Source: a virus
Taxonomy: Duplodnaviria > Caudoviricetes
Virus record (IMG/VR): IMGVR_UViG_3300010355_000588
Direction: 5' to 3' (one strand)
DNA: 64,000 nucleotides
The notes below the pieces were generated by a model that did not search any database, was not told where the DNA came from, and saw only the letters and a program-made list of their open reading frames with translations. Shown one piece after another: positions 1 to 64,000 of the stretch. The translations under genes were made by a program, and so were the position numbers. The number at the start of each line of letters is the position of its first letter. Positions within the stretch are counted from its first letter, which is position 1.

Positions 1-407
1 TCTGTCTTAATCACATGCTGATATCTATGTTGGGATGCCCATCCAGGTCCTGACTGGCAAGAAGCAAAGTACTTTGGATAGTTAGGATCAGCAGATTCAA
101 AGAATACCCAAACCTGAGCGCCATCGCCTGGAGTAACCATAGACGTATGTGGAACGGAGCTAATTCCAGTTTCCTGGTTTAGATCAGTAGTAGATTCAAG
201 CCTGTCGTTCTTCCAGCTTCCACCAAATAGTGACATGACAGGTTCAGCCCATGGCAATTTGGCAGGTTCAGTTTTCCAGATTTCTGGATATACTCCGAAG
301 ACAAAGATCTTAACTCTGCCTAAGAACTCTGGATCGTAATTGTCGACGACTATTCCACGTTCGATCGAATATACTTTTTCTTGCAATAGCTTGTGTTCGA
401 AATCCAT
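1..407 (-). CDS. gp5: Baseplate hub/spike gp5-like protein, N-terminal OB-fold (runs off the window edge)
   Basis: Manual translation from ATG 407 (SD AAGGAG): MDFEHKLLQEKVYSIERGIVVDNYDPEFLGRVKIFVFGVYP...LPWAEP...GAQVWVFFESADPNYPKYF, a typical gp5/VgrG OB-fold motif. Not in the ORF track. Confidence 0.85.
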   Translation of the reverse strand, partial: MDFEHKLLQEKVYSIERGIVVDNYDPEFLGRVKIFVFGVYPEIWKTEPAKLPWAEPVMSLFGGSWKNDRLESTTDLNQETGISSVPHTSMVTPGDGAQVWVFFESADPNYPKYFASCQSGPGWASQHRYQHVIKT

Positions 408-420
408 CAGTGCTCCTTGC

Positions 421-1683
421 TTATGAGAACGATTCGCTAGACATCGTAGACGTATCCATTTCTTCAGAACGTATTAGTGATAAGTCCTGGGTGAACCGGT
501 TCTTCGTTATCTTTCCAATTATTCTAGATATCAGCCACTTGCCGAAGAACCTATGGTAGTCTACGCTTGACTGATTGTCTACCATAATAGTGAACAGATC
601 GCCGGTGTTGCGTTGGACAAATCCAAAGACAGTGACTTGCACACAGTTCATCAGTTGAAACAGAGTGATGAACTTCTTGCCATAGTAAGAGAAGTTATTA
701 TGGAATTCAGTCTTAAAATTTCCATTTTGCTCATACCATGTAGACGATTTTCTATATAGATTCCTCATTGGAGAGATCAGGTCTGGGCTAGATGGTAGAT
801 ATTTCGAATACTTGTCGAAGTTCTTTTCTTCCTTCTTCCATTCGCGGGTCTTGTAGTCAAAGTAGTTGAGATCGATTGGCTTAGTGTGTTCTATCATGCC
901 CTTGCCTGTAATGAAGTTGTTCTGCATGACATTGTTGGCATATGATTCCAGACCTTCTGGAAAACCAAACTTGGTGGGCATCTTCGTAGCATTGAATTTC
1001 TTGTTCTTATTGGTATCGAATTCTTGAGCTATCGAGATGACCTTTAGCTGATCTTCATTTAGATTGTAATTGAGCATATAGATGCCATTGGTCTCATCAA
1101 CCGCTCTACCCATTAGATAATCGGTATTCGACTTGATAGTCCAGTTGACTGGAGTTATGTAGTCGAACTTATTAGAAGAATGGACCATCTCTCCATTGAA
1201 GACAAATGGAAGCCCAGATCCATCTAGAATGTTTTCGATAATCTGGGTTGCTGGAAGCGGATTGTCTGACTCGGTGCTATACCACTTCGTGCTTAGATTA
1301 AAGATCGGCCGATATTTGGATTGCGCCTTTATTTTAAAGATAGCTTCCTGGTTGCTAAAATCGACTAACGAAATATCATCTATTACGAAGAGATGGGTAA
1401 ATTCGTTCTTACCTGCTACGTTGACATGGTTTCTAAAGTAGAATGAGACTCCATATTCGCCATTAGCTTTGAAGCGGTTTATGATACGGTTGTCGGTGTC
1501 CTTGAACGTAAAGTCTAGAACTGGAAATGGAGAATATAGATCTAGCGAATACTCGACGTTGTTGATGAAGTCCCAGGGCAGAACCAACTGGTCCTTTTCT
1601 TCGAGATATTCCATATCCTCTGATAGGCGCCCAAGAGAAAGCTCAATGTCGAACTTTTCGTCGTTGAGAGTCACTGTTTCCAT
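421..1683 (-). CDS. Baseplate hub protein (gp27-like)
   Basis: 420 aa, directly upstream of gp5; C-terminal 'TGDLFTI...FGKWLISRI...F.QDL.L.R' fits hub proteins. Confidence 0.6.
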   Translation of the reverse strand: METVTLNDEKFDIELSLGRLSEDMEYLEEKDQLVLPWDFINNVEYSLDLYSPFPVLDFTFKDTDNRIINRFKANGEYGVSFYFRNHVNVAGKNEFTHLFVIDDISLVDFSNQEAIFKIKAQSKYRPIFNLSTKWYSTESDNPLPATQIIENILDGSGLPFVFNGEMVHSSNKFDYITPVNWTIKSNTDYLMGRAVDETNGIYMLNYNLNEDQLKVISIAQEFDTNKNKKFNATKMPTKFGFPEGLESYANNVMQNNFITGKGMIEHTKPIDLNYFDYKTREWKKEEKNFDKYSKYLPSSPDLISPMRNLYRKSSTWYEQNGNFKTEFHNNFSYYGKKFITLFQLMNCVQVTVFGFVQRNTGDLFTIMVDNQSSVDYHRFFGKWLISRIIGKITKNRFTQDLSLIRSEEMDTSTMSSESFS

Positions 1684-1692
1684 ACTGTACCT

Positions 1693-2064
1693 TTACTTGG
1701 CGTTGCGGATTTGCTGGAGAATTCGTTCGACCACCCTCTTGTCCAGGATTTTCAGCTCAGTGCCCACCGATGGAGTAGACGTAGCATCGGTCAGTTGGTT
1801 GGTCTTCAGAATCACCCACCATAGATCGATGGTGCCATATAGCTTGAACGAAATGCCAGGCCATGAATCGCCTTCAACTATAGTATAATATGACACAAGT
1901 TCGTTTGGAATGTTTTCGAAGTCTTTGATGTAGATAGTCTTGTTGAAGACATACTCGTACTTGTTGGTATCTGGACTATAACCAACATTGAAGAAGTTCG
2001 CAAGAGTAGTGGTTGGAAGTTTCACCCAACGTGCTTGATCTTGTTTGGTTATGATATTCTTCAT
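1693..2064 (-). CDS. gp53: Baseplate wedge protein, gp53-like (LysM fold)
   Basis: YTIVEGDSWPGISFKLYGTIDLWWVILKTN motif; baseplate context. Confidence 0.75.
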   Translation of the reverse strand: MKNIITKQDQARWVKLPTTTLANFFNVGYSPDTNKYEYVFNKTIYIKDFENIPNELVSYYTIVEGDSWPGISFKLYGTIDLWWVILKTNQLTDATSTPSVGTELKILDKRVVERILQQIRNAK

Positions 2065-3342
2065 TTATTCTTTTCTTCCAGTTGGTCTTGAAATACCTTC
2101 AGTTTCTCCTTTAGCTGCGCTTAATGCGTCGTCTTTAGTTGCCTTTAGACGATCTATTACCATTCCAAAATAATCTCCAAGACCAAAACGTTCGATCTGA
2201 TTTCCAACATATACCTGGTCTCTGTTTGTTCTATCGTAGAAATAATTAGCATACATGTTGAAGTTGTTGGGAACTAGACTGTTGATCTTTATAGTCATCT
2301 GATAAGCATCTGGATATAGCATTTCGTTCTCATCTGGCAATCCATATACGCTATGTACTCTCTTTAAGAAAGAAGTAACTTCTGGATTCGTACGAAGTCT
2401 ACCCATATATTTCGTATGTACTCCCATACTACAGAAATATAGATGTTGTCTACCTGGAATTTCTACGTCATATAGATTAGGACTACGTTGAATGAAATCC
2501 ATCTGAATCCAAAAGGCGCCAGATACGAACGAGTGGAGAAATTTGAAGTTCTTCTTTAGATGGTCGTTGTTGTCATTTATCAAATATAGAGTAAATTCGA
2601 AGGATGGCTCATCAGAAGACGAGCCCTTCTTCCATACTGGAGCTGTTGGGAAGTTGATATTGTATTCGTTTTGAAGCACCTGTTCCAGTTCAGATCCTAT
2701 GATATTTCCTGATCCACCCATTGACCATCCATTCGTGGTATCTGCTTTGATATAGTCATCTCCGAGATATGGCAGTTCATAAGATCCAAGATATCTACCA
2801 GACAGAAGACGTTTTACCATTTCGACTGGGTTACCTAAGGCAGGATGCTGTACCTGACCGTCTTTGAAAGAAAGACCAGTGGCATATTCTCGCATTAACT
2901 GATTTTCAAGGTACCAAGAGACAGCTTCTCCAACAGCGGCCGGCGGTGCAGTAACTAAACCACCTACTAATGGTATAGATCCAATAAGCTCGCCTGCTTT
3001 TGTTATAGAATTTGTTATTGGTTTCAGAATGGCTTCCCATTTGAATGATCTATCCGGTTGGAACTCAGTAAGAATAATTTTAGGCACTACCATATTCTGC
3101 CTAGACGAATCATAGACCATGTTCAGATCAAAGATTTCTGACCAATTGAAGTCAGATAATTTGTAAGATCTACTACCAGCCTGAATGTCATTCTCATATG
3201 AGAAATTGCCTTTAGATGTAGAAGACCTACTCCCATCTGCGTCGAACTTAGATAAGTCAGATTTCGTAGCAGCCCTAAAGGTCAAAGCGGATCTAATGTC
3301 GCCTTTTAGTTTTGATTCGTCTACCGTAGATGTGTCCGCCAT
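2065..3342 (-). CDS. Putative baseplate/tail-tube junction protein (gp48-like)
   Basis: 425 aa between tape measure and gp53; position only. Confidence 0.4.
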   Translation of the reverse strand: MADTSTVDESKLKGDIRSALTFRAATKSDLSKFDADGSRSSTSKGNFSYENDIQAGSRSYKLSDFNWSEIFDLNMVYDSSRQNMVVPKIILTEFQPDRSFKWEAILKPITNSITKAGELIGSIPLVGGLVTAPPAAVGEAVSWYLENQLMREYATGLSFKDGQVQHPALGNPVEMVKRLLSGRYLGSYELPYLGDDYIKADTTNGWSMGGSGNIIGSELEQVLQNEYNINFPTAPVWKKGSSSDEPSFEFTLYLINDNNDHLKKNFKFLHSFVSGAFWIQMDFIQRSPNLYDVEIPGRQHLYFCSMGVHTKYMGRLRTNPEVTSFLKRVHSVYGLPDENEMLYPDAYQMTIKINSLVPNNFNMYANYFYDRTNRDQVYVGNQIERFGLGDYFGMVIDRLKATKDDALSAAKGETEGISRPTGRKE

Positions 3343-3350
3343 AAAATTAT

Positions 3351-6302
3351 TTACCCCGCGTAAGCTGTAGCAAGATTCTGAATGTTAGTTCCCTTCACGA
3401 CCTTAGTAACGATAGGACGTTCTTTCTTGTTGGCTATTTTTTCTAGATTTTCGTTAGTTCTTTTGGTTTCTGCTAATTGCTCTTGTGATAGATCTCGCTC
3501 TGGTCTAACCATCTTAGTTTCAGAAGCCACGGTAGCTTCCTTTTGCAAAGACTCTACATATTTTTTATCTTCTGTACGATCCTTATTCTTTTCTATAATA
3601 TCTTGTCGTAACTCTGGATTATTTTCAGATATTTTTTCAAGTTTTTCATATTCTTTATTAGATTCAATATTTTCTAAAACTATATCTGAACCTACTTTAT
3701 CCTTCTTCTGCTCTTCGATCAGCATCGCGCTCTTTTCTTTACGTCTTTTTAGATCTGCTATTTTATTCTGCAATTCTTTATTATCATAAAAAATACCTCT
3801 AGATTTTTCTTCTGCATAATCATATAAATCTTTTTCAGACATTGTAAGCAGTGTATCATATTCTTCATCCCCAGAATCGATTCCCATGGATCCTAAAAGT
3901 TCTTGCTTTCTAGCAATGGATGCTTTCTCTAGTCTTAGCTCGGCTTCTTTATCAGAGATGCCAACGCCTGCTTGAAGCTTTTCAGACGTCTTAGTTTGAT
4001 CTTCTTTGCTAAGGCCTAGCTCCTTCGCTTTCTTAGCTGCCATTGTTTTAGCTGTAGCTACCTCGACTTCTGATTTTTTATTATGGGCTTCTATCTGTGC
4101 TTGATTGTATTTGTCCTGAACATCTTTAAAGACCTTATCATATATAGCTCCGCCAAATTTGTATCCAACATAAGCAGTGGCTGCCATGGCGGCGCCCTGC
4201 ATCAACAATGGATTTGTGGCGATGCTCATCAACTTTGGGCCAAGCGCAGTGACTAATTTGCCACCAAACTTGGACATCAAGCCGCCTAACTTGTTCTTAA
4301 GGAAGTTTTCTATAAATCCTTGCTTTTCGTCGCCCTTCTTTGCTGATTCTTCATCGATCTTCAATCCCTTTCCACTAGCTTCAGCAATGGTTTCCAAAAG
4401 TTCGATTTGTTCTTTATCCAAATCCATCTTTTGTTGTTCAATTGCAGCCTGAGCTTGTTGTTGTTGGCTCAATTCAGCTTCAGACGTCACGTTTGTTTTT
4501 TCTGGAACAGCCATATCCATTTTTTCAAAAAAGGCTGATTCTCCTAAAGCATCAGAAATTTTCTCTATTGCTTCTTTAGATAAACCAGCCTCAGGCGATG
4601 CTGTCTGTTTGTTAGATTCTATTTCAGTTTTTCTAGCGGTGTCTACAATATCTAAAGAATCTCGTTTTTCGTCGCTTGTAAGACCAGTAGAATCTGGTGT
4701 TGGATTTATTTCTTCTTTTGGTTTGACGTTGAAAAATAATTCTTCTGATTTCTGCTTTACTTTTTCTACAAACGCTTGTTGTTCTAAAATAGGCGCTTCT
4801 AACTTAGCAAGTTCGGATTTATTGGTTTCTATTTTTTCAGCAATGGCTGTAACTGCCTCTTTGTCTCTAGACATGTTCAAAAGGCGTTCTCTAGAAGCAA
4901 TTGTTTGTTCTATTTCTTTTATCTTCTCTAACAGAATTTTAGCCTCTGCGTCTGTTTCACCATCGACGCCTGGAGTAGTGATTCTATCTTCGTATTTAAA
5001 TTGCGCTTCTTTCAATTCATCTCTTGACTGATTTTGTGCTTGTAATATTTTTTCTTCTTCTTTAGCCCTAGCTTCATCAGAAGACTGCATCTTTGTTATT
5101 GTCTTGGCCATTTCTTCAAGCTGTTTTATTTCATCCCTTTTTGACTCAACTTCAGCCTGTTGATCTGGCGAAATAGCTGTTCTAAATTTTTCTAATACAT
5201 CATATTCTTTCTCAGATATAGCTAATTTTTCTTCAAACTGTGTCGTCAGCGACGCAAATAATTCCCTAGTTCTAGAATATTCTTCATTGACTTGTCTTTG
5301 GGAAGCTAAATATTTTATTAGTCTTTCATCTTGTATGTCTCTAAGCTCTATCTCACCTTTAGTATATTGCTCTAGCCATTTTTCTTTATCTAGACGTTCT
5401 GTCCATTCTAATTGTTTTATTTGTTTGTTTGCTTCTTCTATTTTTCTCTCTGCTTCAGCTGTTAAACCTTTTTTGTTTAAGATTTCGTCATTTTCTATTA
5501 TTTCCTGTTGTCTTATTTCTTTAGCACGATCAGCTTCTTCAATTTTAAGCTGAGATTCTTCTTTCAATATCTTAAACGTGTTAGACAACGCCTTTATTGG
5601 AGATATTTTTTCTAATCCTCCAAACGCTTTCGTAGCAAGCGTTGACCCCATTTTAGAAAAGGTTTTGTCCAAATTTCCCTTAAAATTAAGTATCCATGAT
5701 TCTTCCCTAGATGCCTCTGTCTTTGTCTTACGTGCTTTTATTATTTCATCTTTACGCCTGTCTTCTATGTCTCGTAATTTGTCCTTCATATCGGTAAGCT
5801 TTTCAAGCGAACCCTTTAGATATAATTCTATTTGTTTGTCTGTCTTATATTTTTTCTGTTCTAATTCTTTTAGGCTACCTCCAAGTTCTACAATATTATC
5901 TGTTAATTCTTTATTGAAGGTCTGTAATGATTGCTCAAATCCTTCTCTGAGTTTTTTGAATTCTGTTTTATCTCTAATGGCTGCGTCTTTAGCGGCTTCT
6001 TCTTCTGCTTTTCTATATTCCGAAGTTTCAGCATTGAACTTATCAAAAAGACCTTTATATTCAGTTCTTGTAGCTTTTTCGTTGCTTTCTAATTTTTTAG
6101 ATAGTTTTTCGAATGCTACGTCGTTGTCATGCGCTAAAGACTGCATTTCGTTTTGAATGACATAAGCAAACGTATTTTCTGCAAAATTCTTAAGCTGTTC
6201 GCTAGTGCTTTGCATGTATTTTAGCATCTCAGAATTTTGCTTCTGCTGAGCGATCTCACCAGGCAATTTCATCAAAGCGTCTGCACCAACTATTTCAGCC
6301 AT
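3351..6302 (-). CDS. Tape measure protein (gp29-like)
   Basis: 983 aa, coiled-coil rich, with a Gly/Ala hydrophobic segment; follows the chaperone genes. Confidence 0.7.
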   Translation of the reverse strand: MAEIVGADALMKLPGEIAQQKQNSEMLKYMQSTSEQLKNFAENTFAYVIQNEMQSLAHDNDVAFEKLSKKLESNEKATRTEYKGLFDKFNAETSEYRKAEEEAAKDAAIRDKTEFKKLREGFEQSLQTFNKELTDNIVELGGSLKELEQKKYKTDKQIELYLKGSLEKLTDMKDKLRDIEDRRKDEIIKARKTKTEASREESWILNFKGNLDKTFSKMGSTLATKAFGGLEKISPIKALSNTFKILKEESQLKIEEADRAKEIRQQEIIENDEILNKKGLTAEAERKIEEANKQIKQLEWTERLDKEKWLEQYTKGEIELRDIQDERLIKYLASQRQVNEEYSRTRELFASLTTQFEEKLAISEKEYDVLEKFRTAISPDQQAEVESKRDEIKQLEEMAKTITKMQSSDEARAKEEEKILQAQNQSRDELKEAQFKYEDRITTPGVDGETDAEAKILLEKIKEIEQTIASRERLLNMSRDKEAVTAIAEKIETNKSELAKLEAPILEQQAFVEKVKQKSEELFFNVKPKEEINPTPDSTGLTSDEKRDSLDIVDTARKTEIESNKQTASPEAGLSKEAIEKISDALGESAFFEKMDMAVPEKTNVTSEAELSQQQQAQAAIEQQKMDLDKEQIELLETIAEASGKGLKIDEESAKKGDEKQGFIENFLKNKLGGLMSKFGGKLVTALGPKLMSIATNPLLMQGAAMAATAYVGYKFGGAIYDKVFKDVQDKYNQAQIEAHNKKSEVEVATAKTMAAKKAKELGLSKEDQTKTSEKLQAGVGISDKEAELRLEKASIARKQELLGSMGIDSGDEEYDTLLTMSEKDLYDYAEEKSRGIFYDNKELQNKIADLKRRKEKSAMLIEEQKKDKVGSDIVLENIESNKEYEKLEKISENNPELRQDIIEKNKDRTEDKKYVESLQKEATVASETKMVRPERDLSQEQLAETKRTNENLEKIANKKERPIVTKVVKGTNIQNLATAYAG

Positions 6303-6305
6303 TGT

Positions 6306-6494
6306 CTAAGTACCTCTAGTCCTTCGTTCGTTTTCAGCCTTTATCTTATTTAGGATCAGATTGTAAAAAACTGCTTCATCGTTGCAAAGCATTTCATCTA
6401 TCTCGGTCAAGGAAAATCCACCGTGCTTCTTCAAGAACAACGCTGTATCGAAACTATCCTTGAAGAATTCGACGTCGGACTCCTTTAGTCGGTA
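6306..6494 (-). CDS. gp51-like tail/baseplate assembly chaperone extension, probably reached by -1 frameshift from the gp26-like gene
   Basis: Open -1 frame YRLKESDVEFFKDSFDTALFLKKHGGFSLTEIDEMLCNDEAVFYNLILNKIKAENERRTRGT*; no start codon ahead of the conserved part; begins at the T TTT TTT slippery site. Confidence 0.7.
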   Translation of the reverse strand, partial: YRLKESDVEFFKDSFDTALFLKKHGGFSLTEIDEMLCNDEAVFYNLILNKIKAENERRTRGT

Positions 6495-7297
6495 AAAAAA
6501 CTATCCAAATCAAAAAGACCCTCCTTAGCATCTCCGCATTTTGAGCAAGATACTATTGGAAATACTTTATCAAGCCTGTCAAATGGATAAGCGTTTAGAA
6601 TTAGACTAAATAGATTCGACTCGCCATATTTCTCAACATCGATAGAATTGTCCTGGATATGGTTCTCGACAAATAGTAGTTTGTCCACGAAGTTGTTGTC
6701 AGACCAGTCTTCGATTTCATTGCCAGTTATGAAAATCTTCTTTATGAATTGGATCGGATAAACTGACAATAGCATTCTCGTACGTTCTTCTTTTTCCTTG
6801 ACATGTTCTAAAATACGGTAGAAAGAAATATGGTCAGTCAAAGAAGCTTCTCCTAAGACAAACGAAATATCTCCAGTAAGCAACTCGACTCTTTCGAATT
6901 TTGGTTTTTCGGTTGCTGCTTTTGCGCATTTTTCGACGACTTCGCAAAGATCAAAGACATAGCGGAACTTGGAATCGCACTTCTTGCAAGTTATGGTATA
7001 TGTCAAAGGGGCAGCAATATTGTTCAATCTAAGCTGAGCAAGGGCTGACACGAAATCAAGTATGGTCATCTTGTCAATGTCCAACTCTGGGCAGCAATCC
7101 TTCATTAGACCCAACTTAGCTATCTGATAATCAGAATTTTTGTTATCTTCTTCTCCGAGAGCTACCTTAGCTAAGTTCTTCCGTTGGCGTAGGTTGAAGT
7201 GTTTGAACAGATTAGTAGATCCATTTGGCAATTTTACCTCGAACATGCTGCGATTGTTCTTGGCATCCATCATTTTGATTGCGTCGTCTAACTTCAT
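6485..7297 (-). CDS. gp26: Baseplate hub assembly chaperone (gp26-like)
   Basis: 'FEVKLPNG...FKHFNLRQRKNL', two CxxC pairs, C-terminal 'DSFF'; upstream of tape measure. Confidence 0.7.
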   Translation of the reverse strand: MKLDDAIKMMDAKNNRSMFEVKLPNGSTNLFKHFNLRQRKNLAKVALGEEDNKNSDYQIAKLGLMKDCCPELDIDKMTILDFVSALAQLRLNNIAAPLTYTITCKKCDSKFRYVFDLCEVVEKCAKAATEKPKFERVELLTGDISFVLGEASLTDHISFYRILEHVKEKEERTRMLLSVYPIQFIKKIFITGNEIEDWSDNNFVDKLLFVENHIQDNSIDVEKYGESNLFSLILNAYPFDRLDKVFPIVSCSKCGDAKEGLFDLDSFFTD

Positions 7298-7312
7298 ACT
7301 GATACTCCTAAA

Positions 7313-7996
7313 TTATGTTGGCTTTGGAACACCTAGAATTTCTGAGATAAGATCCCAGATTCCTAGACTAGACTTGTTTTTGAAATTGGTTATTGGCAGA
7401 ATCTTGTTGAACTCGAAGCCTACTGATCTTGTCTTTGGAGTAGTGGCTGCATAATCGGAATCAGGCGTATCGACAAAAGTCGGATATGCTCCGTATATCT
7501 TGTAGATAAGCGAAATGTCGTCCTCAGACGCGAGTTTTCCTGCAGTAGATTCGTTCCAAAAGTAATAGAGTTCTATAGTAGAACGAACCAATGGATATCT
7601 TGATCTACGCTCAGACCTAGCTTCTACGTTTTCCATCATCCATGGCACGAAGAAGTTTTCAATGACTGGATATTCAGTGTCCAAAAAAACCACAGAAAAT
7701 GTCTGTTTGTCAGCAGCTATTGGATTTGAACCAGGACCAATGAAATTTCCTGCGAAGTTCGAAACGTTGGGCTGACCCTCTGGATTGATTTGAATATTCG
7801 GAAGATTGCAGCTGACGAATAGATATGATAGATCGTCTATATTATACTCTGTAGAACTTAGAAAGTTAGGTCTGCTGTTGTCTTCGAAGCTGAGCTTAAA
7901 AACGCATTTGGGTCTGAACGCGATGGTGAATTTGCCATCGTCAGACCCAGAATTGTTCTGAAACTTGGAATACCATTCGGCTAATAGGGACATCAA
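7313..7996 (-). CDS. Tail-tube-fold protein (gp54-like tail tube initiator)
   Basis: 'SCNLPNI...FSVVFLD...FFVPWM...YKIYGAYPT' tube-fold pattern; next to tail tube. Confidence 0.6.
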   Translation of the reverse strand: MMSLLAEWYSKFQNNSGSDDGKFTIAFRPKCVFKLSFEDNSRPNFLSSTEYNIDDLSYLFVSCNLPNIQINPEGQPNVSNFAGNFIGPGSNPIAADKQTFSVVFLDTEYPVIENFFVPWMMENVEARSERRSRYPLVRSTIELYYFWNESTAGKLASEDDISLIYKIYGAYPTFVDTPDSDYAATTPKTRSVGFEFNKILPITNFKNKSSLGIWDLISEILGVPKPT

Positions 7997-8036
7997 CCGC
8001 TCCCTATGTTAAAGGTTCGTATTTCTACTATCCGAA

Positions 8037-8606
8037 TTAGGCACGGCCTGGGCCAGAAGCTTCGCCAAGCGGATCGCCTTTGTCTTCTGGATAGAAGTAC
8101 TGATATTGAATTCCCAATGTGAATGTAGCAACTCCTGTATCTGTATGGCTAAGAGTAATTTCACCAGGAGAAGTTGGCCAAATTCCAACCATGACATAAG
8201 ATTTCGTGATTTTCTCAAGAGTCATGTCGAGAACATCGATATAAGCCTTATATGCTGGGATTTTCTTGTTGCCTCCACCGGATTTCTTGAGGTCAGCAAA
8301 TTCGTCCATCCATTCGTCGACAATGTCACGAATCTTGAGTTCGGCGTCACATACGACCTCAGTCGACCAAGATCCAGAGAAAGTCAAGTTGTTGGGAAGA
8401 TTGAACGTCATTCCGAAGAACTGCAAAGGCGCTGGATTCAGAGTAGCTGCTGGAATTGGACCACCTTGGGCGTGGAAGGTGAAGCGGTTATTGTCGCCGA
8501 ACTTGTCGCTGATAGGCTCGATAGTAATCTGGAAATGATTCTTGAACTGAACCCCGTTTTGGACGAGGTTGTTGTAGAATTCCGAAAGTTTTCTAACATC
8601 TGCCAT
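8037..8606 (-). CDS. gp19: Tail tube protein
   Basis: 'FFGMTFNLPNNLTFSGSWSTEV.CD...DEWMD...GIWPTSPGEITL...FTLGIQYQY'; late promoter upstream. Confidence 0.8.
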   Translation of the reverse strand: MADVRKLSEFYNNLVQNGVQFKNHFQITIEPISDKFGDNNRFTFHAQGGPIPAATLNPAPLQFFGMTFNLPNNLTFSGSWSTEVVCDAELKIRDIVDEWMDEFADLKKSGGGNKKIPAYKAYIDVLDMTLEKITKSYVMVGIWPTSPGEITLSHTDTGVATFTLGIQYQYFYPEDKGDPLGEASGPGRA

Positions 8607-8638
8607 GGTATTTCTCCAAGTTAATTAGTTGTCAGCAA

Positions 8639-8646
8639 TATTTATA
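8639..8646 (-). promoter_or_regulatory. T4-type late promoter TATAAATA for tail tube operon
   Basis: Exact TATAAATA about 30 bp upstream of gp19. Confidence 0.75.
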
Positions 8647-8677
8647 GATTAGATATATTTATGCGAACTGTCTGAAG

Positions 8678-8699
8678 GCCAAAAGAAAGGGCAGTGGTT
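8678..8699 (+). repeat. 22-bp direct repeat, left copy (GCCAAAAGAAAGGGCAGTGGTT)
   Basis: Identical to 10259..10280; the two copies flank the endonuclease-like gene. Confidence 0.9.
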
Positions 8700-8758
8700 C
8701 TAGATCTTGTGTCAAAGTGTAATTATATTCATGCACAAAATAACTAAAGGAAAAGCTA

Positions 8759-10252
8759 ATGGACACTATCAATATCGAAGCATTGAAAGCAACCATAAAT
8801 TCCAAGAGAGACAAATATTCGCCATTATCCATCTTGATTAAAGACAAACACCCAGACGTCTACCAATATCTCTCTTCCATCGATGGAGAATTCTCTGAAA
8901 AGCTATATCTATTGCTTAATGGAGAACGGCCAGTCTGCGAATATTGCGGAGGTCCAGTAAAGTTCAAGAACTTCCTAGATGGATTTGCTAAGACATGTAG
9001 CAAGAAATGCGCTGCCAAGAATCCAAATCGGTCAGAAAAGATCAAGAAAACCAATATGACGAAGTATGGCCAATCTTGCTCATTGCACGATACCACTAAT
9101 AAAGCCAAGACGAAAAGAACTTTAATGAAAAGGTATGGAGTCACTAACGCTTTCCAGATTCCGGCAGTTCAAAATAAGTTAGCTGAAAAAGAATATGCCA
9201 ATTGGTTAAAGATATTCGAAGAGCTGAAATTGAGTCCACTGTTTTCTTTAGAACAATATAGAGAATCTGAAAAAACCAAGCCGTTTGAATTCAAGTGTCT
9301 GGTTTGTGAAGAGATCTTTTCGGCGTATATCTGCAATGGATGGCGTCCGAAATGTCCAAATTGCTTCAAGAAGACAAAGCAATCATCCAACTTCCAGCAA
9401 GAAATCTACTCATATTTAAAGCAACTGTTCAACTACGAGACCAGCATTAGAATAAACGACCGACAGGTTCTGAATCCACTTGAGCTGGATTTCTATCTGT
9501 CAGAATATTCGACAGCCATCGAGTGCGACGGGACTTATTGGCATTCAGATGAGCGAAAGCCAAAAAGCTACCATGTCAAGAAAACAGAAGCATGTCTTGA
9601 AAAAAACATCAAGTTGATTCATATTCTAGAATCTCAGTGGGAAACTAAACAGAAAATAATCAAAGCAAGGCTGAAGCACTCCTTCCAGAAGACCAAATAT
9701 TCTATCTATGGAAGAAAGTGCGAGATCAGACATATCGACAACAAGAAATGCTCAGCTTTCTTGGACAAGTACCATATCCAGGGAAGCGATAAGTCGTCAG
9801 TGAAATATGGAGCGTTTTACAAGAACCGTCTGGTAGCTGTAATGACTTTCTCAAAGGCCCGCTTCGATAAGAAGGCTGAGTGGGAGATGGTTCGCTTTTG
9901 CACCATCGCTCACTTCAATGTTCTAGGCATAGCTGGAAAGTTGCTGAAGCAATTCGAAGTAGATAAAACTCCATCTAGTCTAGTGACTTATGCTGATAGA
10001 TCTTGGTCTGAAGGATCCAGCTATCTAAAGCTTGGATTCAAATTTTCTCATAACTCCTCGCCTAATTACTGGTATTATGGAGTTAGATCGTACAATGGAT
10101 TGAAACTATCTAGAATCCAATGCCAGAAACATAAGCTATCTAAGCTACTGAAGAAGTTCGACCCAACTATGTCTGAATATGAGAACATGAAGGCTAATAG
10201 CTTCTTCCGGGTTTGGGATTGTGGCAATGCTGTATATAAGAAGACATATTGA
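8759..10252 (+). CDS. Homing-endonuclease-like protein: Zn-ribbon + KYG repeats + Vsr/DUF559-like PD-(D/E)xK nuclease + C-terminal GNAT-like domain
   Basis: ELDFYL...AIECDGTYWHS...LIHILE; C-terminal HIQG...LVAVMTF...WEMVRFC...YADRSWS...RVWDCG; antisense insertion between tube and sheath. Confidence 0.7.
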   Translation: MDTINIEALKATINSKRDKYSPLSILIKDKHPDVYQYLSSIDGEFSEKLYLLLNGERPVCEYCGGPVKFKNFLDGFAKTCSKKCAAKNPNRSEKIKKTNMTKYGQSCSLHDTTNKAKTKRTLMKRYGVTNAFQIPAVQNKLAEKEYANWLKIFEELKLSPLFSLEQYRESEKTKPFEFKCLVCEEIFSAYICNGWRPKCPNCFKKTKQSSNFQQEIYSYLKQLFNYETSIRINDRQVLNPLELDFYLSEYSTAIECDGTYWHSDERKPKSYHVKKTEACLEKNIKLIHILESQWETKQKIIKARLKHSFQKTKYSIYGRKCEIRHIDNKKCSAFLDKYHIQGSDKSSVKYGAFYKNRLVAVMTFSKARFDKKAEWEMVRFCTIAHFNVLGIAGKLLKQFEVDKTPSSLVTYADRSWSEGSSYLKLGFKFSHNSSPNYWYYGVRSYNGLKLSRIQCQKHKLSKLLKKFDPTMSEYENMKANSFFRVWDCGNAVYKKTY

Positions 10253-10258
10253 GAAGAA

Positions 10259-10280
10259 GCCAAAAGAAAGGGCAGTGGTT
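10259..10280 (+). repeat. 22-bp direct repeat, right copy
   Basis: Identical to 8678..8699; forms part of the sheath terminator. Confidence 0.9.
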
Positions 10281-10289
10281 AGCTGCCCT
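10262..10289 (-). terminator. Rho-independent terminator of the tail sheath gene
   Basis: Minus strand AGGGCAG-ctaacca-CTGCCCT-TTCTTTT. Confidence 0.75.
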
Positions 10290-10311
10290 GGTTGGTTAGT
10301 TAGTTAGTTAG

Positions 10312-12588
10312 TTAGATAATTTCGTTAATTATCTCGGAGAAGTTGGCTCCAACGCGAGTCGCGTAGAAATCACAGAGGATGAACTCTGCGCTTCGAACAG
10401 GATTCACAAGGAATGCTGCTCGCATTTCATTGTTTTCAATGACGTCGGGTGGGTTGTTGGTCTGGTCACAAATGATCTGATAGGCATATAGACCACCAGC
10501 ATGTAGAGCATTCTTGAAGATAGGATCAACTGTGTCCTTGAAACGTCTGCGGGTGAACACATTATTGGGCTCATGCACAAAGTAACGTGCTACCTGATAG
10601 ACATAACGCTCCAGGCGCAAGAACAGCCGTCTGACGTTGACCCTGTCGAACGCAGATTTCTTCACCTGGGTCGTTTTCTGTCCCATGGCGACGATGCCTT
10701 CGACTGGATATAGCTTCGCATAGTTGATGCTCTTGATGTAGAGTTGGTCCGTTTCCTTCTGATTTGGAGCGAACGAAATATCCACTGCTGTGTTTATGAC
10801 GCCGCGGGTCAATCCAGCTGGGTCGTTCCAGATCTGGAAGTTTGCGTCGGTATAACAATAGATTCCACCCATCCAAACAGACTGAGGCATCCAGGTTTGC
10901 GCTCCAGAATAATCGTCGATAGCCTTCAACCATGTAGCATAGAGAGCAGCATAGGAGCTATTCAATCCAGTCACATAACGAAGTTTAGGAGCGATCTTAT
11001 TGCTGAAGGTGTTCGTGGGTGCTGTCTTGCGGATGTATTTTTCGTTCTGTTCCAATACGAGGTTTCTAGGAACGTCAAGAATCGCCATACAGTCTTTACG
11101 AATGTCTTGGCAGAACGTGATAAGTTCCTGACAGACTGCGCGCCAATATTGGACGTCGTCTGCCGATGCGATTTCTTTCTTATATTGGCTTGGATCATAC
11201 TTGAGTCCTTCAGTATCAGTGAAGCCGTTCGTGACGGTTTGGCTGACATTCCAGACCTGGTTCGATTCGTCGTAGACATATTGAGGAAGACGGATCAGAG
11301 AATCGAGATCGTCATATCCATCAGCGTCTGCGGTGAACTGAGCGATAGTGGATAGACCAGCGTCAAGAACAATGTCCAGTTGGAGGGAATCGATGTCGCC
11401 GACCTTTTCCAAAATCTTCTTGATCTCAGCTTGCATGCTTTTGCCATTGATGATCTTGACGACATCGGATTCGCTGAAGCCAAAGAACGAATATTCTGAA
11501 ACATCGTTGATAAGAACGACGTCACGGTCAACGCGGGAGATCGCGGGGTTAGTAATCGTGTTGTATTCGTTCTTCGAGGAGACGTTGTAGTTCTGGGGTT
11601 TCGCGTACATGCGGAAATATCCAGAATTCTGATTGACGATGTCTCCGATATATGCAGATTTTCCAGTCGAGTTGTCTTTAGCATATTTGTGGATGCTGCC
11701 AACAAACGATTCGACGACGGAGATCTGATATTTGCCTTGGTTCTGAGGATCTTTGTACGAACGACAAATCATGAGACCGATATGGTTCGAATAATCCTTG
11801 ACGATCGAAGTACCATTTTCTGAGAATTCGATGGTTGGGAAGCGCTTCGCAAGGTCTTCTGAGAGCGAAGAATAACGAAGCTGATTAGAAAGCTTAACGT
11901 AAAGTTCGTCTTCAGACATCGTAGTAATGCTTGTGATGACCTCTGAAACATCAGTATCAGAAGCAGCTGCTGCTAGATATTGGACCTTGATGGCGTCGAC
12001 TGGATCTACTAGAACAGCAATCATGCCTTCTTTAGCAAGTTCGCCAGAGAGGGATGAGTTTTCTGTTCCATTGACCGATTTGGTTTCGTCGACAAGCAAG
12101 AAGTCGTATGACTCGAGATTTTCGTCGAAGATATTGCCGAGCTTGATCAGGTCATATGCTTCGTTCGCGATAGAAATCGCAGAATGATTGATTGCAGAAT
12201 ATTGGCTATAGAAATCAGCAGCGCCAGAAACTTCCTTCTGGAATGTTCCACCCGTGATGGCGCCTGGTTCGCTGATCGTGATTCCATACGCCTTATAGTT
12301 CTTAGCCTGGATGTTGTTGTAGGGAAGTTTGCCAACGACGGGAACCCCGCCATTGTTGATAACTTCTTCGATTGCATAATGGAAATAGCGTTCTGCTTCG
12401 TTCGTTGGTTCGCCAAAGTTGGCGACTTTATCTGAAAGCGAAGAAAGAATGACGGGTTCGGAATCAGGGCCGCGAGAGGCATATCCAAGTACAAGGGCAT
12501 ATGTTCCTTCTAGGGTCTGCGCATATTGTGACAAATCGTGCTCCCTTATCTCTACACCTGGACTCTGAATATTTCTTAACATTTTCAT
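10312..12588 (-). CDS. gp18: Tail sheath protein
   Basis: SPGVEIREHDLS N-terminus; PAGLTRG, GQKT..., SAFDRVNVRRLF, FVHEPNN, PVRSAEFI; start set at MKM with SD TAGGAG. Confidence 0.95.
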   Translation of the reverse strand: MKMLRNIQSPGVEIREHDLSQYAQTLEGTYALVLGYASRGPDSEPVILSSLSDKVANFGEPTNEAERYFHYAIEEVINNGGVPVVGKLPYNNIQAKNYKAYGITISEPGAITGGTFQKEVSGAADFYSQYSAINHSAISIANEAYDLIKLGNIFDENLESYDFLLVDETKSVNGTENSSLSGELAKEGMIAVLVDPVDAIKVQYLAAAASDTDVSEVITSITTMSEDELYVKLSNQLRYSSLSEDLAKRFPTIEFSENGTSIVKDYSNHIGLMICRSYKDPQNQGKYQISVVESFVGSIHKYAKDNSTGKSAYIGDIVNQNSGYFRMYAKPQNYNVSSKNEYNTITNPAISRVDRDVVLINDVSEYSFFGFSESDVVKIINGKSMQAEIKKILEKVGDIDSLQLDIVLDAGLSTIAQFTADADGYDDLDSLIRLPQYVYDESNQVWNVSQTVTNGFTDTEGLKYDPSQYKKEIASADDVQYWRAVCQELITFCQDIRKDCMAILDVPRNLVLEQNEKYIRKTAPTNTFSNKIAPKLRYVTGLNSSYAALYATWLKAIDDYSGAQTWMPQSVWMGGIYCYTDANFQIWNDPAGLTRGVINTAVDISFAPNQKETDQLYIKSINYAKLYPVEGIVAMGQKTTQVKKSAFDRVNVRRLFLRLERYVYQVARYFVHEPNNVFTRRRFKDTVDPIFKNALHAGGLYAYQIICDQTNNPPDVIENNEMRAAFLVNPVRSAEFILCDFYATRVGANFSEIINEII

Positions 12589-12683
12589 TATAGAAAAACT
12601 CCTAATTTGAGTTGTTAGCATTATTTATTCAAAGCGTATCAAGAAGGATAACAACTCAAAATAAGAAAGTTGCTGTGAATATT

Positions 12684-13556
12684 TTACTTAGAAGAAGCTT
12701 CTAGGAGAGAATAATCGAGTTTTCCATCTGGAGATATCTTCAACAGCAACATTTCTCCTCTGTCTCCTCTGTAGTCTGTCTGGTCGCTGCAGAAGTTTCC
12801 AAGGCTATATGCCGTCAGATGGTCTTTTCCATTTATCTGGAATTTGTCTACGCGCTGGGGCACGTGCGGGTGAGAGCCAATTATGACGTCGAACAAATTG
12901 TTCTCATGTAGATAATTAGCTATTTCTAACTGATCTTTATTTGGCTTATGAGAATATTCTGAACCCCAGTGCATGTAGCATATTTTGAAATCTACTCTAA
13001 GCTCTTCAGCCTTAGCTACGTCGTTAACCACGTCTTCATATGAGAACATATTGACAATTGAAGACAATGGCTGAGGTTTTCTATTCAGGAGCATAGTATA
13101 GTTAGAAATGGATATGCGTCTTCCTTTTCTTTCTACTATCAGTGGGTTGTTTTTTTCCTTGTCCTTGTGGTCTATGAACGCGCCGGTTCTTCCGACCTTC
13201 AGCCAATCCAGGACAGAAACCGTACGTATAAGACCAGATTGGCCACGGTCTAGAATATGGTTGTTGGCGTTTAGAAAAACGTCGAAGCCTTCTTTGCGGT
13301 GTAAATCTATAGCGAATTTGTCAGGAGCTGAAAATTCTGGAAAGCCTCGAAAAGGAGCATCGCCCAACACTGTCTCAAGATTGACGACCTTTAGATCAGC
13401 CTCTGGCGTCTTTGGATATTCGAAGTGCCATCCATTGCCACCCTTTTCAGGCTTCCATGCTTTCCTCAGGGTTTCGTCATGGACCATAGCATCGCCAACA
13501 AACAATATAGTCAGCGGCTCTATCTGTTTTTCTAAAAAGAACCGTTCGAACTTCAT
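12684..13556 (-). CDS. CapA/PGA_cap family metallophosphatase with CTS-like leader
   Basis: VGDAM.H, VNLET, ANNHILDRG, HWGSEY, IIGSHPHVPQ, AYSLGNF motifs. Confidence 0.85.
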   Translation of the reverse strand: MKFERFFLEKQIEPLTILFVGDAMVHDETLRKAWKPEKGGNGWHFEYPKTPEADLKVVNLETVLGDAPFRGFPEFSAPDKFAIDLHRKEGFDVFLNANNHILDRGQSGLIRTVSVLDWLKVGRTGAFIDHKDKEKNNPLIVERKGRRISISNYTMLLNRKPQPLSSIVNMFSYEDVVNDVAKAEELRVDFKICYMHWGSEYSHKPNKDQLEIANYLHENNLFDVIIGSHPHVPQRVDKFQINGKDHLTAYSLGNFCSDQTDYRGDRGEMLLLKISPDGKLDYSLLEASSK

Positions 13557-13855
13557 TTAAGCTTATCGCCTAGATATTTGACGTCTACGTTGCTATAGTG
13601 ATTGTCAAATTTTCTGTTGAAAGTCAAAAGTCTATATATGTCTACCATTTTGTCTTCTACCTTCTTAGAGACAGAATGTACAAAGCCAGCCAGGTTGCCT
13701 TCTTTCTTCAAGGTCTGAACTCGTCTGCCACCAATAGCATTGTCGCTTTCGATGGAATAATATCCATCCTTAGGAAAGAGACGGTCGATGGCAGCCTGTT
13801 CTTTTGAACTTATAGAATATTCTAGAATCGTTTGGATTTTTTCTTCGAACTTCAT
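13553..13855 (-). CDS. Hypothetical protein with CTS-like leader (MKFEEKIQTILE)
   Basis: Leader shared with the 37-46 kb genes; TATAAATA at 13920-13927. Confidence 0.7.
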   Translation of the reverse strand: MKFEEKIQTILEYSISSKEQAAIDRLFPKDGYYSIESDNAIGGRRVQTLKKEGNLAGFVHSVSKKVEDKMVDIYRLLTFNRKFDNHYSNVDVKYLGDKLK

Positions 13856-13867
13856 AATAGATTTCCT

Positions 13868-15442
13868 TTATTGATGCTTAATTGATTCTTTCCACCACTG
13901 TGGCATCAGCCGTTGATTGTATTTATAGAACCACAACCAGTCACTATCAAGGATATAGGCGTCAGCTTTGTCGGTTTCGGTACGTACTGAACGTCCAGTC
14001 ATCTGCATGAGCGAAATGATGGTGTTTTCGTTATACCATTGTTGTGAGATTTCCATGCGGCGCTTGATCCAACGGTCTCCGAGACATCCAAATGGCAGCT
14101 TACAGACAATGGTGAACCTCGAGAGGTCGTCTTTAAGGTCGATGCCTTCAGTCAGTGAGGGACTGATCAGCACGACGTCCTTGGAAGAAGAGGAAAGAAC
14201 CTTTTCAAGATCCTGTTGGCGAGTAACCCCCTTAGGCATGACTAGACGCTTCTTATATTTGGAAGAAATGTTTTGGATGATATATTGAGCGAACTCATAG
14301 GAGACAGTATGAATGATGCCGCGTTGGCCAACGTGCTTCTCGAGAATTTCTTCGACGGCACGGACGAGCTTCGGAAGGGTCTGCCACTTGTTCTTATAGG
14401 ATAGACTGCCAACCGACTTGATATAGATAGGACGGTTTTCCTTCGGGAAGATGGCAGGTGCCTGGATGAAGATCGTTTCCTTCGGATCGAAGTTCATGTC
14501 CTGACAATAAGTTTCCTTAGAGAGGATGGTAGCTGACATGCTGAGGGTGCGTTCTCCAAAACGAGTGAGATATTTCCTGGCGACCGGACCAGAATAGAGA
14601 AGCTTGAAGGAGATTTTCCGTTCCTTTTCGTCTTGAGTAATGACCGAGGGACGGCCTTCCAAATATTCAGCCTTCAGTTTGTTCAGCTTGTCACAAGCGT
14701 TGAAGAAGTATTTGACCTTCTTGCTTTGTTCAGTCCATCCACGCTCTTTGTGGTCCATGGATTTGAGAATTTCTGCTTCGCGATCGAGCTCGACCTCAAA
14801 GGCCGGCTGCACTTCGTCGAACAACCACTTCAGTTTGGCTTCGTCCTGGTCGTTGGGCTGAGGGAAGTTTTTTATAACATTGAAGTTGATGCCATGCTTG
14901 AGCATTTCTTTCTCGGAAATGACGGACGAACAGACGTCAACCAACATAGCGGAGATGCCATGTGCCTCATCCATAACCAGCAACTTCCTCGGCTGTTGGA
15001 GAGGGGTGAATCCCATGCGAAGGAAAATCGCATAGTTGAGGATTCCGACGGTCGAGTTGATGTAGAGGTCGTCCCGGAATTTCTTGTAGACACACGGACA
15101 GTTTTTCGTGTCTGTTTTTTCGCAAGGGGCATCGTCGCAGTTGAATTCGGGAAAAACAGAGCAAGGATAATTGGACTTGCCTTTGAGTTCAGGAATCTGG
15201 AAGTCCTTGACATATTGCGCCTGGAGCATCTTCTGGCTGGTGAGAATATACGCGGAGTCAAAGTAATTAGCTACCGAAATGCCAATGATGGATTTGCCAA
15301 TTCCAGTAGGGGCAGAAAGAACTACGTGTTTGATTCCAGCTTCATAGGCGCCAATGATTCCTTCAATGATCTCCCGTTGGTGTTTCCTGGGCTTCTCAAA
15401 TGGAAAGATCCTCGCGAAGTCTTCGTTAGTCAGTTTGAACAT
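13868..15442 (-). CDS. DinG/Rad3-family SF2 helicase
   Basis: APTGIGKS, Cys cluster, DEAH, SAT, EGIDLKDD.SRF.IVCKLPF, QMTGRSVR...ILD. Confidence 0.9.
   Translation of the reverse strand: MFKLTNEDFARIFPFEKPRKHQREIIEGIIGAYEAGIKHVVLSAPTGIGKSIIGISVANYFDSAYILTSQKMLQAQYVKDFQIPELKGKSNYPCSVFPEFNCDDAPCEKTDTKNCPCVYKKFRDDLYINSTVGILNYAIFLRMGFTPLQQPRKLLVMDEAHGISAMLVDVCSSVISEKEMLKHGINFNVIKNFPQPNDQDEAKLKWLFDEVQPAFEVELDREAEILKSMDHKERGWTEQSKKVKYFFNACDKLNKLKAEYLEGRPSVITQDEKERKISFKLLYSGPVARKYLTRFGERTLSMSATILSKETYCQDMNFDPKETIFIQAPAIFPKENRPIYIKSVGSLSYKNKWQTLPKLVRAVEEILEKHVGQRGIIHTVSYEFAQYIIQNISSKYKKRLVMPKGVTRQQDLEKVLSSSSKDVVLISPSLTEGIDLKDDLSRFTIVCKLPFGCLGDRWIKRRMEISQQWYNENTIISLMQMTGRSVRTETDKADAYILDSDWLWFYKYNQRLMPQWWKESIKHQ
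13920..13927 (-). promoter_or_regulatory. Late promoter TATAAATA inside the helicase 3' end
   Basis: Exact match upstream of the two CTS-leader genes. Confidence 0.55.
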
Positions 15443-15494
15443 GTTCCAATCTCCTTCTATTTGTCCAATATGATCTATAATTTTTCAACAATAT

Positions 15495-15524
15495 TAATAT
15501 AACATCTATTAGTAGCTTTGTCAA
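15495..15524 (-). promoter_or_regulatory. sigma70-type promoter for the DinG-like helicase
   Basis: TTGACA-17 bp-TATATT. Confidence 0.7.
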
Positions 15525-15660
15525 TAGGGCTTTAGAATTATTTTCAAATTATTTTCAAATTTTTTCCTCTTTTTTGCCAAACCTCCGCAAAATTGGAAAA
15601 ACTTTGAGTAATAGTGATTAGTATAAGGTTGGACGTTGAATGGAAGTAAGTTGTTTTAAA

Positions 15661-15740
15661 CAGTATTAATAGTTATTAATAGAATTAAGAGCTATTAATA
15701 GTATTAATGCTATTAAAACTATTAATAGCCGGCCCGGCTA
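15661..15740. repeat. Phased TATTAAT repeats plus GC hairpin; candidate origin or regulatory array
   Basis: About 7 degenerate TATTAAT units at 9-10 bp spacing, then TAGCCGGCCCGGCTA. Confidence 0.6.
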
Positions 15741-15795
15741 CTAGGCTCTAGCTACTAGAACATGCTACCAGCAACTATAAGTAAAATTGTACTAT

Positions 15796-17253
15796 ATGAA
15801 CAACCAAACCAAACGCATAGATTATACCTTATCTGGATCCAGGGTCCGGTTATCCAACATCGACCCGATGCTTCTAGACCAACTCAGACAAGCATATTCC
15901 ACCAAGAACACCAAAAGCAGATACCAGAAGCACGCGTCGGACACAGTCTGTCCAATCTCGGCCCTGGGCTCCTTCAAGATTGGAATGACATATGAGATCT
16001 ACCGATGGCTGAAGAACAACTCGCCTCGGACGCTTGAGCAGCATCTGTCGACAGATCTAAAGAAGAAGCTATTTCCGCTGAAGCCATTTCAATATGACAT
16101 TGAACTGGTCAGATCTGAGACCCACCCATATAGAGACTACCAAGAAGAAGCAATTCTGGAAGCGCTTAGATTAGGCCGAGGAATCGTCAAGCATGCCACC
16201 GGAGCCGGCAAGAGTCTCGAGATGTGGGGCATAGCCATGTCTATATTGAACTCGGTTCCAGACACTCAGATTCTAATTCTAGTACCAAACGTCCAGTTGG
16301 TAGTCCAGATATACGAAGACTTCCTTAGCTACGGCTCCACTGAGGAAGATGTCCAGATGTATTCCTCAAAAAGTACGGCCAATGCCACCTTTCGTCCGGT
16401 CGTAATAACCAATAGACAATGGATGGAGAACCATGCCACCGTCCTGCCACGTTGTTCTGTAGCCATTGTAGACGAAACTCATTTGCTGAGGAAAGGAAAT
16501 GCAGTGTCTAGCTTCATTGACAAGTTGGACACCGATATCAAGTTCGGGTTTACTGGAACCCTGCCGGAAGACCCTGAAGACAAGTGGAACATCGTGGGAA
16601 TAATCGGAGACATCATCCACGAGAGAGATCCCCACGAACTGCAAGAGGCTGGGTGGCTTGCAGATTTAGAAATAGTACCGGTTAGGATGAAGTTCAAAGA
16701 GACCTTCCACCCTGTCTTGGAAGAATATGACGACTTCAAGAAGTGGTACAAGAGGGAATGCGACTGGCTAGAGACGAACGAGCTATTGCTGGCGAAGATA
16801 GCTGAGCTTGTTGGAAAAGTTCCGGGCAACGCCATTCTCATCTTCGACCACATATCACATGGCAAAAGACTTTACGAAGCGATTAGCACTGCTTCAGCAT
16901 CGCGAGTTAGCTACATAGATGGCTCAGTAGATGTTCTAGATAGAGAAGATGTTCGCAGTTTGGCTGAAGATAGCAGTGGCAACATAATAGTCGCCAACGC
17001 AGCCTGCTTTGGAACTGGAATCAACATCAAGAACATCCACAACATCTTCCTCTGCTGCTCTGGAAAGGCAGCCACTAAGATAATTCAGATAATTGGGAGG
17101 GGATTGAGAACCCATGTCTCTAAGAAGAAGCTATATCTATTCGACGTCCATAGCAATCTGAAGTATTCCAAGAGCCACTTCCAAGATAGACTGAAGCTAT
17201 ACGAAAGATTTTATGGAAAGCAGAATCTTCCTATAAGAGAGATTTTACTTTAG
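15796..17253 (+). CDS. uvsW: UvsW-like SF2 DNA helicase
   Basis: RDYQ, ATGAGKS, DETH, FGFTGT, FGTGINIKNIHNI, QIIGRGLR. Confidence 0.9.
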   Translation: MNNQTKRIDYTLSGSRVRLSNIDPMLLDQLRQAYSTKNTKSRYQKHASDTVCPISALGSFKIGMTYEIYRWLKNNSPRTLEQHLSTDLKKKLFPLKPFQYDIELVRSETHPYRDYQEEAILEALRLGRGIVKHATGAGKSLEMWGIAMSILNSVPDTQILILVPNVQLVVQIYEDFLSYGSTEEDVQMYSSKSTANATFRPVVITNRQWMENHATVLPRCSVAIVDETHLLRKGNAVSSFIDKLDTDIKFGFTGTLPEDPEDKWNIVGIIGDIIHERDPHELQEAGWLADLEIVPVRMKFKETFHPVLEEYDDFKKWYKRECDWLETNELLLAKIAELVGKVPGNAILIFDHISHGKRLYEAISTASASRVSYIDGSVDVLDREDVRSLAEDSSGNIIVANAACFGTGINIKNIHNIFLCCSGKAATKIIQIIGRGLRTHVSKKKLYLFDVHSNLKYSKSHFQDRLKLYERFYGKQNLPIREILL

Positions 17254-17577
17254 ACTAATTCCAAGACGTGCTTCAGCTAGTTCTTCAGCAGCTATTGCCT
17301 CTGGTTCTAGCCGTCTGAACAAATTCAATAAGGCCCATTTTATTAGTGGCATTCTTTGTCTTTGCCGACGATGTATAAGTTCGTGGACGACACATGGAGT
17401 TAGTTCAAATAGCATATTGGGAGCGTCCATTAGACGGATTCTATCTTGCAAGTAGTCATACGCTCCGAACTTACACTTTGGATCGAAGAAAATTCTAACG
17501 TCAGCCGGGAGACCAAAGCCAGCTTTCTCGACGTAAGACTTCAACTTGTCATATTGTTTTAGAGTTAGCTCTTTCAT
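17245..17577 (-). CDS. Small HExxH zincin-like protein
   Basis: VVHELIHRRQ...E motif. Confidence 0.55.
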   Translation of the reverse strand: MKELTLKQYDKLKSYVEKAGFGLPADVRIFFDPKCKFGAYDYLQDRIRLMDAPNMLFELTPCVVHELIHRRQRQRMPLIKWALLNLFRRLEPEAIAAEELAEARLGISLK

Positions 17578-18386
17578 CTTTCTGGTGGAGAATTCTTATA
17601 TGGATGTATAAGAGGGAGTTTGGATTGAATATTCCATTTCCAAGCCAAATATCCTTCTATTTTTTTATGCAGATTATTATTGCTAAACGACAAATCATTA
17701 GAAAAAACTAAAAGTTCGCCAATATCTCCATTGAATCTTTGAGAGAAATATCTACCTAAAGTAGAATTTAAATTTCCATCTTTAGAACCCTTATCGTTTG
17801 CTGTCGAGCCTACTGATGAAGCATTTAAAAACATTTCTTTTCCATAACTTCCAACTCCGCCATAAACAAACGATAACTGATCTAAAGAAGGCGTGGAATA
17901 TGGATACGTAGAAGTTGAATAGTAATCATTTCCATAATGACCATGCATTATTAGTTGATTTCTCCAACCTAAAACTAACATATTAATGCTTCCATCAAAA
18001 CCGACTACTCCCCAAAACACGTTATCTGAAGAAGTGTTTGCTCCATATTCTGCCGTTCTTGTAATGACACAATATATTGAATATTTTTGGTTTCCACCCA
18101 AATATGGAGAAACAAAATTCATATATTGGTTACCAGAAAATCGAGCAACTGGTTTGGATCCATATGCTGAAACTACATATGAAGGTTCCTCTCCTGCTGG
18201 AGCGGTAGCAATTCTACCATTTTCAGACTTGTCGGCAATACTTTCTATTGCAGTCGAATCTAAAGTCAACGTAGAATAATCATCTATGTCTAACCAAAAT
18301 TGTATGTCTGGAAGATCATTTATGGTTGGTATCCAATATACGGGCATTCCTATTGATCTTCTTCTAAATGGATAAAAAGCTTGCAT
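17574..18386 (-). CDS. LamG/concanavalin-like lectin domain virion protein
   Basis: FWLD..D, DKSENG, FNGDIGELLVF, KIEGYLAWKW pattern. Confidence 0.7.
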   Translation of the reverse strand: MQAFYPFRRRSIGMPVYWIPTINDLPDIQFWLDIDDYSTLTLDSTAIESIADKSENGRIATAPAGEEPSYVVSAYGSKPVARFSGNQYMNFVSPYLGGNQKYSIYCVITRTAEYGANTSSDNVFWGVVGFDGSINMLVLGWRNQLIMHGHYGNDYYSTSTYPYSTPSLDQLSFVYGGVGSYGKEMFLNASSVGSTANDKGSKDGNLNSTLGRYFSQRFNGDIGELLVFSNDLSFSNNNLHKKIEGYLAWKWNIQSKLPLIHPYKNSPPER

Positions 18387-21044
18387 CTATCTAATCCTCA
18401 TCGAATGTGGTCTTGTTGGTGGAATGAAGTTAGCTGTATATCTTGCGATGCCTTTGGATATGCGGAGGTCGTCGATAAGTCGTGTTTCAGTTGAAGTGAA
18501 GTATGAATCAAATCTAAGACAACGACCAATAGCAGCCGACGTAGGAATAAAGCAAGTGCCTGTCCATGTTTTTTCTGCTTTATTTATACCATTTATGAAT
18601 AATCTAAACGTATTACCATATCTAACAAACGCTACATGAGTCCACGTTTGATTAGAAATAGAGTCTGCAGATTCACATTCGACAGTGTACGCACCAGATA
18701 CTATAATATAACCAGAAGGCTTTAAATTGGACGTTCCAAACAATATCATTATAGACGTATTTCCATCTATAGAAATATCTATCATTCCAAAACCTCTGTT
18801 ACCGCTAGTGCCTGCTACAAATACCCAACCTTCTATAGTAAAATCCATATTAGAAAACGACAAATCTGACATATTATCTAGATTAACTACATCTGTACCT
18901 ATATTGTTTATTTGTAGACTACCTTTTCCGAACTTTGGTCCAGTCGTACTGATTTGGGCGTTTCCACTAGGAGTCAAGACATGTCTTTGAGCAAGGTCTT
19001 TTATTCCAGAGTCAAAAGAGCAAAGTAATACTGTATACGGATCGATCTGACCTTTTTGGATATACTTATCGAAAGGTCTGCCTTGAGGTGTGAAGTTGGA
19101 AGTATATCGAGCAACACCATTAGTAATTCGAAAACCATCAAATTTACCATTTGTATATGCTGCTATACTACCGCCATATCTATCAGCTCCAATTAATAAG
19201 GTAGCAGCTAAATTTGGAAATGTTCCAACTGACGCACTACCTATGACCGTTCCATTAATATATGCTTTAGCTGTACCACCACTCCAAACTAATGCTATGT
19301 GAGACCAAGCACCCGTAGATATACCATGAGCAGCAACAAGATTTAGTATGTTAGGAGATGCAGATGCTGAAAACGATTTGAAATTTAAATTTGTCGCATC
19401 AAGAAAACATAGCGTTCTGTTGTTGTTATCAACATATTGATCTACAATTGTTTCTTCCGTTAGAGTAGAGGGATAAAACCAAGTTTCAATCGTTCCTTCT
19501 GATCCAAAAGCCCAATCAGCCGAGTCGAGAATTGATATATAATCTCCATTGCCATCTAATATAAGACAACTATTTCCAAACTTCTTATCAGCAGTAGTTA
19601 ACTTAGCATCTCCAGCTGCAGTCAAGGTGTGTCGGCCTGCTTCATCCACAAACTTCGTCGAGTTGTTTTCCCCTTCGAAATTACTGAGAAGAACTGTATA
19701 TGGATCAACGTCGCGTTCCTTAGTAGGAGAAAGAGCTCTTGGGGGTGGAGTAAAATTCGCAGTATATCTAGCTACGTTTGAAATGCGCAAATCGTCGAGT
19801 TTGCCGTTAAAATGAGCTGGATAGCCAGAATTTCTATAGCCTAGAAAAACCGGTTCCGATGAACTCAAAGAATGTGCTGATGCTGACGATCCGTCTTGCA
19901 CGCCGTTGACAAAAAAACGCAATGTTCCAGACGCCCTACATGCAGCGATATGCACCCATTGGTTTCTTGTCATAGCTGCAGATGAGTTTAGTATATATGA
20001 CGCACCTGTTCGAAAACTCAAAAGATCACCGCCTGCGTCGCTCAAAATTTGCCAAGACCATTGCGACGCAGTTTCTGGATTTCCTCTCGCTATTATTGTC
20101 GTATGTTGTGATGCTGGATTGTAATCCCAATATATCCATACCTCCAGGGTAAAATCTCCCGTTCCAAAATCCCAATCTGCCGAATCTACTATACTCAAAT
20201 AATCCCCTGTACCATCAAACAACCCACACCCAACACCGTATTTAGGACCTGATGTAGTAATCTGAGCATCACCCTGAGCCGCTGGTGTATGACGTCCAGT
20301 AGAATCAGAAAAATCCTCATCAAAGTTCATCAATAGAACTGTATTTGGATCTACCGGATTCGTTTCAACGTATTTGGTAAGCCTCTTAGGTGGAATGAAG
20401 TTAGAAGTATATCTAGCAATCCCCTTTGATATTCGAAGATCGTCGATCTTACCATTAAAATGCGCGGGATAGCCTGCATTTCTATATCCAATAATAAAAT
20501 CAGCTGCACTTGTCAAATTAGTTGAATTGGTAGCACTACCGTCTTGCACACCATTTATAAATTGTCTTAATGATGTTCCTTGCCTACTTAAAACAATATG
20601 AACCCATTGATTTTTACTAACAGCGGCGGTAGAGGTCAATATTGTGCTACCACCAGATCTAAATATTAGCTTATCACCACCACCTTCTGACAATATAAGC
20701 CATGACCACTCGCCCGAAGTTTCCGGATCTCGTTTACCCATTATTGTAGTATGTTGACCAGCAACATTATTATTCCAATTAATCCAAGCTTCTAGTGTAA
20801 AATCAATAGTACCAAAATTCATATCAGAACTACTAGTAGCACTAATATAATCCCCATTACCATCCAATAGCAAACATCCTTGACCATATTTTGGACTAAC
20901 TGTAGATCTTTGGGCATCTCCTGTGGGTGTTAAAGTATGCCTACCAACATCATCAACAATTGAAGAATCAAAACCACAAAGTAGAACCGTATATGGATCT
21001 ATTTCTCTCTGCTTAGATTTTCCTGCAGTAGCCGGAATTATCAT
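18387..21044 (-). CDS. Adhesin with four tandem LamG domains
   Basis: Four DP[Y/N]TVLL...GNGDY...DFT.E.W...W.H.A...NG...DDLRIS.GIARYT.NF.P units. Confidence 0.85.
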   Translation of the reverse strand: MIIPATAGKSKQREIDPYTVLLCGFDSSIVDDVGRHTLTPTGDAQRSTVSPKYGQGCLLLDGNGDYISATSSSDMNFGTIDFTLEAWINWNNNVAGQHTTIMGKRDPETSGEWSWLILSEGGGDKLIFRSGGSTILTSTAAVSKNQWVHIVLSRQGTSLRQFINGVQDGSATNSTNLTSAADFIIGYRNAGYPAHFNGKIDDLRISKGIARYTSNFIPPKRLTKYVETNPVDPNTVLLMNFDEDFSDSTGRHTPAAQGDAQITTSGPKYGVGCGLFDGTGDYLSIVDSADWDFGTGDFTLEVWIYWDYNPASQHTTIIARGNPETASQWSWQILSDAGGDLLSFRTGASYILNSSAAMTRNQWVHIAACRASGTLRFFVNGVQDGSSASAHSLSSSEPVFLGYRNSGYPAHFNGKLDDLRISNVARYTANFTPPPRALSPTKERDVDPYTVLLSNFEGENNSTKFVDEAGRHTLTAAGDAKLTTADKKFGNSCLILDGNGDYISILDSADWAFGSEGTIETWFYPSTLTEETIVDQYVDNNNRTLCFLDATNLNFKSFSASASPNILNLVAAHGISTGAWSHIALVWSGGTAKAYINGTVIGSASVGTFPNLAATLLIGADRYGGSIAAYTNGKFDGFRITNGVARYTSNFTPQGRPFDKYIQKGQIDPYTVLLCSFDSGIKDLAQRHVLTPSGNAQISTTGPKFGKGSLQINNIGTDVVNLDNMSDLSFSNMDFTIEGWVFVAGTSGNRGFGMIDISIDGNTSIMILFGTSNLKPSGYIIVSGAYTVECESADSISNQTWTHVAFVRYGNTFRLFINGINKAEKTWTGTCFIPTSAAIGRCLRFDSYFTSTETRLIDDLRISKGIARYTANFIPPTRPHSMRIR

Positions 21045-21054
21045 GTAGAATCCT

Positions 21055-22866
21055 TTAGGTTACGTCGTAGTTTGGAACTATCCAAGCATTTTCAGATATT
21101 CTCTTCAGCGTACATCCCTGCCACTGTGCAACAACTACATATCCACCGTCAAGTCCGTTGAGAGTCACACCAGCATCTGCATCGATGAGCAAGTTGCCTG
21201 CTCCAATGTTGTCGATGTCTAGAACGGATCCATTGACATATGCGGTATTTGCCTGAGTCTTTATTGCAAGCGTAACATCGGTAGCCTTATTGGCTCTAAG
21301 GCCACCCTTAGTGAAGTGAACTAGGGCTAGGTCAGTATTGGCAGTAATTTCAGTGGTCACTATATTGCCAGCATCTACTGCCACTGAATCTCCAGATACG
21401 TCGCCTCTAATGTATTGACCATATTCGGTTATGGGGCTGTCAAATCCACCAGTTGTTTCTCCGCCCAATAGACTTTCCAAGGTAATCCGTTTCTTGTTGT
21501 AGGAGTCTTCCGAGTCCTCAATAATCACGATGTCTGCAGAGACAGGAGTTGCCTTCAGATCCAAAGCATATATTTCTCCACTGACATTGAAATGAAACGC
21601 ACTAAGGTCAGTCCCAACACCAGATTCTCCAGAAACTCCGTCAGCGCCGGGGGCTCCAGATAATCCTGCGGGTCCAGTTATCGTCGATAAGGCAACTAGA
21701 TTTTCCCAATCAGATCCACTCCGAATATCTTTCCACATCAAGTAGTCGCCAGACTGTTGCAGTGATACCGGAGTAAAGAATCCGTTCAGAGCATCCTTGT
21801 AACGAACTTTGAGACCTAGAAGAAGAGCATCTCCAGTGTAAGTGTCAGTTCCAGATTCAGCATCACGTTCTACTGATACATATATGAGATCGTCGTCTAC
21901 CGGAGTTCTGTTGAAGCCAATTTCGTTCGTAAGGGTGGTATAGTGCAAGCCACTGACGTCAGTAAAGATATCAGTGACCGTATGTTCCGAACCCCAAGTT
22001 CCAGTTATTTCTTCGTTGTTTCCAACTGCTCTGGCCTTTAGTTTCCATCTGACAGATCCGGTCGTTTCGTCGAATCCAGTCCAATATAGCTTGGCTCGAA
22101 ACGATTCCTTGTCCCAGGTATTTGGCATAGCTATCTTGAAGTAGGCATTTGAATTGGTATCTGGTCCAAAGGTCATTAGATCTTGGACAGAGTCAGCAAA
22201 TTCGAACAGGTCGGCACTTGTCGGGGCAAGCGGAGCTAATGCCCCGGCATCGACCCAGAAGTGTCTATATACTTCAATGGATTCGACCATTTCTGAAGAT
22301 ACCGCGGCAAGAGAAGCCAACCCTAGAACATATGGAGAGATTTTTTGTTCTTCTCCATCAGCAGCTGAATGCAATCTAAGCAGGTCGTTGGTTATGTCTA
22401 AACTAGTTACTGTGCTTAGATCGATTATCGGAGTGTATGAACTATGTCCAGAGATGACTGAAATGACATTGTCCAAGGCATCCTGGACGTTTTCAGCAGA
22501 TAACATTCCAGTAGTGTCTTCATAAGAAATATTAGAAGCTGATAACGAAGGAATTCTATCTTTTAGTTCATCAATAGCATCTTGAACGTTTGTGGCAGAT
22601 AGCTCAGATGTTTCATTGTCATAACTAATATCTTCAGCAGTTGCGGTCGATCCTGTACCTACTTCACGCCATAATGGATTGCTAGCTGTATTTCTATAAC
22701 ATTGCCAAATTTTGTTGGGAACCGTCGAAGTGTCGATGGCAAGGTCCCCGATTCTAGCTCCCTTGTCAGCTCCGGTATAGTTTATGTCGATGTGGTTCGG
22801 CGCTTCTCCACCACCAGAGAACAGCCATTTCTTTGGAGATAGGGTATTTAATTGGACATTAGCCAT
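21055..22866 (-). CDS. Tail fibre/virion structural protein
   Basis: 'SA.NVQDA[IL]D' repeats, short G-X-Y stretch; heads the adhesin operon; GATAAATA upstream. Confidence 0.6.
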   Translation of the reverse strand: MANVQLNTLSPKKWLFSGGGEAPNHIDINYTGADKGARIGDLAIDTSTVPNKIWQCYRNTASNPLWREVGTGSTATAEDISYDNETSELSATNVQDAIDELKDRIPSLSASNISYEDTTGMLSAENVQDALDNVISVISGHSSYTPIIDLSTVTSLDITNDLLRLHSAADGEEQKISPYVLGLASLAAVSSEMVESIEVYRHFWVDAGALAPLAPTSADLFEFADSVQDLMTFGPDTNSNAYFKIAMPNTWDKESFRAKLYWTGFDETTGSVRWKLKARAVGNNEEITGTWGSEHTVTDIFTDVSGLHYTTLTNEIGFNRTPVDDDLIYVSVERDAESGTDTYTGDALLLGLKVRYKDALNGFFTPVSLQQSGDYLMWKDIRSGSDWENLVALSTITGPAGLSGAPGADGVSGESGVGTDLSAFHFNVSGEIYALDLKATPVSADIVIIEDSEDSYNKKRITLESLLGGETTGGFDSPITEYGQYIRGDVSGDSVAVDAGNIVTTEITANTDLALVHFTKGGLRANKATDVTLAIKTQANTAYVNGSVLDIDNIGAGNLLIDADAGVTLNGLDGGYVVVAQWQGCTLKRISENAWIVPNYDVT

Positions 22867-22925
22867 GTTTTGATCTCGCTTAGGTTATATTGTACTATAG
22901 TATTTATCTATATTTAGGAGCAGCT

Positions 22926-23345
22926 ATGAAACGAAACACCAATATGCTATCTAAAAGATTGCTTGAAATAGAAGAAGAACTTAGAGCAGATCTAGAGTTG
23001 TCTGAAATAACCCTCCATGACAAAAGCATGAGGTGTCCTGGCATAAAGCTGAAGTGGCTGAAGATCCAGTTCGAAGAGCAACGAATGCTGGCTAGACTCG
23101 AGCAAGAAAAGGAAAAGATTCAAGATCAGTATAAGGCTTCTTATGGCGACCGTGGAGAGAAGACATATGTAGCAGCTTCCAATATTGCCAAGAAGCTCAA
23201 AGCAGATGAGAACTACGACAAGATCGAACAGGCTATTGAACTACAAAAAGAAGTGCTCCGTTTTTTAGACGGAGCATTGAAGTTGATGCGTGAGTTTTCG
23301 TACGATATTTCTAATTCTATCAAGATCGTACAACTGGAGAACTAA
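22926..23345 (+). CDS. uvsY: Recombination mediator UvsY
   Basis: Helical protein, 'ADENY...FLDGALK...FSYDISNSIK'; SD TAGGAG. Confidence 0.75.
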   Translation: MKRNTNMLSKRLLEIEEELRADLELSEITLHDKSMRCPGIKLKWLKIQFEEQRMLARLEQEKEKIQDQYKASYGDRGEKTYVAASNIAKKLKADENYDKIEQAIELQKEVLRFLDGALKLMREFSYDISNSIKIVQLEN

Positions 23346-23354
23346 CTATTTCAG

Positions 23355-23654
23355 TTATTTCTTTTTCTTTCCTTCTACCTTGACGACGACTTTCTTTTCC
23401 TTCTCGCTATCTTCATCGTCTTCGTCGCCTTCCTCTTCTTCGCCTTCTTCATTTTCATCGTCCTCGTGGTCTTCGCCTTCTTCTCCTTCACCATCCATAA
23501 TCATTTTCTTGGTTTTTTTGCTGTCGCACTCTTTCTTTTTCTTATCATCAGCATCGCCATCTTTGCTGTTGTTGATAAGTTCCATTGTGGTTTTTTGTTT
23601 GGCTTCTTCGAGCTCAAGCACTTCTTCGACAAACTGCATAAAATTCTTCTTCAT
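23355..23654 (-). CDS. Acidic low-complexity protein with CTS-like leader (prohead core/internal protein candidate)
   Basis: MKKNFMQFVEEVLELEEA; D/E-rich tract. Confidence 0.6.
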   Translation of the reverse strand: MKKNFMQFVEEVLELEEAKQKTTMELINNSKDGDADDKKKKECDSKKTKKMIMDGEGEEGEDHEDDENEEGEEEEGDEDDEDSEKEKKVVVKVEGKKKK

Positions 23655-23683
23655 GGTTTCACCTTTAGGTTGTTTGTAAATTG

Positions 23684-24073
23684 TTATCTAAAATTCGAAT
23701 GCGTAACACGAACTTGCGGATATCCATCATTAGGCAGATCCACCACTATCTTTGCGGTAACTGTTTTGCCATTTGGGCGTTTTACAGTTCTTGGGGCGGA
23801 CTCCATACTATCAACGGCAGGCATCCAACCTTTCGAATTTTTGACTTGTTTGAAGCCAATTCCTTTTAAAGCCTTGATAGCATCTTCTTTTGAAGCAAAT
23901 TCTAACGTAGGACCACCTTCACCTGGAGCAGGATTGGTATTATATCCACTACGGACGTTGAATTTCTTAGCTAATTCAAGCGCAATAGTAGTGCTTGCTC
24001 CCCTAGCAAGTAGATCGTCAGAAATCTCAAAAGATTCAGCAATGATTTGTTCGACAAATTTTAAAAATTTCAT
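23684..24073 (-). CDS. Hypothetical protein with CTS-like leader
   Basis: MKFLKFVEQIIAES (compare T4 IP ..FIAE|); AATAAATA upstream. Confidence 0.7.
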   Translation of the reverse strand: MKFLKFVEQIIAESFEISDDLLARGASTTIALELAKKFNVRSGYNTNPAPGEGGPTLEFASKEDAIKALKGIGFKQVKNSKGWMPAVDSMESAPRTVKRPNGKTVTAKIVVDLPNDGYPQVRVTHSNFR

Positions 24074-24095
24074 GAATGTATCCTTACTAATTTAT

Positions 24096-25187
24096 TTATT
24101 TTATTTGAAGCCCAATTCTATCTTTCCATCCATTGGTAGAATTCTTGGATCTAAATTTGACCTTTAGATCTGAGCCTTCTTTGATAGAAAACGAAGGTTT
24201 GGATCCTCTCAGATTCACCATAACATATTTTACCTTCAAAAATTCATTTATGGTCTTCTCAAATATTTTAACGTACTTATCGCCGTTCAGTACAGAAATG
24301 GCAGCTTTCTCTATAGCATATCGTTGAGCTCCGTCGTCCATGTTCGAAGAATCATACTTGATTCCAAACATGTCAGCCAAATCATATGGAGCCATTTTTA
24401 TGCTAGACGTCGAGAGTATCTCTATGATTTTAGATATCTCGTCGTTCTTGTTTTGGAATAGATCAGCAATATCCTTAAGCTTTATGACGTTTGTAGTAGA
24501 GGCGTCAGCCTTAACTGAATATTTCTTGTCTCCATCCTTAGTTCTTATCATGAAGTCTATGAGTGGATAGTTTCCAGCCTCGGGAATGAATATGTATCCA
24601 TTTCTTGTCTGCTTGGCTGCTTCAATGGCAGCCAAAATTTCACCAAAGTTCTTTTCGACCTGAGCCAGATCCGAACCAAGTTCTTTAGCTAAGGTAGCAT
24701 ATTCTCTGGACGAACCGGTGGTGGTTGCTTCAACTGCTGCCTTTAAGAACATTTTCACCTTTTCTGGCAGATCAATTCTATTGTCTATGGAATTCATAAC
24801 ATTGCTAACGAAAGTTTTTACGTCATATTCTTTTCCGACGACGCCTTCGAAGTCCTGTGGTTTTACCTTCAATCCTTCTGAGCTTTTAGCCCATTTCATA
24901 TTGACGTCTTTTGGAGAAGTGGTGTCAGAAGTAGTATATATGATTAGAGCAAGTTTGGAAGTGCTGGAAAGGCAGCGCAATAGAAAGCCATTGTTAGATT
25001 CTTTCTTGAATTTTCTAACTTCGTCGAATTCGGATACGTTGGGAGGCGAAGTGAACCGTTCTATAGAATCCAACACATATTTGTGGCCACTACTCAAATC
25101 TTGCAGTTCGTCGCCAACATGACTTGCGTGAGTTATCCCACGCCCTTCGTTCAATCTTTCGTCAAAATATTCCAAAAATCTCATCAA
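24096..25187 (-). CDS. PD-(D/E)xK nuclease-like protein with CTS-like leader
   Basis: MRFLEYFDERLNE; FGEIL...NYPLIDF...YSVK restriction-fold motif. Confidence 0.6.
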   Translation of the reverse strand: MMRFLEYFDERLNEGRGITHASHVGDELQDLSSGHKYVLDSIERFTSPPNVSEFDEVRKFKKESNNGFLLRCLSSTSKLALIIYTTSDTTSPKDVNMKWAKSSEGLKVKPQDFEGVVGKEYDVKTFVSNVMNSIDNRIDLPEKVKMFLKAAVEATTTGSSREYATLAKELGSDLAQVEKNFGEILAAIEAAKQTRNGYIFIPEAGNYPLIDFMIRTKDGDKKYSVKADASTTNVIKLKDIADLFQNKNDEISKIIEILSTSSIKMAPYDLADMFGIKYDSSNMDDGAQRYAIEKAAISVLNGDKYVKIFEKTINEFLKVKYVMVNLRGSKPSFSIKEGSDLKVKFRSKNSTNGWKDRIGLQIK

Positions 25188-26203
25188 TAATCTCCATATA
25201 CTGAGTCTGAGTTAGTCTTATCAACCGCATCAACTTCCGTTAGGTTATAGTCAAATATGTCCTTAGCTACGTTGTTCTTATCTATGCTGTCTTTAGCTAG
25301 TTCTGAGTCGTTCGTTCGAATTTCCTGCTGGAGCTCTCCTACCACATTTTCCTTGGACGGGGTTCTCCTTACCATACTACACTTCCAGATATATTTAGCC
25401 AGCAACGGATTCAGCCCGTCAGTCTGAAGGTCCCTATCAGCTACCCTGGTTATCTCATATTCTTCCTTATTGACTGGATCGAAATCTATCCTAAAGAAAT
25501 CCCCAACCTGAGGAGCCACTCCCCAATTTGTGTTCGAATCGATTGGAATGGGGGCATAATAGTTTATCTCTCCAATAGCAACTCCAGACACGTTTCCAGA
25601 AGCATCTATCAGTTCGTAGTCTCCCTCCATGTCGCCAGATACCAGAGGAGTCCATGGATATTCGTTTGGCCAAAGCAATCTTCCATTGACTTTACGCTTT
25701 TGAGGAATCAGATCAGATTGGAACAGATACGAATCTGAATCCCCAAATGCTGAGACGAAACCAGTCAATGTGTCATTGAAGGCATATCCAGAGACCAATC
25801 CAGAGACATTGCCATATAGATTAGCTGACATGGTTTCAGCGGTGATGGTTCCGAATCTGTCGCGGAATTGCTCATCAAAGTCCTGGATGGTGAAGTAGAT
25901 GTTGGCTTGTGCATCAGTCTCGATACCAAACTTGTTAAGAAGAAATGAGTCGCCCATCATCTCCATGTAGACAACCATGTTGCCAGATAGATAATAGGCA
26001 GCGGTGGTATCTTCTCCATATATCGGGCACGCATAACCAGAAGGAGCTTCGAAAAATCGATTCAACTTTCTAAAATATATGACATCAATTCCATAGGAGT
26101 AAATCTGGTCTCGGTAATATTCTTTCTGAAGATCCTGTTCGCTTTGCAGCATGGACCTCTTTAGAAAGCGAAGTTGATTGCTGTTGAAAAGCGAGTTGTC
26201 CAT
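25184..26203 (-). CDS. gp14: Neck protein gp14-like
   Basis: YGIDVIY, YGED, LNKFGIE, PQVGD motifs; follows gp13. Confidence 0.8.
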   Translation of the reverse strand: MDNSLFNSNQLRFLKRSMLQSEQDLQKEYYRDQIYSYGIDVIYFRKLNRFFEAPSGYACPIYGEDTTAAYYLSGNMVVYMEMMGDSFLLNKFGIETDAQANIYFTIQDFDEQFRDRFGTITAETMSANLYGNVSGLVSGYAFNDTLTGFVSAFGDSDSYLFQSDLIPQKRKVNGRLLWPNEYPWTPLVSGDMEGDYELIDASGNVSGVAIGEINYYAPIPIDSNTNWGVAPQVGDFFRIDFDPVNKEEYEITRVADRDLQTDGLNPLLAKYIWKCSMVRRTPSKENVVGELQQEIRTNDSELAKDSIDKNNVAKDIFDYNLTEVDAVDKTNSDSVYGDY

Positions 26204-26205
26204 TA

Positions 26206-26967
26206 TTACATCACCAAGAATCCATAGATGCCGCCTTCAGTGGCTCTGAGTTCTTCTTCAAGTTTGTCACGTTCTTCCTTGCCTTCAGATCCAATTTCTG
26301 CGTTTATTGAGCCACCACCTAGAAGCTGGGTGCCCTGGAATTTAGAGCGGATAGTGCCTAGCAGGATCTTGCACTCAGCTAGAGCATATCGCTTCACCCA
26401 GAATTCTCCATTCATCTGTTCTTCTGGACGCAAGATATGACAAGAGACAATGATATGACCATAGTGTCCAGCTTTCTTTGGATCTGGCGTAAGCTTAAGA
26501 TATTTGGTTCTTGGGTTATATTCGAACTGAAAGCCGCCGCCAGTCATTTTCTTTAGCAGTTCGATATATTGCATGGATAGATCCCAAGTGACCCAACCAC
26601 CTGCCTGCCGGAACATAGAAGAGCCAGGGATTGCTGTAGTTCCAGAATTGAATAGCTGATTGGGAACCGAAAACAAAGTATTGATGCCTTTTCCCATCGA
26701 TACGTCGTTTTCTTCCAAGGCATGTACAGCTACTACGTTTGATGGAAGCTGAACCCCAACGCCCTCGACATATTCTTCCAAGTCTATAGCATAATGGTCT
26801 GATCCCATGTCAGCATATTTGGAAAATAGTTCGATGGCGTTGTCGATGCAAAAGTCAACTTGATCTTCAGTAAGCTCCACCCTGATTAGAGGAGCTCCCA
26901 ACATGTGAAGAATCCAGCGCTTCAGATTGTCCCTGGTTTTTACTCCAAAGTCTAAATAGGTAGACAT
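26206..26967 (-). CDS. gp13: Neck protein gp13
   Basis: LGAPLIRVELTEDQV..CIDNA; WVKRYALAECK..LG..RSKF.G..L.GG. Confidence 0.9.
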   Translation of the reverse strand: MSTYLDFGVKTRDNLKRWILHMLGAPLIRVELTEDQVDFCIDNAIELFSKYADMGSDHYAIDLEEYVEGVGVQLPSNVVAVHALEENDVSMGKGINTLFSVPNQLFNSGTTAIPGSSMFRQAGGWVTWDLSMQYIELLKKMTGGGFQFEYNPRTKYLKLTPDPKKAGHYGHIIVSCHILRPEEQMNGEFWVKRYALAECKILLGTIRSKFQGTQLLGGGSINAEIGSEGKEERDKLEEELRATEGGIYGFLVM

Positions 26968-26976
26968 TAGATATCC

Positions 26977-27351
26977 TTATTTCTTACGACCAAGATTGCC
27001 CTTAATTTTGTCTAGTGCGTCTTGTTGTTTGGGAGTCAAGAATTTATTCTCATCCAAGAAATCTTTAAGACCCTTCAAGAAGTCATGAAGCTTCTTCAGT
27101 CCATCGTTGTCAAGCAGGTCATCGATGAATTTCTTGGTGTTCTTGACATAGTCTTCGTTTTCCTTGAGAACCTCTCCTGCCTTCGCATAAAATTTGCTGT
27201 TCATTTCCAAAGCCTTCCTTTTTTGTGCTTTTATTTTGCGATAGTTCGTATAAGCCCTATCTTTCAAATTGTCCTGTTGGAGAGTTGAGGACATTGCCCC
27301 AGGTTGTTCCCCGACAGCTTCCATTTCTGAGATCTTCAAAAACTTCATCAT
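26977..27351 (-). CDS. Hypothetical protein, CTS-like leader
   Basis: MKFLKISEME. Confidence 0.6.
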   Translation of the reverse strand: MMKFLKISEMEAVGEQPGAMSSTLQQDNLKDRAYTNYRKIKAQKRKALEMNSKFYAKAGEVLKENEDYVKNTKKFIDDLLDNDGLKKLHDFLKGLKDFLDENKFLTPKQQDALDKIKGNLGRKK

Positions 27352-27611
27352 TCCATCTCAGCAGCGATGGCGTCGACGAAAGCAACCAGTTCTTTGTCGG
27401 ACATGGTGTCTTTGAAGCCGATCTTCTTGAGATGCTTCCTAATATCCGAAGCCATTCCCTTCCAATCGTCGGCATCACGTCTAGGAGTGCCTTTGCCGTC
27501 TACTATATTGAAGATGATTTTCTTGTCTTTGTCTGAGAGTGGAATGCTCTCATCCATATCTTTGTCGCAGTCGTTCTTCAATAACTTTTCGCATTTTTCG
27601 AGAAATTTCAT
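27348..27611 (-). CDS. Hypothetical protein, CTS-like leader
   Basis: MKFLEKCEKLL. Confidence 0.6.
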   Translation of the reverse strand: MKFLEKCEKLLKNDCDKDMDESIPLSDKDKKIIFNIVDGKGTPRRDADDWKGMASDIRKHLKKIGFKDTMSDKELVAFVDAIAAEME

Positions 27612-27627
27612 GGTATCACAACATCCT

Positions 27628-27789
27628 TTAGTTTATGTCGAAGATCAAATATAGATAATTGTCAAATATAAAACTTGTTGCTAATCTTTTAGGAATAGTT
27701 AGCGCGGCTTGGAGTTCACATTCTAACTGAATTGTTTCTATCAGCTTCTCGTCGAGTTTTATCTTTCTGACGGTTACTGTATTTTTCAT
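27628..27789 (-). CDS. Small hypothetical protein (53 aa)
   Basis: Manual ORF MKNTVTVRKIKLDEKLIETIQLE...; ATGA overlap with the upstream gene; fills the gap. Confidence 0.6.
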   Translation of the reverse strand: MKNTVTVRKIKLDEKLIETIQLECELQAALTIPKRLATSFIFDNYLYLIFDIN

Positions 27790-28709
27790 GCTTCGTCATC
27801 TCCAAACATCGCAAAGAATTCTTCGAAGGTGCTTTCCTTCATGTTCAATTTGTCATAAATGGGCTTCATGCTCATTGGTTGGAAGAATGTCTTCGAATCC
27901 ATGCGTTCTAAAGTATTTATGTTATTTAGGTCCATGGTGCACCAGATCGGACGGTAGTAAAGGGTTAGCTCGCTCGGAATAATCATCAGTTGTCCAGTGG
28001 TCAGCATTATCGATGAACCATGCTCATGAGCGTGACGTCTGAGGCGGATCGGATTCATTTGGTTGTCTTTTTTGTTGCTGACATCTGAAATAGCATCCAA
28101 CATATGAGAAGCTTCTTCTATTGTCTTGATGTCTTTTTCAACCTGCTTCTTACGAGCTTCTGAACTTTTTCTAGCATATCGGAAGTGTTCGTCTTCTGAG
28201 TCAGCCTGATATCCTGCCCAGGGAAGCCAGATGCCGTGGTTAGTTCTGACGATGGTCTGACTTTGTTTGATTTCCCTGACTTCGTGCTTGAAGACTTGCT
28301 CGGAATTTAAGGCGCCTTCCAGGAGAAAAGCTCGGTCCTGGTTGAAGATGATGGTGTTGCCGTTGAATTCTCTATCTATGAGATAGTTGACGGTATCTTC
28401 GATATCCTTTTCTAGCAAAGCCGTCCGGATGTTCTTTCCATCTGGACTTGCAAATTCTTCTCCGCGAGGCTTGGACGATTTTTGTCCTTCCTTCTCGTCG
28501 TTCTTCACAAGGGTGGCTGCTGATAGAATAGAGGTGCCAAATTCGTTGAGGCCTTCAGTATATTTGGTGTTGGAGTCGTACATGTAAAGCCGCTCAATGT
28601 CCTGGCGGAACGATTGCTTAACGACTATCCGAGGTCGATAATTTCGATCGCGATTCTTAGCACCTGTCCACCCTTTGTCTTTAAAATATTTCAGAGCCAC
28701 TATGCACAT
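27786..28709 (-). CDS. Ntn-hydrolase (N-terminal Cys; C45/AAT/NRDE-like)
   Basis: M-C start, AKNRDR, EGLNEFG, VRTNHG, S..R motifs. Confidence 0.75.
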   Translation of the reverse strand: MCIVALKYFKDKGWTGAKNRDRNYRPRIVVKQSFRQDIERLYMYDSNTKYTEGLNEFGTSILSAATLVKNDEKEGQKSSKPRGEEFASPDGKNIRTALLEKDIEDTVNYLIDREFNGNTIIFNQDRAFLLEGALNSEQVFKHEVREIKQSQTIVRTNHGIWLPWAGYQADSEDEHFRYARKSSEARKKQVEKDIKTIEEASHMLDAISDVSNKKDNQMNPIRLRRHAHEHGSSIMLTTGQLMIIPSELTLYYRPIWCTMDLNNINTLERMDSKTFFQPMSMKPIYDKLNMKESTFEEFFAMFGDDEA

Positions 28710-28731
28710 AAAGTTTCCTTTTGTAAAACGG

Positions 28732-28750
28732 TTGGATAATATTTATCCAA
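28732..28750 (-). promoter_or_regulatory. Late-promoter-like GATAAATA inside a perfect inverted repeat
   Basis: TTGGATAA-TAT-TTATCCAA. Confidence 0.5.
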
Positions 28751-28811
28751 ATATGTGGGGTTGACTATAAAGAATAGGGATTGATATAAAAATAAAAGAA
28801 GGAACTATTTC

Positions 28812-30476
28812 ATGGAAACTATCAAAACAACAAATCTCCAACCCCAAACTCTAAAAGAAGAAATTTTGAAATATCTAGAAATTAAAAGTAAGAATATTTT
28901 AATTTGGGACATATGTAAAGAAAGAACAAAGTTAGCCACCGAAATATTGAAAAATACTGAGTTCTTACCAAAGAGCACGAAACCTCAAATTAGAATAGAA
29001 TATTGCCTTCAGGAATTAACAGATATAAAAAGGTGTAAGTGTGGTTGCGGATCTGAAGTTTATATAACAAATAGCTATTTACCTGGACATGCTAGACGAG
29101 ACGAAGAATCTAAAAAGAAATGGTTAGAAAAAATGCAAAAAACATCTAAAGAAAGATATGGAGACGACTATTTAAAGCAATTCCTTGAAAAAGCAAAGGA
29201 ATCTACTAGAAAAAATTATGGAGTAGATTATTCATTTCAAAGCAAACAGTTTCAAAAAGACATACAAAAGATAATAAAGAAGAAATATGGAGTTTCAAAC
29301 GTTTCGCAATTAGAATCGATAAAACAGAAAAAGAAAGAATCGTTTGCTAAAACTTTTGGTTGTAGCGTAGAAGATTACAACAACGCTGATGAATTTCTTA
29401 AAAAAATAGTCAAAAGTAGATATAAAAACACATTCAGTAGATTTGATAGATTTTCTAAAGAAGTTGTTCCGATGTTCTCTTTAGAAGAATATAATGGTGG
29501 TGGTTATGATAAAGCATATAAATGGCTTTGCAAAAAATGTGGAAATGAGTTTGAACATTGGTATTGGAATGGTTGTATTCCAAAATGTCCAACTTGTTAT
29601 CCGATATGCTATTCTTCTTTTGAAATCGATGTTGCTAATTTTCTTAGCTCGTTAGATAACTCTTTAGAAATTCTAAAAAATGACAGAAAACATATTTCTC
29701 CGTTAGAATTAGATATATACTTGCCTTCAAAAAAATTAGCCTTTGAACTAAATGGTAACCATTGGCATACGGAAAATATAGGAGGTAAAGATAAAAACTA
29801 TCATTTGAACAAGACAATTGAGTGCGAGCTTAATGGAACAAGACTTATACATATTTTTGAAGATGAATGGCTAGAAAAAAATAAGATATCAAAAGCCAAG
29901 ATAAAACATCTATTAGGTCAGACAAGATATTCTATTGGCGCTAGAAAGTGTGAAATTAGGCAAATAGATAACAATATTAAAAATGTTTTTCTGGACAAGT
30001 ACCATATCCAAGGCCGCGACAAATCGTCTGTCAAGCTCTGAGCATTCTACAAGAACCGGCTAGTAGCTGTAATGACCTTCGGCAAGTCTAGATATGACAA
30101 GAAGATAGAGTGGGAGATGATTAGATTTTGCACAGTAAACAACTTTAACATAATTGGAATATGTAGCAAACTCCTAACTTATTTTGAAAAGCATTATTCT
30201 CCGTCTTCTATTATATCTTACTGTGATAAAAGATGGAGCACGGGAAAAACGTACGAAAATTGTGGTTTCAAATATTCCGGAGAATCATCGCCGAACTATT
30301 GGTATAATAAAAAGGGAGTAAGACGGATATCTAGAATGCAATATCAAAAACACATGTTAAAGGACAAATTAGAGGAGTTTGATCCGACGCTAACCGAGTG
30401 GGAGAATATGCAAAAGAATGGTTTCGATAGAATCTGGGACTGTGGTAATAAAATATTTGTCAAATCTTTTAGTTGA
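28812..30476 (+). pseudogene. Homing-endonuclease-like (Vsr-like + GNAT-like) gene interrupted by in-frame TGA at 30039-30041
   Basis: KSSVKL*AFYKNRLVAVMTF aligns with KSSVKYGAFYKNRLVAVMTF in the paralog at 8759; both ORF halves are in the same frame. Confidence 0.75.
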
Positions 30477-30498
30477 AATAATTCCAAGTTGTTGAAAG

Positions 30499-30506
30499 TA
30501 TAAATA
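30499..30506 (+). promoter_or_regulatory. Late promoter TATAAATA for the lipoprotein-terminase operon
   Basis: Exact match. Confidence 0.75.
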
Positions 30507-30534
30507 TTTCTACCAATTATTCGACGAGTATCCG

Positions 30535-30816
30535 ATGTATAAATTATTTATTGTGGCTTCTATGGCTCTGTGCATGTTCTTGAGTGGTTGCCAATATACT
30601 ATCGTCGATTCTGACGCACTCACCCAGAGACACTACATATTCGGCTTCGGTCGAGTGGAAGTTAAATCAGTAACTCCCCATTGCGTAGCCACTAAGAAAA
30701 CCCTGTTTGGCCTAGACATATTCAAGTCGCACCGTTTTGGCATAGGTCTTGGATATAAAAACGAGACTGAAGTGATAGCTGACGAGCAGTTCGAAGGAAC
30801 TATAGAAATAAAATAG
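30535..30816 (+). CDS. Predicted lipoprotein
   Basis: Signal peptide with lipobox LSGC. Confidence 0.65.
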   Translation: MYKLFIVASMALCMFLSGCQYTIVDSDALTQRHYIFGFGRVEVKSVTPHCVATKKTLFGLDIFKSHRFGIGLGYKNETEVIADEQFEGTIEIK

Positions 30817-30832
30817 GAAGGAACTTGAAGAA

Positions 30833-31450
30833 ATGAAGAAATATCTAATTGGGCTTGCGATGTTGCTGGTGGTTGTCTTTGGTGGTTGTAGATCCCAGAC
30901 TTGCATCGTCACGAGCACCATCTCTGGTTTGGGCATAGATGCTTCATTCGATCCACATACTCAGGTGCCACATGGTAGAATTGGTTATATCAGATCTGAA
31001 GCAGCCATTGTGCCTACTAATAGAAAAGCCGATGGAGACACTGGCGGTTCAGTTGGAGGCGGAGCAAAGGACGCCCCGAACGTCTTGCTTGAAATGAATA
31101 CAGGTGGCATCTTCAATCTATTCACTGATTCGCTCATATATCAGCGGCTTGCTATTGGAGAGACTGCAGTATCTCAACCGGGGGCTGTGGCAATGTTCTT
31201 GAAAAATAAGGATGGTGCTGTCGATGAGAAAGCCGTTGAAGCAGCTAAGGCGTTGTCTGGACTCGTCGAATCGAACAGCGACAAATTGAAGGTGAAGAGA
31301 GATATCCTAAATCTTACCGCTGACGAAAAGATCAACGCAAAGCTAGTAGAAGAACTCAAGAAGCTTAATATGGATCTCGACAAATTCATTGACGAGCAAT
31401 CCATGACAGAAAAGGAACTCAAGGAATTGTTGGACCGTGTCAGAAACTAA
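30833..31450 (+). CDS. Predicted lipoprotein
   Basis: MKK + hydrophobic segment + FGGC; helical C-terminus. Confidence 0.65.
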   Translation: MKKYLIGLAMLLVVVFGGCRSQTCIVTSTISGLGIDASFDPHTQVPHGRIGYIRSEAAIVPTNRKADGDTGGSVGGGAKDAPNVLLEMNTGGIFNLFTDSLIYQRLAIGETAVSQPGAVAMFLKNKDGAVDEKAVEAAKALSGLVESNSDKLKVKRDILNLTADEKINAKLVEELKKLNMDLDKFIDEQSMTEKELKELLDRVRN

Positions 31451-33296
31451 ATCACCCATAGATCTCGGGGTTATCGTATCGAAGGCTAAAGGCTTCCTGA
31501 GAGGCAACGTCCAGATTAAGGCCCCAAACCACGTCGAGCATGTCTCAGAAGATATCTTCAAGAACCGCGTCCGGGAAATCATGAGGTGTAAGGAAGATAT
31601 TTGTTACTTTGCTGAGAAATACTTCACTATTGTGTCGCCGGCTAAGGGCCAACACATTATTGAGTTATATGATAAACAAAAAGAACTGATAGAATTCTTC
31701 AAAAACACAGAACGAGCAGTCTGCCTGGCCAGCCGCCAGTCCGGAAAGACAACCTGCTATAGTATTTATATATTATGGATGATATGTTTTCACTCAGATA
31801 AGAAAATACTCATATGCGCAAATAAAGCTCAAGCTTCTTTTGAATTCGTTGGTAGAATTAGACTTGCATATGAGTTGCTTCCAAACTGGTTGAAGCCAGG
31901 TGTAAACTCATGGAACAAAAGCTCTCTTGAATTGGCTAACGGATCGAAGGTAGAAGGAACAGCTACCTCAGCTGATTCTTCAAGAGGGCGCTCCTGTAAC
32001 ATCTTAGTAGTTGATGAGATGGCATTTATAAATCCAGGGATTTGTCTAGAATTCTGGTCCTCTGTATATCCGATTATCTCATCTGCCAAAGGCACTCAGG
32101 TTATTCTTGTCTCTACTCCCAATGGAACCGGCAATCTATACTACGACATTTGGAATAAGGCTCAACTCGGCATATCTGAGGATGGATGGAAGGGCTTTCA
32201 GTTCGACTGGTGGGATGTGCCTGGCCGTGATGAGCAATGGAAACGCCAGACCATCGAATCGCTGAACGGAGACATGACCCTCTTCAACCAAGAGTTTGGC
32301 AATCTTTTTGTTGGTTCTTCCTATACGCTGATCCCTGGTAATAAGATAGAAGAACTTAAGCAAATCCGCAAGATGAACATGCGAGAACCCAAGGTCGTCC
32401 AGATGAAAGAGGTAACCGAGACTAAGGTGGAGTTCGAAGTCTACGCTCCATATAAGGAATCCCACTCTTATGTGATAGGCGCTGATACTGCTGATGGCAT
32501 TGGTTCTGACTTCTCCACCATCCTTGTCTTTGATGTTACCGATACAACTAATATTGAGCTTGTTCTTCGATATTGCTCGAACCAAATAACCACCACTACC
32601 TTTGCTTATGTCTTGAACAAGATCGGCGTGCTATATGGATCTCCACCCTTGGCTATGGAGAACAACGGGGTTGGGCGTGGAGTAGTGGAAGCCCTATGGA
32701 CCATCTACGAATATGAGAACATGGTATACTACAAATCCCAAAAAGGCATGGTGGGTATCTTCTCGCACAACGCAGTAAAGGTCGAAGCTTGCCTATGGTT
32801 CAGAGAGCTCATGGACAACCAGAATATTCGTTTTACTATTCGTGATGGTAGGCTGCTGGAAGAACTGGAATACTTCGAAAAGAAGATTCCATCCCAGAAG
32901 CTCATATACAAGGCCGCCGATGGAAAACACGACGACCTGGTAATGTCGATGATTTGGGCCATGTTCGTTCTACATCCACAGATTATAGAGAACTACTTCA
33001 ACGTCGTCAAATATCACAAGTCTGGCATGGGCATCAGCAAATTTCCACACTCCATATCGAAGCTCAATTCTGGTTATTATGGAGGTGAAGACTTCTATGA
33101 AACGAGAGAAAGCAACTGGGGGAATGCTGAAGCTGAAGAAATAAGGAAGAGACTTGAGCAAGCTGAGAAGAAATTCAGAGGAATGTCCAAGACTACTGGA
33201 TCGACCAATTTGGAAGACGAAGACAATTCTGATGGTATAAATAATATTGACTCAGAAGACGAAATGCCAGCTGTCTTCGTCGATGGAGATATCTAA
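31437..33296 (+). CDS. gp17: Terminase large subunit
   Basis: ASRQSGKTT, RGRS.N.LVVDEMAF, STPNG, QEF, IGADTADG, HDDLVM. Confidence 0.95.
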   Translation: MSETKSPIDLGVIVSKAKGFLRGNVQIKAPNHVEHVSEDIFKNRVREIMRCKEDICYFAEKYFTIVSPAKGQHIIELYDKQKELIEFFKNTERAVCLASRQSGKTTCYSIYILWMICFHSDKKILICANKAQASFEFVGRIRLAYELLPNWLKPGVNSWNKSSLELANGSKVEGTATSADSSRGRSCNILVVDEMAFINPGICLEFWSSVYPIISSAKGTQVILVSTPNGTGNLYYDIWNKAQLGISEDGWKGFQFDWWDVPGRDEQWKRQTIESLNGDMTLFNQEFGNLFVGSSYTLIPGNKIEELKQIRKMNMREPKVVQMKEVTETKVEFEVYAPYKESHSYVIGADTADGIGSDFSTILVFDVTDTTNIELVLRYCSNQITTTTFAYVLNKIGVLYGSPPLAMENNGVGRGVVEALWTIYEYENMVYYKSQKGMVGIFSHNAVKVEACLWFRELMDNQNIRFTIRDGRLLEELEYFEKKIPSQKLIYKAADGKHDDLVMSMIWAMFVLHPQIIENYFNVVKYHKSGMGISKFPHSISKLNSGYYGGEDFYETRESNWGNAEAEEIRKRLEQAEKKFRGMSKTTGSTNLEDEDNSDGINNIDSEDEMPAVFVDGDI

Positions 33297-33840
33297 AGTG
33301 AATCCAGCCATTGCTGCTATGTCTACCAATCTTGCAGTGAACAATAAGTTCATTGTGACGATTCCAGTCGACAAGCTGTTTCCTGGCGTCTATACTAAGA
33401 ACAACTTCACCTTCAATCTATTCTCCTTTGAGTTGCCTGAGATCGAATTGGGATCCGAAGAAGTTCAGTTCCATGGATCTCCATTAGATATTCCAAATGG
33501 GACCAGAAGATATACGAAAGAAATCAACTTTAGCTACATCCTATCCAGCGACTGGAACCAATATGGCTTTCTATACCGCTGGAGCTTAATGTTCGCCAAT
33601 GAATATGGATCTGGGGCTGAGGAAACGGTCTTAGAAAAGAAGACTGTACCGGTCAGATTCGTCGTGCTGAGCGAATTTAAGAACCCAATCTTCGAGGTGG
33701 TATATTATGACGCCTGGTTGAAGCGCTTAGGTGGCATCTCCATGACGTACCAGGACGATGCCCCAGTCGTCGTACATACTTTCTCGCTCAAATATACATA
33801 TTTCAAAGTAAACGATGGAATAAGCATAACCAATGGATAA
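33283..33840 (+). CDS. gp3: Tail completion/tube terminator (gp3-like)
   Basis: 'LPEIELG...FSYILSSDWNQY..LYRW...F..A....LGGI.....F.YTYF' pattern. Confidence 0.6.
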   Translation: MEISKVNPAIAAMSTNLAVNNKFIVTIPVDKLFPGVYTKNNFTFNLFSFELPEIELGSEEVQFHGSPLDIPNGTRRYTKEINFSYILSSDWNQYGFLYRWSLMFANEYGSGAEETVLEKKTVPVRFVVLSEFKNPIFEVVYYDAWLKRLGGISMTYQDDAPVVVHTFSLKYTYFKVNDGISITNG

Positions 33841-34093
33841 GATAATCTACGAAAGAATCGAGAAGCTCTTCGTTCAGCTGGATACCAGGAATCTAAACGA
33901 ATCTGAACTGACATATTACGAACTAAGGAGATTCTTGGCATATTTAATTTCTTCCAAGCCATCTCAAGCACTGCAAGACGTCCTAGTAGAACTGATAAAA
34001 CTGATAACCATGCTTGAGATAAAAGGAAAACCGGTCCCACTTTTGAGAAAGAACGTAGCATCCAGTCCACAAGTATTCGGAGGTGCCAAGTGA
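33833..34093 (+). CDS. Hypothetical protein
   Basis: Packed ORF in the operon. Confidence 0.55.
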   Translation: MDKIIYERIEKLFVQLDTRNLNESELTYYELRRFLAYLISSKPSQALQDVLVELIKLITMLEIKGKPVPLLRKNVASSPQVFGGAK

Positions 34094-34575
34094 GCAACAA
34101 GTTTGACGCTACTCTATTAGACCAACTGATTGACAATACGCTATTCCAAGAAGGCGAAATAATTGAAGAAGAACCTAAAGTCACAGTAGAACCACCTAGA
34201 CCAGAAAAGAATGCTCTGGATGGATTGAACACTCTGGAGGGCGTATATACTCAGATGGCTGAGTTGGCCAAGACAGGCAATGAACTCCTTGAGACAGCCA
34301 AATATTCTCTCGAGTCTCAGCCAGACAATGCCGAAGCCATTGCCGGGGTAGCTAGTCTACTGAATTCAGTCAAGGATACCCTAAAGGAATTCTCTAAGGT
34401 ATATCTAATGAAGGTAAGGTTCGATCAGCAAAAAGAACTTGAAAATCTAAAGACAGAAAACAAGAAAAAGCTGCTCGAGCACAAGATATCAGTAGATTCA
34501 GAATCAGGATCGAACACAACTAAAGATCTGATACCATATTCGCAAGAGCAGCTGATAAAACTTCTAAATGGTTAG
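34090..34575 (+). CDS. Probable terminase small subunit (gp16-like)
   Basis: Helical hairpin 'ELAKTGNELLE...EAIAGVASLLNS' and C-terminal 'SQEQLIKLL'. Confidence 0.55.
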   Translation: MSNKFDATLLDQLIDNTLFQEGEIIEEEPKVTVEPPRPEKNALDGLNTLEGVYTQMAELAKTGNELLETAKYSLESQPDNAEAIAGVASLLNSVKDTLKEFSKVYLMKVRFDQQKELENLKTENKKKLLEHKISVDSESGSNTTKDLIPYSQEQLIKLLNG

Positions 34576-35129
34576 AAATCTAACCCTTCGTTTTTCTTTG
34601 TACGCCTTTTCTTAGGTTTATCTTTAATAACTGCTTCTTTAAGAGGTTCCATAATTTCATTTAGTTTAGCTGCCATTTTCTTATTCAGTTCTTCATGGTA
34701 GTTTATCGCGTTCAAATTTCTACCATTTTCAAAGTTTCCATAAGAATATAACAGCTTGACCGCTTCTCTGAAGCATCCTTCGCACATTGCTGGAAGTGCA
34801 TCTTTCAATGGATATTTGGCACCATGTTTTTCTAGTTCGACTTCTGGATTTTTATCTAAGAAAGATAACACCTCATCCATCTTCTCAATGGCTTTTACAG
34901 GATCCACCATGCCACTATCAAGCAATTCCATTTTCTTGACAAGGGCGTTAAGTTTCTTATTCATTTGCTCATCTTCATCATCACGAATATCAATGGTTAG
35001 CTTTAGATTGAGCTTTCTTCCATTATATGGTGAGTCAACCTGTAGTTGTAACGCCTTAGAATCAGTGATGAGAGGATTGCCCGTCTCCATCACTTTTCCA
35101 CACATGTTGCAGATTTTTTGAAGACTCAT
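34572..35129 (-). CDS. Hypothetical protein with split CxxC pairs
   Basis: CNMC ... CEGC. Confidence 0.55.
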   Translation of the reverse strand: MSLQKICNMCGKVMETGNPLITDSKALQLQVDSPYNGRKLNLKLTIDIRDDEDEQMNKKLNALVKKMELLDSGMVDPVKAIEKMDEVLSFLDKNPEVELEKHGAKYPLKDALPAMCEGCFREAVKLLYSYGNFENGRNLNAINYHEELNKKMAAKLNEIMEPLKEAVIKDKPKKRRTKKNEGLDF

Positions 35130-35153
35130 GGCAATATTCCTTTCGTTGTATGA

Positions 35154-35927
35154 TTATTTATCTAGAACCTGAGTCTTCAGAAGGCCCCTGATTTCTTGAA
35201 CATATTTCGAGATTTCTTCCCGATTTACCTTATATTTCTTGGAAATGGTGGCAACAGGCAAACCATCTACATGGGCACGGAATACTGCCACTTTGCGTTT
35301 TCCACCGACTTTAGATTCTAGACCACTAAGAACATTATCGATTTTGGAGAAGATTTCTTTATAATAGATCTTGTCTTGGGTGTCTTCAGCTGAGTGTTCG
35401 AGCTGAAGCAAATCGCCAAAGGTGGTAGATGAGTCTTCAGAACTGACTGGAGTTTCCATAGACGTAACGGTGAACATGTTGCTCAGGGTAGTCTTGGCAC
35501 AGCGTTCTCCGAGCTTCGAGTGTTTGGCAAGCTCGTCATTGGAGGGGGTATATCCATGTTGTTCAATCCATGCATTCTTTTCTTCGTTGAGCGTCCGGAT
35601 CTTTTCATATTGGTTGACCGGAAGACGGACAGTGCTGCGATGGTTCTTGATGTAGCGTTGGATACGGCCCATGACATTGTAACGAGCGATAGTGATGAAC
35701 TTATGGCCGAGACTTGGATCGAATTGTTCGGCAGCCATTGTAAGTCCAAGAAGACCTTCTTGAAGCAGATCCTCGAATTCAGCGACGCCATAAGATCCAG
35801 CATATTTCCGAACCATCATCATAGCGAACTTCATGTTGTGTTCCACTAGTTCGTCACGAGTGGCCACCTTTTCTTGTTCACGGGTAAGCGGCGCCTTATA
35901 CTTTGTACTAGACAGATTGAAACTCAT
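35154..35927 (-). CDS. sigma70-family RNA polymerase sigma factor (regions 2-3, divergent region 4)
   Basis: LVEHNMKFA, DLLQEGLLGL..AAEQFDP..G.KF, TVRLPVN, PS.DELA, SMETPV...FGDLL. Confidence 0.9.
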   Translation of the reverse strand: MSFNLSSTKYKAPLTREQEKVATRDELVEHNMKFAMMMVRKYAGSYGVAEFEDLLQEGLLGLTMAAEQFDPSLGHKFITIARYNVMGRIQRYIKNHRSTVRLPVNQYEKIRTLNEEKNAWIEQHGYTPSNDELAKHSKLGERCAKTTLSNMFTVTSMETPVSSEDSSTTFGDLLQLEHSAEDTQDKIYYKEIFSKIDNVLSGLESKVGGKRKVAVFRAHVDGLPVATISKKYKVNREEISKYVQEIRGLLKTQVLDK

Positions 35928-35942
35928 ATTGGTACTCCTTAA

Positions 35943-36146
35943 TTAGCAGTTTTCTTTAACGTAGGTGAGAATTTCTTCAAGGCGCTCGTTTTCCAGACGG
36001 CGCTCATGAATACGTTTTTCGAGCTTTTCTTTCCTTGGACCAGCATAATCGGTGTTGTTTGAGATTTCTTTGTCCAGAATATAGTCATTCTTGCTGATTC
36101 GAGTCATCAGGTGTTCGAGCAACATGTCTTTGATTCGTGAGTCCAT
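35943..36146 (-). CDS. Small early hypothetical protein
   Basis: SD AGGAGA; early operon. Confidence 0.65.
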   Translation of the reverse strand: MDSRIKDMLLEHLMTRISKNDYILDKEISNNTDYAGPRKEKLEKRIHERRLENERLEEILTYVKENC

Positions 36147-36163
36147 TGGTGTCTCCTTTGGTT

Positions 36164-36379
36164 TCAGCCTTCGAGCAAGTCGAAGAGGTAGTCGGGTTCG
36201 AGTCCGAAGTGGTCAGCGAGAATAGCTTCTGCCTGTTCGTAACCGTCATAGACATCGCCATTTCCGTCGTTCAGAATAGCATTGAGATCTTCACGTGCAA
36301 TGTCGAATGCTTCATTAGCAGCTTCGAGCGACATTCCATCACGTTCCATTAACACTTCAATAATAGAGTTTAAGCGCAT
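36164..36379 (-). CDS. Small acidic early protein
   Basis: LMERDGMS...FGLEPDYLFDL; SD GGAG. Confidence 0.7.
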   Translation of the reverse strand: MRLNSIIEVLMERDGMSLEAANEAFDIAREDLNAILNDGNGDVYDGYEQAEAILADHFGLEPDYLFDLLEG

Positions 36380-36403
36380 CGTCTGGATCTCCTTATATTA
36401 GTT

Positions 36404-36637
36404 TTAGTCGTTGAGAATATAGATCATTTCGGTTGGAATGGCGGATCGATGAGGCATTGAGAAAAAGAAACCCGCATCGTTGCGTTCGATATGTAGATGA
36501 CCACACACCGGACATTCGTACAGATCGGCAGAATACGCCCAATCTGGATTTTCATTAGGTTGTACGTAAATACCATTCTTCTTACAGCGATAATGAACGA
36601 GACACTTTCCACAAACATGTTCGAGTTTCATTGTCAA
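36404..36637 (-). CDS. Small Zn-ribbon protein
   Basis: CGKC...ADLYECPVCG. Confidence 0.65.
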   Translation of the reverse strand: MTMKLEHVCGKCLVHYRCKKNGIYVQPNENPDWAYSADLYECPVCGHLHIERNDAGFFFSMPHRSAIPTEMIYILND

Positions 36638-36670
36638 TCTCCTTTAGTTGTTTAGCACGTTTAGCATTTT

Positions 36671-36710
36671 CAGTATAGTATATAGTACAACAAGTATTCG
36701 GTTTTGTCAA
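36671..36710 (-). promoter_or_regulatory. Early sigma70 promoter cassette
   Basis: TTGACA-17 bp-TACTAT (TG directly before it) then ATACTATACTG; 38/40 identical to 58852..58891. Confidence 0.85.
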
Positions 36711-36738
36711 TAGGTTATTGAAAAATTATCGAAAACCT

Positions 36739-36936
36739 TTATTTGGTGAGGTGAGCGCCGAGGTTGATTCCAGCGATAGCTTTTCCATCGACGTTGAAGA
36801 AAGCGACGATTCCAGGTTCGTCGTCAAAGACGTTGAGTTCGGCATGCTTCTTGAGGAGTTCTTTGAGATCGCTGAGAAAGCTATCAATGATTTGTTTTTG
36901 CTGTTCGACGGTGGTGACAGTGGTGAAAGTGTTCAT
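36739..36936 (-). CDS. Small early hypothetical protein
   Basis: Own promoter and SD AAGGAG. Confidence 0.65.
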   Translation of the reverse strand: MNTFTTVTTVEQQKQIIDSFLSDLKELLKKHAELNVFDDEPGIVAFFNVDGKAIAGINLGAHLTK

Positions 36937-36969
36937 GATTATCTCTCCTTATTTCATTTACGTATTTTG

Positions 36970-37014
36970 GTATAGTATACAGTACAATGAAAAGGGCGGT
37001 TTGTCAACCGCCCC
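36970..37014 (-). promoter_or_regulatory. Early promoter whose -35 lies within a terminator hairpin
   Basis: GGGGCGGTTGACAAACCGCCCTTTT...TGTACTGTATACTATAC. Confidence 0.75.
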
Positions 37015-37051
37015 AGAGGAAAAAATCAAATATATTTTGAACAGAAGAAAT

Positions 37052-37390
37052 TTACTTCATCTTACCTTCTGCTTCCGCCTCTTTTTCCATTTTATCCAAT
37101 CTTGTGTAGTAATCCGGGATCTCAGCAAGATGATCCATGGCGATCTTCTTAGCCAGTGCTTCTTCTAACTGAGGGTTTACTCCCTTAGTAACGTGTTCCA
37201 TCTCGACACGGATTCCCATAGCTAACTCTTTTGGATCTACGTTTATTGGTTCGGCGGCTTCGTTCGATAGTCCGCCTTGTACCAACACTTTGAATATGTC
37301 GTTCACTCCAGGTATAGTAGAAGAAGTTGTCATCACTTCATATGGATGAGCCATCTCGAGTAGCTTGCTGATTCGTTTTTCAAATTTCAT
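37052..37390 (-). CDS. DUF5661-like protein with CTS-like leader
   Basis: MKFEKRISKLLE; ELAMGIRVEMEH...IAMDHLAEIPDYYTRL. Confidence 0.75.
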   Translation of the reverse strand: MKFEKRISKLLEMAHPYEVMTTSSTIPGVNDIFKVLVQGGLSNEAAEPINVDPKELAMGIRVEMEHVTKGVNPQLEEALAKKIAMDHLAEIPDYYTRLDKMEKEAEAEGKMK

Positions 37391-37425
37391 GGAAGTATCC
37401 TTTAAATATTGCCTTTAGCATATGA

Positions 37426-37908
37426 TTATTTATCTGCGGACATCTTAGGCACGCCAGCTGGAAATATTTCTTTCTCAGTGAGTATGATGAATTTAGCACC
37501 TTTAGCTTCAGCGAACTTGGAGGCAGCATTCCACTTGGCGGTATTTCTAATGTACGTCATTGCTTCTTCGTAGTACCGTTTGTCTGACTTTCTCCCCTTA
37601 ACCGGCATTATGGTCTCTTTGTGGGGTTTGACTTCGCAGTATATCTTGCTGATCTTTCCAGTCTTGTCCTTTACAGTAAAGGACAGATCGATAAAATATC
37701 TATGGGTGGTTCCGGCGCGCGATGGATCCACATATTCTACCACTGTCGATTCCGATCCCCATTGGAGGATGGCGGGATTAAGGTCCATATATCTAAAGCA
37801 TTGCAATTCCCAGGCCGAGCGGAAATAAATTTTTTGTAAGCACCCTATATACTTTTCCTTATTTCTAGGAACGAACTTGCCCTGCTTATAGCCATAACCC
37901 TTTTTCAT
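37426..37908 (-). CDS. gp4: Head completion nuclease
   Basis: GKFVPRNKEKY, FRSAWE, WGSE, HRYFID, EVKP, N.AKW.AA, F.ILTE. Confidence 0.9.
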   Translation of the reverse strand: MKKGYGYKQGKFVPRNKEKYIGCLQKIYFRSAWELQCFRYMDLNPAILQWGSESTVVEYVDPSRAGTTHRYFIDLSFTVKDKTGKISKIYCEVKPHKETIMPVKGRKSDKRYYEEAMTYIRNTAKWNAASKFAEAKGAKFIILTEKEIFPAGVPKMSADK

Positions 37909-38977
37909 AATCTTCCAGAAGTTGTTCTTTTGTTATCCAGCATTTAGCTCGCTTTTTGATATTAACTGAACATTCTAACATCTGTAAATTAGCAACTGAC
38001 GCTATAATTTCAGCTGGTATCTTCTGCTTAAATCCTTCAGCAATAGAAAAAATATGATCTAGATGATAACTATTTATTCTTCTATACAGATGGTTTGGGT
38101 TAATAATGTGTTTGTATTTCTCATAATTTATTTCAGTTAACATACTAACTTGTTTATAGTAATCATATCTTTCTATATCTTCTTGAGTTAGCTCTTTAAA
38201 TGGCTTTCTCTTTTTTAGCCAAGTTAATTTCTTTTTCTGATAAATTTTGTCTCTTTCTTTATCCTCAATATTTTCCCACCAATTTTGGCATTTTGTGTGT
38301 AATTTTTTAATAAATTCTTCCTTTTCAACTGGATTTAGTTTGTTCATCCAACTAAATTTATTGCTTCTTTCTTCTTTTGACATTTTTCCTATTTGTTCAT
38401 TTATCGTATTTTTTGATTTTGTGAATATTTCGCTTTTCTCTTCATCAGTTCTGTTCTTCCATACTTCAGTCTGGCCGTTTTTGGTTTTTTCTATAAATGC
38501 TGAATATCTATCTTCGTCGTGTTTTAATGTTTTTCTGAAATCAGCAGCTGCACATGATCTACACCTAAAGGTATCTTGCTTCTTGATATACTTGGCCTCT
38601 TCAGAAGATATGATATTGAAGGTCTTCTCTTTTTTGCAGTCTATACAATGCAACGTTATATCTATTCTAGGCAACATTTTAGCCTGGCTTCTACATTTGT
38701 TGGAACAGGTATCTGAATAACCAACTGTCAGACTAAAATACTTTCTATTCTTCTTCTGGCATATTGGACACTTTTTGTATTCTATGGCTACGTCATTTAA
38801 AAAGCAGTATAGACGTTCGCTATATGAAATATCTCCGAACTGTTCAGTGCTTTTTATTATATAGTTGAAAATAGCAGGGTGTTTGGATTTAGTAAAATTC
38901 TTAAATCCTTGGGTGTTGAAATTCATTTTCTCGAGAGTGGTTCTTACGAAATTTTTGAGAACTTCTTTGCGTAGCAT
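37886..38977 (-). CDS. HNH homing endonuclease-like protein
   Basis: C-terminal YHLDHIFSIAEGF...NLQML...N.KK; N-terminal Zn ribbons; AT-rich; overlaps gp4 start. Confidence 0.75.
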   Translation of the reverse strand: MLRKEVLKNFVRTTLEKMNFNTQGFKNFTKSKHPAIFNYIIKSTEQFGDISYSERLYCFLNDVAIEYKKCPICQKKNRKYFSLTVGYSDTCSNKCRSQAKMLPRIDITLHCIDCKKEKTFNIISSEEAKYIKKQDTFRCRSCAAADFRKTLKHDEDRYSAFIEKTKNGQTEVWKNRTDEEKSEIFTKSKNTINEQIGKMSKEERSNKFSWMNKLNPVEKEEFIKKLHTKCQNWWENIEDKERDKIYQKKKLTWLKKRKPFKELTQEDIERYDYYKQVSMLTEINYEKYKHIINPNHLYRRINSYHLDHIFSIAEGFKQKIPAEIIASVANLQMLECSVNIKKRAKCWITKEQLLEDYEKGLWL

Positions 38978-39006
38978 GATGGTATTCTTTCTTATGTGGT
39001 TGAAAG

Positions 39007-39014
39007 TATTTATA
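39007..39014 (-). promoter_or_regulatory. Late promoter TATAAATA
   Basis: Exact match upstream of HNH/gp4. Confidence 0.7.
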
Positions 39015-39024
39015 TAAGAAAGAT

Positions 39025-39049
39025 AAAAAAGGGAAGCATTGCGCTTCCC
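39025..39049 (-). terminator. Rho-independent terminator ending the CTS gene array
   Basis: GGGAAGC-gcaat-GCTTCCC-TTTTTT on the minus strand. Confidence 0.8.
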
Positions 39050-39085
39050 TACTTCCGAATTACCACATAAGGAAGATAATATTAT

Positions 39086-39430
39086 TTATTTCTTAGCTCC
39101 AATCAGTTCATCGCGAAGTATCTTGCCTAGCCTTTCGTTTTTGTTCTTGACGTCGGCTTTGGTAAAGGAGGTAGAATGTTTCTGGTTGAGATATTTTAGG
39201 GTAGCTTCGATTTCCTTGTCGTCGATGTCTGGATCTTTACTAACTGCTCTGGTAAGAAAACTTGCAGTAGAAGAAAATGCTTGATCCTTATATCTAGCCA
39301 TCGGCTCGCCCATGAGAGCAGCAAGAATTAGAATATTAGACAAAAAGTTACTTAGCTTTCCCTCTTCTAATTCGACAGTTTGGGCAGGTTCGCTTTCTAG
39401 AAGGCTTCTTACTTTTTGTTCGAACTTCAT
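39086..39430 (-). CDS. Hypothetical protein, CTS-like leader
   Basis: Start reassigned to MKFEQKVRSLLES (SD AAGGA). Confidence 0.7.
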   Translation of the reverse strand: MKFEQKVRSLLESEPAQTVELEEGKLSNFLSNILILAALMGEPMARYKDQAFSSTASFLTRAVSKDPDIDDKEIEATLKYLNQKHSTSFTKADVKNKNERLGKILRDELIGAKK

Positions 39431-39485
39431 CTGGTGTTTCCTTAGCTTCCATATTCTAGCGTTCTCTGATTGTCTGGTGCCATAT

Positions 39486-39560
39486 TCAGGCATTTGTCTT
39501 CATGTCGTCATGGAAACAATTATGGAACGTCTCTCTTATTTGTTTTTCTTCAAATTTCAT
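39486..39560 (-). pseudogene. Truncated CTS-leader gene remnant (MKFEEKQIRE..., 24 aa)
   Basis: Leader start followed by early TGA; leftover sequence to 39431. Confidence 0.5.
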
Positions 39561-39564
39561 CTTA

Positions 39565-39819
39565 TCAGCCTCTATTTAGTTCTCGTTTTTCGTCAACAAG
39601 TTCCACATATTGCTGTTGCAAATCGTTTATGTTCCATTCTAAGTCATAATTTTCTTTCTTGATCTTTTCAGTATAAGATGCTAAAGCCTTCTGATTGTCT
39701 TCCAACTTTTTCTTAGACTTTCCTATGTCTTTAGATATCTTATCTATTTTTGCTTGAATCTGTTTCAAGTCTGACTGTTTGTCTTCAAGCAACTTGTCGA
39801 TTTTTGTCTTGAACTTCAT
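39565..39819 (-). CDS. Coiled-coil protein, CTS-like leader
   Basis: MKFKTKIDKLLED. Confidence 0.7.
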   Translation of the reverse strand: MKFKTKIDKLLEDKQSDLKQIQAKIDKISKDIGKSKKKLEDNQKALASYTEKIKKENYDLEWNINDLQQQYVELVDEKRELNRG

Positions 39820-39830
39820 TTTATTATCCT

Positions 39831-40265
39831 TTATGGAAGCAAATAAAATGTATCTTTTCCACGCATCTTGGTCTCAGTAGCAGCCGCCTTCAGAGCATCC
39901 TTATATTTGCCACGATATTGGAATGCTTGGTCGTCCTTGTAGCTCTCTCCCGAGCGCAGGTACCCGATATGGAACATGAAATATCCTGTTGCAGTTGCCG
40001 CAAATTTTGGTTTCTTCCCATGGACAGCTTCATACTTGATGGTGTCATAAGTTACTCCATCGATCTTTGATTCTGATTCCAACAATTCTTGAATTTTTTC
40101 TTCGAACTTCATAATATTTCCTTCTGGTAGTTTGTCATAATCCACCCCATCTATCCATTCCTTATCCCATACCCACTTCCATTCGGCGGGAGTGGCTGCC
40201 TTTGTCTCATATTGAGAACGCTTGGCCTGAATCAGTTTGAACTGTTTTTTAGATTTAGCAGGCAT
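39831..40265 (-). CDS. Fusion of an MPAKSKKQ-type peptide with an internal CTS-leader protein (second start 40112)
   Basis: Internal SD AAGGA + MKFEEKIQELLES; cargo paralogous to 40566..40823. Confidence 0.65.
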   Translation of the reverse strand: MPAKSKKQFKLIQAKRSQYETKAATPAEWKWVWDKEWIDGVDYDKLPEGNIMKFEEKIQELLESESKIDGVTYDTIKYEAVHGKKPKFAATATGYFMFHIGYLRSGESYKDDQAFQYRGKYKDALKAAATETKMRGKDTFYLLP

Positions 40266-40555
40266 TAAGCAAGCATATCTCCAAATCCATAACCAAGATC
40301 TATATTGAATTTGTTGGACGCCAAAGTTTCGGCAACTTTCGTCTATTCTGCTTCCTTCTTATCTAAACGATTTCTCAAATTCGTCGCGTCGACTTCGATA
40401 TTGTAGAGTTTGATAAGCAAGTCTCTTAACGCTTTAGGAGTATTTGTATCTTTCATCAGCGCTGGCACGTCATTGCCATATAATGGACCTGGATTATCTA
40501 GATAATTTTGGTATGCTGATTCTTCCAGTTCTTTGATCTTTTCGTTAAATTTCAT
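40265..40555 (-). CDS. CTS-leader protein with in-frame TAG at 40343-40345
   Basis: Frame continues 25 codons past the TAG to a TAA overlapping the next ATG (TAATG). Confidence 0.6.
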
Positions 40556-40565
40556 GTCAGCGCCT

Positions 40566-40823
40566 TTATGGTTTTACATAGCTTAGTTCTTTTTCGCCAG
40601 CCTTCTTTGCTTTCTCAATGGCCTTCTTCTTGGCGTCCTTATAGGAACCCTCATATTGGAAAATCTTGTCAAGATATTTGGAATCCTTAGGACCCGAATG
40701 GGTTCCAATCAAGAATGAGAATATTCCGTTATCAGTGTCCTTCGGTTCGTCTTTTGCTTTGAAATATGGATTCGATGCCTCATCCAATAGCTGACTGACA
40801 TATTCTATGAATCTATGTTTCAT
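40566..40823 (-). CDS. Hypothetical protein, CTS-like leader
   Basis: MKHRFIEYVSQLLDEA; FQYEGSYKDAKK motif shared with the 39831 gene. Confidence 0.7.
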   Translation of the reverse strand: MKHRFIEYVSQLLDEASNPYFKAKDEPKDTDNGIFSFLIGTHSGPKDSKYLDKIFQYEGSYKDAKKKAIEKAKKAGEKELSYVKP

Positions 40824-41152
40824 TCGAATATCTCCGATGCTTTTCCAACAAGCTTATTGTCAACATATACGTTATAGTCAATTTTGCGAGATGGGTTCAG
40901 ATCCCGCACCCTCTTGTAAGTCTCTTCAGCAGCATCGATATTGAGCATGGGCTTCTTGGCATCGTGCATTTTGCTTTCGGTTCCATCGTTCTTGAGAGAT
41001 ATGAGCATTACTGGTTTTTTGTCCTGCCGATATTTTGCCAGATCGCTAAAGGCGTGTTTCCAGCCTTTGATAGCTTCTCCCATGGAAGTCTCCTCTGATT
41101 TGCCAAAGGTCGTTGTTCCTAACAACGCTTCAGCAAGTTGGTTGAATTTCAT
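40820..41152 (-). CDS. Hypothetical protein, CTS-like leader
   Basis: MKFNQLAEALL. Confidence 0.65.
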   Translation of the reverse strand: MKFNQLAEALLGTTTFGKSEETSMGEAIKGWKHAFSDLAKYRQDKKPVMLISLKNDGTESKMHDAKKPMLNIDAAEETYKRVRDLNPSRKIDYNVYVDNKLVGKASEIFE

Positions 41153-41214
41153 AGCAATCCTTTATCATATTTGTTAGATTTGTTAAATTTGTTATTCATT
41201 ATTTTTGCCTATAG

Positions 41215-41244
41215 TTACTATATAACAAGATTGGGATTTGTCAA
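41215..41244 (-). promoter_or_regulatory. sigma70-type promoter
   Basis: TTGACA-16 bp-TATAGT. Confidence 0.55.
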
Positions 41245-41269
41245 TAAAGCTATAGACAAAAATACCAAC

Positions 41270-41572
41270 TTATTTTGACTTCTTATATGCAGCTTCAAAG
41301 TCTTTCATCGCCTTAGCTTTGTCTACTTTGGCATCTGGACCAATTGGAAGGAACATCGCAAGCTTTCCATTGATGTAGATTCCCTTTCGGACGACGTCGA
41401 ACTCGGCATCTGGATATTTCTTAAGGAATTCAGCTTGGACTTCGTCAAGAATAGCAAGTGCTTTCTTAGAGACGTCGTCTTTCTGAAACTTAATATCGTT
41501 CATGTAGCGAGAAATATCTTCATGCGAGTAGGAAGCTTCGAGAAGTGAAGCAATTTTTTCTTCAAATTTCAT
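41270..41572 (-). CDS. Hypothetical protein, CTS-like leader
   Basis: MKFEEKIASLLEAS; TATAAATA at 41594-41601. Confidence 0.75.
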   Translation of the reverse strand: MKFEEKIASLLEASYSHEDISRYMNDIKFQKDDVSKKALAILDEVQAEFLKKYPDAEFDVVRKGIYINGKLAMFLPIGPDAKVDKAKAMKDFEAAYKKSK

Positions 41573-41593
41573 GGTATATTCTCCAGTTTATTT

Positions 41594-41601
41594 TATTTAT
41601 A
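41594..41601 (-). promoter_or_regulatory. Late promoter TATAAATA
   Basis: Exact match. Confidence 0.75.
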
Positions 41602-41615
41602 GAATCATTTAGATA

Positions 41616-42182
41616 TTAATTTACGTATTTCTTTATCAGATCATATGTTTTCTTATCCAGATTTACCATGCGCTCCTTGGTTCCTTCGAAGTCGTCGTTC
41701 TTTATATGGTTTCTGACCTCAGTAGCCGACATTACTCTATCTGACAGGGTTACTTCTAGGTCTCCGTTCAGTTTAGTTACGTAGTTCTGAGCCATTTGCT
41801 TGTAGAAAGGTATTCTATCTTCTCCAGCTATCAGCTCCACAGGTTCGTATCCTTCAGCCCTCAGCTTATCGAAGATTTTTACTAGGTCCGCTGATTCTAC
41901 CTGAACGACATCCTTTATCTTAGATATTCTAGCATTTCTGATTATTTTCTCCTGGACATCAGCTGGAAATGGATTCTTGTCTTTATCTTTAGAAGACACC
42001 GTTCCCTTTACAAGAAGCATGATAACTGGATGTTTGGCCTTCTTTACCATAGCTGCGTGTCCGATATGGAATGGCGAATATCTACCAATGATAATGGTGA
42101 CTTTGGTTTTAGCGGGTTCCAAGACATGGTCGTTTGGATTGAAGGCTTCTAAAATTTGTTTGCAACGTTCTATAAATTTCAT
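41616..42182 (-). CDS. HIGH-superfamily nucleotidyltransferase (cytidylyltransferase/NMNAT-like), CTS-like leader
   Basis: IIGRYSPFHIGH, KNPF, AGEDR, MSATEVR; start MKFIERCKQILEA with ATGA overlap. Confidence 0.85.
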   Translation of the reverse strand: MKFIERCKQILEAFNPNDHVLEPAKTKVTIIIGRYSPFHIGHAAMVKKAKHPVIMLLVKGTVSSKDKDKNPFPADVQEKIIRNARISKIKDVVQVESADLVKIFDKLRAEGYEPVELIAGEDRIPFYKQMAQNYVTKLNGDLEVTLSDRVMSATEVRNHIKNDDFEGTKERMVNLDKKTYDLIKKYVN

Positions 42183-43246
42183 AATTTCACCAAAGATATA
42201 ACTTTGACGCCAGGGGCGCCACAAATAACTTCCCATTTTGGTCTTTTATTAGATTCAGCTGACGGCTTTCCTTCCCAATATAATTTTACTTCTTTCATTA
42301 ACAAATCACCATATTTTTTAGCATTATCCTTTCTTTGCTTTGCTGTTTCAGCAAATTCATCTTCTTCTTTCCATCCTGCTCTAATACTTTCAAATTCATC
42401 GATTATGTTCATATCTGCTATATGATATTTTCCAAGTGGTTCTACCATATAAATATATGACCTGCCTAATTTTTTAGCATTATTAACTAGATCATCTAAT
42501 TCCTTGAACGCAAAAACACTGTTCAATCTAGGTGGCTTACTTGATGGTCTATGTTTTTCGAATATTTCTTCTAAATGTTTAATTGATAGATATACTGCCC
42601 ACATTCCACCTTTTACTTTCTCCAATGGGTCCCAATAGCCTTTGATGATTTCACCAGGTTTATATAATTCGGTATGTGTTGCGTGAAAAAACTGGTTTTC
42701 TTTTGGATTTTTAAATATTGCTCTAATATTTGTGTCTGCTTTTTTATCTTTTTCTTTAAAAGATTCTATAACCTGTTTTGTTACACCTATAATGAAGTCA
42801 GATACCTTCATGTTTTTAGGCTTTAGCCAGAGTTGTTCATTAGTTTTTTTGATATCTCCAAGCAATAAACTACCTTTCGCTTTAAGATAAGATCTATCTA
42901 TGATGTTTTTAGATACCTTGTCACGAAAAATATATTGCATCAATTTGTCTTTTGGAAATTTTTCGTAAATCTCTTTTATATGTTTGTCTGTAATTTCAAA
43001 GGCAAGCTGAATCATGCCATGAATATTAGAATCTGCGTTGAATGAATCGAAATCTTCATTGTATTCTAGATTATTTGGTATAAGCTATAATTCTTTATCA
43101 TAGAAAAGCTTGTCTAAAGATTTTACCGTATGATTAAGTTGTCCATTTTTTAGACTATTAAGATTGTCAAGGCCATATAATCCCGTCGCCATGTTATAAT
43201 TGTCTTCAAGTAATAGATATGCATTTACCAATTGTTCAAATTTCAT
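42179..43246 (-). CDS. Arr-like ADP-ribosyltransferase domain protein, CTS-like leader, in-frame TAG at 43085-43087
   Basis: FFHATH..LYKPGEII...RP...PRLNSVFAF...YIYMVEP...YW.G...WEVI; upstream in-frame MKFEQLVNAYLLLED from ATG 43246. Confidence 0.65.
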
Positions 43247-44436
43247 TTTCTATCTCCTCCAAAATAGGCTATTAGCGTGTTTATTTTGTCTTTGTCCATA
43301 TTGTTCAGCTTTGCTGCTTCGGCAGCTATGAACGCTGACTGATTGTCTTTCAGCGGAGAAGGCACGTTAGCTTTCTGTTGTTCCCACTGATCGATTATCT
43401 TATTGATGTCTTTCTGATATTGGTCAAGATGTTTAGCAAAGGTCTTTAGCAATTTGTCCTCAGTTTTGTTATCCATGACGTATTTGAGGGCGAACTTCCT
43501 GGCCTTATATCCGGTCACGTCAGCCATGAACTTCTTCTGGCGCTCTTCCAACATTCCAGATATCTTGAAATATTCTTCCTTTACATATTTCCATTCTGGA
43601 TTCTGGATGCCGACCAAACCACCGATGGTATGGAGAACCAACCCTTCTACTTTCGAGTCCTTGACTCCGAAGAGGCTGCCCTTTTCGTTGGCATATTTGA
43701 CGAAAGCTTCGTTTACTTTGTCTCGTAGCGATTCCAACTCTTCATGGTCGAGAGCATCCACATTAGTAACTACCTTCTTCATTGTCTTGTCGTCGACCTC
43801 GTAGAATAATGGTATGGATCCATTCCAGCGAAAGTCGACGTTGTTCTCGAGGACAGTGAACTCCTTGTTGGACAACGCTCGAATTTCTTTGTTCAGTGGA
43901 TGCCCAGGAACCTTTTCAAATTTTCCATTTTCTAAAAGCAATATGTCGAATATGACGAAGGTGGCGAAGGTGCCTAACTTCTTGGCGTCGTATTTAGTAG
44001 CCACAAAGGTTACGGTGCCATCCTTGTCAATGGGCAATCCATCCAAATAAAATAATTCTCCATATACCTTGAAGTCGCCATATTTCTTGTGTAGCTCCAG
44101 AAGCTTCTTACCAAACTTGCTTTCAATATATCTTAAAACTTCTCCATAGTTCTTCATTGGTCCAGAAAACTTGTCAGCCTTCTGCATGCCAGAGTTCGAC
44201 GTCTCCCCGAAGATCTCTCCTTGATAGACAGCGAACCGAAAGGATGAACCATCGATCTTCTCGGTAATTCGAAGTAAATCTAGATCTATGGCGCCATTCT
44301 TTATATATGGTAGAAGTTCCTTGAAGAACTGGATGAATTCCTTGTCATTCATCTGATGGATCTTCTTCATGGCTTCTCGCTTGGTCTTGGTGTCGACCTC
44401 TGCCTCATTCAATATGTAGTACTTTAGGAAGTTCAT
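43243..44436 (-). CDS. ATP-dependent ligase-like (KxDG) nucleotidyltransferase, RNA-ligase-like; CTS-like leader
   Basis: Motif I TEKIDG, III VYGELF, IIIa FVIFDI, IV VEGLVL; MNFLKYYILNEA. Confidence 0.75.
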   Translation of the reverse strand: MNFLKYYILNEAEVDTKTKREAMKKIHQMNDKEFIQFFKELLPYIKNGAIDLDLLRITEKIDGSSFRFAVYQGEIFGETSNSGMQKADKFSGPMKNYGEVLRYIESKFGKKLLELHKKYGDFKVYGELFYLDGLPIDKDGTVTFVATKYDAKKLGTFATFVIFDILLLENGKFEKVPGHPLNKEIRALSNKEFTVLENNVDFRWNGSIPLFYEVDDKTMKKVVTNVDALDHEELESLRDKVNEAFVKYANEKGSLFGVKDSKVEGLVLHTIGGLVGIQNPEWKYVKEEYFKISGMLEERQKKFMADVTGYKARKFALKYVMDNKTEDKLLKTFAKHLDQYQKDINKIIDQWEQQKANVPSPLKDNQSAFIAAEAAKLNNMDKDKINTLIAYFGGDRK

Positions 44437-45329
44437 GAATATTTCTCCAAGCCTTCTGGAATAGGCACGCCCTGGCTGATGAGACCTCTGACGACATCCG
44501 ACATTATTTTGTCACGTTTATCCGCATAGATGAAATCTTTATCCATGACGATAGAATATAGACTGTCGAAGGTCAGTACGTCTGATGGTTTGTATTTGTT
44601 TGGACCGAAAACATAGTCTAGAATCTTTTGTGGATCTTTAGTGAGAGTCTCTTTGTTTAGGGTCTTTACTGTAGCTGAGATGCCCTTCTTTCCCTTTATG
44701 CTCTGGGTTGCTTTACTTAATCCAGCATTCATGTCGAACATGAAGCGTTTCCATTCAACAGGAACCTCTATTCCTTCAGCATTGAACGCCTTTTCGATGA
44801 CTTCCATCTTGGATTGCTTGATGATACTGATTAGAAGCAGATTTCTATATAGACCTTTCCATTGGCTTTCCCATTCAGCTGGAGCATAATATGCGAAGGT
44901 TGAGAATTCGAGGTTGTCAGTAAGCATCAGATCGAGTTGAACAGACTGATTTTCTTGCTTTCCATCGATATTTGCGATCGGCCATGCTATAGAAATGATA
45001 GAAAATCCATAACTTGGAGTGATCTGATCGGTGAACTTTCTGGATTTGTCGCCAATGAAGTCGATGATGTCTTTTACCGTTGGCTTATTCTTATCTACCA
45101 TCTTCGTCATGTCTATAGCCAAATCGATATCTCCTGAAGATCCACCTGGCTTTTTCTTTCCAGTGCTTCCAAGAACTGCTACGTTGTCCTTTGTTAGTCC
45201 AAGGGTTGGCAGAAGTCTTTTGTAGATGTCATCCAGGGTAGCTTGCACGTTTTCCTGGTTGATTCTAGAAGCTTGGACAGCATTGCCGCCTTCCATTAGC
45301 CTTTCGAGATAATAATTTAGGAATTTCAT
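44433..45329 (-). CDS. Pol-beta superfamily nucleotidyltransferase, CTS-like leader
   Basis: LGSTGKK...SGDIDLAID...VQLDLM; start MKFLNYYLERLMEGGNA. Confidence 0.8.
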   Translation of the reverse strand: MKFLNYYLERLMEGGNAVQASRINQENVQATLDDIYKRLLPTLGLTKDNVAVLGSTGKKKPGGSSGDIDLAIDMTKMVDKNKPTVKDIIDFIGDKSRKFTDQITPSYGFSIISIAWPIANIDGKQENQSVQLDLMLTDNLEFSTFAYYAPAEWESQWKGLYRNLLLISIIKQSKMEVIEKAFNAEGIEVPVEWKRFMFDMNAGLSKATQSIKGKKGISATVKTLNKETLTKDPQKILDYVFGPNKYKPSDVLTFDSLYSIVMDKDFIYADKRDKIMSDVVRGLISQGVPIPEGLEKYS

Positions 45330-45925
45330 TTGAAGTCGATTTTTCCACGTTCGATTCTTTCTTGTATCCAATCTATCGTAGCATATGGACCTTTTATAGA
45401 TCCAACGCTATCTATGACATCGACGCCCGAACTATCTACGACGTCGACAGAAAAAGACGAGAATGTTTGAGATTCTATATATTTCTTCAGACTAGTCCAT
45501 GCCTTTAGAGACATCTTATTGGCAAAAGATATTCCATACATGCCAGCTGTAGGTGCTGAGAATCTGATCCAACCTTTTCCATAAGCCACCTTGAATGGCT
45601 TTATCATTGCTTGCATTGGGCTGGGAGAATCGGCATCCAAGAGGTGAGCAGCCAGATCCCGATGGGTTCTGAACTTCTTGTTGTCGAGGTTCAGTTGCTT
45701 TCCCTTTTCGTCGAACCAACAGGGCGTCAGTTGAGTGGCCTCGTTTAGACCAACCATCTCTTTTTTATGGTTCAATTTGAAAGTCTTGTCCTTGACATGC
45801 TTTATGCCATCTTTAGTATAAACGTCTCCCGAGAAATCTTTGTAAATTCCTGGAAGATTAGCCACCATCAGTATGGTGTCCTTTTCCTTCTCGAGAATTT
45901 CTTTGACTTTTTCTAGATATCTCAT
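45326..45925 (-). CDS. Hypothetical protein, CTS-like leader
   Basis: MRYLEKVKEILE; WF..KG...H...GWIRF. Confidence 0.65.
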   Translation of the reverse strand: MRYLEKVKEILEKEKDTILMVANLPGIYKDFSGDVYTKDGIKHVKDKTFKLNHKKEMVGLNEATQLTPCWFDEKGKQLNLDNKKFRTHRDLAAHLLDADSPSPMQAMIKPFKVAYGKGWIRFSAPTAGMYGISFANKMSLKAWTSLKKYIESQTFSSFSVDVVDSSGVDVIDSVGSIKGPYATIDWIQERIERGKIDFK

Positions 45926-46179
45926 AAGGTGTTTAGAATGTTTGAAAAGTCGTCCTTGATCTTCTGGTCGTCGAATTTCTTGGACATGTCAACCATCATG
46001 GACGTCAGCTTCGTTATGTTCGAATCGATATTCTTCATAGCAAGACCAAAAAGAGGTTCGAACATCTGACGTGCCAACTTATGCTTCTTTATGAACGAAT
46101 CTAAAGCAGCTATGAATTTCCGTTCCTTGTCCTCGTTTTCCAGCACCCTCTGATAAGCCTTCATGAATCTAAATTCCAT
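45922..46179 (-). CDS. Hypothetical protein, CTS-like leader
   Basis: MEFRFMKAYQRVLEN. Confidence 0.6.
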   Translation of the reverse strand: MEFRFMKAYQRVLENEDKERKFIAALDSFIKKHKLARQMFEPLFGLAMKNIDSNITKLTSMMVDMSKKFDDQKIKDDFSNILNTL

Positions 46180-46193
46180 TCTTCTTTCTCCGT

Positions 46194-47207
46194 TTATATG
46201 TCATTATGGCCGACATCTTTATCGGTCACTTCGTTGTTGTACCATTCGGCGAAATCGAACATAGTCATGCCGCTAGTAAGATAGTCAGCATTGCTAAAGA
46301 ATAGTAGATTTCCGTCTTCAGCAACTGTAAACTTTCCTTGGGAGACAAGCGACTCTGCTAGTGCAGATCCAGATACCGCTCCAGATATTTCTTGCCAATA
46401 TCCAGATATGTCACCAGATATAGGTAGCCAGTCCCAATTCTTTCTATTTCTATCAGCCTTGATGAGACCTGCTTTAATATTTTCTTTGAATCCATCGATT
46501 CCAACAGTAACTGGAACATCATACCATCTATCCAACATGTAGCCATCTTCGCCAAATGGAATGAGATTCGGAGTAGCGTTGATCTTGAGAATCTTCGGAA
46601 GATCGTCGTCATATTCGCCAACGCCAGGAAAGAACCATGTCTTGAAGGTAAAGGAAACGTCGCCCAAACATCTATATGGAGCCGATTCAGGTAGATCTTC
46701 TGGAATAGTTGTCGAGACGCTTCCGTCCCAAACCACCTGGGATTTGATATTGCACGAAGGAAACTTTGGATGTTTCCATACGACGTAGATATCTGGCTGG
46801 AAGAATGGAATGAAGTTGTTTACTATCTGGTCTAGATCTTCTATATAGCGAGTTATCGCAGTGAGAGTGAAAGTGACATTTATTGGAATTGGAGTGGCTT
46901 GGGCTGTATTCGAATATCCATCAGTCCCAAATAGTAGATGGTTGTGGATAGAATGCACCCTCTGGACATCTCGGACGAATCCAACACGGTTTACAGCTAT
47001 CATAGGGACAGATAAAGTCTTGTTTGGATTTTCCAGAGACTTCAGAATTCTAGAGCGCTGTCCAAACACGCAAGGGACCTCAATAAGCTTCTGAATAGTC
47101 GGGTCATCTATTGAGCCCGTTCTTCTATCTATAACGATATTATTAAAGACATCCATGAACATCGCAGTGGCTATCTTTAATTCGGAATTATAGGATCTAA
47201 ATTGCAC
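46194..47207 (-). CDS. gp15: Tail sheath terminator/stabilizer
   Basis: F.DVFNNIVI.R, I.VP..FG, P.PINV.F.L, DQIVNNFIPFFQP, FTFKTWFF. Confidence 0.9.
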   Translation of the reverse strand: MQFRSYNSELKIATAMFMDVFNNIVIDRRTGSIDDPTIQKLIEVPCVFGQRSRILKSLENPNKTLSVPMIAVNRVGFVRDVQRVHSIHNHLLFGTDGYSNTAQATPIPINVTFTLTAITRYIEDLDQIVNNFIPFFQPDIYVVWKHPKFPSCNIKSQVVWDGSVSTTIPEDLPESAPYRCLGDVSFTFKTWFFPGVGEYDDDLPKILKINATPNLIPFGEDGYMLDRWYDVPVTVGIDGFKENIKAGLIKADRNRKNWDWLPISGDISGYWQEISGAVSGSALAESLVSQGKFTVAEDGNLLFFSNADYLTSGMTMFDFAEWYNNEVTDKDVGHNDI

Positions 47208-47238
47208 GAAGCAACCTCTTTCTAAAACATCTGTAAAA

Positions 47239-47275
47239 TTATTTATCGTATCCTATGGTTCTTGAGAATAAATAC
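47239..47275. promoter_or_regulatory. Back-to-back late promoters for the gp15 operon (-) and the portal operon (+)
   Basis: GATAAATA on the minus strand, AATAAATA on the plus strand. Confidence 0.55.
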
Positions 47276-47313
47276 TATTAGAACAAATTCAACAAATCTA
47301 AAGGAAAATTCCT

Positions 47314-49008
47314 ATGTCTTGGTGGGCTAACTCATTGCAAAACGTTCTTGGCATGATAGGCGTAAATCCTAAGTCTAATCCAAAGTACGAAACATATTCT
47401 AAGGCAGATGATGAAGAAGAACCTAAGGACTCAAAGAAAAACAAAAAGCCAACCGATGGGTCAGTCGTAGATGAGTTTGTCGAAGATCTGAACTCTGACG
47501 AACGCATGCTTGTCGGTGGCCTTGGACACTTCGACCAATATACAGTAGGTGACAAAATCTATGGTTCGATCTCGACAAACAAATTTGCTCGAGTCATCTC
47601 ATATCGGAACATGATGAATATGGCCGAACTAGGCGATGCTATCGAAGAAATAGCTGATGCTTGCATAAATTTCGATGAGAATGAAGAATTATACTCCTTT
47701 TCTATTTCTGACAACATAGAACTTGACCAATATACTAAGAAAAGAATCGTCGATACGGTTAAAGATTATCTATCTTATTTCGAATTTGACAACAACTTTT
47801 TCGACTATCTAATCAAGTTCATTACCGAAGGCGAATTAGCTTTTGAGAACATCGTAGATTCTGAAAATGCTGACCAAGGCATCATTGGCGTTAGATACAT
47901 CGGAGCCGAATGCTACGAATACGCTTTCAACATGAAGACAAGGCAGAAGACAGGATTGACTATCTTCTCTCAGATGCTCGACGCGATGAATACCACCATC
48001 GCTGGACAGGGTGTTCCACTGACGAACAACCAACAGACATCGATAGGTAATGGACAGATGGGAATCAAGCGAAACAAGTCGCTGTTCATGCCATGGTCCG
48101 CCTTAACATATATAGATAGTGGTGCCTACTCGATGAATGGAACGATCGTGTTTCCTCTTCTCGAGAGGGCAAGGCGTGCTTACAATCAGTTATCTCTGAT
48201 CGAAGAATCCATTATCATCCATCGGTTGGCACGCGCCCCTCTCCGTCTTGTGTTCAACGTCGGAGTTGGAAAACTATCTAAGATGCGCGCCAATGAAGAA
48301 TTGCTTAAGATAGCCAAGAAATATCAGACAAAGAAAGTCTATGACAAAACCACCGGAAGCGTCTCAAATGCTTATGATACTCATTCTATCACTGAAAATT
48401 ATTGGTTCACTCGCCCAGAAGGAACTGAAGGAACCAACGTCGAAACTATCAGCCCAGGAGTAGAACTTGGAAATTTAGATGACTTAAACTACTTCGTTCG
48501 GAAATTATATTTGTCATTGAAGGTCCCATATACCCGCTATGCTGAGCCAACTGTCCAGATCGATAGCTCAGATACCCCTCCATATGAAGAATTCAAGTTT
48601 GCTAGATTTTGTCTTAGAATTCTAAACCGCATAGAAAAAGGACTAAAGGAAGGAATTGAAAAGCATCTTAGACTACGTGGCATGTGGAAAACAGACAAAT
48701 ACGAACTTAGCCAATATGATCTAAATTTTAGCTTTACTCCGCCACATCTATATGACCAATACATATCCCAGAAGACGTTGGATTTGAAGTTGAACAACTA
48801 TGATAAGTTCGTTGGAATTACTGACAAAATAAATAACGTTGGCTTGAAAAAATATCTTGACTATACTGAAGAAGACATCGCTAATCTCTGGAACTCCATA
48901 GAAGCTGGAAAGCTAAGAATGGCGAAGATCGAATTCAAAGAAAACAACGTCAAAGATCATGGCGATCCAGAACCAATAATGGACGACAACAAAAATAAGG
49001 CTTGGTAA
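47314..49008 (+). CDS. gp20: Portal protein
   Basis: NQLSLIEE.IIIHRLARAPLRLVFNV.VGKL, ENYWF, GT.VET, YF.RKLY.SLKVP.TR, EFKF. Confidence 0.95.
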   Translation: MSWWANSLQNVLGMIGVNPKSNPKYETYSKADDEEEPKDSKKNKKPTDGSVVDEFVEDLNSDERMLVGGLGHFDQYTVGDKIYGSISTNKFARVISYRNMMNMAELGDAIEEIADACINFDENEELYSFSISDNIELDQYTKKRIVDTVKDYLSYFEFDNNFFDYLIKFITEGELAFENIVDSENADQGIIGVRYIGAECYEYAFNMKTRQKTGLTIFSQMLDAMNTTIAGQGVPLTNNQQTSIGNGQMGIKRNKSLFMPWSALTYIDSGAYSMNGTIVFPLLERARRAYNQLSLIEESIIIHRLARAPLRLVFNVGVGKLSKMRANEELLKIAKKYQTKKVYDKTTGSVSNAYDTHSITENYWFTRPEGTEGTNVETISPGVELGNLDDLNYFVRKLYLSLKVPYTRYAEPTVQIDSSDTPPYEEFKFARFCLRILNRIEKGLKEGIEKHLRLRGMWKTDKYELSQYDLNFSFTPPHLYDQYISQKTLDLKLNNYDKFVGITDKINNVGLKKYLDYTEEDIANLWNSIEAGKLRMAKIEFKENNVKDHGDPEPIMDDNKNKAW

Positions 49009-49011
49009 GAA

Positions 49012-49722
49012 ATGAACCAACTGAACGAACTCAAACTAATCGTTGAGAACGATCCTCACGAACTCGAATATATTCTAGAACAAAAGAACGAACGCGCGCC
49101 TGGATTTCTAAGAATCAAAGGTCCATATATCGTCACCGAGAAAAAGAACGCCAATGGCCGTATCTATTCCAGATCGCTTATGGAAAAGTCGGTGGCTGAC
49201 TTCAAGACAAACTACATTGACAAATGCGTGGCCTTTGGAGAAATGAACCATCCAGACCATAACCATATTGACTACAACAATATCTGCCATAAGATCGTCT
49301 CGCTCACACAGGAAGAAGACATTTGGATAGGCGAATCAGTAGTTCTAATGACGTCAGCTGATGGAACTGTCAAAGGCACCCCTAAGGGCGACATACTTGC
49401 CTCGGTCATCCATCATGGCGGTAAACCAGGCATGTCTACCCGCGGCGTTGGAAAATTATCAGAAGGCAATGTCGTCAAAGACCAATATAAGATGATAACT
49501 ATCGACTGTGTCTCCAATCCATCTGGACCCAACTGCTACGTGAATGGCATTCTCGAATCGAAGACATTCATGATAGATACCTACGGAGACATCGTTGAGA
49601 AAGCATTCGAACAATTTCAGAGAAATCTCGAATCGATTCCAACCCACTCCATCAAGACAGACGAAGGTTCGAAGCATCTGATCGAATCGATAAAGAATTT
49701 CATCGATAGTCTAAAAGTATAG
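49012..49722 (+). CDS. gp21: Prohead protease
   Basis: NANGRIY, GEMNHP, TPKG, GMSTRGVG, D.VSNPS. Confidence 0.95.
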   Translation: MNQLNELKLIVENDPHELEYILEQKNERAPGFLRIKGPYIVTEKKNANGRIYSRSLMEKSVADFKTNYIDKCVAFGEMNHPDHNHIDYNNICHKIVSLTQEEDIWIGESVVLMTSADGTVKGTPKGDILASVIHHGGKPGMSTRGVGKLSEGNVVKDQYKMITIDCVSNPSGPNCYVNGILESKTFMIDTYGDIVEKAFEQFQRNLESIPTHSIKTDEGSKHLIESIKNFIDSLKV

Positions 49723-49746
49723 TAACTAACCAAAAGGAAAGACAAT

Positions 49747-49890
49747 ATGAGCGACCGTGCTGAAAAATTCGTTGGATCTGTTAGACAGAAAAACGGGGTA
49801 GATGCTAAAGAAAATCTGAAACAACTTGTCGCAGAAAAGCTAACTGCCCGCATCATGAAAGCTAAAGCTGAGGCATTCAAAACTAAGTAA
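49747..49890 (+). CDS. Small prohead core protein (gp67-like), 47 aa
   Basis: Manual ORF MSDRAEKFVGSVRQKNGVDAKENLKQLVAEKLTARI...; SD AAGGA; head-module position. Confidence 0.6.
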   Translation: MSDRAEKFVGSVRQKNGVDAKENLKQLVAEKLTARIMKAKAEAFKTK

Positions 49891-49957
49891 GCGCTGATCG
49901 CGGCGTTTAGATAAATAAATAACAATGACTTTATGACAACAAAATTGGAGAGAAATA

Positions 49958-50383
49958 ATGAAATTTAGTAGATTATGCGAAAGCTTGCTTAACTCAAAAA
50001 CAATATTAGAACAAAAATTCACAAAAGCTAATATGTTTATGAAAGTTAGCCCAAAGGAATTTAATTTAGATCAAAAACAATTTGATAAATTAAATCTTTT
50101 TTTGCTCCGTGCGATATATTCTAATATAAACGCGGATAAGAGAGGCATAAAAATTGGGCTTACTTCTTCCGTTCTGAATTGGATGTTCGAAAAATTTTAT
50201 AAAGATGCTGAAAAATTCTTCAAAGTAACTTTTTCCGATTCCGCTAAAGAAGCGATGTTTGATCATATCAAATTTATTAATAAACTAAAAGGATCTGAAC
50301 TTGAAGATTTAGGCCGATTTATGCATGAACTTGATCCTACTCTATCGGACGACAAATATGCAGGCCGTCCATTTTGGAGTTAA
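49958..50383 (+). CDS. AT-rich hypothetical protein with CTS-like leader inserted in the head module
   Basis: MKFSRLCESLL...ILEQ; own ATAAATA promoter. Confidence 0.65.
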   Translation: MKFSRLCESLLNSKTILEQKFTKANMFMKVSPKEFNLDQKQFDKLNLFLLRAIYSNINADKRGIKIGLTSSVLNWMFEKFYKDAEKFFKVTFSDSAKEAMFDHIKFINKLKGSELEDLGRFMHELDPTLSDDKYAGRPFWS

Positions 50384-50421
50384 TTTCTAATAAATAACTA
50401 ATAACAACGGAGTTAAAAACA

Positions 50422-51300
50422 ATGAAAGACATTCTCAAGAAGCTTTTCGAAAGCATCGATCCTCAGAACTCTCTCATCAAAGAAGATGTTCGTGCTAGTC
50501 TCACTGAACAATTCGAATCGAAGATGGCTGAGCTGAAGGAAGCTGCATATAAGGAAGCATTGGAAAAGGTTGACGAAGAACATTGCGAACTGCTTGACAA
50601 GGTCCGTGCCAAAATCGACGAAGACCACTGTGAACTTTTGGACAAGGTTCTTGAAAAGATCGATGAAGAACACACCGAACTTCTCGATCAGGTCGTCGAA
50701 AAACTTCGCAGCGAAAAACTATCTGAATCCAATCGTGAAGTTGCTAAATATGTTTCAGATTTCCTCGATACCTATCTAGATGAAGCAATCCCAGAAACCA
50801 CTGTCAAGGAATCAGTCGAAACCGCCGCATGCAAGAAGATCTTCGAACAGATCAAGCAGGCGATGGCGACCTACGAAGTTTCTATCGATGCCGAAATCAA
50901 CGAAGCGTTTCTCGATGGCAAACAGATTATCGACGAAAAAGAAAAAGAACTTTCCAAACTCATGTTTGAAAAGATCGAACTTAAAAACGAACTCGAAGAT
51001 CTGAAACGCGCGAAGATCGTCGAAGAACAAACTAAATCGATGTCTCCTAAGCTCAAACTCTTTGTCGAAACGCAAGTCAAAGATGCCGAGCTCGACAAGG
51101 TTGAGGAGAAAATTGCTGAGGCAGTAAAGGCCTTTGACGCTGACGAAAAGCAGCTCCGTCAAAAACTAAATGAATCTGCCGATTCAAAATCCAAACTTGG
51201 AACGCTCGTCCCAGTTAGCGAAAGCACGACAGACAACGTGGATCCAATGATGGAAATGTATCGGAAGATGGTTGCGAAAAGCAAGCAATTGAATGGCTAA
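50422..51300 (+). CDS. gp22: Prohead scaffold protein
   Basis: Acidic coiled coil before MCP; three 15-aa KIDEEHxELLD repeats; C-terminal DPMMEMY. Confidence 0.85.
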   Translation: MKDILKKLFESIDPQNSLIKEDVRASLTEQFESKMAELKEAAYKEALEKVDEEHCELLDKVRAKIDEDHCELLDKVLEKIDEEHTELLDQVVEKLRSEKLSESNREVAKYVSDFLDTYLDEAIPETTVKESVETAACKKIFEQIKQAMATYEVSIDAEINEAFLDGKQIIDEKEKELSKLMFEKIELKNELEDLKRAKIVEEQTKSMSPKLKLFVETQVKDAELDKVEEKIAEAVKAFDADEKQLRQKLNESADSKSKLGTLVPVSESTTDNVDPMMEMYRKMVAKSKQLNG

Positions 51301-51334
51301 TAAGCCAACCTAACAAATAGGAAGTTAAAAAACA

Positions 51335-52792
51335 ATGAAACTCACAGAAGGCGCACTTTACAGAGGTCTTCCCGCTAATTTCCAAGAACAGGTGTACTCC
51401 AAGTGGGCATCTGTCATCGAAGAAGGCGGAGACATCACCGACGAACGTAAGAAACTCGCTACAGCTATCGTTTTGGAAAACATTCAGAACGCCGAAGACC
51501 AACGCATTGGCCGTCTTCGCGAAGCATATGCTGGAATCTTTCCCCAAGCTGGCATGGGCGCTCAGACAACTGGTTCTGATGGCGGCGGCCAATTTGGCGC
51601 ATATGGCGACTTCGTCACGACTGGCGTAAATCCCAACGACGCACGTATCCCCTCCATCGTCATCCCAACTGCACGTCGTATGTTTCCCGAACTCATCGCG
51701 TTCGAGGTTGCTGGCGTTCAGCCAATGATGGCATCTGTCGGCTGGGCATTCGCCATCCGCGCGAAATACGGCAAGTTCGGCAAAGGCGGAGCTCAAGGCG
51801 TTGCTGAAGGTACTGAAATCGGCTACAACCAGCTTGACTCGGCATTCACCGGCGCATCCGGCAACGCAATGGAACTCTCTGCCAACAGTTATTTCCAGGC
51901 ATTTGCTGGAGCTCCTGGCGCGCCCAACGGCACGACCAAGTTCGCAAATCCATTCGGCCAAGGCGCAACCCTTGAAAATTCGGAATGGTGGAACATTGGC
52001 GAAGACATGCCCATGGTCACTTTCGACTATCTGAAGAAATCCGTTGAAGCAAAAACCCGTAAGGTTGGTGCACAATGGACTCCAGAACTTGCCGAAGACA
52101 TGATGAACACGCAGGGAGTCGACGTCAACTCCGAAATGATCGGAATGGCGCAGTATGAAATCCGTGCTGAAATCGACCGTCAGCTCATCACTGAGATGGT
52201 TGTCGCAGCTATCAACAACGTTGGAATGGACGGAACGACCCCAGATCCCCGCGTTTCCACATGGACTCCGGTTTCTGCAGACGGCCGTAACCAATTCGAA
52301 CGTATGCTAACTCTCTACACGCACGTCCTCGAAAAATCACAGGATATCGGAATCAAGACACGCCGTGGCTCCGCTACGTTCGCTATCATGAGTCCAAAAC
52401 CTGTCGCATTGTTCGAACAGATGGGCGACATCGACACGACTGGCCGTACGTCCATCAGCTCACAAGGCGTTGGCGTCGCGAAAATCGGAACGCTGAAACG
52501 CGGCAACCTCGCCTGCTTCCGTGACACGTTTGCCGGCGGAAACTATATCCTTCTCGGATACAAGGGACCAAATCCGTACGATGCGGGAGTTATCTATTGT
52601 CCGTATATTCCTCTCCAACTCGCAACCGCCGTTGGTCAGGAAAACTTCACACCGCGCATTGGCGTCCGTACCCGTTACGGAATCCTTGGCAACGTGTTTG
52701 GTGCGGGTAATTATTATCACCTCATCAAGCTCGACGGCATGTCCGGAACTCTGCTCAACGCAGACAGCGGCCGTGTCTTCACCTACAACTGA
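51335..52792 (+). CDS. gp23: Major capsid protein
   Basis: LEN, RRMFPELIA..VAGVQPM, VEAKTRK..AQWT.ELAED, EIDR, GYKG...DAG..YCPYIPL, F.PRIG..TRYG. Confidence 0.97.
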   Translation: MKLTEGALYRGLPANFQEQVYSKWASVIEEGGDITDERKKLATAIVLENIQNAEDQRIGRLREAYAGIFPQAGMGAQTTGSDGGGQFGAYGDFVTTGVNPNDARIPSIVIPTARRMFPELIAFEVAGVQPMMASVGWAFAIRAKYGKFGKGGAQGVAEGTEIGYNQLDSAFTGASGNAMELSANSYFQAFAGAPGAPNGTTKFANPFGQGATLENSEWWNIGEDMPMVTFDYLKKSVEAKTRKVGAQWTPELAEDMMNTQGVDVNSEMIGMAQYEIRAEIDRQLITEMVVAAINNVGMDGTTPDPRVSTWTPVSADGRNQFERMLTLYTHVLEKSQDIGIKTRRGSATFAIMSPKPVALFEQMGDIDTTGRTSISSQGVGVAKIGTLKRGNLACFRDTFAGGNYILLGYKGPNPYDAGVIYCPYIPLQLATAVGQENFTPRIGVRTRYGILGNVFGAGNYYHLIKLDGMSGTLLNADSGRVFTYN

Positions 52793-52819
52793 TTCGTCAC
52801 TGTAGTTGAACTCAAAATT

Positions 52820-52844
52820 GGGAGGCCTCGTGCCTCCCTTTTTT
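52820..52844 (+). terminator. Rho-independent terminator after MCP
   Basis: GGGAGGC-ctcgt-GCCTCCC-TTTTTT. Confidence 0.9.
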
Positions 52845-52876
52845 GTCCATATTAGCTTAGCTACTTTTAGATCGAT

Positions 52877-54559
52877 CTAATTCTTAGAATATACCAGATT
52901 GCCACAGTCCCAAATTCTGTCAAAACCGAAGATCTGCATATTCTCCCATTCAGTTAGCTTAGGGTCAAATCCTTCCAATTTAGCAATTATATGCTTTTGA
53001 TATTGCATCCTAGATATTCTTCTAGTATAATCTTTTCTATTGACAAACCAATAATTAGGTAAAGATACATGTGAAAGCTTAAATCCAAGCTTTTCATAGA
53101 AGGCCTCAGTTGAACTCCACCTTCTATCAGCAAACGAAACTATACTAGTTGGGTGGTAGACCCTCTCAAAATAAGTAAGCATCTTAGAAGCAACGCCAAC
53201 TATCTTGAAATTAGATATTGTACAAAATCGTATAAGCTCCCACTCGTATTTCTTGGAAAATCTAGACTTGCTAAATGTCATTACAGCTACTAATCGATTC
53301 TTATAGTAAGCACCCAACCTTACCTTAGAATTATTAGAGCCTTGGATATGGTACTTGTCAACAAAATCAGAAGATATCTTGTTTGATATCTCTCTGATCT
53401 CACATTTTCTGGCATGGATTTTTCTATGAATTAGCCCTAGAATGTTCTTTAGTCTAGAATATACTATCTTTTCTTTGTATATCCATTCGTCTTCAAAGAT
53501 GTGTATAAGTCTGATTCCTTTTTGTTCACATTCTAATGTTTTGGCCAGATGTTTTTGTGGAGGGGTGTTGGCATGCCAATAGATTCCGTCGCATTCAATC
53601 GCCAGGCCATGTCCAGGAACGTATAAATCCAATTCTAGACCATTATCTAAAATCGTTCTATCATGTAGTTTAGCTTCTATTCCATAATTGGATAGAAAAT
53701 TCATAAGTCTCTTTTCAAAAAAGGTGGTCTTTATGTCGCATTCTGGACAAAGAGGGACGCCACCATTATGATACCATCTAAGAAAAACCATACCACATCT
53801 ACTGCATCTCCAAGGATATTTTGTAGAATAACCACCACCTCCAGAACGTACGTAGTCTTCTTCTGAAAACAGAGGAACTACTAAATTGGAAAATCGATCC
53901 AGAGTAGAATAAGTATGGCGCATTTTACCTTCGTTTATTTTCCTTCTAGATTCTGGATTCTTGTTTGGATTATTGCGTTTGAATAAATTAGATTCAAGAT
54001 ACGCAGCATTTTTTACGCCATGTCTCTCCATCATAGTGGCTTCAATCTTCTTAACCACTTCCTTATTGCCCATCGCGTTCCTCGAGCCATACTTCTTCAG
54101 GCAAGTCTCTGCCCGCTTCTGCTTGCTGGCTTCGTCGCCTTTGGCAAACTTCTTGTAGCACTCCCTCGAGCAGAAGTGCTTGGTGGATTTCTTGGATACC
54201 TCGAAGGTTGCTCCACATTGACAGCTTCTAACTTCTCTTGGAATCTTCTCCTTCTTAGAGTGCTGATATTTAGTGGAACAACTGGTAGAACAGAAGCCTT
54301 TGACGTAACTTTCTCTAGGTAGATAGAAACTATCGTATGGATAGATTTCTTTGCCACAAGTCATACAGACTGGATGCTCGGTTATCTCGTTGAAAATACA
54401 GAATATTCTTTCTGAGATGGTGGTCTTTCTGTGGTTCAGAAAAGAGGTAGCGTCAACGACGTCCTGAAGCAATCCAAGCTTCTTTAGATATGATTCGGTC
54501 ACATATCTAGGCTTTTTATGCTGCAATATTTCTTGAAGTTTTTGCGTCAATGAATTCAT
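52877..54559 (-). CDS. Homing-endonuclease-like protein (Zn-ribbons + Vsr-like nuclease + GNAT-like), third paralog
   Basis: ELDLYVP..LAIECDGIYWH; HIQG...LVAVMTF...WELIRFC...FADRRWS...RIWDCG. Confidence 0.7.
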   Translation of the reverse strand: MNSLTQKLQEILQHKKPRYVTESYLKKLGLLQDVVDATSFLNHRKTTISERIFCIFNEITEHPVCMTCGKEIYPYDSFYLPRESYVKGFCSTSCSTKYQHSKKEKIPREVRSCQCGATFEVSKKSTKHFCSRECYKKFAKGDEASKQKRAETCLKKYGSRNAMGNKEVVKKIEATMMERHGVKNAAYLESNLFKRNNPNKNPESRRKINEGKMRHTYSTLDRFSNLVVPLFSEEDYVRSGGGGYSTKYPWRCSRCGMVFLRWYHNGGVPLCPECDIKTTFFEKRLMNFLSNYGIEAKLHDRTILDNGLELDLYVPGHGLAIECDGIYWHANTPPQKHLAKTLECEQKGIRLIHIFEDEWIYKEKIVYSRLKNILGLIHRKIHARKCEIREISNKISSDFVDKYHIQGSNNSKVRLGAYYKNRLVAVMTFSKSRFSKKYEWELIRFCTISNFKIVGVASKMLTYFERVYHPTSIVSFADRRWSSTEAFYEKLGFKLSHVSLPNYWFVNRKDYTRRISRMQYQKHIIAKLEGFDPKLTEWENMQIFGFDRIWDCGNLVYSKN

Positions 54560-54573
54560 ATTTTCAATTTGAC

Positions 54574-55122
54574 TCAGTTCTTTCTTCTTGAACACCATGC
54601 TTTACAATCAGTTACTGGCGGTCCATAGTGCATCTTATCTTTTTGCCACCAGGCTGGACCATTCTCTGGAATCCAGTGGCACTTGCGCTCAATTTGTCCA
54701 ACGCTCTGCCCTTTGTTGTCTTTTTTCACATAATATGCTTCGCAATTTTTGCAGTTCCCACAATATTTCTCGTCCTGTAGAACGCATCCATTCAGCGTCC
54801 ACGGATGAAGTGGAAACGAACTGCCTAACTTTTCAATAGCAGTTGCTCTCCATACGCCAGAATCCTCTAAGAACTCCGTCATCAGATAAGTGCATGGATC
54901 GCCAGCGAACGTATATTTCTTTCCAACTTCAAGAGGATTGCCGTTCGAGTCGACCGGAGGTTTCCAGCGGTATTTGCTATCAAAGTCCCATGCAAGTTGA
55001 TCTGGTGGCACGTCCATCCATCTTCCATTAGCTTTACAAAGTATTTGAACTAGCCTGTTCAAAGGGTTTTCCATCCAAATCTTCATCATATCGTAGTGTG
55101 GATGTCTGTATTCAAAGTTCAT
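54574..55122 (-). CDS. Hypothetical protein (paralog of 55136..55696)
   Basis: RH.HYDM...W.E.P.NRLVQ...YRWKPPVDSNGN.L.VGK; Cys-rich C-terminus. Confidence 0.7.
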   Translation of the reverse strand: MNFEYRHPHYDMMKIWMENPLNRLVQILCKANGRWMDVPPDQLAWDFDSKYRWKPPVDSNGNPLEVGKKYTFAGDPCTYLMTEFLEDSGVWRATAIEKLGSSFPLHPWTLNGCVLQDEKYCGNCKNCEAYYVKKDNKGQSVGQIERKCHWIPENGPAWWQKDKMHYGPPVTDCKAWCSRRKN

Positions 55123-55135
55123 TTCACTATCCCCC

Positions 55136-55696
55136 TTAGGTTGTTTTATTCTTATGTGATGGACAATTTTCTACCAGAAATACGTCGACGACACCCCATT
55201 CTGAAATGTCGGTAGCCCAGCCAGGAGATGGCGAGTTGCTGAAATAAGCACAAATATATTCTTCATTTTTTGGCGGATTGGAGTACCAGAGCTTTGTCAC
55301 CTTTTTGCCTTGACAGTAGGCGCATGTCTTGCAGCTTTTGTCTTCAACTGGTTTAACCCCATTTAGTTCCCATGGAAGCAACTCACGCAAGACTCCACGT
55401 GGATCGCCAAAACTTGCTCCTACTCGACATCTCCAAACCCCAGTTTCTTCGAAGAACCTATCTGGAACCAGCACCCCTCCATTGAACGCATATGCCTTTC
55501 CAACGATTAGTTCATTTCCATTCGAATCTACTGGAGGTTTCCAACGATATGTAGCCTCATCCCCCCAGATCACCTCGTTTGGTTTCAGATCTAGCCACTC
55601 CGGTTTATAGCCATTACAATATTGCACCAATCTATTCTTAGGATCTTCCACCCAAACAACAATCATGTCGTAGTGGCTGTGTCTGTCTGTTTTCAT
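55136..55696 (-). CDS. Hypothetical protein (paralog of 54574..55122)
   Basis: Shared motifs as above. Confidence 0.7.
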   Translation of the reverse strand: MKTDRHSHYDMIVVWVEDPKNRLVQYCNGYKPEWLDLKPNEVIWGDEATYRWKPPVDSNGNELIVGKAYAFNGGVLVPDRFFEETGVWRCRVGASFGDPRGVLRELLPWELNGVKPVEDKSCKTCAYCQGKKVTKLWYSNPPKNEEYICAYFSNSPSPGWATDISEWGVVDVFLVENCPSHKNKTT

Positions 55697-55707
55697 TTTT
55701 TGTCTCC

Positions 55708-56265
55708 TTAGATTTTCTTCTTTCTACATGGAACGCTTGTTGTAATTCTAATGGAATACATGCTTTCTTCAGGCTTAATGACCAATGTCGGTTCATCCAC
55801 CGGCACCATATCACTCTTTTCTAATTCTTCAGCGAGTTGCTTGCACATTATCTCTCCAATATGTCTCATTAATTGAGTCATATCCCTGAGATAGCCATCA
55901 ATTATTAAGACTCTTGAATCTATATCGTGAGTAACTGAGCATACGCTAGGCCGCTCGGGAGCTACTGTAATTTTAAAAGCTTTTGCTAAGTTGCCATTAT
56001 GGAGACGTAACTGCGTGATAGCACGGTCAAAGCATCCAAGGATGTTTTCATGCAAGGCATCATCCAATGTCTCTTTGCCTTTGGTGGTCTTTTCTGTGAC
56101 CGCTTTTTCGATATATTTGATAATAGCTTCTTCGAATTGAAAGCTTGGATGTTCTGTAGGCGTAAGAGAACAAAAGCAGTCATGGGCGTGTTTTTCTTTG
56201 AAGATCTTACTACCAACCCAGGTGCTCAAATTGCAAAGTCTAGCGATAACTTGATCCTTGGTCAT
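55708..56265 (-). CDS. Hypothetical early protein
   Basis: Packed ORF with SD. Confidence 0.6.
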   Translation of the reverse strand: MTKDQVIARLCNLSTWVGSKIFKEKHAHDCFCSLTPTEHPSFQFEEAIIKYIEKAVTEKTTKGKETLDDALHENILGCFDRAITQLRLHNGNLAKAFKITVAPERPSVCSVTHDIDSRVLIIDGYLRDMTQLMRHIGEIMCKQLAEELEKSDMVPVDEPTLVIKPEESMYSIRITTSVPCRKKKI

Positions 56266-56269
56266 TTCT

Positions 56270-56476
56270 TCATTCTCCTTTGGCTGTATCTACCATAGAC
56301 GTTTCTGGAAGTTTCCATACGAACTTGGTGTTTCCTTGGTCGTCGCAAATTACCCATTCAGCGGCGCCGCGCTTGATGGCTTCTACTCGATAAACATTTT
56401 GTCCTGCTATAACCCCCATCATAAATGCCAAAGAGAGTCCAAGTATTGTCGTAATGAATTTCTCCATAAAAGTCAT
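56270..56476 (-). CDS. Small membrane-anchored protein
   Basis: N-terminal TM helix; EAIKRGAAEW...F.W. Confidence 0.65.
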   Translation of the reverse strand: MTFMEKFITTILGLSLAFMMGVIAGQNVYRVEAIKRGAAEWVICDDQGNTKFVWKLPETSMVDTAKGE

Positions 56477-56491
56477 TTTAAAATCTCCTTG

Positions 56492-56773
56492 TTAGTTGTG
56501 GTTGAAATTTTCGCACATTTTAGCAAATGCTGCATCGTTGTGTGCGCAGATATCGTTGGCAATCTTTCCAATCGCTGTGAAAGAATTCACAGCGTCATTC
56601 ATCGACCAGAGCTTAGTAGAAAATCGAGGAAATGTGGCAACCCCGTTGTTCATAAAGGTGATTTTCAGTCTTTGGTTATCTGACGTGTCTCGGTTCTGAC
56701 AACAATCCGGTGGTTGGCTCAAAACCAACTCGTCGACGCAACACTCTTCTGGCAGGTCGAGTTCAATCTTCAT
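56492..56773 (-). CDS. Hypothetical early protein
   Basis: ATGA overlap; SD. Confidence 0.6.
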   Translation of the reverse strand: MKIELDLPEECCVDELVLSQPPDCCQNRDTSDNQRLKITFMNNGVATFPRFSTKLWSMNDAVNSFTAIGKIANDICAHNDAAFAKMCENFNHN

Positions 56774-57090
56774 TTGGACGCCTCCTTCTCAGATGGGATA
56801 TGAGCAATTTTATTACGAGCTTCTTTCTCAGTAAGTAGCATATATGCGTTGCGTTCGGCGAATTTCTTAATAGATTTAGATACAGAATACATCAATGGAA
56901 CCTTAGTTTCTTTGGTGACATTGATAGCTACACATTCAAGCCTCCGATTTTTTTCGTTCCACATGCATGGCATATACAAGCAGCTATGCTCATCGTGTTT
57001 GTTGACGACAATGGCCAGACCACTTTCATAAATCCGTTTTACGATGTAACGGTCACCCGAGATGATAGAATAACCTTTTTCAGTCTTCAT
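56770..57090 (-). CDS. Hypothetical early protein
   Basis: Start at MKTEK with SD GAGGAG. Confidence 0.6.
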   Translation of the reverse strand: MKTEKGYSIISGDRYIVKRIYESGLAIVVNKHDEHSCLYMPCMWNEKNRRLECVAINVTKETKVPLMYSVSKSIKKFAERNAYMLLTEKEARNKIAHIPSEKEASK

Positions 57091-57121
57091 CTTCGATCTC
57101 CTCTTCGTTGGTTTCATCTTC

Positions 57122-57342
57122 TTAATCCAGATCGAGATCAGCTTCTTCGAGTATTTCTTCGACGCCATTTGCTTCGTAGATATCGACGAAGCGAGCAGCT
57201 AACTGATACAGATCAGCAAGCCCGCCACGTTCGTAGCTGCTAAGCTTCTTGATGGAATCAGGCGTGAGTTCATAGAGTTTGTCAACACAATAAGAAAGAT
57301 CAGATGCAGTGTTTTCAAACATACAGAGTCCATGTTAGACAT
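57122..57342 (-). CDS. Small acidic early protein, apparent 1-bp deletion near its 5' end
   Basis: SD-preceded ATG 57342 (MSNMD) is one base out of frame with (C)MFENTASDLSYC. Confidence 0.5.
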
Positions 57343-57359
57343 CGTGAATCTCCTTTAGT

Positions 57360-57758
57360 TTACTTCTTTGCAAATCCGATTTGAAAAATAAGACAGAATT
57401 TTTCTAAGAGTTCATAGATCTTGGCAAACATTTCCCTCCTGGAATATGCGCAAGAACTTGAATCAAAATCTACCATTTCCTTAGCATATTTGTAAATCTG
57501 ATATGCGTTTGGATGAACATTAAGACCTAGATACACCATGACATCTCCAGCAAACTTCTTTTCGAGATCACCAGATCTTTCAGCAAATTCTTTCTTTCGT
57601 TTGCTATATTCGTCAAGTTCTTTCTGATAGGCGTCGAGAATTTCAGCATATGCCCTAATAGCATTCGGATTTTGCATTTCAGCCGAGGTCAGATAAGTTG
57701 GACGAATAGGTTTTTTTGGAAGTGATAATTCCTTCACCACATATTCATCAAAGTTCAT
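57360..57758 (-). CDS. Hypothetical early protein
   Basis: First gene after an early promoter; SD AAGGGG. Confidence 0.65.
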   Translation of the reverse strand: MNFDEYVVKELSLPKKPIRPTYLTSAEMQNPNAIRAYAEILDAYQKELDEYSKRKKEFAERSGDLEKKFAGDVMVYLGLNVHPNAYQIYKYAKEMVDFDSSSCAYSRREMFAKIYELLEKFCLIFQIGFAKK

Positions 57759-57781
57759 TTTTCAATCCCCTTTAGTTGTTT

Positions 57782-57821
57782 CAGTATAGTATATAATACA
57801 ACAAGAACTTGATTTTATCAA
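57782..57821 (-). promoter_or_regulatory. Early sigma70 promoter cassette
   Basis: TTGATA-17 bp-TATTAT-ATACTATACTG. Confidence 0.8.
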
Positions 57822-57823
57822 CA

Positions 57824-57861
57824 GGTTTGGCGGAAAAACAGAGGATATTTTCCGCCAAACC
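57824..57861. terminator. 14-bp stem-loop directly upstream of an early promoter
   Basis: GGTTTGGCGGAAAA ... TTTTCCGCCAAACC. Confidence 0.7.
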
Positions 57862-57872
57862 CGACGTTCAGA

Positions 57873-58262
57873 TCACCGGCTACGGGTTTTGAATGGCTGA
57901 ATCCCGGCGCATTCCAGGCGATCCCGGACGTAGGAGTCCCGACTCCAGTTGGATTTGATGATGGCGAGTTCATGGATTTCATCAATAGCGCGCTTCTGCC
58001 AGCCTGCCATAATCATTAGCGAGGTCAGACGGAACTGTTCCTTGTCATAGTCAATAAGTTCAGCATTGTCCAGGAGTCCTTTCATCCGGCTGAGACAGAT
58101 TTCACGATCCATGAGGTTGGTCTTTTCATCCACGGAGAGCGCCTCATATTCCTTCTTGAGTTCGCTGTCGTTGGAGATTCTGGATTCGTAGTTGCTGACG
58201 GTGTCACGTTGGTCACGGTTGAGGTTTTCCTTGAAGTCGCTGCGGTAGTGTTTCGTAGCCAT
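57873..58262 (-). CDS. GC-rich hypothetical early protein
   Basis: Own promoter, SD AAGGAG; visibly higher GC than its neighbours. Confidence 0.7.
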   Translation of the reverse strand: MATKHYRSDFKENLNRDQRDTVSNYESRISNDSELKKEYEALSVDEKTNLMDREICLSRMKGLLDNAELIDYDKEQFRLTSLMIMAGWQKRAIDEIHELAIIKSNWSRDSYVRDRLECAGIQPFKTRSR

Positions 58263-58288
58263 CTGAGTAATCTCCTTTATTGGTTTTT

Positions 58289-58326
58289 AGTATAGTATAT
58301 AATACAATCGAAAAGAGGTTTGTCAA
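58289..58326 (-). promoter_or_regulatory. Early sigma70 promoter cassette
   Basis: TTGACA...TGTATTATATACTATAC. Confidence 0.8.
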
Positions 58327-58835
58327 CAGGATTTCTCAATCAATTCCATAATATTCACGCCATTCTTCCTGTCTTCTTCAGTCAACCCACATTCGTCGAG
58401 ATCGCCTTGAAGACCAGTAGCCGATCCATAGATGCCAGTAACGTTGCCACTGATCTTGGTCACGCTTCCAGTAAGACGAAAGATCTTTCCATAGATATTG
58501 GATACGTCGCCATAAATCTTAGACACGTTGCCTTCAAGCCCGGTCACGTCGCCATAGATATTGGTAGTATTTCCACAAATATTCGTCACGTCACCACAAA
58601 GTTCTGAAACATGACCACGAATATTCGTAATGTCTCCGCTAATTTTAGACACGTTTCCACGAATATCCGTCACCATTCCACGAATGTTGGTTACGTCGCC
58701 ACGGATTCTAGACATGATTCCACTAAGATTGGTAGTATCTCCACTGATATTCGTTTTGTCACCAAAAAGCTTCAAATTTTTAGAGACGTTCGATTTCGAA
58801 AAGAGGAATTCTTTCAAGATTTTTTTCATTTTCAA
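58323..58835 (-). CDS. Heptapeptide-repeat (G[DN]V[ST]xI[RSY]) solenoid protein
   Basis: About 17 tandem 7-aa repeats. Confidence 0.75.
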   Translation of the reverse strand: MKMKKILKEFLFSKSNVSKNLKLFGDKTNISGDTTNLSGIMSRIRGDVTNIRGMVTDIRGNVSKISGDITNIRGHVSELCGDVTNICGNTTNIYGDVTGLEGNVSKIYGDVSNIYGKIFRLTGSVTKISGNVTGIYGSATGLQGDLDECGLTEEDRKNGVNIMELIEKSC

Positions 58836-58851
58836 TATCCTTCAGTATTTT

Positions 58852-58891
58852 CAGTATAATATATAGTACAACAGGTATTCGGTTTTGTCAA
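58852..58891 (-). promoter_or_regulatory. Early sigma70 promoter cassette
   Basis: Near-identical to 36671..36710. Confidence 0.85.
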
Positions 58892-59133
58892 CAGGCCTTG
58901 GAGGTTTTGTTTGAAATCTTATATGCCGGTGACTTTCCGAGATGAGTAGTGGCGTGGATGAGAGTTCCAACATGGGCGATGGAACTATTGATAGTGTTGT
59001 TGGCAGAGACATATGGTTGAGCAATACAGCTGCTGATACATTCGTCAGTGGTCCAATCAATTGAAAGAAGCAATTCTTGAGCCTTAGATAGAAGTTTGAT
59101 TGCCTTTTTGAGTTTCGTGGTGCTGTCATTCAT
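58888..59133 (-). CDS. Small early hypothetical protein
   Basis: Own promoter, SD AAGGAG. Confidence 0.6.
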   Translation of the reverse strand: MNDSTTKLKKAIKLLSKAQELLLSIDWTTDECISSCIAQPYVSANNTINSSIAHVGTLIHATTHLGKSPAYKISNKTSKAC

Positions 59134-59157
59134 TTTTCAATCTCCTTTGGTTGTTTC

Positions 59158-59203
59158 GGTATAGTATATAATACAACCAAAAGGAGGTTTTGTCAACCCT
59201 CCT
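59158..59203 (-). promoter_or_regulatory. Early promoter with -35 inside a terminator hairpin
   Basis: AGGAGG-GTTGACAAAA-CCTCCT-TTT...TGTATTATATACTATAC. Confidence 0.8.
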
Positions 59204-59507
59204 GTGAATCTTTTTCCCCTTTTTTATTCTTTGGTTTGCTGATGTATTTGATGAAGCCGCTGTTCTGTCTAGGCACCATCTTGTACATCCACTTGTAGAT
59301 CTGGATCGGCGTCAGCTTCGATTGGAACTTCTCGACAATCATCGAATAGACCACTAAGCTGTCGCGCATGGATAGATATCGAGCGAGCATGTAGCTACTA
59401 AAGATCTTCTCAAACTCAGGGTTCTCGTGGAGAGTACCACCTGAATTCTTCTGAAGGATATCTGAGAGGATGGTGAAGAAGTTAAAGTTTGACTTTTCTT
59501 TGGTCAT
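59193..59507 (-). CDS. Clamp loader small subunit (gp62-like)
   Basis: F.ILSDI, FSSYMLARYLSM, QIYKWM...VPR...FIKY. Confidence 0.65.
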   Translation of the reverse strand: MTKEKSNFNFFTILSDILQKNSGGTLHENPEFEKIFSSYMLARYLSMRDSLVVYSMIVEKFQSKLTPIQIYKWMYKMVPRQNSGFIKYISKPKNKKGEKDSQEG

Positions 59508-59553
59508 CTATGTCTTTCCATATAGATAGGTTTTATTCAATATAACTCAAAGA

Positions 59554-59805
59554 TCAGAACATGTTGTTATTCAACCACTTCAAGATTATTTCTTCATCCA
59601 CTTCACCACGGCTTTCCACGTTCAATGACACTGAATTGCCATAGCATGCCACGCTATTCTTACCTTCTTCTACGTTCATTGAACAGAATCCCGCTGAGAT
59701 GACGTTAGAACTACAACCAATCAAGTCATGGCTAATGACTGGATGGAATAGAATCGGCAGTTCGGAACCTTGGACCTGCATGATAATATATTTGTGTTTA
59801 GCCAT
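59554..59805 (-). CDS. Hypothetical early protein
   Basis: KYII...PILF...H...SAGFC...CYG.S.SL...SR...D pattern. Confidence 0.65.
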   Translation of the reverse strand: MAKHKYIIMQVQGSELPILFHPVISHDLIGCSSNVISAGFCSMNVEEGKNSVACYGNSVSLNVESRGEVDEEIILKWLNNNMF

Positions 59806-59807
59806 GC

Positions 59808-60302
59808 TTAAACATCTCCATTTGAAGATTTCTTTCTGATTACGTATTCTTCCCGACATTCGGCAATTCTTCTTCCAATCAGATCACGGATATCCTTGTC
59901 TTCGGAATCAGAATCCACTAGAAAGAAGTGTCCATTCTTCGCCAGAATATTGTTGCTGAACACCATATCGCCATCTTGAATGAAGTCAACCACTCGTTCC
60001 CAACCCTCTGGTGTTTTTCTTTTGGCTACTTCATTGAGCTCATCATAGGTCTTGTCATAATCAGCATCTAAACAATCAGAGCACCTATGGACGTTCCGCC
60101 AACTACGGTCAGTGCCAATTTTCAACCCAAACAAACAGATGTCTTTCTCATAGACAGTTTCTTCAAGATTTTTCTCGAACAGAACACAATAAGGCTTTTG
60201 ATAATTCAAAAATCTACATTTGACCCCTTTTTCAATATCAGTACAAGTACAACCTCTAATGGTGTAGATTCCTTTTTGAATTACAACATAAGACATCATC
60301 AA
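59808..60302 (-). CDS. Cys-rich hypothetical early protein
   Basis: First gene after an early promoter. Confidence 0.6.
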   Translation of the reverse strand: MMMSYVVIQKGIYTIRGCTCTDIEKGVKCRFLNYQKPYCVLFEKNLEETVYEKDICLFGLKIGTDRSWRNVHRCSDCLDADYDKTYDELNEVAKRKTPEGWERVVDFIQDGDMVFSNNILAKNGHFFLVDSDSEDKDIRDLIGRRIAECREEYVIRKKSSNGDV

Positions 60303-60318
60303 TCTCCTTTAGTTATTT

Positions 60319-60358
60319 CAGTATAGTATATAATACAATAAGAACTCAATTTTGTCAA
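60319..60358 (-). promoter_or_regulatory. Early sigma70 promoter cassette
   Basis: TTGACA-17 bp-TATTAT-ATACTATACTG. Confidence 0.85.
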
Positions 60359-60378
60359 TTGGCTATCTGTAAAAATAC

Positions 60379-60386
60379 TATAAATA
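60379..60386 (+). promoter_or_regulatory. Late promoter TATAAATA
   Basis: Exact match. Confidence 0.75.
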
Positions 60387-60420
60387 ATTCTAAATATTTC
60401 CACATAGTAAAGGTATTCTA

Positions 60421-62130
60421 ATGCTTTTGACAATAGAATCAGACAAGATATCTACGCCTCTTTCTGGTCACTCCCTAAGAAAATATCTGTTTACCGAGAA
60501 CCGTGACAAACTGAGCATATGCTTTCCTTCTTCTTACCGGGTGGTTTTGAATGATAATGGCGATACCTCTAACACCATAATTACTATCGATCTTCCCAAA
60601 GGCCAATATAACTCATCTTTTGCTGAAGTCGAAGAATGGACACCCTCTGCCAATTATCGAGATCCAAATCAATCCACCTTCAGGGTCTTGGAGAAGTTCG
60701 TCTTCGAAGGTGACGACATTTCGTCTGACTTCGTCTCAGCAGATATTATCGTCGATAAGTCTGACGCCCTATGGGAAATTGTTCAGCCACTCCCGAAGGG
60801 CTTCCACTACCAACGCGACGAGAATGGCGATCTAATCTTTATCTACTACCGGGATAAGTATGGCGTCGATATGACCTATGGCGAGTTGTCTTCTAGCTTT
60901 CCAGAGCTGACTGCAGCTTCCCACAAAGACGCCTTGATAAAGAATTACGCAATAGCTGATTCATCAAAAGCTTTTCAGTTGCTCACATTATCCGGAGAGA
61001 CGACTGGATCTATCCAGGAAGATTTTGAGCGCCTCTGTTATTATAGTACATCCGGTACCGTTCAGGGTGAAGATGGACAGCATATATGGACGGTTGAAGA
61101 ACATGCGCCAGAGAATGGCGTGAGAAACTTTATTCAATATGGGAACTACATATTCAAGTTATCTCAAGAGACCTTCAAGCGAAACCAACACACTGTCAAT
61201 ACGAATACCCTTGCCCAAAGTGGCGACGAATATTTGATACCACCTTCATCTGAAAGCTTCCAGTTCGAGAACGACATTGTGACCTATTATCCAGAAAGTA
61301 GATATTCAGAATATCCAGATCTATCTGCCACGATGAGAATATCTCCGAACAATCGAATGGAGAATACTAACTTTGACTTCTTTAGACGCCAGGTGTGCTT
61401 TGGAATCTATGACGACTTCTTGGAAGAGGTCAAGGTCTTCGTCAAGAGTAGGACTGACGCCATTGACGAGAAGCATGTCTGGCCTGTATCTAGTCTAGTC
61501 TACCAATATGTGGATGGCATTCCAGGGAACTATATGATTCAATACCAGGACGACGATCCAGGTGCCACCTCTGGTAGATATCTGACTGACTATAACTTCA
61601 AACTGAAGAACTTCTATGACACCGAGTTCGACACCCCGACAGACGAACAGAGGGCTTTGGCAGCAGCTAGGAATTATCTGAACCTCGGAAACTCTCAGGG
61701 CTATATCTGGTTGTCATACAAGGTAGCCAGGGACTACGATTATGTCGGAGAGCCCCGTTCAGAATTCGATTCCCCTCGCTATTTCGGTACTTATTCTCCA
61801 GAAGACACCTATTCTTTGGATAGATCAGATTTTGTGATAGATCCAACGCAGAAATTTGAATTTGTCGAGTCAGTCAATGGATTCTACAAATATAGTGGAT
61901 TCAATAAGCATAAATCCAATATTTTCTCAATTAGAATAAATAATTATGGTATGGATTCTATTAGCGGAGACTTTACGCTCATCGATAATGATGGATCTGA
62001 AGTAGTTCGCCTCACTGAAGTAGAAGTAAAACAGAAATTGAAATCTCTCGTAGAAGACCAATTCCGTGAGATGATAGATAAGATCAAACCGGGGCATACT
62101 GAATTATGGAAGATCATCTGGAACAACTGA
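60421..62130 (+). CDS. Late acidic protein, probably virion/baseplate
   Basis: Late promoter; C-terminal 'IDKIKPGHTEL' resembles ends of baseplate wedge proteins. Confidence 0.5.
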   Translation: MLLTIESDKISTPLSGHSLRKYLFTENRDKLSICFPSSYRVVLNDNGDTSNTIITIDLPKGQYNSSFAEVEEWTPSANYRDPNQSTFRVLEKFVFEGDDISSDFVSADIIVDKSDALWEIVQPLPKGFHYQRDENGDLIFIYYRDKYGVDMTYGELSSSFPELTAASHKDALIKNYAIADSSKAFQLLTLSGETTGSIQEDFERLCYYSTSGTVQGEDGQHIWTVEEHAPENGVRNFIQYGNYIFKLSQETFKRNQHTVNTNTLAQSGDEYLIPPSSESFQFENDIVTYYPESRYSEYPDLSATMRISPNNRMENTNFDFFRRQVCFGIYDDFLEEVKVFVKSRTDAIDEKHVWPVSSLVYQYVDGIPGNYMIQYQDDDPGATSGRYLTDYNFKLKNFYDTEFDTPTDEQRALAAARNYLNLGNSQGYIWLSYKVARDYDYVGEPRSEFDSPRYFGTYSPEDTYSLDRSDFVIDPTQKFEFVESVNGFYKYSGFNKHKSNIFSIRINNYGMDSISGDFTLIDNDGSEVVRLTEVEVKQKLKSLVEDQFREMIDKIKPGHTELWKIIWNN

Positions 62131-62576
62131 CAAAAACAAACCATGGTTTATGCGATTCTCAAGGCTCCCATTATGACTGCTATAAGAAAGACGTCATTGC
62201 TTCTATGTGTTCAGAGGTTGCTTCTTTTAAGCAACTTAGGGTAGAGTGCATGAACGATCGGCGAGAACGCTTCATGAAGATCGACGAAAGACTGAACAAT
62301 CTAGAACGTGGATGGACGACAAAGGCCCGCGACGTCGATAAGAAGATTGAAGAAATCTCCAATACAGCAGCAGAATATACAAGTGAGATAAAATCGCTTA
62401 TGGAGACCAAAGAGAAGATCCAGACGCTATTCTGGAAGATTATCTTTATAGTGGTCACTTTCATCGTAACTGGATTTTGCGCCAAATACATAATCTTGTC
62501 TGATAAGCCAATCAACATTGATGCTAGACAATTCATCGAAGAGACACAATCAGTTAACTTTGGGGGAAAAAAATGA
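62106..62576 (+). CDS. Coiled-coil + single TM protein (holin-like candidate)
   Basis: IDERLNNLE coiled coil then LFWKIIFIVVTFIVTGFC. Confidence 0.5.
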   Translation: MEDHLEQLTKTNHGLCDSQGSHYDCYKKDVIASMCSEVASFKQLRVECMNDRRERFMKIDERLNNLERGWTTKARDVDKKIEEISNTAAEYTSEIKSLMETKEKIQTLFWKIIFIVVTFIVTGFCAKYIILSDKPINIDARQFIEETQSVNFGGKK

Positions 62577-63091
62577 AAACAAAATCAAAAATAGAAAGGG
62601 TCATGATTCTAGACTACGACAGAACCATTAGAAAGCAGAATTCTGATCTTTTGCTTCGTTATTGTGGAATAGAACATTCTAACATTCAAGAATTAGACAA
62701 TCCGAATATCGCATATGATCTAATTCTAAAGAATGGCTTCGACCTACTGGTGACAGAATTGGATTTCTATATCAGTGAGCATCTAAATGGAAACAATATA
62801 CTCAGGGTAGCTTATAGTTCAGGAAAGAAAGTAATAATCGCGTCGCATTATTCAGAAGCCAAAATTCTAACCATATTGAAATACGCCATCCCTAAAGAAT
62901 ATTGGCGTCATAATGTCCAATGGCTGACCAAACCTTATCTTCCATCAGATTTCGTAGCTTCTTTCAAGGAAGTTAACCATTTTGATAATCAGATTGATCC
63001 ATCAGATATCTGTAGAAAGAATCTAGAAGACATTCGAAGAATGAAGAAGAACTCGATCTTTACCAGGTTTCCGATTCTCTCTATCTTTTAG
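62573..63091 (+). CDS. CheY-like (pseudo)receiver domain protein
   Basis: VMILDYD, FDLLVTE, NG..IL, VIIAS, LTKPY. Confidence 0.7.
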   Translation: MKTKSKIERVMILDYDRTIRKQNSDLLLRYCGIEHSNIQELDNPNIAYDLILKNGFDLLVTELDFYISEHLNGNNILRVAYSSGKKVIIASHYSEAKILTILKYAIPKEYWRHNVQWLTKPYLPSDFVASFKEVNHFDNQIDPSDICRKNLEDIRRMKKNSIFTRFPILSIF

Positions 63092-63957
63092 TAACCACGA
63101 AGAGACAGACGCTTCTTCTTTTCGTCATCGGTCACCTTCTTCTTGCCATCCCCAAAGGCTTTCTCAAGATCCCGGATAGCCTTCACTAATTTGTAGCACC
63201 CTTGAGGTTCTACGCTTGCCATTTGGTCGCTACCCCATAGATTTTTGTCTAACGTGATATGTCGCTCGACGTAGGTAGCTCCCAAATATATGGAAGCTAT
63301 CGAAGTAGCTAATCCATACTCATGGCCACTATAACCAAGCGAAATTCCTTCAATTCCATCGAAAGCAAGCTGCATCGCACAGATGTAGGAAAGATTCAGA
63401 TCTCCTACTGGAGCCGGATACGACGAGTTGCAGTGGAACAGTGTAACTGGCTTGACGATGGGCATGATGGAATCTACAGCTTTGAACAGCTCATCTTCGG
63501 TGCTCATTCCATTGCTAAGCATCAGATGGTCGAAGTTCTGGTAGCAATGCTTGATTAGCTCGATATCTGTCAGCAGGGCGCTTGGAATCTTTATCCACTT
63601 TGGATTAAATCTCTTCATGAATCTGGCACTCTCCAAATCCCAAACCGAGGCGCTCCAGTCGATGTCCAGATCCTTACAGTAGTCAGCTATGATGGAATAT
63701 TCTGGAAAACCAAATTCAATATCTTCCTTATATTGGAAATATGTCGTCATGTTCTTTCTCCAAGGTACTTCCTTTGGCTTGTCCTTCTGGTGTTCTGGTA
63801 CGCAGATAGATGGCTCTCGCTTTTGGAATTTGACCGCGTCAAAGCCACTCTGCTTGGCCATATAGATCAGATCGAGCGCGTTCTTTAGAAATCCGTCCTT
63901 CCTTGGACCATGCGCGAAGTTAATTCCAATTTCTGCTATGACATATGTCTTTTTCAT
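63088..63957 (-). CDS. neuB: N-acetylneuraminate synthase family protein (short form)
   Basis: IAEIGIN, AVKFQKR, KIPSA, HCNSSYPA, GYSGHE, ERHITLD, GSDQ.AS.EP. Confidence 0.9.
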   Translation of the reverse strand: MKKTYVIAEIGINFAHGPRKDGFLKNALDLIYMAKQSGFDAVKFQKREPSICVPEHQKDKPKEVPWRKNMTTYFQYKEDIEFGFPEYSIIADYCKDLDIDWSASVWDLESARFMKRFNPKWIKIPSALLTDIELIKHCYQNFDHLMLSNGMSTEDELFKAVDSIMPIVKPVTLFHCNSSYPAPVGDLNLSYICAMQLAFDGIEGISLGYSGHEYGLATSIASIYLGATYVERHITLDKNLWGSDQMASVEPQGCYKLVKAIRDLEKAFGDGKKKVTDDEKKKRLSLRGY

Positions 63958-64000
63958 ATTTCAGCATATTTCCAAATTGAAAGAGTTTTGTCCAATCCAA

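Follow-up and report, generated by a model that had tools for sequence, protein, structure and literature searches.

The window analyzed here, a 64-kb stretch of DNA with 81 genes, encodes a set of proteins that open with the same short leader, which is probably the form that the T4 capsid targeting sequence takes in the lineage of an uncultured, divergent T4-like myovirus. A T4-type leader with predicted removal by a gp21-type protease at [LI]-x-E, as put forward in the initial annotation, was the best-supported reading and came through the sequence-level tests made on the protease, the sites in the core head proteins, the orthologues and the analogous leader of relatives, and the junction in a cargo family. 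Since the tag ends in the cutting motif of the phage's own head protease, about 20 tagged proteins most likely enter the capsid, have the tag trimmed off and are delivered along with the DNA, by analogy with a few small proteins of T4. The cargo is composed of a conserved trio of enzymes (a Pol-beta-type nucleotidyltransferase or NTase, an RNA ligase and a HIGH-motif NTase) and some dozen small proteins, most of them basic; at least part of it is a conserved enzyme module, rather than a list of small inhibitors.

The strict leader pattern was defined as M, K/R/N/E, F/Y/H, 4-10 residues and L/I/M-x-E, and was found in 16 of the 81 genes. A looser rule, under which the start may depart slightly from M-K-F and the site may be shorter or non-canonical, added six genes (12684-13556, 26977-27348, 40820-41152, 42179-43015, 45922-46179 and 49958-50383) for a total of 22; the more than 20 leader ORFs counted previously are thus reached under the generous rule and not under the strict one, and leader-bearing ORFs were found at the positions first given for them. 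Among the six looser candidates P3 is V, F or Q, or the site falls at residue 8; that six of the 22 candidates have no canonical L/I at P3 counts against the capsid-targeting reading, as do the shortness and frequency of [LI]-x-E. The leader begins at residue 1 in all carriers, has the consensus M-K-F-x-x-K-[IV]-x-x-[LI]-L-E and is about 12 residues long, spanning 11-15 residues in the 16 strict carriers, all of which reach the [LIM]-x-E site by residue 15, and 8 residues in three of the looser ones.

Six-frame searches gave 10 strict hits against 0.11 in codon shuffles (~90 times more) and 21 loose hits against 2.1. The motif was present at residue 2 in 15 genes, compared to 0.18 expected from its internal frequency, and M-K-F was found at 15 of 81 N-termini versus 2 of 437 internal Met. 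When the leader proteins were compared all-against-all by BLASTP, similarity was confined to the first 12-43 residues, the matches lying within residues 1-26 except for one pair that reaches residue 43; being N-terminal only, this similarity indicates that the proteins are otherwise unrelated, in agreement with their earlier description as mostly so. Pfam domains of leader proteins start after the leader, at residue 16 in the PGA_cap-family protein, and the leader is a portable add-on to unrelated domains. As had also been noticed before, the early small genes lack it: none of 18 genes in the early-type clusters (35.9-37 kb and 54.5-60.3 kb) carries a leader (Fisher p = 0.011). The leader was sought in the tail, baseplate, portal, terminase and early-type genes of the window, and none of them carries one.

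Most leader genes lie in the array at 37052-46179, where 13 of the 17 genes enter the count of 22 (11 strict and two clear looser ones); the two array genes with no leader are both endonuclease-like (Table 1).

Table 1. Leader genes, array genes and head genes of the window, with positions in the window.
Position	Strand	Product	Leader, site or other feature
12684..13855	-	Two leader genes: PGA_cap-family protein and 100-aa ORF	
23684..25184	-	Two genes (129 and 362 aa) among baseplate genes	Strict leaders
26977..27348	-	123-aa M-K-F gene	Short site I-S-E at 6-8
37052..37390	-	DUF5661 protein	12-aa leader; last array gene, then terminator-like hairpin 36993-37014
37426..37908	-	TnsA-like endonuclease (Pfam 2.3e-16)	No leader
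37886..38977	-	363 aa; probable mobile endonuclease-type insert	No leader; behind TATAAATA at 39007-39014
39086..39430	-	114-aa ORF	12-aa leader; terminator-like hairpin after gene, 39030-39050
39565..39819	-	84-aa ORF	12-aa leader
39831..40112	-	93-aa ORF	12-aa leader; good ribosome-binding site
40343..40555	-	70-aa ORF	M-K-F start; residues 10-12 E-E-E, not [LI]-x-E; fits strict pattern only via I-K-E at 7-9 or L-E-E at 9-11
40566..40823	-	85-aa ORF	15-aa variant leader
40820..41152	-	110-aa ORF	M-K-F start, short site L-A-E at 6-8
41270..41572	-	100-aa ORF	Archetypal 12-aa leader; own TATAAATA at 41594-41601
41616..42182	-	HIGH-motif (cytidylyltransferase-like) NTase (Pfam, PHROG)	12-aa leader
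42179..43015	-	278-aa ORF	Weak leader only: I-K-E at 13-15, no M-K-F
43085..43246	-	53-aa ORF	14-aa leader
43243..44436	-	RNA ligase (KxDG motif; Pfam RNA_ligase 2.6e-9)	11-aa leader to L-N-E
44433..45329	-	Pol-beta-type NTase	13-aa leader to L-M-E, then conserved G-G-N-A start
45326..45925	-	199-aa ORF	Strict leader M-R-Y..I-L-E, 12 aa
45922..46179	-	85-aa ORF; no family match found	Variant leader to V-L-E, residue 14; first gene past gp3-like gene
49012..49722	+	gp21-type prohead protease (Peptidase_S77; Pfam 1.9e-18); 31% identity to T4 gp21	
49958..50383	+	141-aa M-K-F gene between protease and scaffold genes	
50422..51300	+	gp22-type scaffold	N-terminal segment ending L-F-E at residue 10
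51335..52792	+	gp23-type major capsid protein	[LV]-x-E then A/S near residue 62

PHROG and Pfam searches returned no family for most of the small cargo proteins, and no match to the array was found by megablast among 50,697 phage records. The M-K-F start of the Pol-beta-type NTase is fixed by the 4-nt overlap of its gene with the upstream gene. The M-K-F starts of the 39831 and 39086 genes have a longer open frame upstream, a point against the capsid-targeting reading; for 39831..40112 the frame is open to 40265, so its leader could be internal. The C-termini of the 40566..40823 and 39831..40112 products resemble each other. Two similarities are leads only: that of the C-terminal half of the 42179..43015 product to the DUF2441/DUF4433 (DarT-like) fold, and that of the 39086..39430 leader to a segment inside T4 Inh, a match that comes from a tiny database.

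The gp3-like gene, directly after which the array starts, carries a late-type motif by consensus match only. Nearly all leader genes had been placed behind late promoters, which is overstated: of the 16 genes with a strict leader only five have (T/A/G)ATAAATA within 120 nt upstream, the remaining ones being translationally coupled in operons behind such motifs. Within the array TATAAATA occurs at 41594 and 39007, and sigma-70-like sites, one of them upstream of 40820..41152, show no excess; all of these are consensus matches only.

The head genes of the window match the T4 families Portal_T4, Gp23 and T4_CASP, and the capsid protein is only ~31% identical to that of any cultured phage; its conserved site near residue 62 is close to the aligned T4 cleavage site. 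The protease has I-V-E (residue 12) and I-L-E (residue 23) in its own N-terminus, and was judged intact; it keeps the catalytic His85 and Ser140 of T4 gp21. Between the protease and scaffold genes, where T4 has the small core genes 67 and 68, lies 49958..50383, whose product is as long as T4 gp68 (also 141 aa). The leader is probably a short amphipathic helix that, by analogy with T4, would dock late-made proteins on the scaffold core while the prohead assembles; the S77 (gp21-type) protease would remove it by cutting after the terminal Glu, and the mature proteins would then be free in the head and exit with the DNA at infection.

Two relatives were compared with the window. In a marine one (L172) the gene order after the gp3-like gene is the same. 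BLAST detected orthologues of two proteins, at 46% identity for the Pol-beta-type NTase and 33% for the RNA ligase, and both of them, together with the positional counterpart of the HIGH NTase, have an M-K-F start and an [LI]-x-E end; between the window and L172 the mature start is conserved, but neither the length nor the sequence of the leaders is. In a 262-kb relative (G001), 14 genes start with M-[SG]-K-F, mostly M-S-K-F-Q-E-L-Y-E (13 hits of the leader pattern against 0 in the control); 10 leader genes adjoin scaffold/capsid or protease genes, and eight leader genes lie directly beside the scaffold gene. The G001 leader differs from that of the window and is closer to T4's, and the two have almost no cargo in common, which is why the leader swap on orthologues was examined in L172 instead. 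The HIGH-NTase homologue of G001 has no leader and aligns from residue 23; the homology of the window protein to relatives begins only past the leader. We considered whether this homologue is a frameshifted leader fusion and rejected it; upstream of it are a hairpin and a leader ORF of 32 codons that stands by itself. A regular expression for the window leader gave no match in the capsid-gene loci of relatives, where N-termini read directly show different leaders. A degenerate DNA pattern of the leader gave at least 119 single, scattered hits in viral contigs and no contig with several, the pattern being too loose to be informative in so large a collection. Altogether, the leader appears from these comparisons to be conserved in the same role across relatives, ending in the predicted consensus site of the protease.

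Targeting to the prohead core and cleavage are also compatible with a different fate, in which most carriers assist the core or scaffold during assembly and are lost, by degradation or expulsion, before the DNA is packaged. T4 gp22, gp67 and gp68 bear the same sites and undergo degradation (PMC9026906), the location of 49958-50383 is that of T4 genes 67/68, and the G001 leader genes directly beside the scaffold gene point the same way. However, the array and the PGA_cap-family gene encode intact enzymes (the RNA ligase with its KxDG motif, both NTases and the PGA_cap-family protein) with no obvious role in assembly, and we regard this fate as unlikely for most carriers.

The junction is conserved in the family of the Pol-beta-type NTase (a set of 720 representatives, 103 of them short members), which lends indirect support to leader-directed packaging and leader removal. 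Fifty-nine of the 103 short members have an extension ending in Glu directly before G-G-N-A, which in 56 of the 59 ends in hydrophobic-x-E, and 12 members start exactly at G-G-N-A; when the NTase is a module inside a polyprotein, the same site precedes it in 27 of 28 cases. Many of these leaders are close to that of T4, and some read almost like it. AlphaFold models the leader of the NTase as a helix of low confidence (residues 3-12) that stands outside the fold, for which the mean pLDDT is 94.8. Some NTase and ligase homologues lack a leader which, along with the leaderless HIGH NTase of G001, indicates that the enzymes can work without the tag, and this counts against the capsid-targeting reading.

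In other phages the NTase, the ligase and the HIGH NTase are found together repeatedly and the RNA ligase is even fused to the NTase, so the three probably act as one complex. This recurrence would also suit a helix that serves as a docking or regulatory tag for a target other than the capsid, either a late multi-enzyme complex or a pro-segment keeping the enzymes inactive until cut, all the more since contact of the leader with the head is itself deduced by analogy. Such a tag seems to us a little less probable still than the loss of accessories before packaging, for it does not account for a tag that some dozen unrelated small proteins have in common with scaffold and protease, for the constant S77 site at its end, or for the clustering of leader genes with head genes in G001.

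When the same leader residue was compared between genes, 48% of the codon pairs differed (third-position identity 0.50), which indicates selection on the peptide and not on the DNA. A common start that arose at the nucleic-acid level, as a translation-initiation region, a recombination cassette or a recent duplication of 5' gene ends, is therefore highly improbable: expressed genes often have Lys at codon 2 and A-rich early codons, and the two exact leader copies of T4 are identical in DNA, but here the regions upstream of the leader genes are dissimilar to one another and relatives retain the peptide pattern with other sequences.

If the leader of the window works as in T4, the delivered proteins can be listed from sequence alone, giving about 20 candidates, most with no known family, which would act in the first seconds of infection. 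The leaders would offer alternative address tags for protein delivery by phage heads, and the NTase family supplies a rule, hydrophobic-x-E directly before the conserved start, by which cargo, and the places where polyproteins are cut, could be recognized in metagenomic T4-like phages. A bolder proposal, which we put forward tentatively and consider possible rather than likely, is that throughout a broad, uncultured T4-like clade an N-terminal address that varies by lineage but stays recognisable, and ends in hydrophobic-x-E, is a portable packaging code, by which in this phage an RNA-repair-type set is injected ready-made and pre-empts host defences acting earlier than phage gene expression. 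This set would include the Pol-beta-type NTase, the RNA ligase, the HIGH NTase and possibly an ADP-ribosyltransferase-like protein. If so, packaged RNA-repair enzymes would be without precedent, and the packaged proteome could be read directly from the sequence.

Among known systems, the N-terminal capsid targeting signal of P1 DarB (PMC9024508) is sufficient to bring a large enzyme, or a foreign reporter, into a myovirus head from which it is delivered, much as proposed for the window; in contrast, it has ~30 residues, is known from one protein, belongs to a stepwise Dar assembly and has no S77-type cleavage consensus. In phiKZ-like jumbo phages the head and inner-body proteins are processed by a protease at S/A-x-E (PMC9026906, PMC7411985); many head-internal proteins are cut after Glu by a distant gp21 homologue, and a large protein mass is ejected. 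We rejected this class for the window, where the strict leaders have L, I or M at P3 rather than S/A/G and the head genes are of the T4 type. The propeptides of T4 gp21, gp22, gp24, gp67, gp68 and Alt are short N-terminal segments of head-core and packaged proteins and end in hydrophobic-x-E, like those of the window protease, scaffold and 49958-50383 product; they share no common sequence, whereas the window reuses one M-K-F... consensus.

The closest counterpart is the T4 capsid targeting sequence of IPI, IPII and IPIII (Mullaney and Black 1996, reviewed in PMC9026906), for which the rule is an L/I-x-E site and a 10-residue leader is enough for targeting; an Asp in place of the terminal Glu prevents processing there but leaves targeting unaffected (PMC9026906). 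All three T4 internal proteins inhibit restriction enzymes aimed at modified DNA, and at least 10 such proteins are found across T-even phages (PMC12373910). Both systems place a short N-terminal leader ending in L/I-x-E on otherwise unrelated proteins (presumably late ones in the window), have a gp21-type S77 protease gene beside the scaffold and capsid genes, and carry a cargo set that varies greatly between relatives. The window leader is longer (11-15 versus 10 residues) and is not homologous in sequence to M-K-T-Y-Q-E-F-I-A-E of T4, which counts against the capsid-targeting reading; its F3, I7, L10 and L11 are of the same amphipathic type, with no residue-for-residue alignment. Calling the payload unusually large, as the initial annotation did, is fair as a count of carriers, since 16-22 of the 81 genes in 64 kb compare with only two exact leader copies in the T4 genome. 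Moreover, the carriers of the window include enzymes of 190-400 residues, and part of its cargo keeps its gene order in a distant relative. The system, read here from sequence, is probably a variant of T4 capsid targeting.

All window ORFs and their start regions were read, and many shared an N-terminus with the consensus M-K-F-x-x-K-[IV]-x-x-[LI]-L-E. A strict form of this leader (M, K/R/N/E, F/Y/H, 4-10 residues, then L/I/M-x-E) is present in 16 of the 81 window genes, and looser variants add six. The initial annotation had placed an array of leader genes at 37052-46179, and this was borne out: 11 of its 17 genes carry the strict leader and two are clear looser variants (40820-41152 and 45922-46179). 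Gene 40343-40555 starts with M-K-F but its leader ends in E-E-E, the leader of 42179-43015 is weak, and the two genes lacking it are both endonuclease-like. Six leader candidates have non-canonical sites and two M-K-F starts are ambiguous, the frames being open upstream for 51 codons (39831-40265) and 21 codons (39086-39493); each of these starts has a good ribosome-binding site, and if the longer forms were made the leader would be internal.

Six-frame counts of the leader in the window were 10 by the strict and 21 by the loose pattern, versus 0.11 and 2.1 in codon shuffles. The motif occurs at residue 2 in 15 genes (0.18 expected from the internal rate), and M-K-F opens 15 of 81 window proteins, while it follows an internal Met in 2 of 437 cases. 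BLASTP matches among carriers stop by residue 26 in all pairs with one exception, which reaches residue 43; the carriers have nothing else in common. When codon pairs for the same leader residue were compared, 48% used different codons, and the DNA upstream of leader genes is dissimilar; the leader is conserved as peptide.

The window comes from a T4-like myovirus, uncultured and highly divergent, whose capsid protein reaches a best identity of only ~31% to cultured phages; nucleotide comparison of the array with phage records gave no match. Terminase, sheath and baseplate genes are found elsewhere within the window, away from the head-gene block.

Head-gene block and candidate transcription signals of the array
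Feature	Position	Strand
gp3/gp15-like sheath stabiliser	46194-47207	minus
T4-type portal	47314-49008	
Peptidase_S77 prohead protease	49012-49722	
47-codon gp67-like ORF, then 141-codon ORF	after protease gene, before scaffold	
gp22-type scaffold	50422-51300	
gp23-type capsid protein	51335-52792	
Internal late-type motifs in array	41594-41601; 39007-39014	
Terminator-like hairpins of array	39030-39050; 36993-37014	

Two large HNH/homing-endonuclease-like genes are also present (28812-30041 and 52877-54598), one of which follows immediately after the capsid gene but in opposite orientation, the arrangement of segD in T4. Just past the array, 35154-35927 encodes a sigma-70 region 2/3 protein of 257 residues, which may be the late sigma factor of the phage; in another locus, L173, a similar gene adjoins a TnsA-like gene.

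Nearly all leader genes had been proposed to lie behind late promoters, which proved overstated. Exact TATAAATA occurs 10 times (3.0 expected), and just five of the 16 genes with the strict leader have (T/A/G)ATAAATA within 120 nt upstream, the others overlapping or abutting their upstream neighbours. A motif of this type is present at the gp3-like gene, after which the array comes. The 52.8-60.5 kb region has an excess of sigma-70-like sites (32 versus 18.3); the array has no such excess (34 versus 31). The absence of the leader from early-type genes, also proposed initially, was confirmed (0 of 18, Fisher p = 0.011).

Compared with T4 gp21, the window protease has 31% identity and retains the His and Ser aligned with the catalytic His85 and Ser140 of T4. 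Leader-type sites also occur in the N-terminal regions of three products of the head-gene block: at residues 12 and 23 in the protease, at residue 10 in the scaffold, and at residues 8 and 18 in the product of the 141-codon gene between them. The capsid propeptide has a [LV]-x-E-[AS] site conserved in the clade, close to the aligned T4 cut. In the T4 reference genome, gp21, gp22, gp24, gp67 and gp68 have N-termini with such sites, and the exact T4 leader has two copies. In T4 the cut is after Glu in L/I-x-E; the first ten residues of IPIII are enough to target the capsid, with residues 4 and 7 acting in targeting and residues 8 and 10 in processing (PMC9026906). T4 Inh (inh, L169 11328-12008; annotation: minor head protein, inhibitor of the protease) has, at residues ~129-142, an internal stretch very like the window consensus (K-F-E-Q-x-V-x-x-I-I-E-S-E; E-value 3e-4, against a tiny database).

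The family of the window nucleotidyltransferase (44433-45329; 720 representatives, without a Pfam model) was also analyzed. Among normal-length members, 59 of 103 have an N-terminal extension (~4-33 residues, mostly 9-13) whose final Glu adjoins the conserved G-G-N-A, with hydrophobic-x-E as the last three residues in 56 of the 59; about a dozen more have the same Glu-ended extension before a variant start. Twelve members begin exactly at G-G-N-A, with in-frame upstream stop codons in the two checked. In longer or polyprotein members, hydrophobic-x-E precedes 27 of 28 internal modules. This is how a removable, portable address ahead of a cargo domain should look. Three giant proteins of 1500-1800 residues (P0236, P0237 and P0240) have two or three nucleotidyltransferase modules each, with junctions ending in hydrophobic-x-E, and look like protease-cut cargo polyproteins. 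The AlphaFold model of the window enzyme (61 sequences, mean pLDDT 94.8) is Pol-beta-like (TM-scores 0.35-0.40), and the leader forms a separate helix at residues 3-12 (pLDDT near 59).

In a relative, the marine contig L172, the gp3-like protein is 49% identical to that of the window and the gene order behind it is identical: Pol-beta-type nucleotidyltransferase, RNA ligase, small ORF, HIGH nucleotidyltransferase, small ORF. In all five the leader starts M-K-F and closes with [LI]-x-E. The nucleotidyltransferases are 46% and the ligases 33% identical; their leaders differ in sequence and in length (13 versus 11 and 11 versus 8 residues, respectively), and in both the conserved mature sequence begins directly past the leader Glu. 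In the 262-kb relative G001 (capsid protein 55% identical), the leader is another sequence, mostly M-S-K-F-Q-E-L-Y-E, nearer to T4's than the window's. It is carried by 14 genes with varying codons (13 pattern matches versus 0 in a reversed control), eight of them in tandem beside the genes for the gp67-like protein, scaffold and capsid protein, another two just behind the protease; the cargo has almost no overlap with that of the window, and the HIGH nucleotidyltransferase is without a leader. Two other relatives show a third N-terminal motif ending in M-[LI]-x-x-E, perhaps one more kind of leader used in the clade; their small-gene pairs (L001 366-966, L174 16701-17267) share N-A-Y-x-x-M-[LI]-x-x-E ~20 residues into the protein. 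Across many metagenomes, homologues of DUF5661 have varied T4-like leaders. In further relatives, the L176 portal gene (558-3806, product of 1082 residues) contains an intein, with Intein_splicing between two Portal_T4 matches, and in L175 (5339-10001) the tail-tube gene lies between the genes of two large proteins with ankyrin repeats (492 and 888 residues).

Recognisable window carriers are an RNA ligase, the Pol-beta-type and HIGH nucleotidyltransferases, a DUF5661 protein and a PGA_cap-family protein, whose Pfam domain begins at residue 16. For 42179-43015, a resemblance of the C-terminal half to DUF2441/DUF4433 folds is a lead only. Predicted mature cargo proteins have pI > 7.8 in 15 of 21 cases. 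In other phages the nucleotidyltransferase and ligase are fused in a single protein of ~677 residues (P0290, P0388), and both are recurrent neighbours of the HIGH enzyme, with and without leaders, on several unrelated contigs (L172, L177, L178, L179); fusion and recurrent placement point to the 43243-45329 enzymes and the HIGH enzyme forming a single conserved module for repair or modification of nucleic acids.

T-even phages have varied ip genes recognised by their capsid targeting sequence, CTS (PMC12373910; PMC3012670). A full-text literature search, of incomplete coverage, returned no paper in which uncultured T4-like phages are described as having leader sets expanded to this degree. We infer that the window leader would share the mechanism of the T4 CTS (docking, cleavage, packaging and ejection), from which it differs in sequence; the new elements are this different leader sequence, carried by at least a fifth of the window genes, the enzymes among its cargo, and the fact that a distant relative has conserved some of the cargo.

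Follow-up and report, generated by a model that had tools for sequence, protein, structure and literature searches.

The central result of this study is that a Pol-beta-fold nucleotidyltransferase (NT), a ligase-like protein (LIG) and an HxGH nucleotidyltransferase (HIGH) form a conserved three-enzyme unit. In the 64,000-nucleotide stretch of viral DNA analyzed here (IMG/VR record IMGVR_UViG_3300010355_000588, hereafter the window), the three genes lie in a run downstream of gp15. This run is best read as a late operon whose products are putative head cargo, in a T4-like phage that branches deeply and is only distantly related to T4. Because the three enzymes are tagged with leaders and travel together or fused, they look like an injected nucleic-acid mending kit, and we give about an even chance to the explanation that leader-cleaved enzymes packaged in the head extend broken nucleic-acid ends and seal them on entry. 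The delivery route, a T4-type head-targeting leader, is already known; the combination of cargo appears to be undescribed in the literature that was searched.

Gene content and layout

The genes that follow gp15 (41616 to 46179) are all on the minus strand, and the ORF coordinates bear out the ATGA joins described in the earlier note, with 4-base overlaps between adjacent genes. The features are listed below, with an arrow at the putative cleavage point of each leader.

46194..47207, minus strand: gp15-like tail sheath stabiliser (PF16724 1.5e-23 and phrog_227), first gene of the transcription unit
45922..46179, minus strand: 85-aa protein with no assigned function; ORF with leader MEFRFMKAYQRVLE↓N
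45326..45925, minus strand: 199-aa protein with no assigned function; ORF with leader MRYLEKVKEILE↓K
44433..45329, minus strand: NT, 298-aa Pol-beta-fold nucleotidyltransferase of minimal family X polymerase shape; leader MKFLNYYLERLME↓GGNA
43243..44436, minus strand: LIG, 397-aa covalent nucleotidyltransferase of the RNA-ligase family; leader MNFLKYYILNE↓A
43085..43246, minus strand: 53-aa leader ORF, leader MKFEQLVNAYLLLE↓D, stopped by an in-frame TAG at 43085-43087
42179..43015, minus strand: 278-aa ORF with an ART-clan domain of the BC2332/DUF2441 type, in the frame of the upstream leader ORF
41616..42182, minus strand: HIGH, 188-aa HxGH / SxTxxR nucleotidyltransferase, nearest to archaeal NMNAT; leader MKFIERCKQILE↓A
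39086..41572, minus strand: another series of small genes bearing leaders of this type, ending at a terminator-like hairpin (39030-39050)
49012..49722, plus strand: gp21-like prohead protease (phrog_207 7.3e-46), the presumed cleaver of the leaders

Family searches returned no match for the 85-aa protein, and family and Atlas searches returned nothing usable for the 199-aa protein. The four enzymes that had been proposed for the run (Pol-beta NTase, KxDG ligase, ART and HIGH NTase) are all supported at the family or fold level. The proposed late promoter upstream of gp15 fared less well: it is a one-mismatch match, GATAAATA at 47240-47247, and the one-mismatch class of TATAAATA is not enriched in the window (105 matches vs. 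92 expected). Exact copies of TATAAATA are enriched (10 matches vs. 3 expected), and one of these, at 41594-41601, lies by the small-gene run.

Leaders and head maturation

The leaders LME↓GGN, LNE↓A, LLE↓D and ILE↓A, previously quoted as capsid-targeting-like, are all present in the ORFs. The leader pattern has 22 matches in the window compared with 0.3 in codon-block shuffles, and two of the 22, within a helicase and a sigma factor, are false. According to the family alignments, the consensus M-x-x-F-x-x-(F/L)..E opens each of the four families, and the homologues of the module begin with MKSFKEYIGE↓A, MKRFKTFVAE↓A or MKSFKTFIKE↓K. In the NT family, E13, G14 and G15 are invariant, and some fusion proteins begin exactly at M-GGNA. 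In the T4 record, IPIII and IPII begin with MKTYQEFIAE↓A and IPI begins with MKTFKEF, and the N-termini of the window proteins and of their homologues resemble these propeptides, in keeping with the original description. They share the features of T4-type capsid-targeted proteins, namely a propeptide of 10-19 residues, an (L/I)-x-E end and hydrophobic residues near positions 4 and 7. The roles of the key positions of the T4 propeptide have been described (PMC9026906), and the function of the IPI, IPII and IPIII propeptides in targeting and cleavage is established (PMC9026906, PMC3012670).

The operon adjoins gp20, gp21, gp22 and gp23. A T4-type head-maturation context is present, with the prohead protease gene 3 kb away and with portal and major capsid protein matches in the same phage; the match of the scaffold is weak (phrog_237 0.0043). 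The scaffold protein of the window contains 24 (L/I/V/M)xE sites, and LRE↓A occupies residues 61-63 of the major capsid protein. Evidence from virions comes from cyanophages. The S-SZBM1 virion proteome includes a cytidylyltransferase (PMC9146016) that the HIGH profile detects at 7.8e-42, and similar virion detections have been reported for S-CREM2, S-SCSM1 and S-CBWM1 (PMC10665884, PMC9602691). These T4-like cyanophage proteomes support packaging for the HIGH family only.

The three enzymes

NT has no Pfam family match. Its structure model (pLDDT 92.8) best matches TdT (Z 10.7), the palm and thumb of Pol beta (Z 10.4-10.6) and ASFV Pol X (Z 10.0), and the top 8 representatives all belong to family X (Z 9.6-10.7, 163-195 aligned residues), with a modest margin over the background (Z 7-8). 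RNA-specific transferases align with NT over only ~100 residues, and giant-virus Pol X proteins are among the matches in BFVD. The elements of the family X palm (hG[GS], DxD and a third carboxylate) are present as G54 S55, D67 D69 and D133, which are invariant in 37 sequences. The 8-kDa lyase domain and the fingers (helix-hairpin-helix) are absent from NT; the model begins at the palm, and the matches of Pol beta are restricted to chain residues ~145-335. As modeled, NT is shaped like a family X polymerase and may carry out template-directed DNA synthesis; it could also be a terminal transferase for RNA or act on a target that is not a nucleic acid.

LIG matches PF09414 above the gathering threshold (2.6e-9, 37.9 bits vs. 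27), and the motif I KxDG lysine and motifs IIIa and IV are represented by K60 D62 G63, E127 and E264 G265 V267, all invariant in 12 sequences. Comparison with solved ligases produced no significant sequence match, and its Atlas structural neighbours include Rnl2-like and DraRnl-like clusters. One member of DUF6267 weakly matches the Rnl1 family. The combination of LIG and a Pol-beta-fold transferase is reminiscent of RNA editing, in which a TUTase is paired with a ligase.

HIGH matches PF01467 (2.4e-6) and carries the motifs GRFxPxHxGH and SxTxxR as GRYSPFHIGH and SATEVR; G33, P37, H42, S152 and R157 are invariant in its family. By profile search it appears closest to archaeal NMNAT (MJ0541, 6.4e-14), with PPAT (1.8e-10) close behind, and it falls below the curated NMNAT family cutoffs (25.8-28.2 bits vs. 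127 to 409).

Conservation of the unit

Co-occurrence was assessed in 57 well-flanked loci from uncultured phage contigs; the related loci, 83 in all, are not independent and contain 64 distinct NT proteins. HIGH accompanies NT in 55 of the 57 loci, a ligase-like gene in 37 to 53 and both in 51, always on the same strand. Moreover, more than 50 natural fusion proteins link NT, ligase and HIGH in several orders, including NT-LIG, NT-LIG-HIGH, HIGH-LIG-NT, LIG-HIGH-NT-NT with NUDIX, and NT-NT-LIG-HIGH-NT. The survey for co-occurrence or fusion that the earlier note had proposed was therefore strongly positive. Clusters of ligase-plus-HIGH fusions have 62, 238 and 255 members, and in relatives HIGH is also fused to a P-loop kinase domain of AAA_33, a Pfam family that includes polynucleotide kinases. 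The unit recurs, as separate genes or fused, in many contigs of uncultured phages, the largest of megaphage size (433 kb). In cultured cyanophages the ligase-like and HIGH genes occur with no NT, and NT is therefore dispensable to that pair.

The ART-clan protein

The interval 42179-43246 had been considered a single ART gene and a part of the kit, and neither view survives. The in-frame TAG leaves the leader and the catalytic domain in separate ORFs, the second of 278 aa, and TAG is an ordinary stop in the window, where it ends 8 of 74 ORFs. Most of the ART homologues are uninterrupted, each encoded by one ORF of 316-363 aa that includes a leader. Because the ART protein is split from its leader and missing from all 83 related loci, we regard it as an add-on outside the conserved unit; it is a lineage-specific extra, currently severed from its leader by an amber codon.

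The model of the 278-aa ORF (pLDDT 89) is closest to BC2332 (2AUA: Z 12.1, rmsd 2.9, 142 residues, well above the next match; Foldseek E 1.7e-4; profile match E 0.0012), and DUF2441 is among its Atlas neighbours. PF10386 is matched by the homologues P0124 (weakly) and P0128 and not by the window protein. In the family alignment, E262 is found in every sequence, most members have His at position 111 and some have Arg, and an IYxV strand is conserved. Of the earlier Arr-like designation, the ART clan stands and a family-level match to Arr does not: NF033144 scores 12.9 bits vs. a cutoff of 130, and the structural match to Arr, the next after BC2332, reaches only Z 5.8. We know of no member of the BC2332/DUF2441 group with a known activity.

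Possible roles at entry

According to the explanation that we favor, a propeptide of 10-13 residues of the T4 capsid-targeting type would direct each protein to the prohead scaffolding core, cleavage after (L/I)-x-E by the gp21-like protease would follow, and the mature enzyme would exit with the DNA at infection. The three-enzyme unit would then work on broken ends ahead of any phage gene expression: NT, like a family X polymerase, would add nucleotides at a 3′-OH end, the Rnl2-family ligase LIG would seal nicks, and NMNAT-like HIGH would supply an adenylyl step, either through NAD+ synthesis or through adenylylation of a phosphate end. The part of HIGH in such a fill-and-seal reaction is conjecture. 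Several observations count against this explanation: the operon shows no end-healing phosphatase or AP endonuclease, the family of LIG points to RNA whereas the family X fold of NT points to DNA, the ligase-HIGH pair of cultured cyanophages does without NT, the related loci are not independent, and the leader is missing in some homologues. More tentatively, and as less likely than not, we propose that the trio is a virion-borne strand-break repair pathway, in which the incoming genome, where nicked or gapped (or RNAs that have been cut), would be mended before expression and HIGH would act on nucleic-acid phosphate ends or regenerate the adenylyl donor rather than serve general NAD+ metabolism.

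A different reading, which we consider unlikely, takes HIGH as a genuine NMN adenylyltransferase that replenishes NAD+ at entry, either to counter NAD-depleting defences or to feed ADP-ribosyltransferases. One NAD/ADP-ribose network would then also include ART and the NUDIX domains of relatives, with NT and LIG secondary. This reading has been put forward by the authors of cyanophage proteomes (PMC9602691), and the packaging of ART and Nudix proteins is a recognized theme among myoviruses (PMC9503650). Among solved proteins, HIGH is most closely related to archaeal NMNAT and NadM, several polyproteins include a fused NUDIX, and one jumbo-phage contig has NT near NadM, NAMPT, NAD kinase and SIR2 genes. 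However, HIGH lies far under all of the NMNAT family cutoffs with PPAT nearly equal, ART is absent from the related loci, and the tight fusion of HIGH to a ligase and a polymerase-like enzyme is left unexplained; furthermore, no NAMPT was found in the window, and phage NadM has been reported only alongside NadV (PMC9503650).

We hold it quite unlikely that the kit repairs RNA only, mending tRNAs cut by host anticodon or acceptor-stem nucleases. In that case, NT would restore 3′ nucleotides, LIG would join the halves, the kinase fused in relatives would heal 5′ ends, and the ART-fold protein with NAD+ would strip a 2′-phosphate like Tpt1/KptA. Phage nucleotidyltransferases with RNA ligases, and KptA with NAD+, have been described (PMC9503650). 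LIG belongs to an RNA-ligase family with the weak DUF6267 link to Rnl1, HIGH of relatives is fused to the AAA_33 kinase domain, and Tpt1 is among the weak ART-fold matches; yet ART is closest to BC2332 and not Tpt1 (Z 12.1 vs. ~4.6) and is not conserved with the module, and the palm and thumb of NT fit family X DNA polymerases better than RNA-specific transferases. In addition, the task begins after the start of infection, and packaging would be unneeded; T4 Pnkp and Rnl1 are ordinary early proteins, which counts against this reading. Very unlikely, in our estimate, is that the proteins are not injected at all, the leaders serving otherwise or only bringing enzymes to the assembling prohead, so that the enzymes act late in the producing cell and, for example, trim, fill and seal DNA ahead of packaging or in its course. 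Morphogenesis genes surround these late genes, T4 packaging requires nick-free DNA, and the leaderless homologues would be accommodated. Nevertheless, HIGH homologues occur in purified virions of several cyanophages (PMC9146016, PMC10665884, PMC9602691), and in T4 this type of leader suffices for the loading of foreign proteins, which then reach the next cell (PMC9026906).

Should the unit repair nucleic acid at entry, phages would be shown to bring ready-made repair enzymes of their own, which, if true, would matter for how damaged virions survive in sunlit waters and how nucleases are escaped. The unit also includes two families without functional annotation, NT, which has no Pfam model, and DUF6267, which is listed as unknown yet has ligase motifs, and it gives a concrete meaning to the "cytidylyltransferase" that recurs in cyanophage virions and is usually filed as a metabolic gene.

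Comparison with known systems

As a strand-break repair pathway, the trio would be a phage counterpart of ASFV Pol X plus ligase or of the pathway that cells build from Pol beta, ligase and polynucleotide kinase. NT aligns to 166 of 176 residues of Pol X (Z 10.0, rmsd 3.3), and both consist of palm and thumb, with neither an 8-kDa nor a fingers domain, and have a ligase as partner; however, identity is ~13%, the partner in the window is an RNA-ligase-family enzyme, and no AP endonuclease is seen. LIG shares motifs I, III, IIIa, IV and V and an Atlas structural family with T4 Rnl2, kinetoplastid REL1 and DraRnl, but has its own C-terminal extension and leader, and in relatives it is fused to NT or HIGH. 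The ART-clan protein has its best structural match in BC2332 (ART clan, SCOP d.166.1.6) and homologues with DUF2441 matches, and it differs in an extra N-terminal region of ~100 residues, a leader and an interrupted gene.

The "cytidylyltransferase" or NMNAT-like protein detected in cyanophage virions (PMC9146016, PMC10665884, PMC9602691) belongs to the HIGH family (profile matches 7.8e-42 to 5.2e-42) and, as in the window, its gene adjoins a ligase-like gene (DUF6267). In contrast to the window, the cultured cyanophages and a pelagiphage have no NT gene, and in the literature the enzyme counts as an NMNAT or the product of an auxiliary metabolic gene, while DUF6267 is listed with no function. 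Polyvalent phage proteins (Iyer et al., 2017) are multidomain proteins injected with the parasite DNA at the earliest phase of infection (PMC5512222); relatives of the unit are likewise polypeptides of 900-1800 residues that join NT, LIG, HIGH and NUDIX, whereas the domains in the window are separate genes with one leader each.

A close parallel to the delivery route is provided by T4 IPI, IPII, IPIII and Alt (PMC9026906). Like the window proteins, these are expressed late, differ widely in their mature parts and start with a short propeptide that is aromatic near position 4, hydrophobic near position 7 and has an (L/I)-x-E cleavage motif; in both phages a T4-type prohead protease and scaffold are encoded nearby. 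The window leader is a 12-13 residue variant (MKF..LLE), and the proteins that bear it are putative head cargo. The known cargo of the T4 leader includes small, basic anti-restriction proteins and one ADP-ribosyltransferase of the Alt type, whereas the same route here appears to carry a conserved nucleotide-transfer unit of three catalytic domains.

Results

Gene order and promoters

The source of the window is a phage related to T4 only distantly. No cultured phage has a portal protein with as much as 30% identity to that of the window (PF07230, 4.4e-82), and megablast found no match to the region among cultured phages. Also encoded in the window are a tail sheath stabiliser of the gp15 type, a prohead protease of the gp21 type, a major capsid protein and, by a weak match, a scaffold protein. 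Two proteins from the window are also recorded on a 164-kb contig. Downstream of gp15 lie the following ORFs.

45922-46179, minus strand, 85-aa ORF
45326-45925, minus strand, 199-aa ORF
44433-45329, minus strand, NT, Pol-beta-fold nucleotidyltransferase, 298 aa
43243-44436, minus strand, LIG, KxDG ligase, 397 aa
43085-43246, minus strand, 53-aa ORF with a leader
42179-43015, minus strand, ART-like ORF, 278 aa
41616-42182, minus strand, HIGH, HxGH nucleotidyltransferase, 188 aa

Adjacent ORFs overlap by four bases, with the exception of the junction between the 53-aa and 278-aa ORFs. The coordinates and motifs quoted in the earlier note are correct, apart from its treatment of 42179-43246 as one gene, in which an in-frame TAG (43085-43087) divides the leader of the ART-like gene from the remainder. 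The 199-aa and 85-aa proteins yielded no family, homologue or Atlas lead, and PADLOC reported nothing relevant.

The late promoter that had been assigned to these genes is roughly right only, as GATAAATA, 33 bases upstream of gp15, is the T4 late consensus with one mismatch. The window has more exact copies of TATAAATA than expected (10 vs 3), and one of them directly follows the HIGH gene (41594-41601). The divergent gp15/portal intergenic region (47208-47313) carries the minus-strand motif GATAAATA and the plus-strand motif AATAAATA, and the p141 and scaffold genes are likewise preceded by N-ATAAATA motifs; the similarity of these motifs suggests that ATAAATA may be the late promoter core. 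The run of leader genes ends at a minus-strand hairpin that resembles a terminator (39030-39050). Just past this run sit genes for a protein with a TnsA-like endonuclease N-terminal domain (37426-37908) and a sigma-70-like factor with regions 2 and 3 (35154-35927).

Leaders and capsid maturation

Open frames in the window begin with the leader pattern M-[KNREH]-[FYH]-x(4-14)-hydrophobic-x-E in 22 cases, compared with 0.3 in codon-block shuffles. Two of the 22 hits are false (one within a helicase, one within a sigma factor), and a Shine-Dalgarno-like AAGGA or GGAG precedes most of the others. In the T4 record, IPIII and IPII have the propeptide MKTYQEFIAE|A, where the bar marks the cut, and IPI starts MKTFKEF.... 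The first ten residues of IPIII are enough for head loading, residues 4 and 7 of this propeptide type serve targeting and residues 8 and 10 serve gp21 cleavage, and foreign proteins tagged with the propeptide reach the next cell (PMC9026906, PMC3012670). In other phages, homologues of the module proteins start with MKSFKEYIGE|A, MKRFKTFVAE|A, MKSFKTFIKE|K or MKTFKEHLNE|A, which agree with the T4 propeptides at each position. The window leader, MKF..LLE, is a somewhat longer variant. For related loci a simple leader regex discriminated poorly (it matched 35-57% of module proteins vs 21% background), and leader claims there rest on family consensus sequences.

Within the NT family, E13, G14 and G15 are invariant and the leader itself is variable. 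Four fusions of NT to the ligase (P0204, P0205, P0207 and P0212) start with M-GGNA or M-GGKA, exactly at the predicted cut of the window NT, and this marks the leader as a putatively detachable module. In the scaffold protein there are 24 (L/I/V/M)xE sites, and residues 61-63 of the capsid protein form LRE|A, features that T4-like maturation would need.

Approximately ten further genes with an MKF..(L/I)xE leader, most of them without a known family, lie outside the module (39086-41572, 37052-37390, 23684-25184, 13553-13855 and 49958-50383). The gene at 37052-37390 encodes a DUF5661 protein, and another sits between the protease and scaffold genes. The 362-aa leader protein at 24096-25184 was considered as a second ligase or NT copy and rejected.

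Enzymes of the module

NT has no Pfam or PHROG family, and a single-sequence search against solved structures found nothing useful, but more than 150 metagenomic relatives share 37-52% identity over the aligned part. Across 37 sequences, the GS, the DxD and the third D carboxylate are invariant. The closest structural matches of its model (pLDDT 92.8) are family X polymerases: TdT (Z 10.7), the Pol beta palm-thumb (Z 10.4-10.6) and ASFV Pol X (Z 10.0, 166/176 residues aligned), which, like NT, is without the 8-kDa and fingers domains. The alignment of RNA-specific terminal transferases to NT is limited to a core of about 100 residues. Matches to the NT model in a viral structure library included Pol X proteins of giant viruses and an uncharacterised protein (TM 0.70-0.75) encoded by Agrobacterium phage Atu_ph07. 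A predicted complex of NT with LIG scored 0.01, a value that speaks neither for nor against an interaction.

LIG scores above the Pfam threshold for PF09414 and retains the lysine of KxDG as well as GE in motif IIIa and EGxV in motif IV. Its structural neighbours in the Atlas are Rnl2-type and DraRnl-type clusters of phage RNA ligases; among solved structures the single sequence returned nothing useful and the profile no relative, and a scan of viral contigs with a single ligase sequence found no relative. Beside the NT gene of other phages, Pfam DUF6267, listed as of function unknown, replaces the PF09414 ligase (L013:9273-10448, L017:10900-12117, L024:1175-2401 and others); by tblastn, 464 phage records contain it, for the most part those of cyanophages. 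It bears the motifs KWDGSP, QGDxMF, EGFVA and KLVDR, and over its N-terminal half there is a weak alignment to LIG that spans motifs I-IIIa (pairwise hhalign, E 0.0099 at a probability of 4%). We read DUF6267 as a probable alternative ligase-like enzyme. Three other neighbour families align with LIG near motif I at 45-81% probability.

HIGH carries GRYSPFHIGH and SATEVR, and its family profile matches the archaeal NMNAT MJ0541 (6.4e-14) and PPAT (1.8e-10); all curated NMNAT models scored it far below their cutoffs. HIGH is best classed as a nucleotidyltransferase of the HIGH superfamily, with NMNAT nearest. In two loci (L034:11074-13254 and L042:11116-13422), proteins of 726-768 aa combine HIGH with DUF5824 and an AAA_33/Zeta-toxin-like P-loop kinase, and their genes adjoin those of NT and a ligase. 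We take AAA_33 to include polynucleotide kinases. In the window itself, tblastn located no NAMPT, NUDIX, NAD kinase, SIR2 or AAA_33 kinase.

Co-occurrence and fusion

Related loci numbered 83 (80 from the viral-contig scan with an NT alignment and three fetched earlier) and contained 64 distinct NT proteins. By profile, HIGH lies on the same strand within 10 kb of NT in 72/83 loci. A PF09414-type ligase occurs in 32/83 and DUF6267 in 21/83, and these two never share a locus. In the 57 loci where NT is flanked by 3 kb or more on either side, HIGH was found in 55 and a firmly assigned ligase-like gene in 37, or 53 when divergent families are counted. Both occur together in 51 of the 57, and this frequency, along with numerous fusions, bears out the grouping of nucleotidyltransferase, ligase and HIGH in the earlier note. 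NT-LIG fusions number in the dozens, and other two-domain fusions include DUF6267-NT and HIGH-NT. Three domains are joined as NT-LIG-HIGH, for example in P0214, HIGH-LIG-NT and NT-DUF6267-HIGH, and larger proteins include LIG-HIGH-NT(-NT) with NUDIX and NT-NT-LIG-HIGH-NT. A ligase-like fold is also combined with a cytidylyltransferase-like domain in three Atlas clusters, which contain 62, 238 and 255 phage proteins.

The ART-like gene

The ART family, which had been counted as part of the same kit, was found in 0/83 NT loci. Membership in the Arr family was rejected (12.9 bits vs a cutoff of 130). The closest structure to the model (pLDDT 89) is BC2332 (2AUA; Z 12.1, 142 residues); the next match, Arr, is far below it (Z 5.8), and other ADP-ribosylating toxins and Tpt1 score low. 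In SCOP, the BC2332-like family falls within the ADP-ribosylation superfamily (PMC3000352); DUF2441 belongs to the Pfam ART clan (PMC7955679). Two homologues have PF10386 hits, and a single-sequence search against solved structures gave nothing useful. A weak profile match of the N-terminal region of the family to cGAS (E about 0.006-0.02) was judged spurious, because this region is poorly aligned and lysine-rich.

Because its 42 relatives are mostly 316-363 aa long with their own leader at the start, the window gene looks like a formerly continuous gene of 355 codons that is now interrupted. Amber recoding was rejected, as TAG ends 8/74 ORFs in the window, including the protease gene, and read-through contexts are patternless. 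The window contains no tRNA gene. A second leader gene ended by TAG (40343-40555) has 25 open codons beyond the stop, reaching the start of the next gene, and these two are the leader genes with such ambers. On a T4-like contig, a leader-bearing DUF2441-like gene (L089:5486-6556) directly follows the phage lysozyme gene, a position that in T4 is held by ipIII and ipII. This placement of a homologue suggests that the ART-like protein is an interchangeable internal protein.

Discussion

This study shows the folds, the leaders and the adjacent maturation machinery, and it shows that the three enzymes are conserved as neighbours and as fusions. In cultured T4-like cyanophages and a pelagiphage, DUF6267 adjoins a 'cytidyltransferase' without NT. 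The cytidylyltransferase of S-SZBM1 matches the HIGH profile (7.8e-42) and starts MRFRQFIIE|A. This protein is present in purified virions (PMC9146016), that of S-CREM2 has likewise been reported in virions (PMC10665884), and NMNAT-like proteins were detected in virions of S-SCSM1 and S-CBWM1 (PMC9602691). Such detection in relatives is the only experimental support for packaging, and of the three families it covers one, HIGH.

We infer that the enzymes would be loaded into the prohead core, that the leader would be cleaved after Glu, and that the enzymes would be ejected along with the DNA. For a polymerase-like NT fused to a ligase, the simplest action would be to extend a 3′ end that is then sealed, and the P-loop kinase domain of the relatives would suit end healing. 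HIGH could make NAD+ or transfer AMP to a phosphate end, the latter being the chemistry of its superfamily; its role is the weakest link of the end-repair reading. Packaging implies a task that cannot await gene expression, and the incoming genome is therefore favoured as the substrate. However, the ligase family points to an RNA substrate.

We consider the chances of packaged end repair as a whole to be about even. If HIGH makes NAD+, the kit may instead be centred on that cofactor, which we regard as unlikely. Repair of tRNA proper would accommodate an RNA substrate, and we think it distinctly unlikely. It is very unlikely that the enzymes act late in the infected cell and are not injected, a role with which the late-type motif upstream of gp15 is compatible and against which the virion proteins of the cyanophages may be set.

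In the literature searched, we found no description of the NT family or of the three-enzyme unit with its fusions, no paper that names DUF6267 and no account of its ligase nature. Virion-borne NMNAT-like proteins in cyanophages are already known, and the injection of proteins that combine several enzymes is a published idea (PMC5512222, PMC9503650). The principle of delivery is that of T4.
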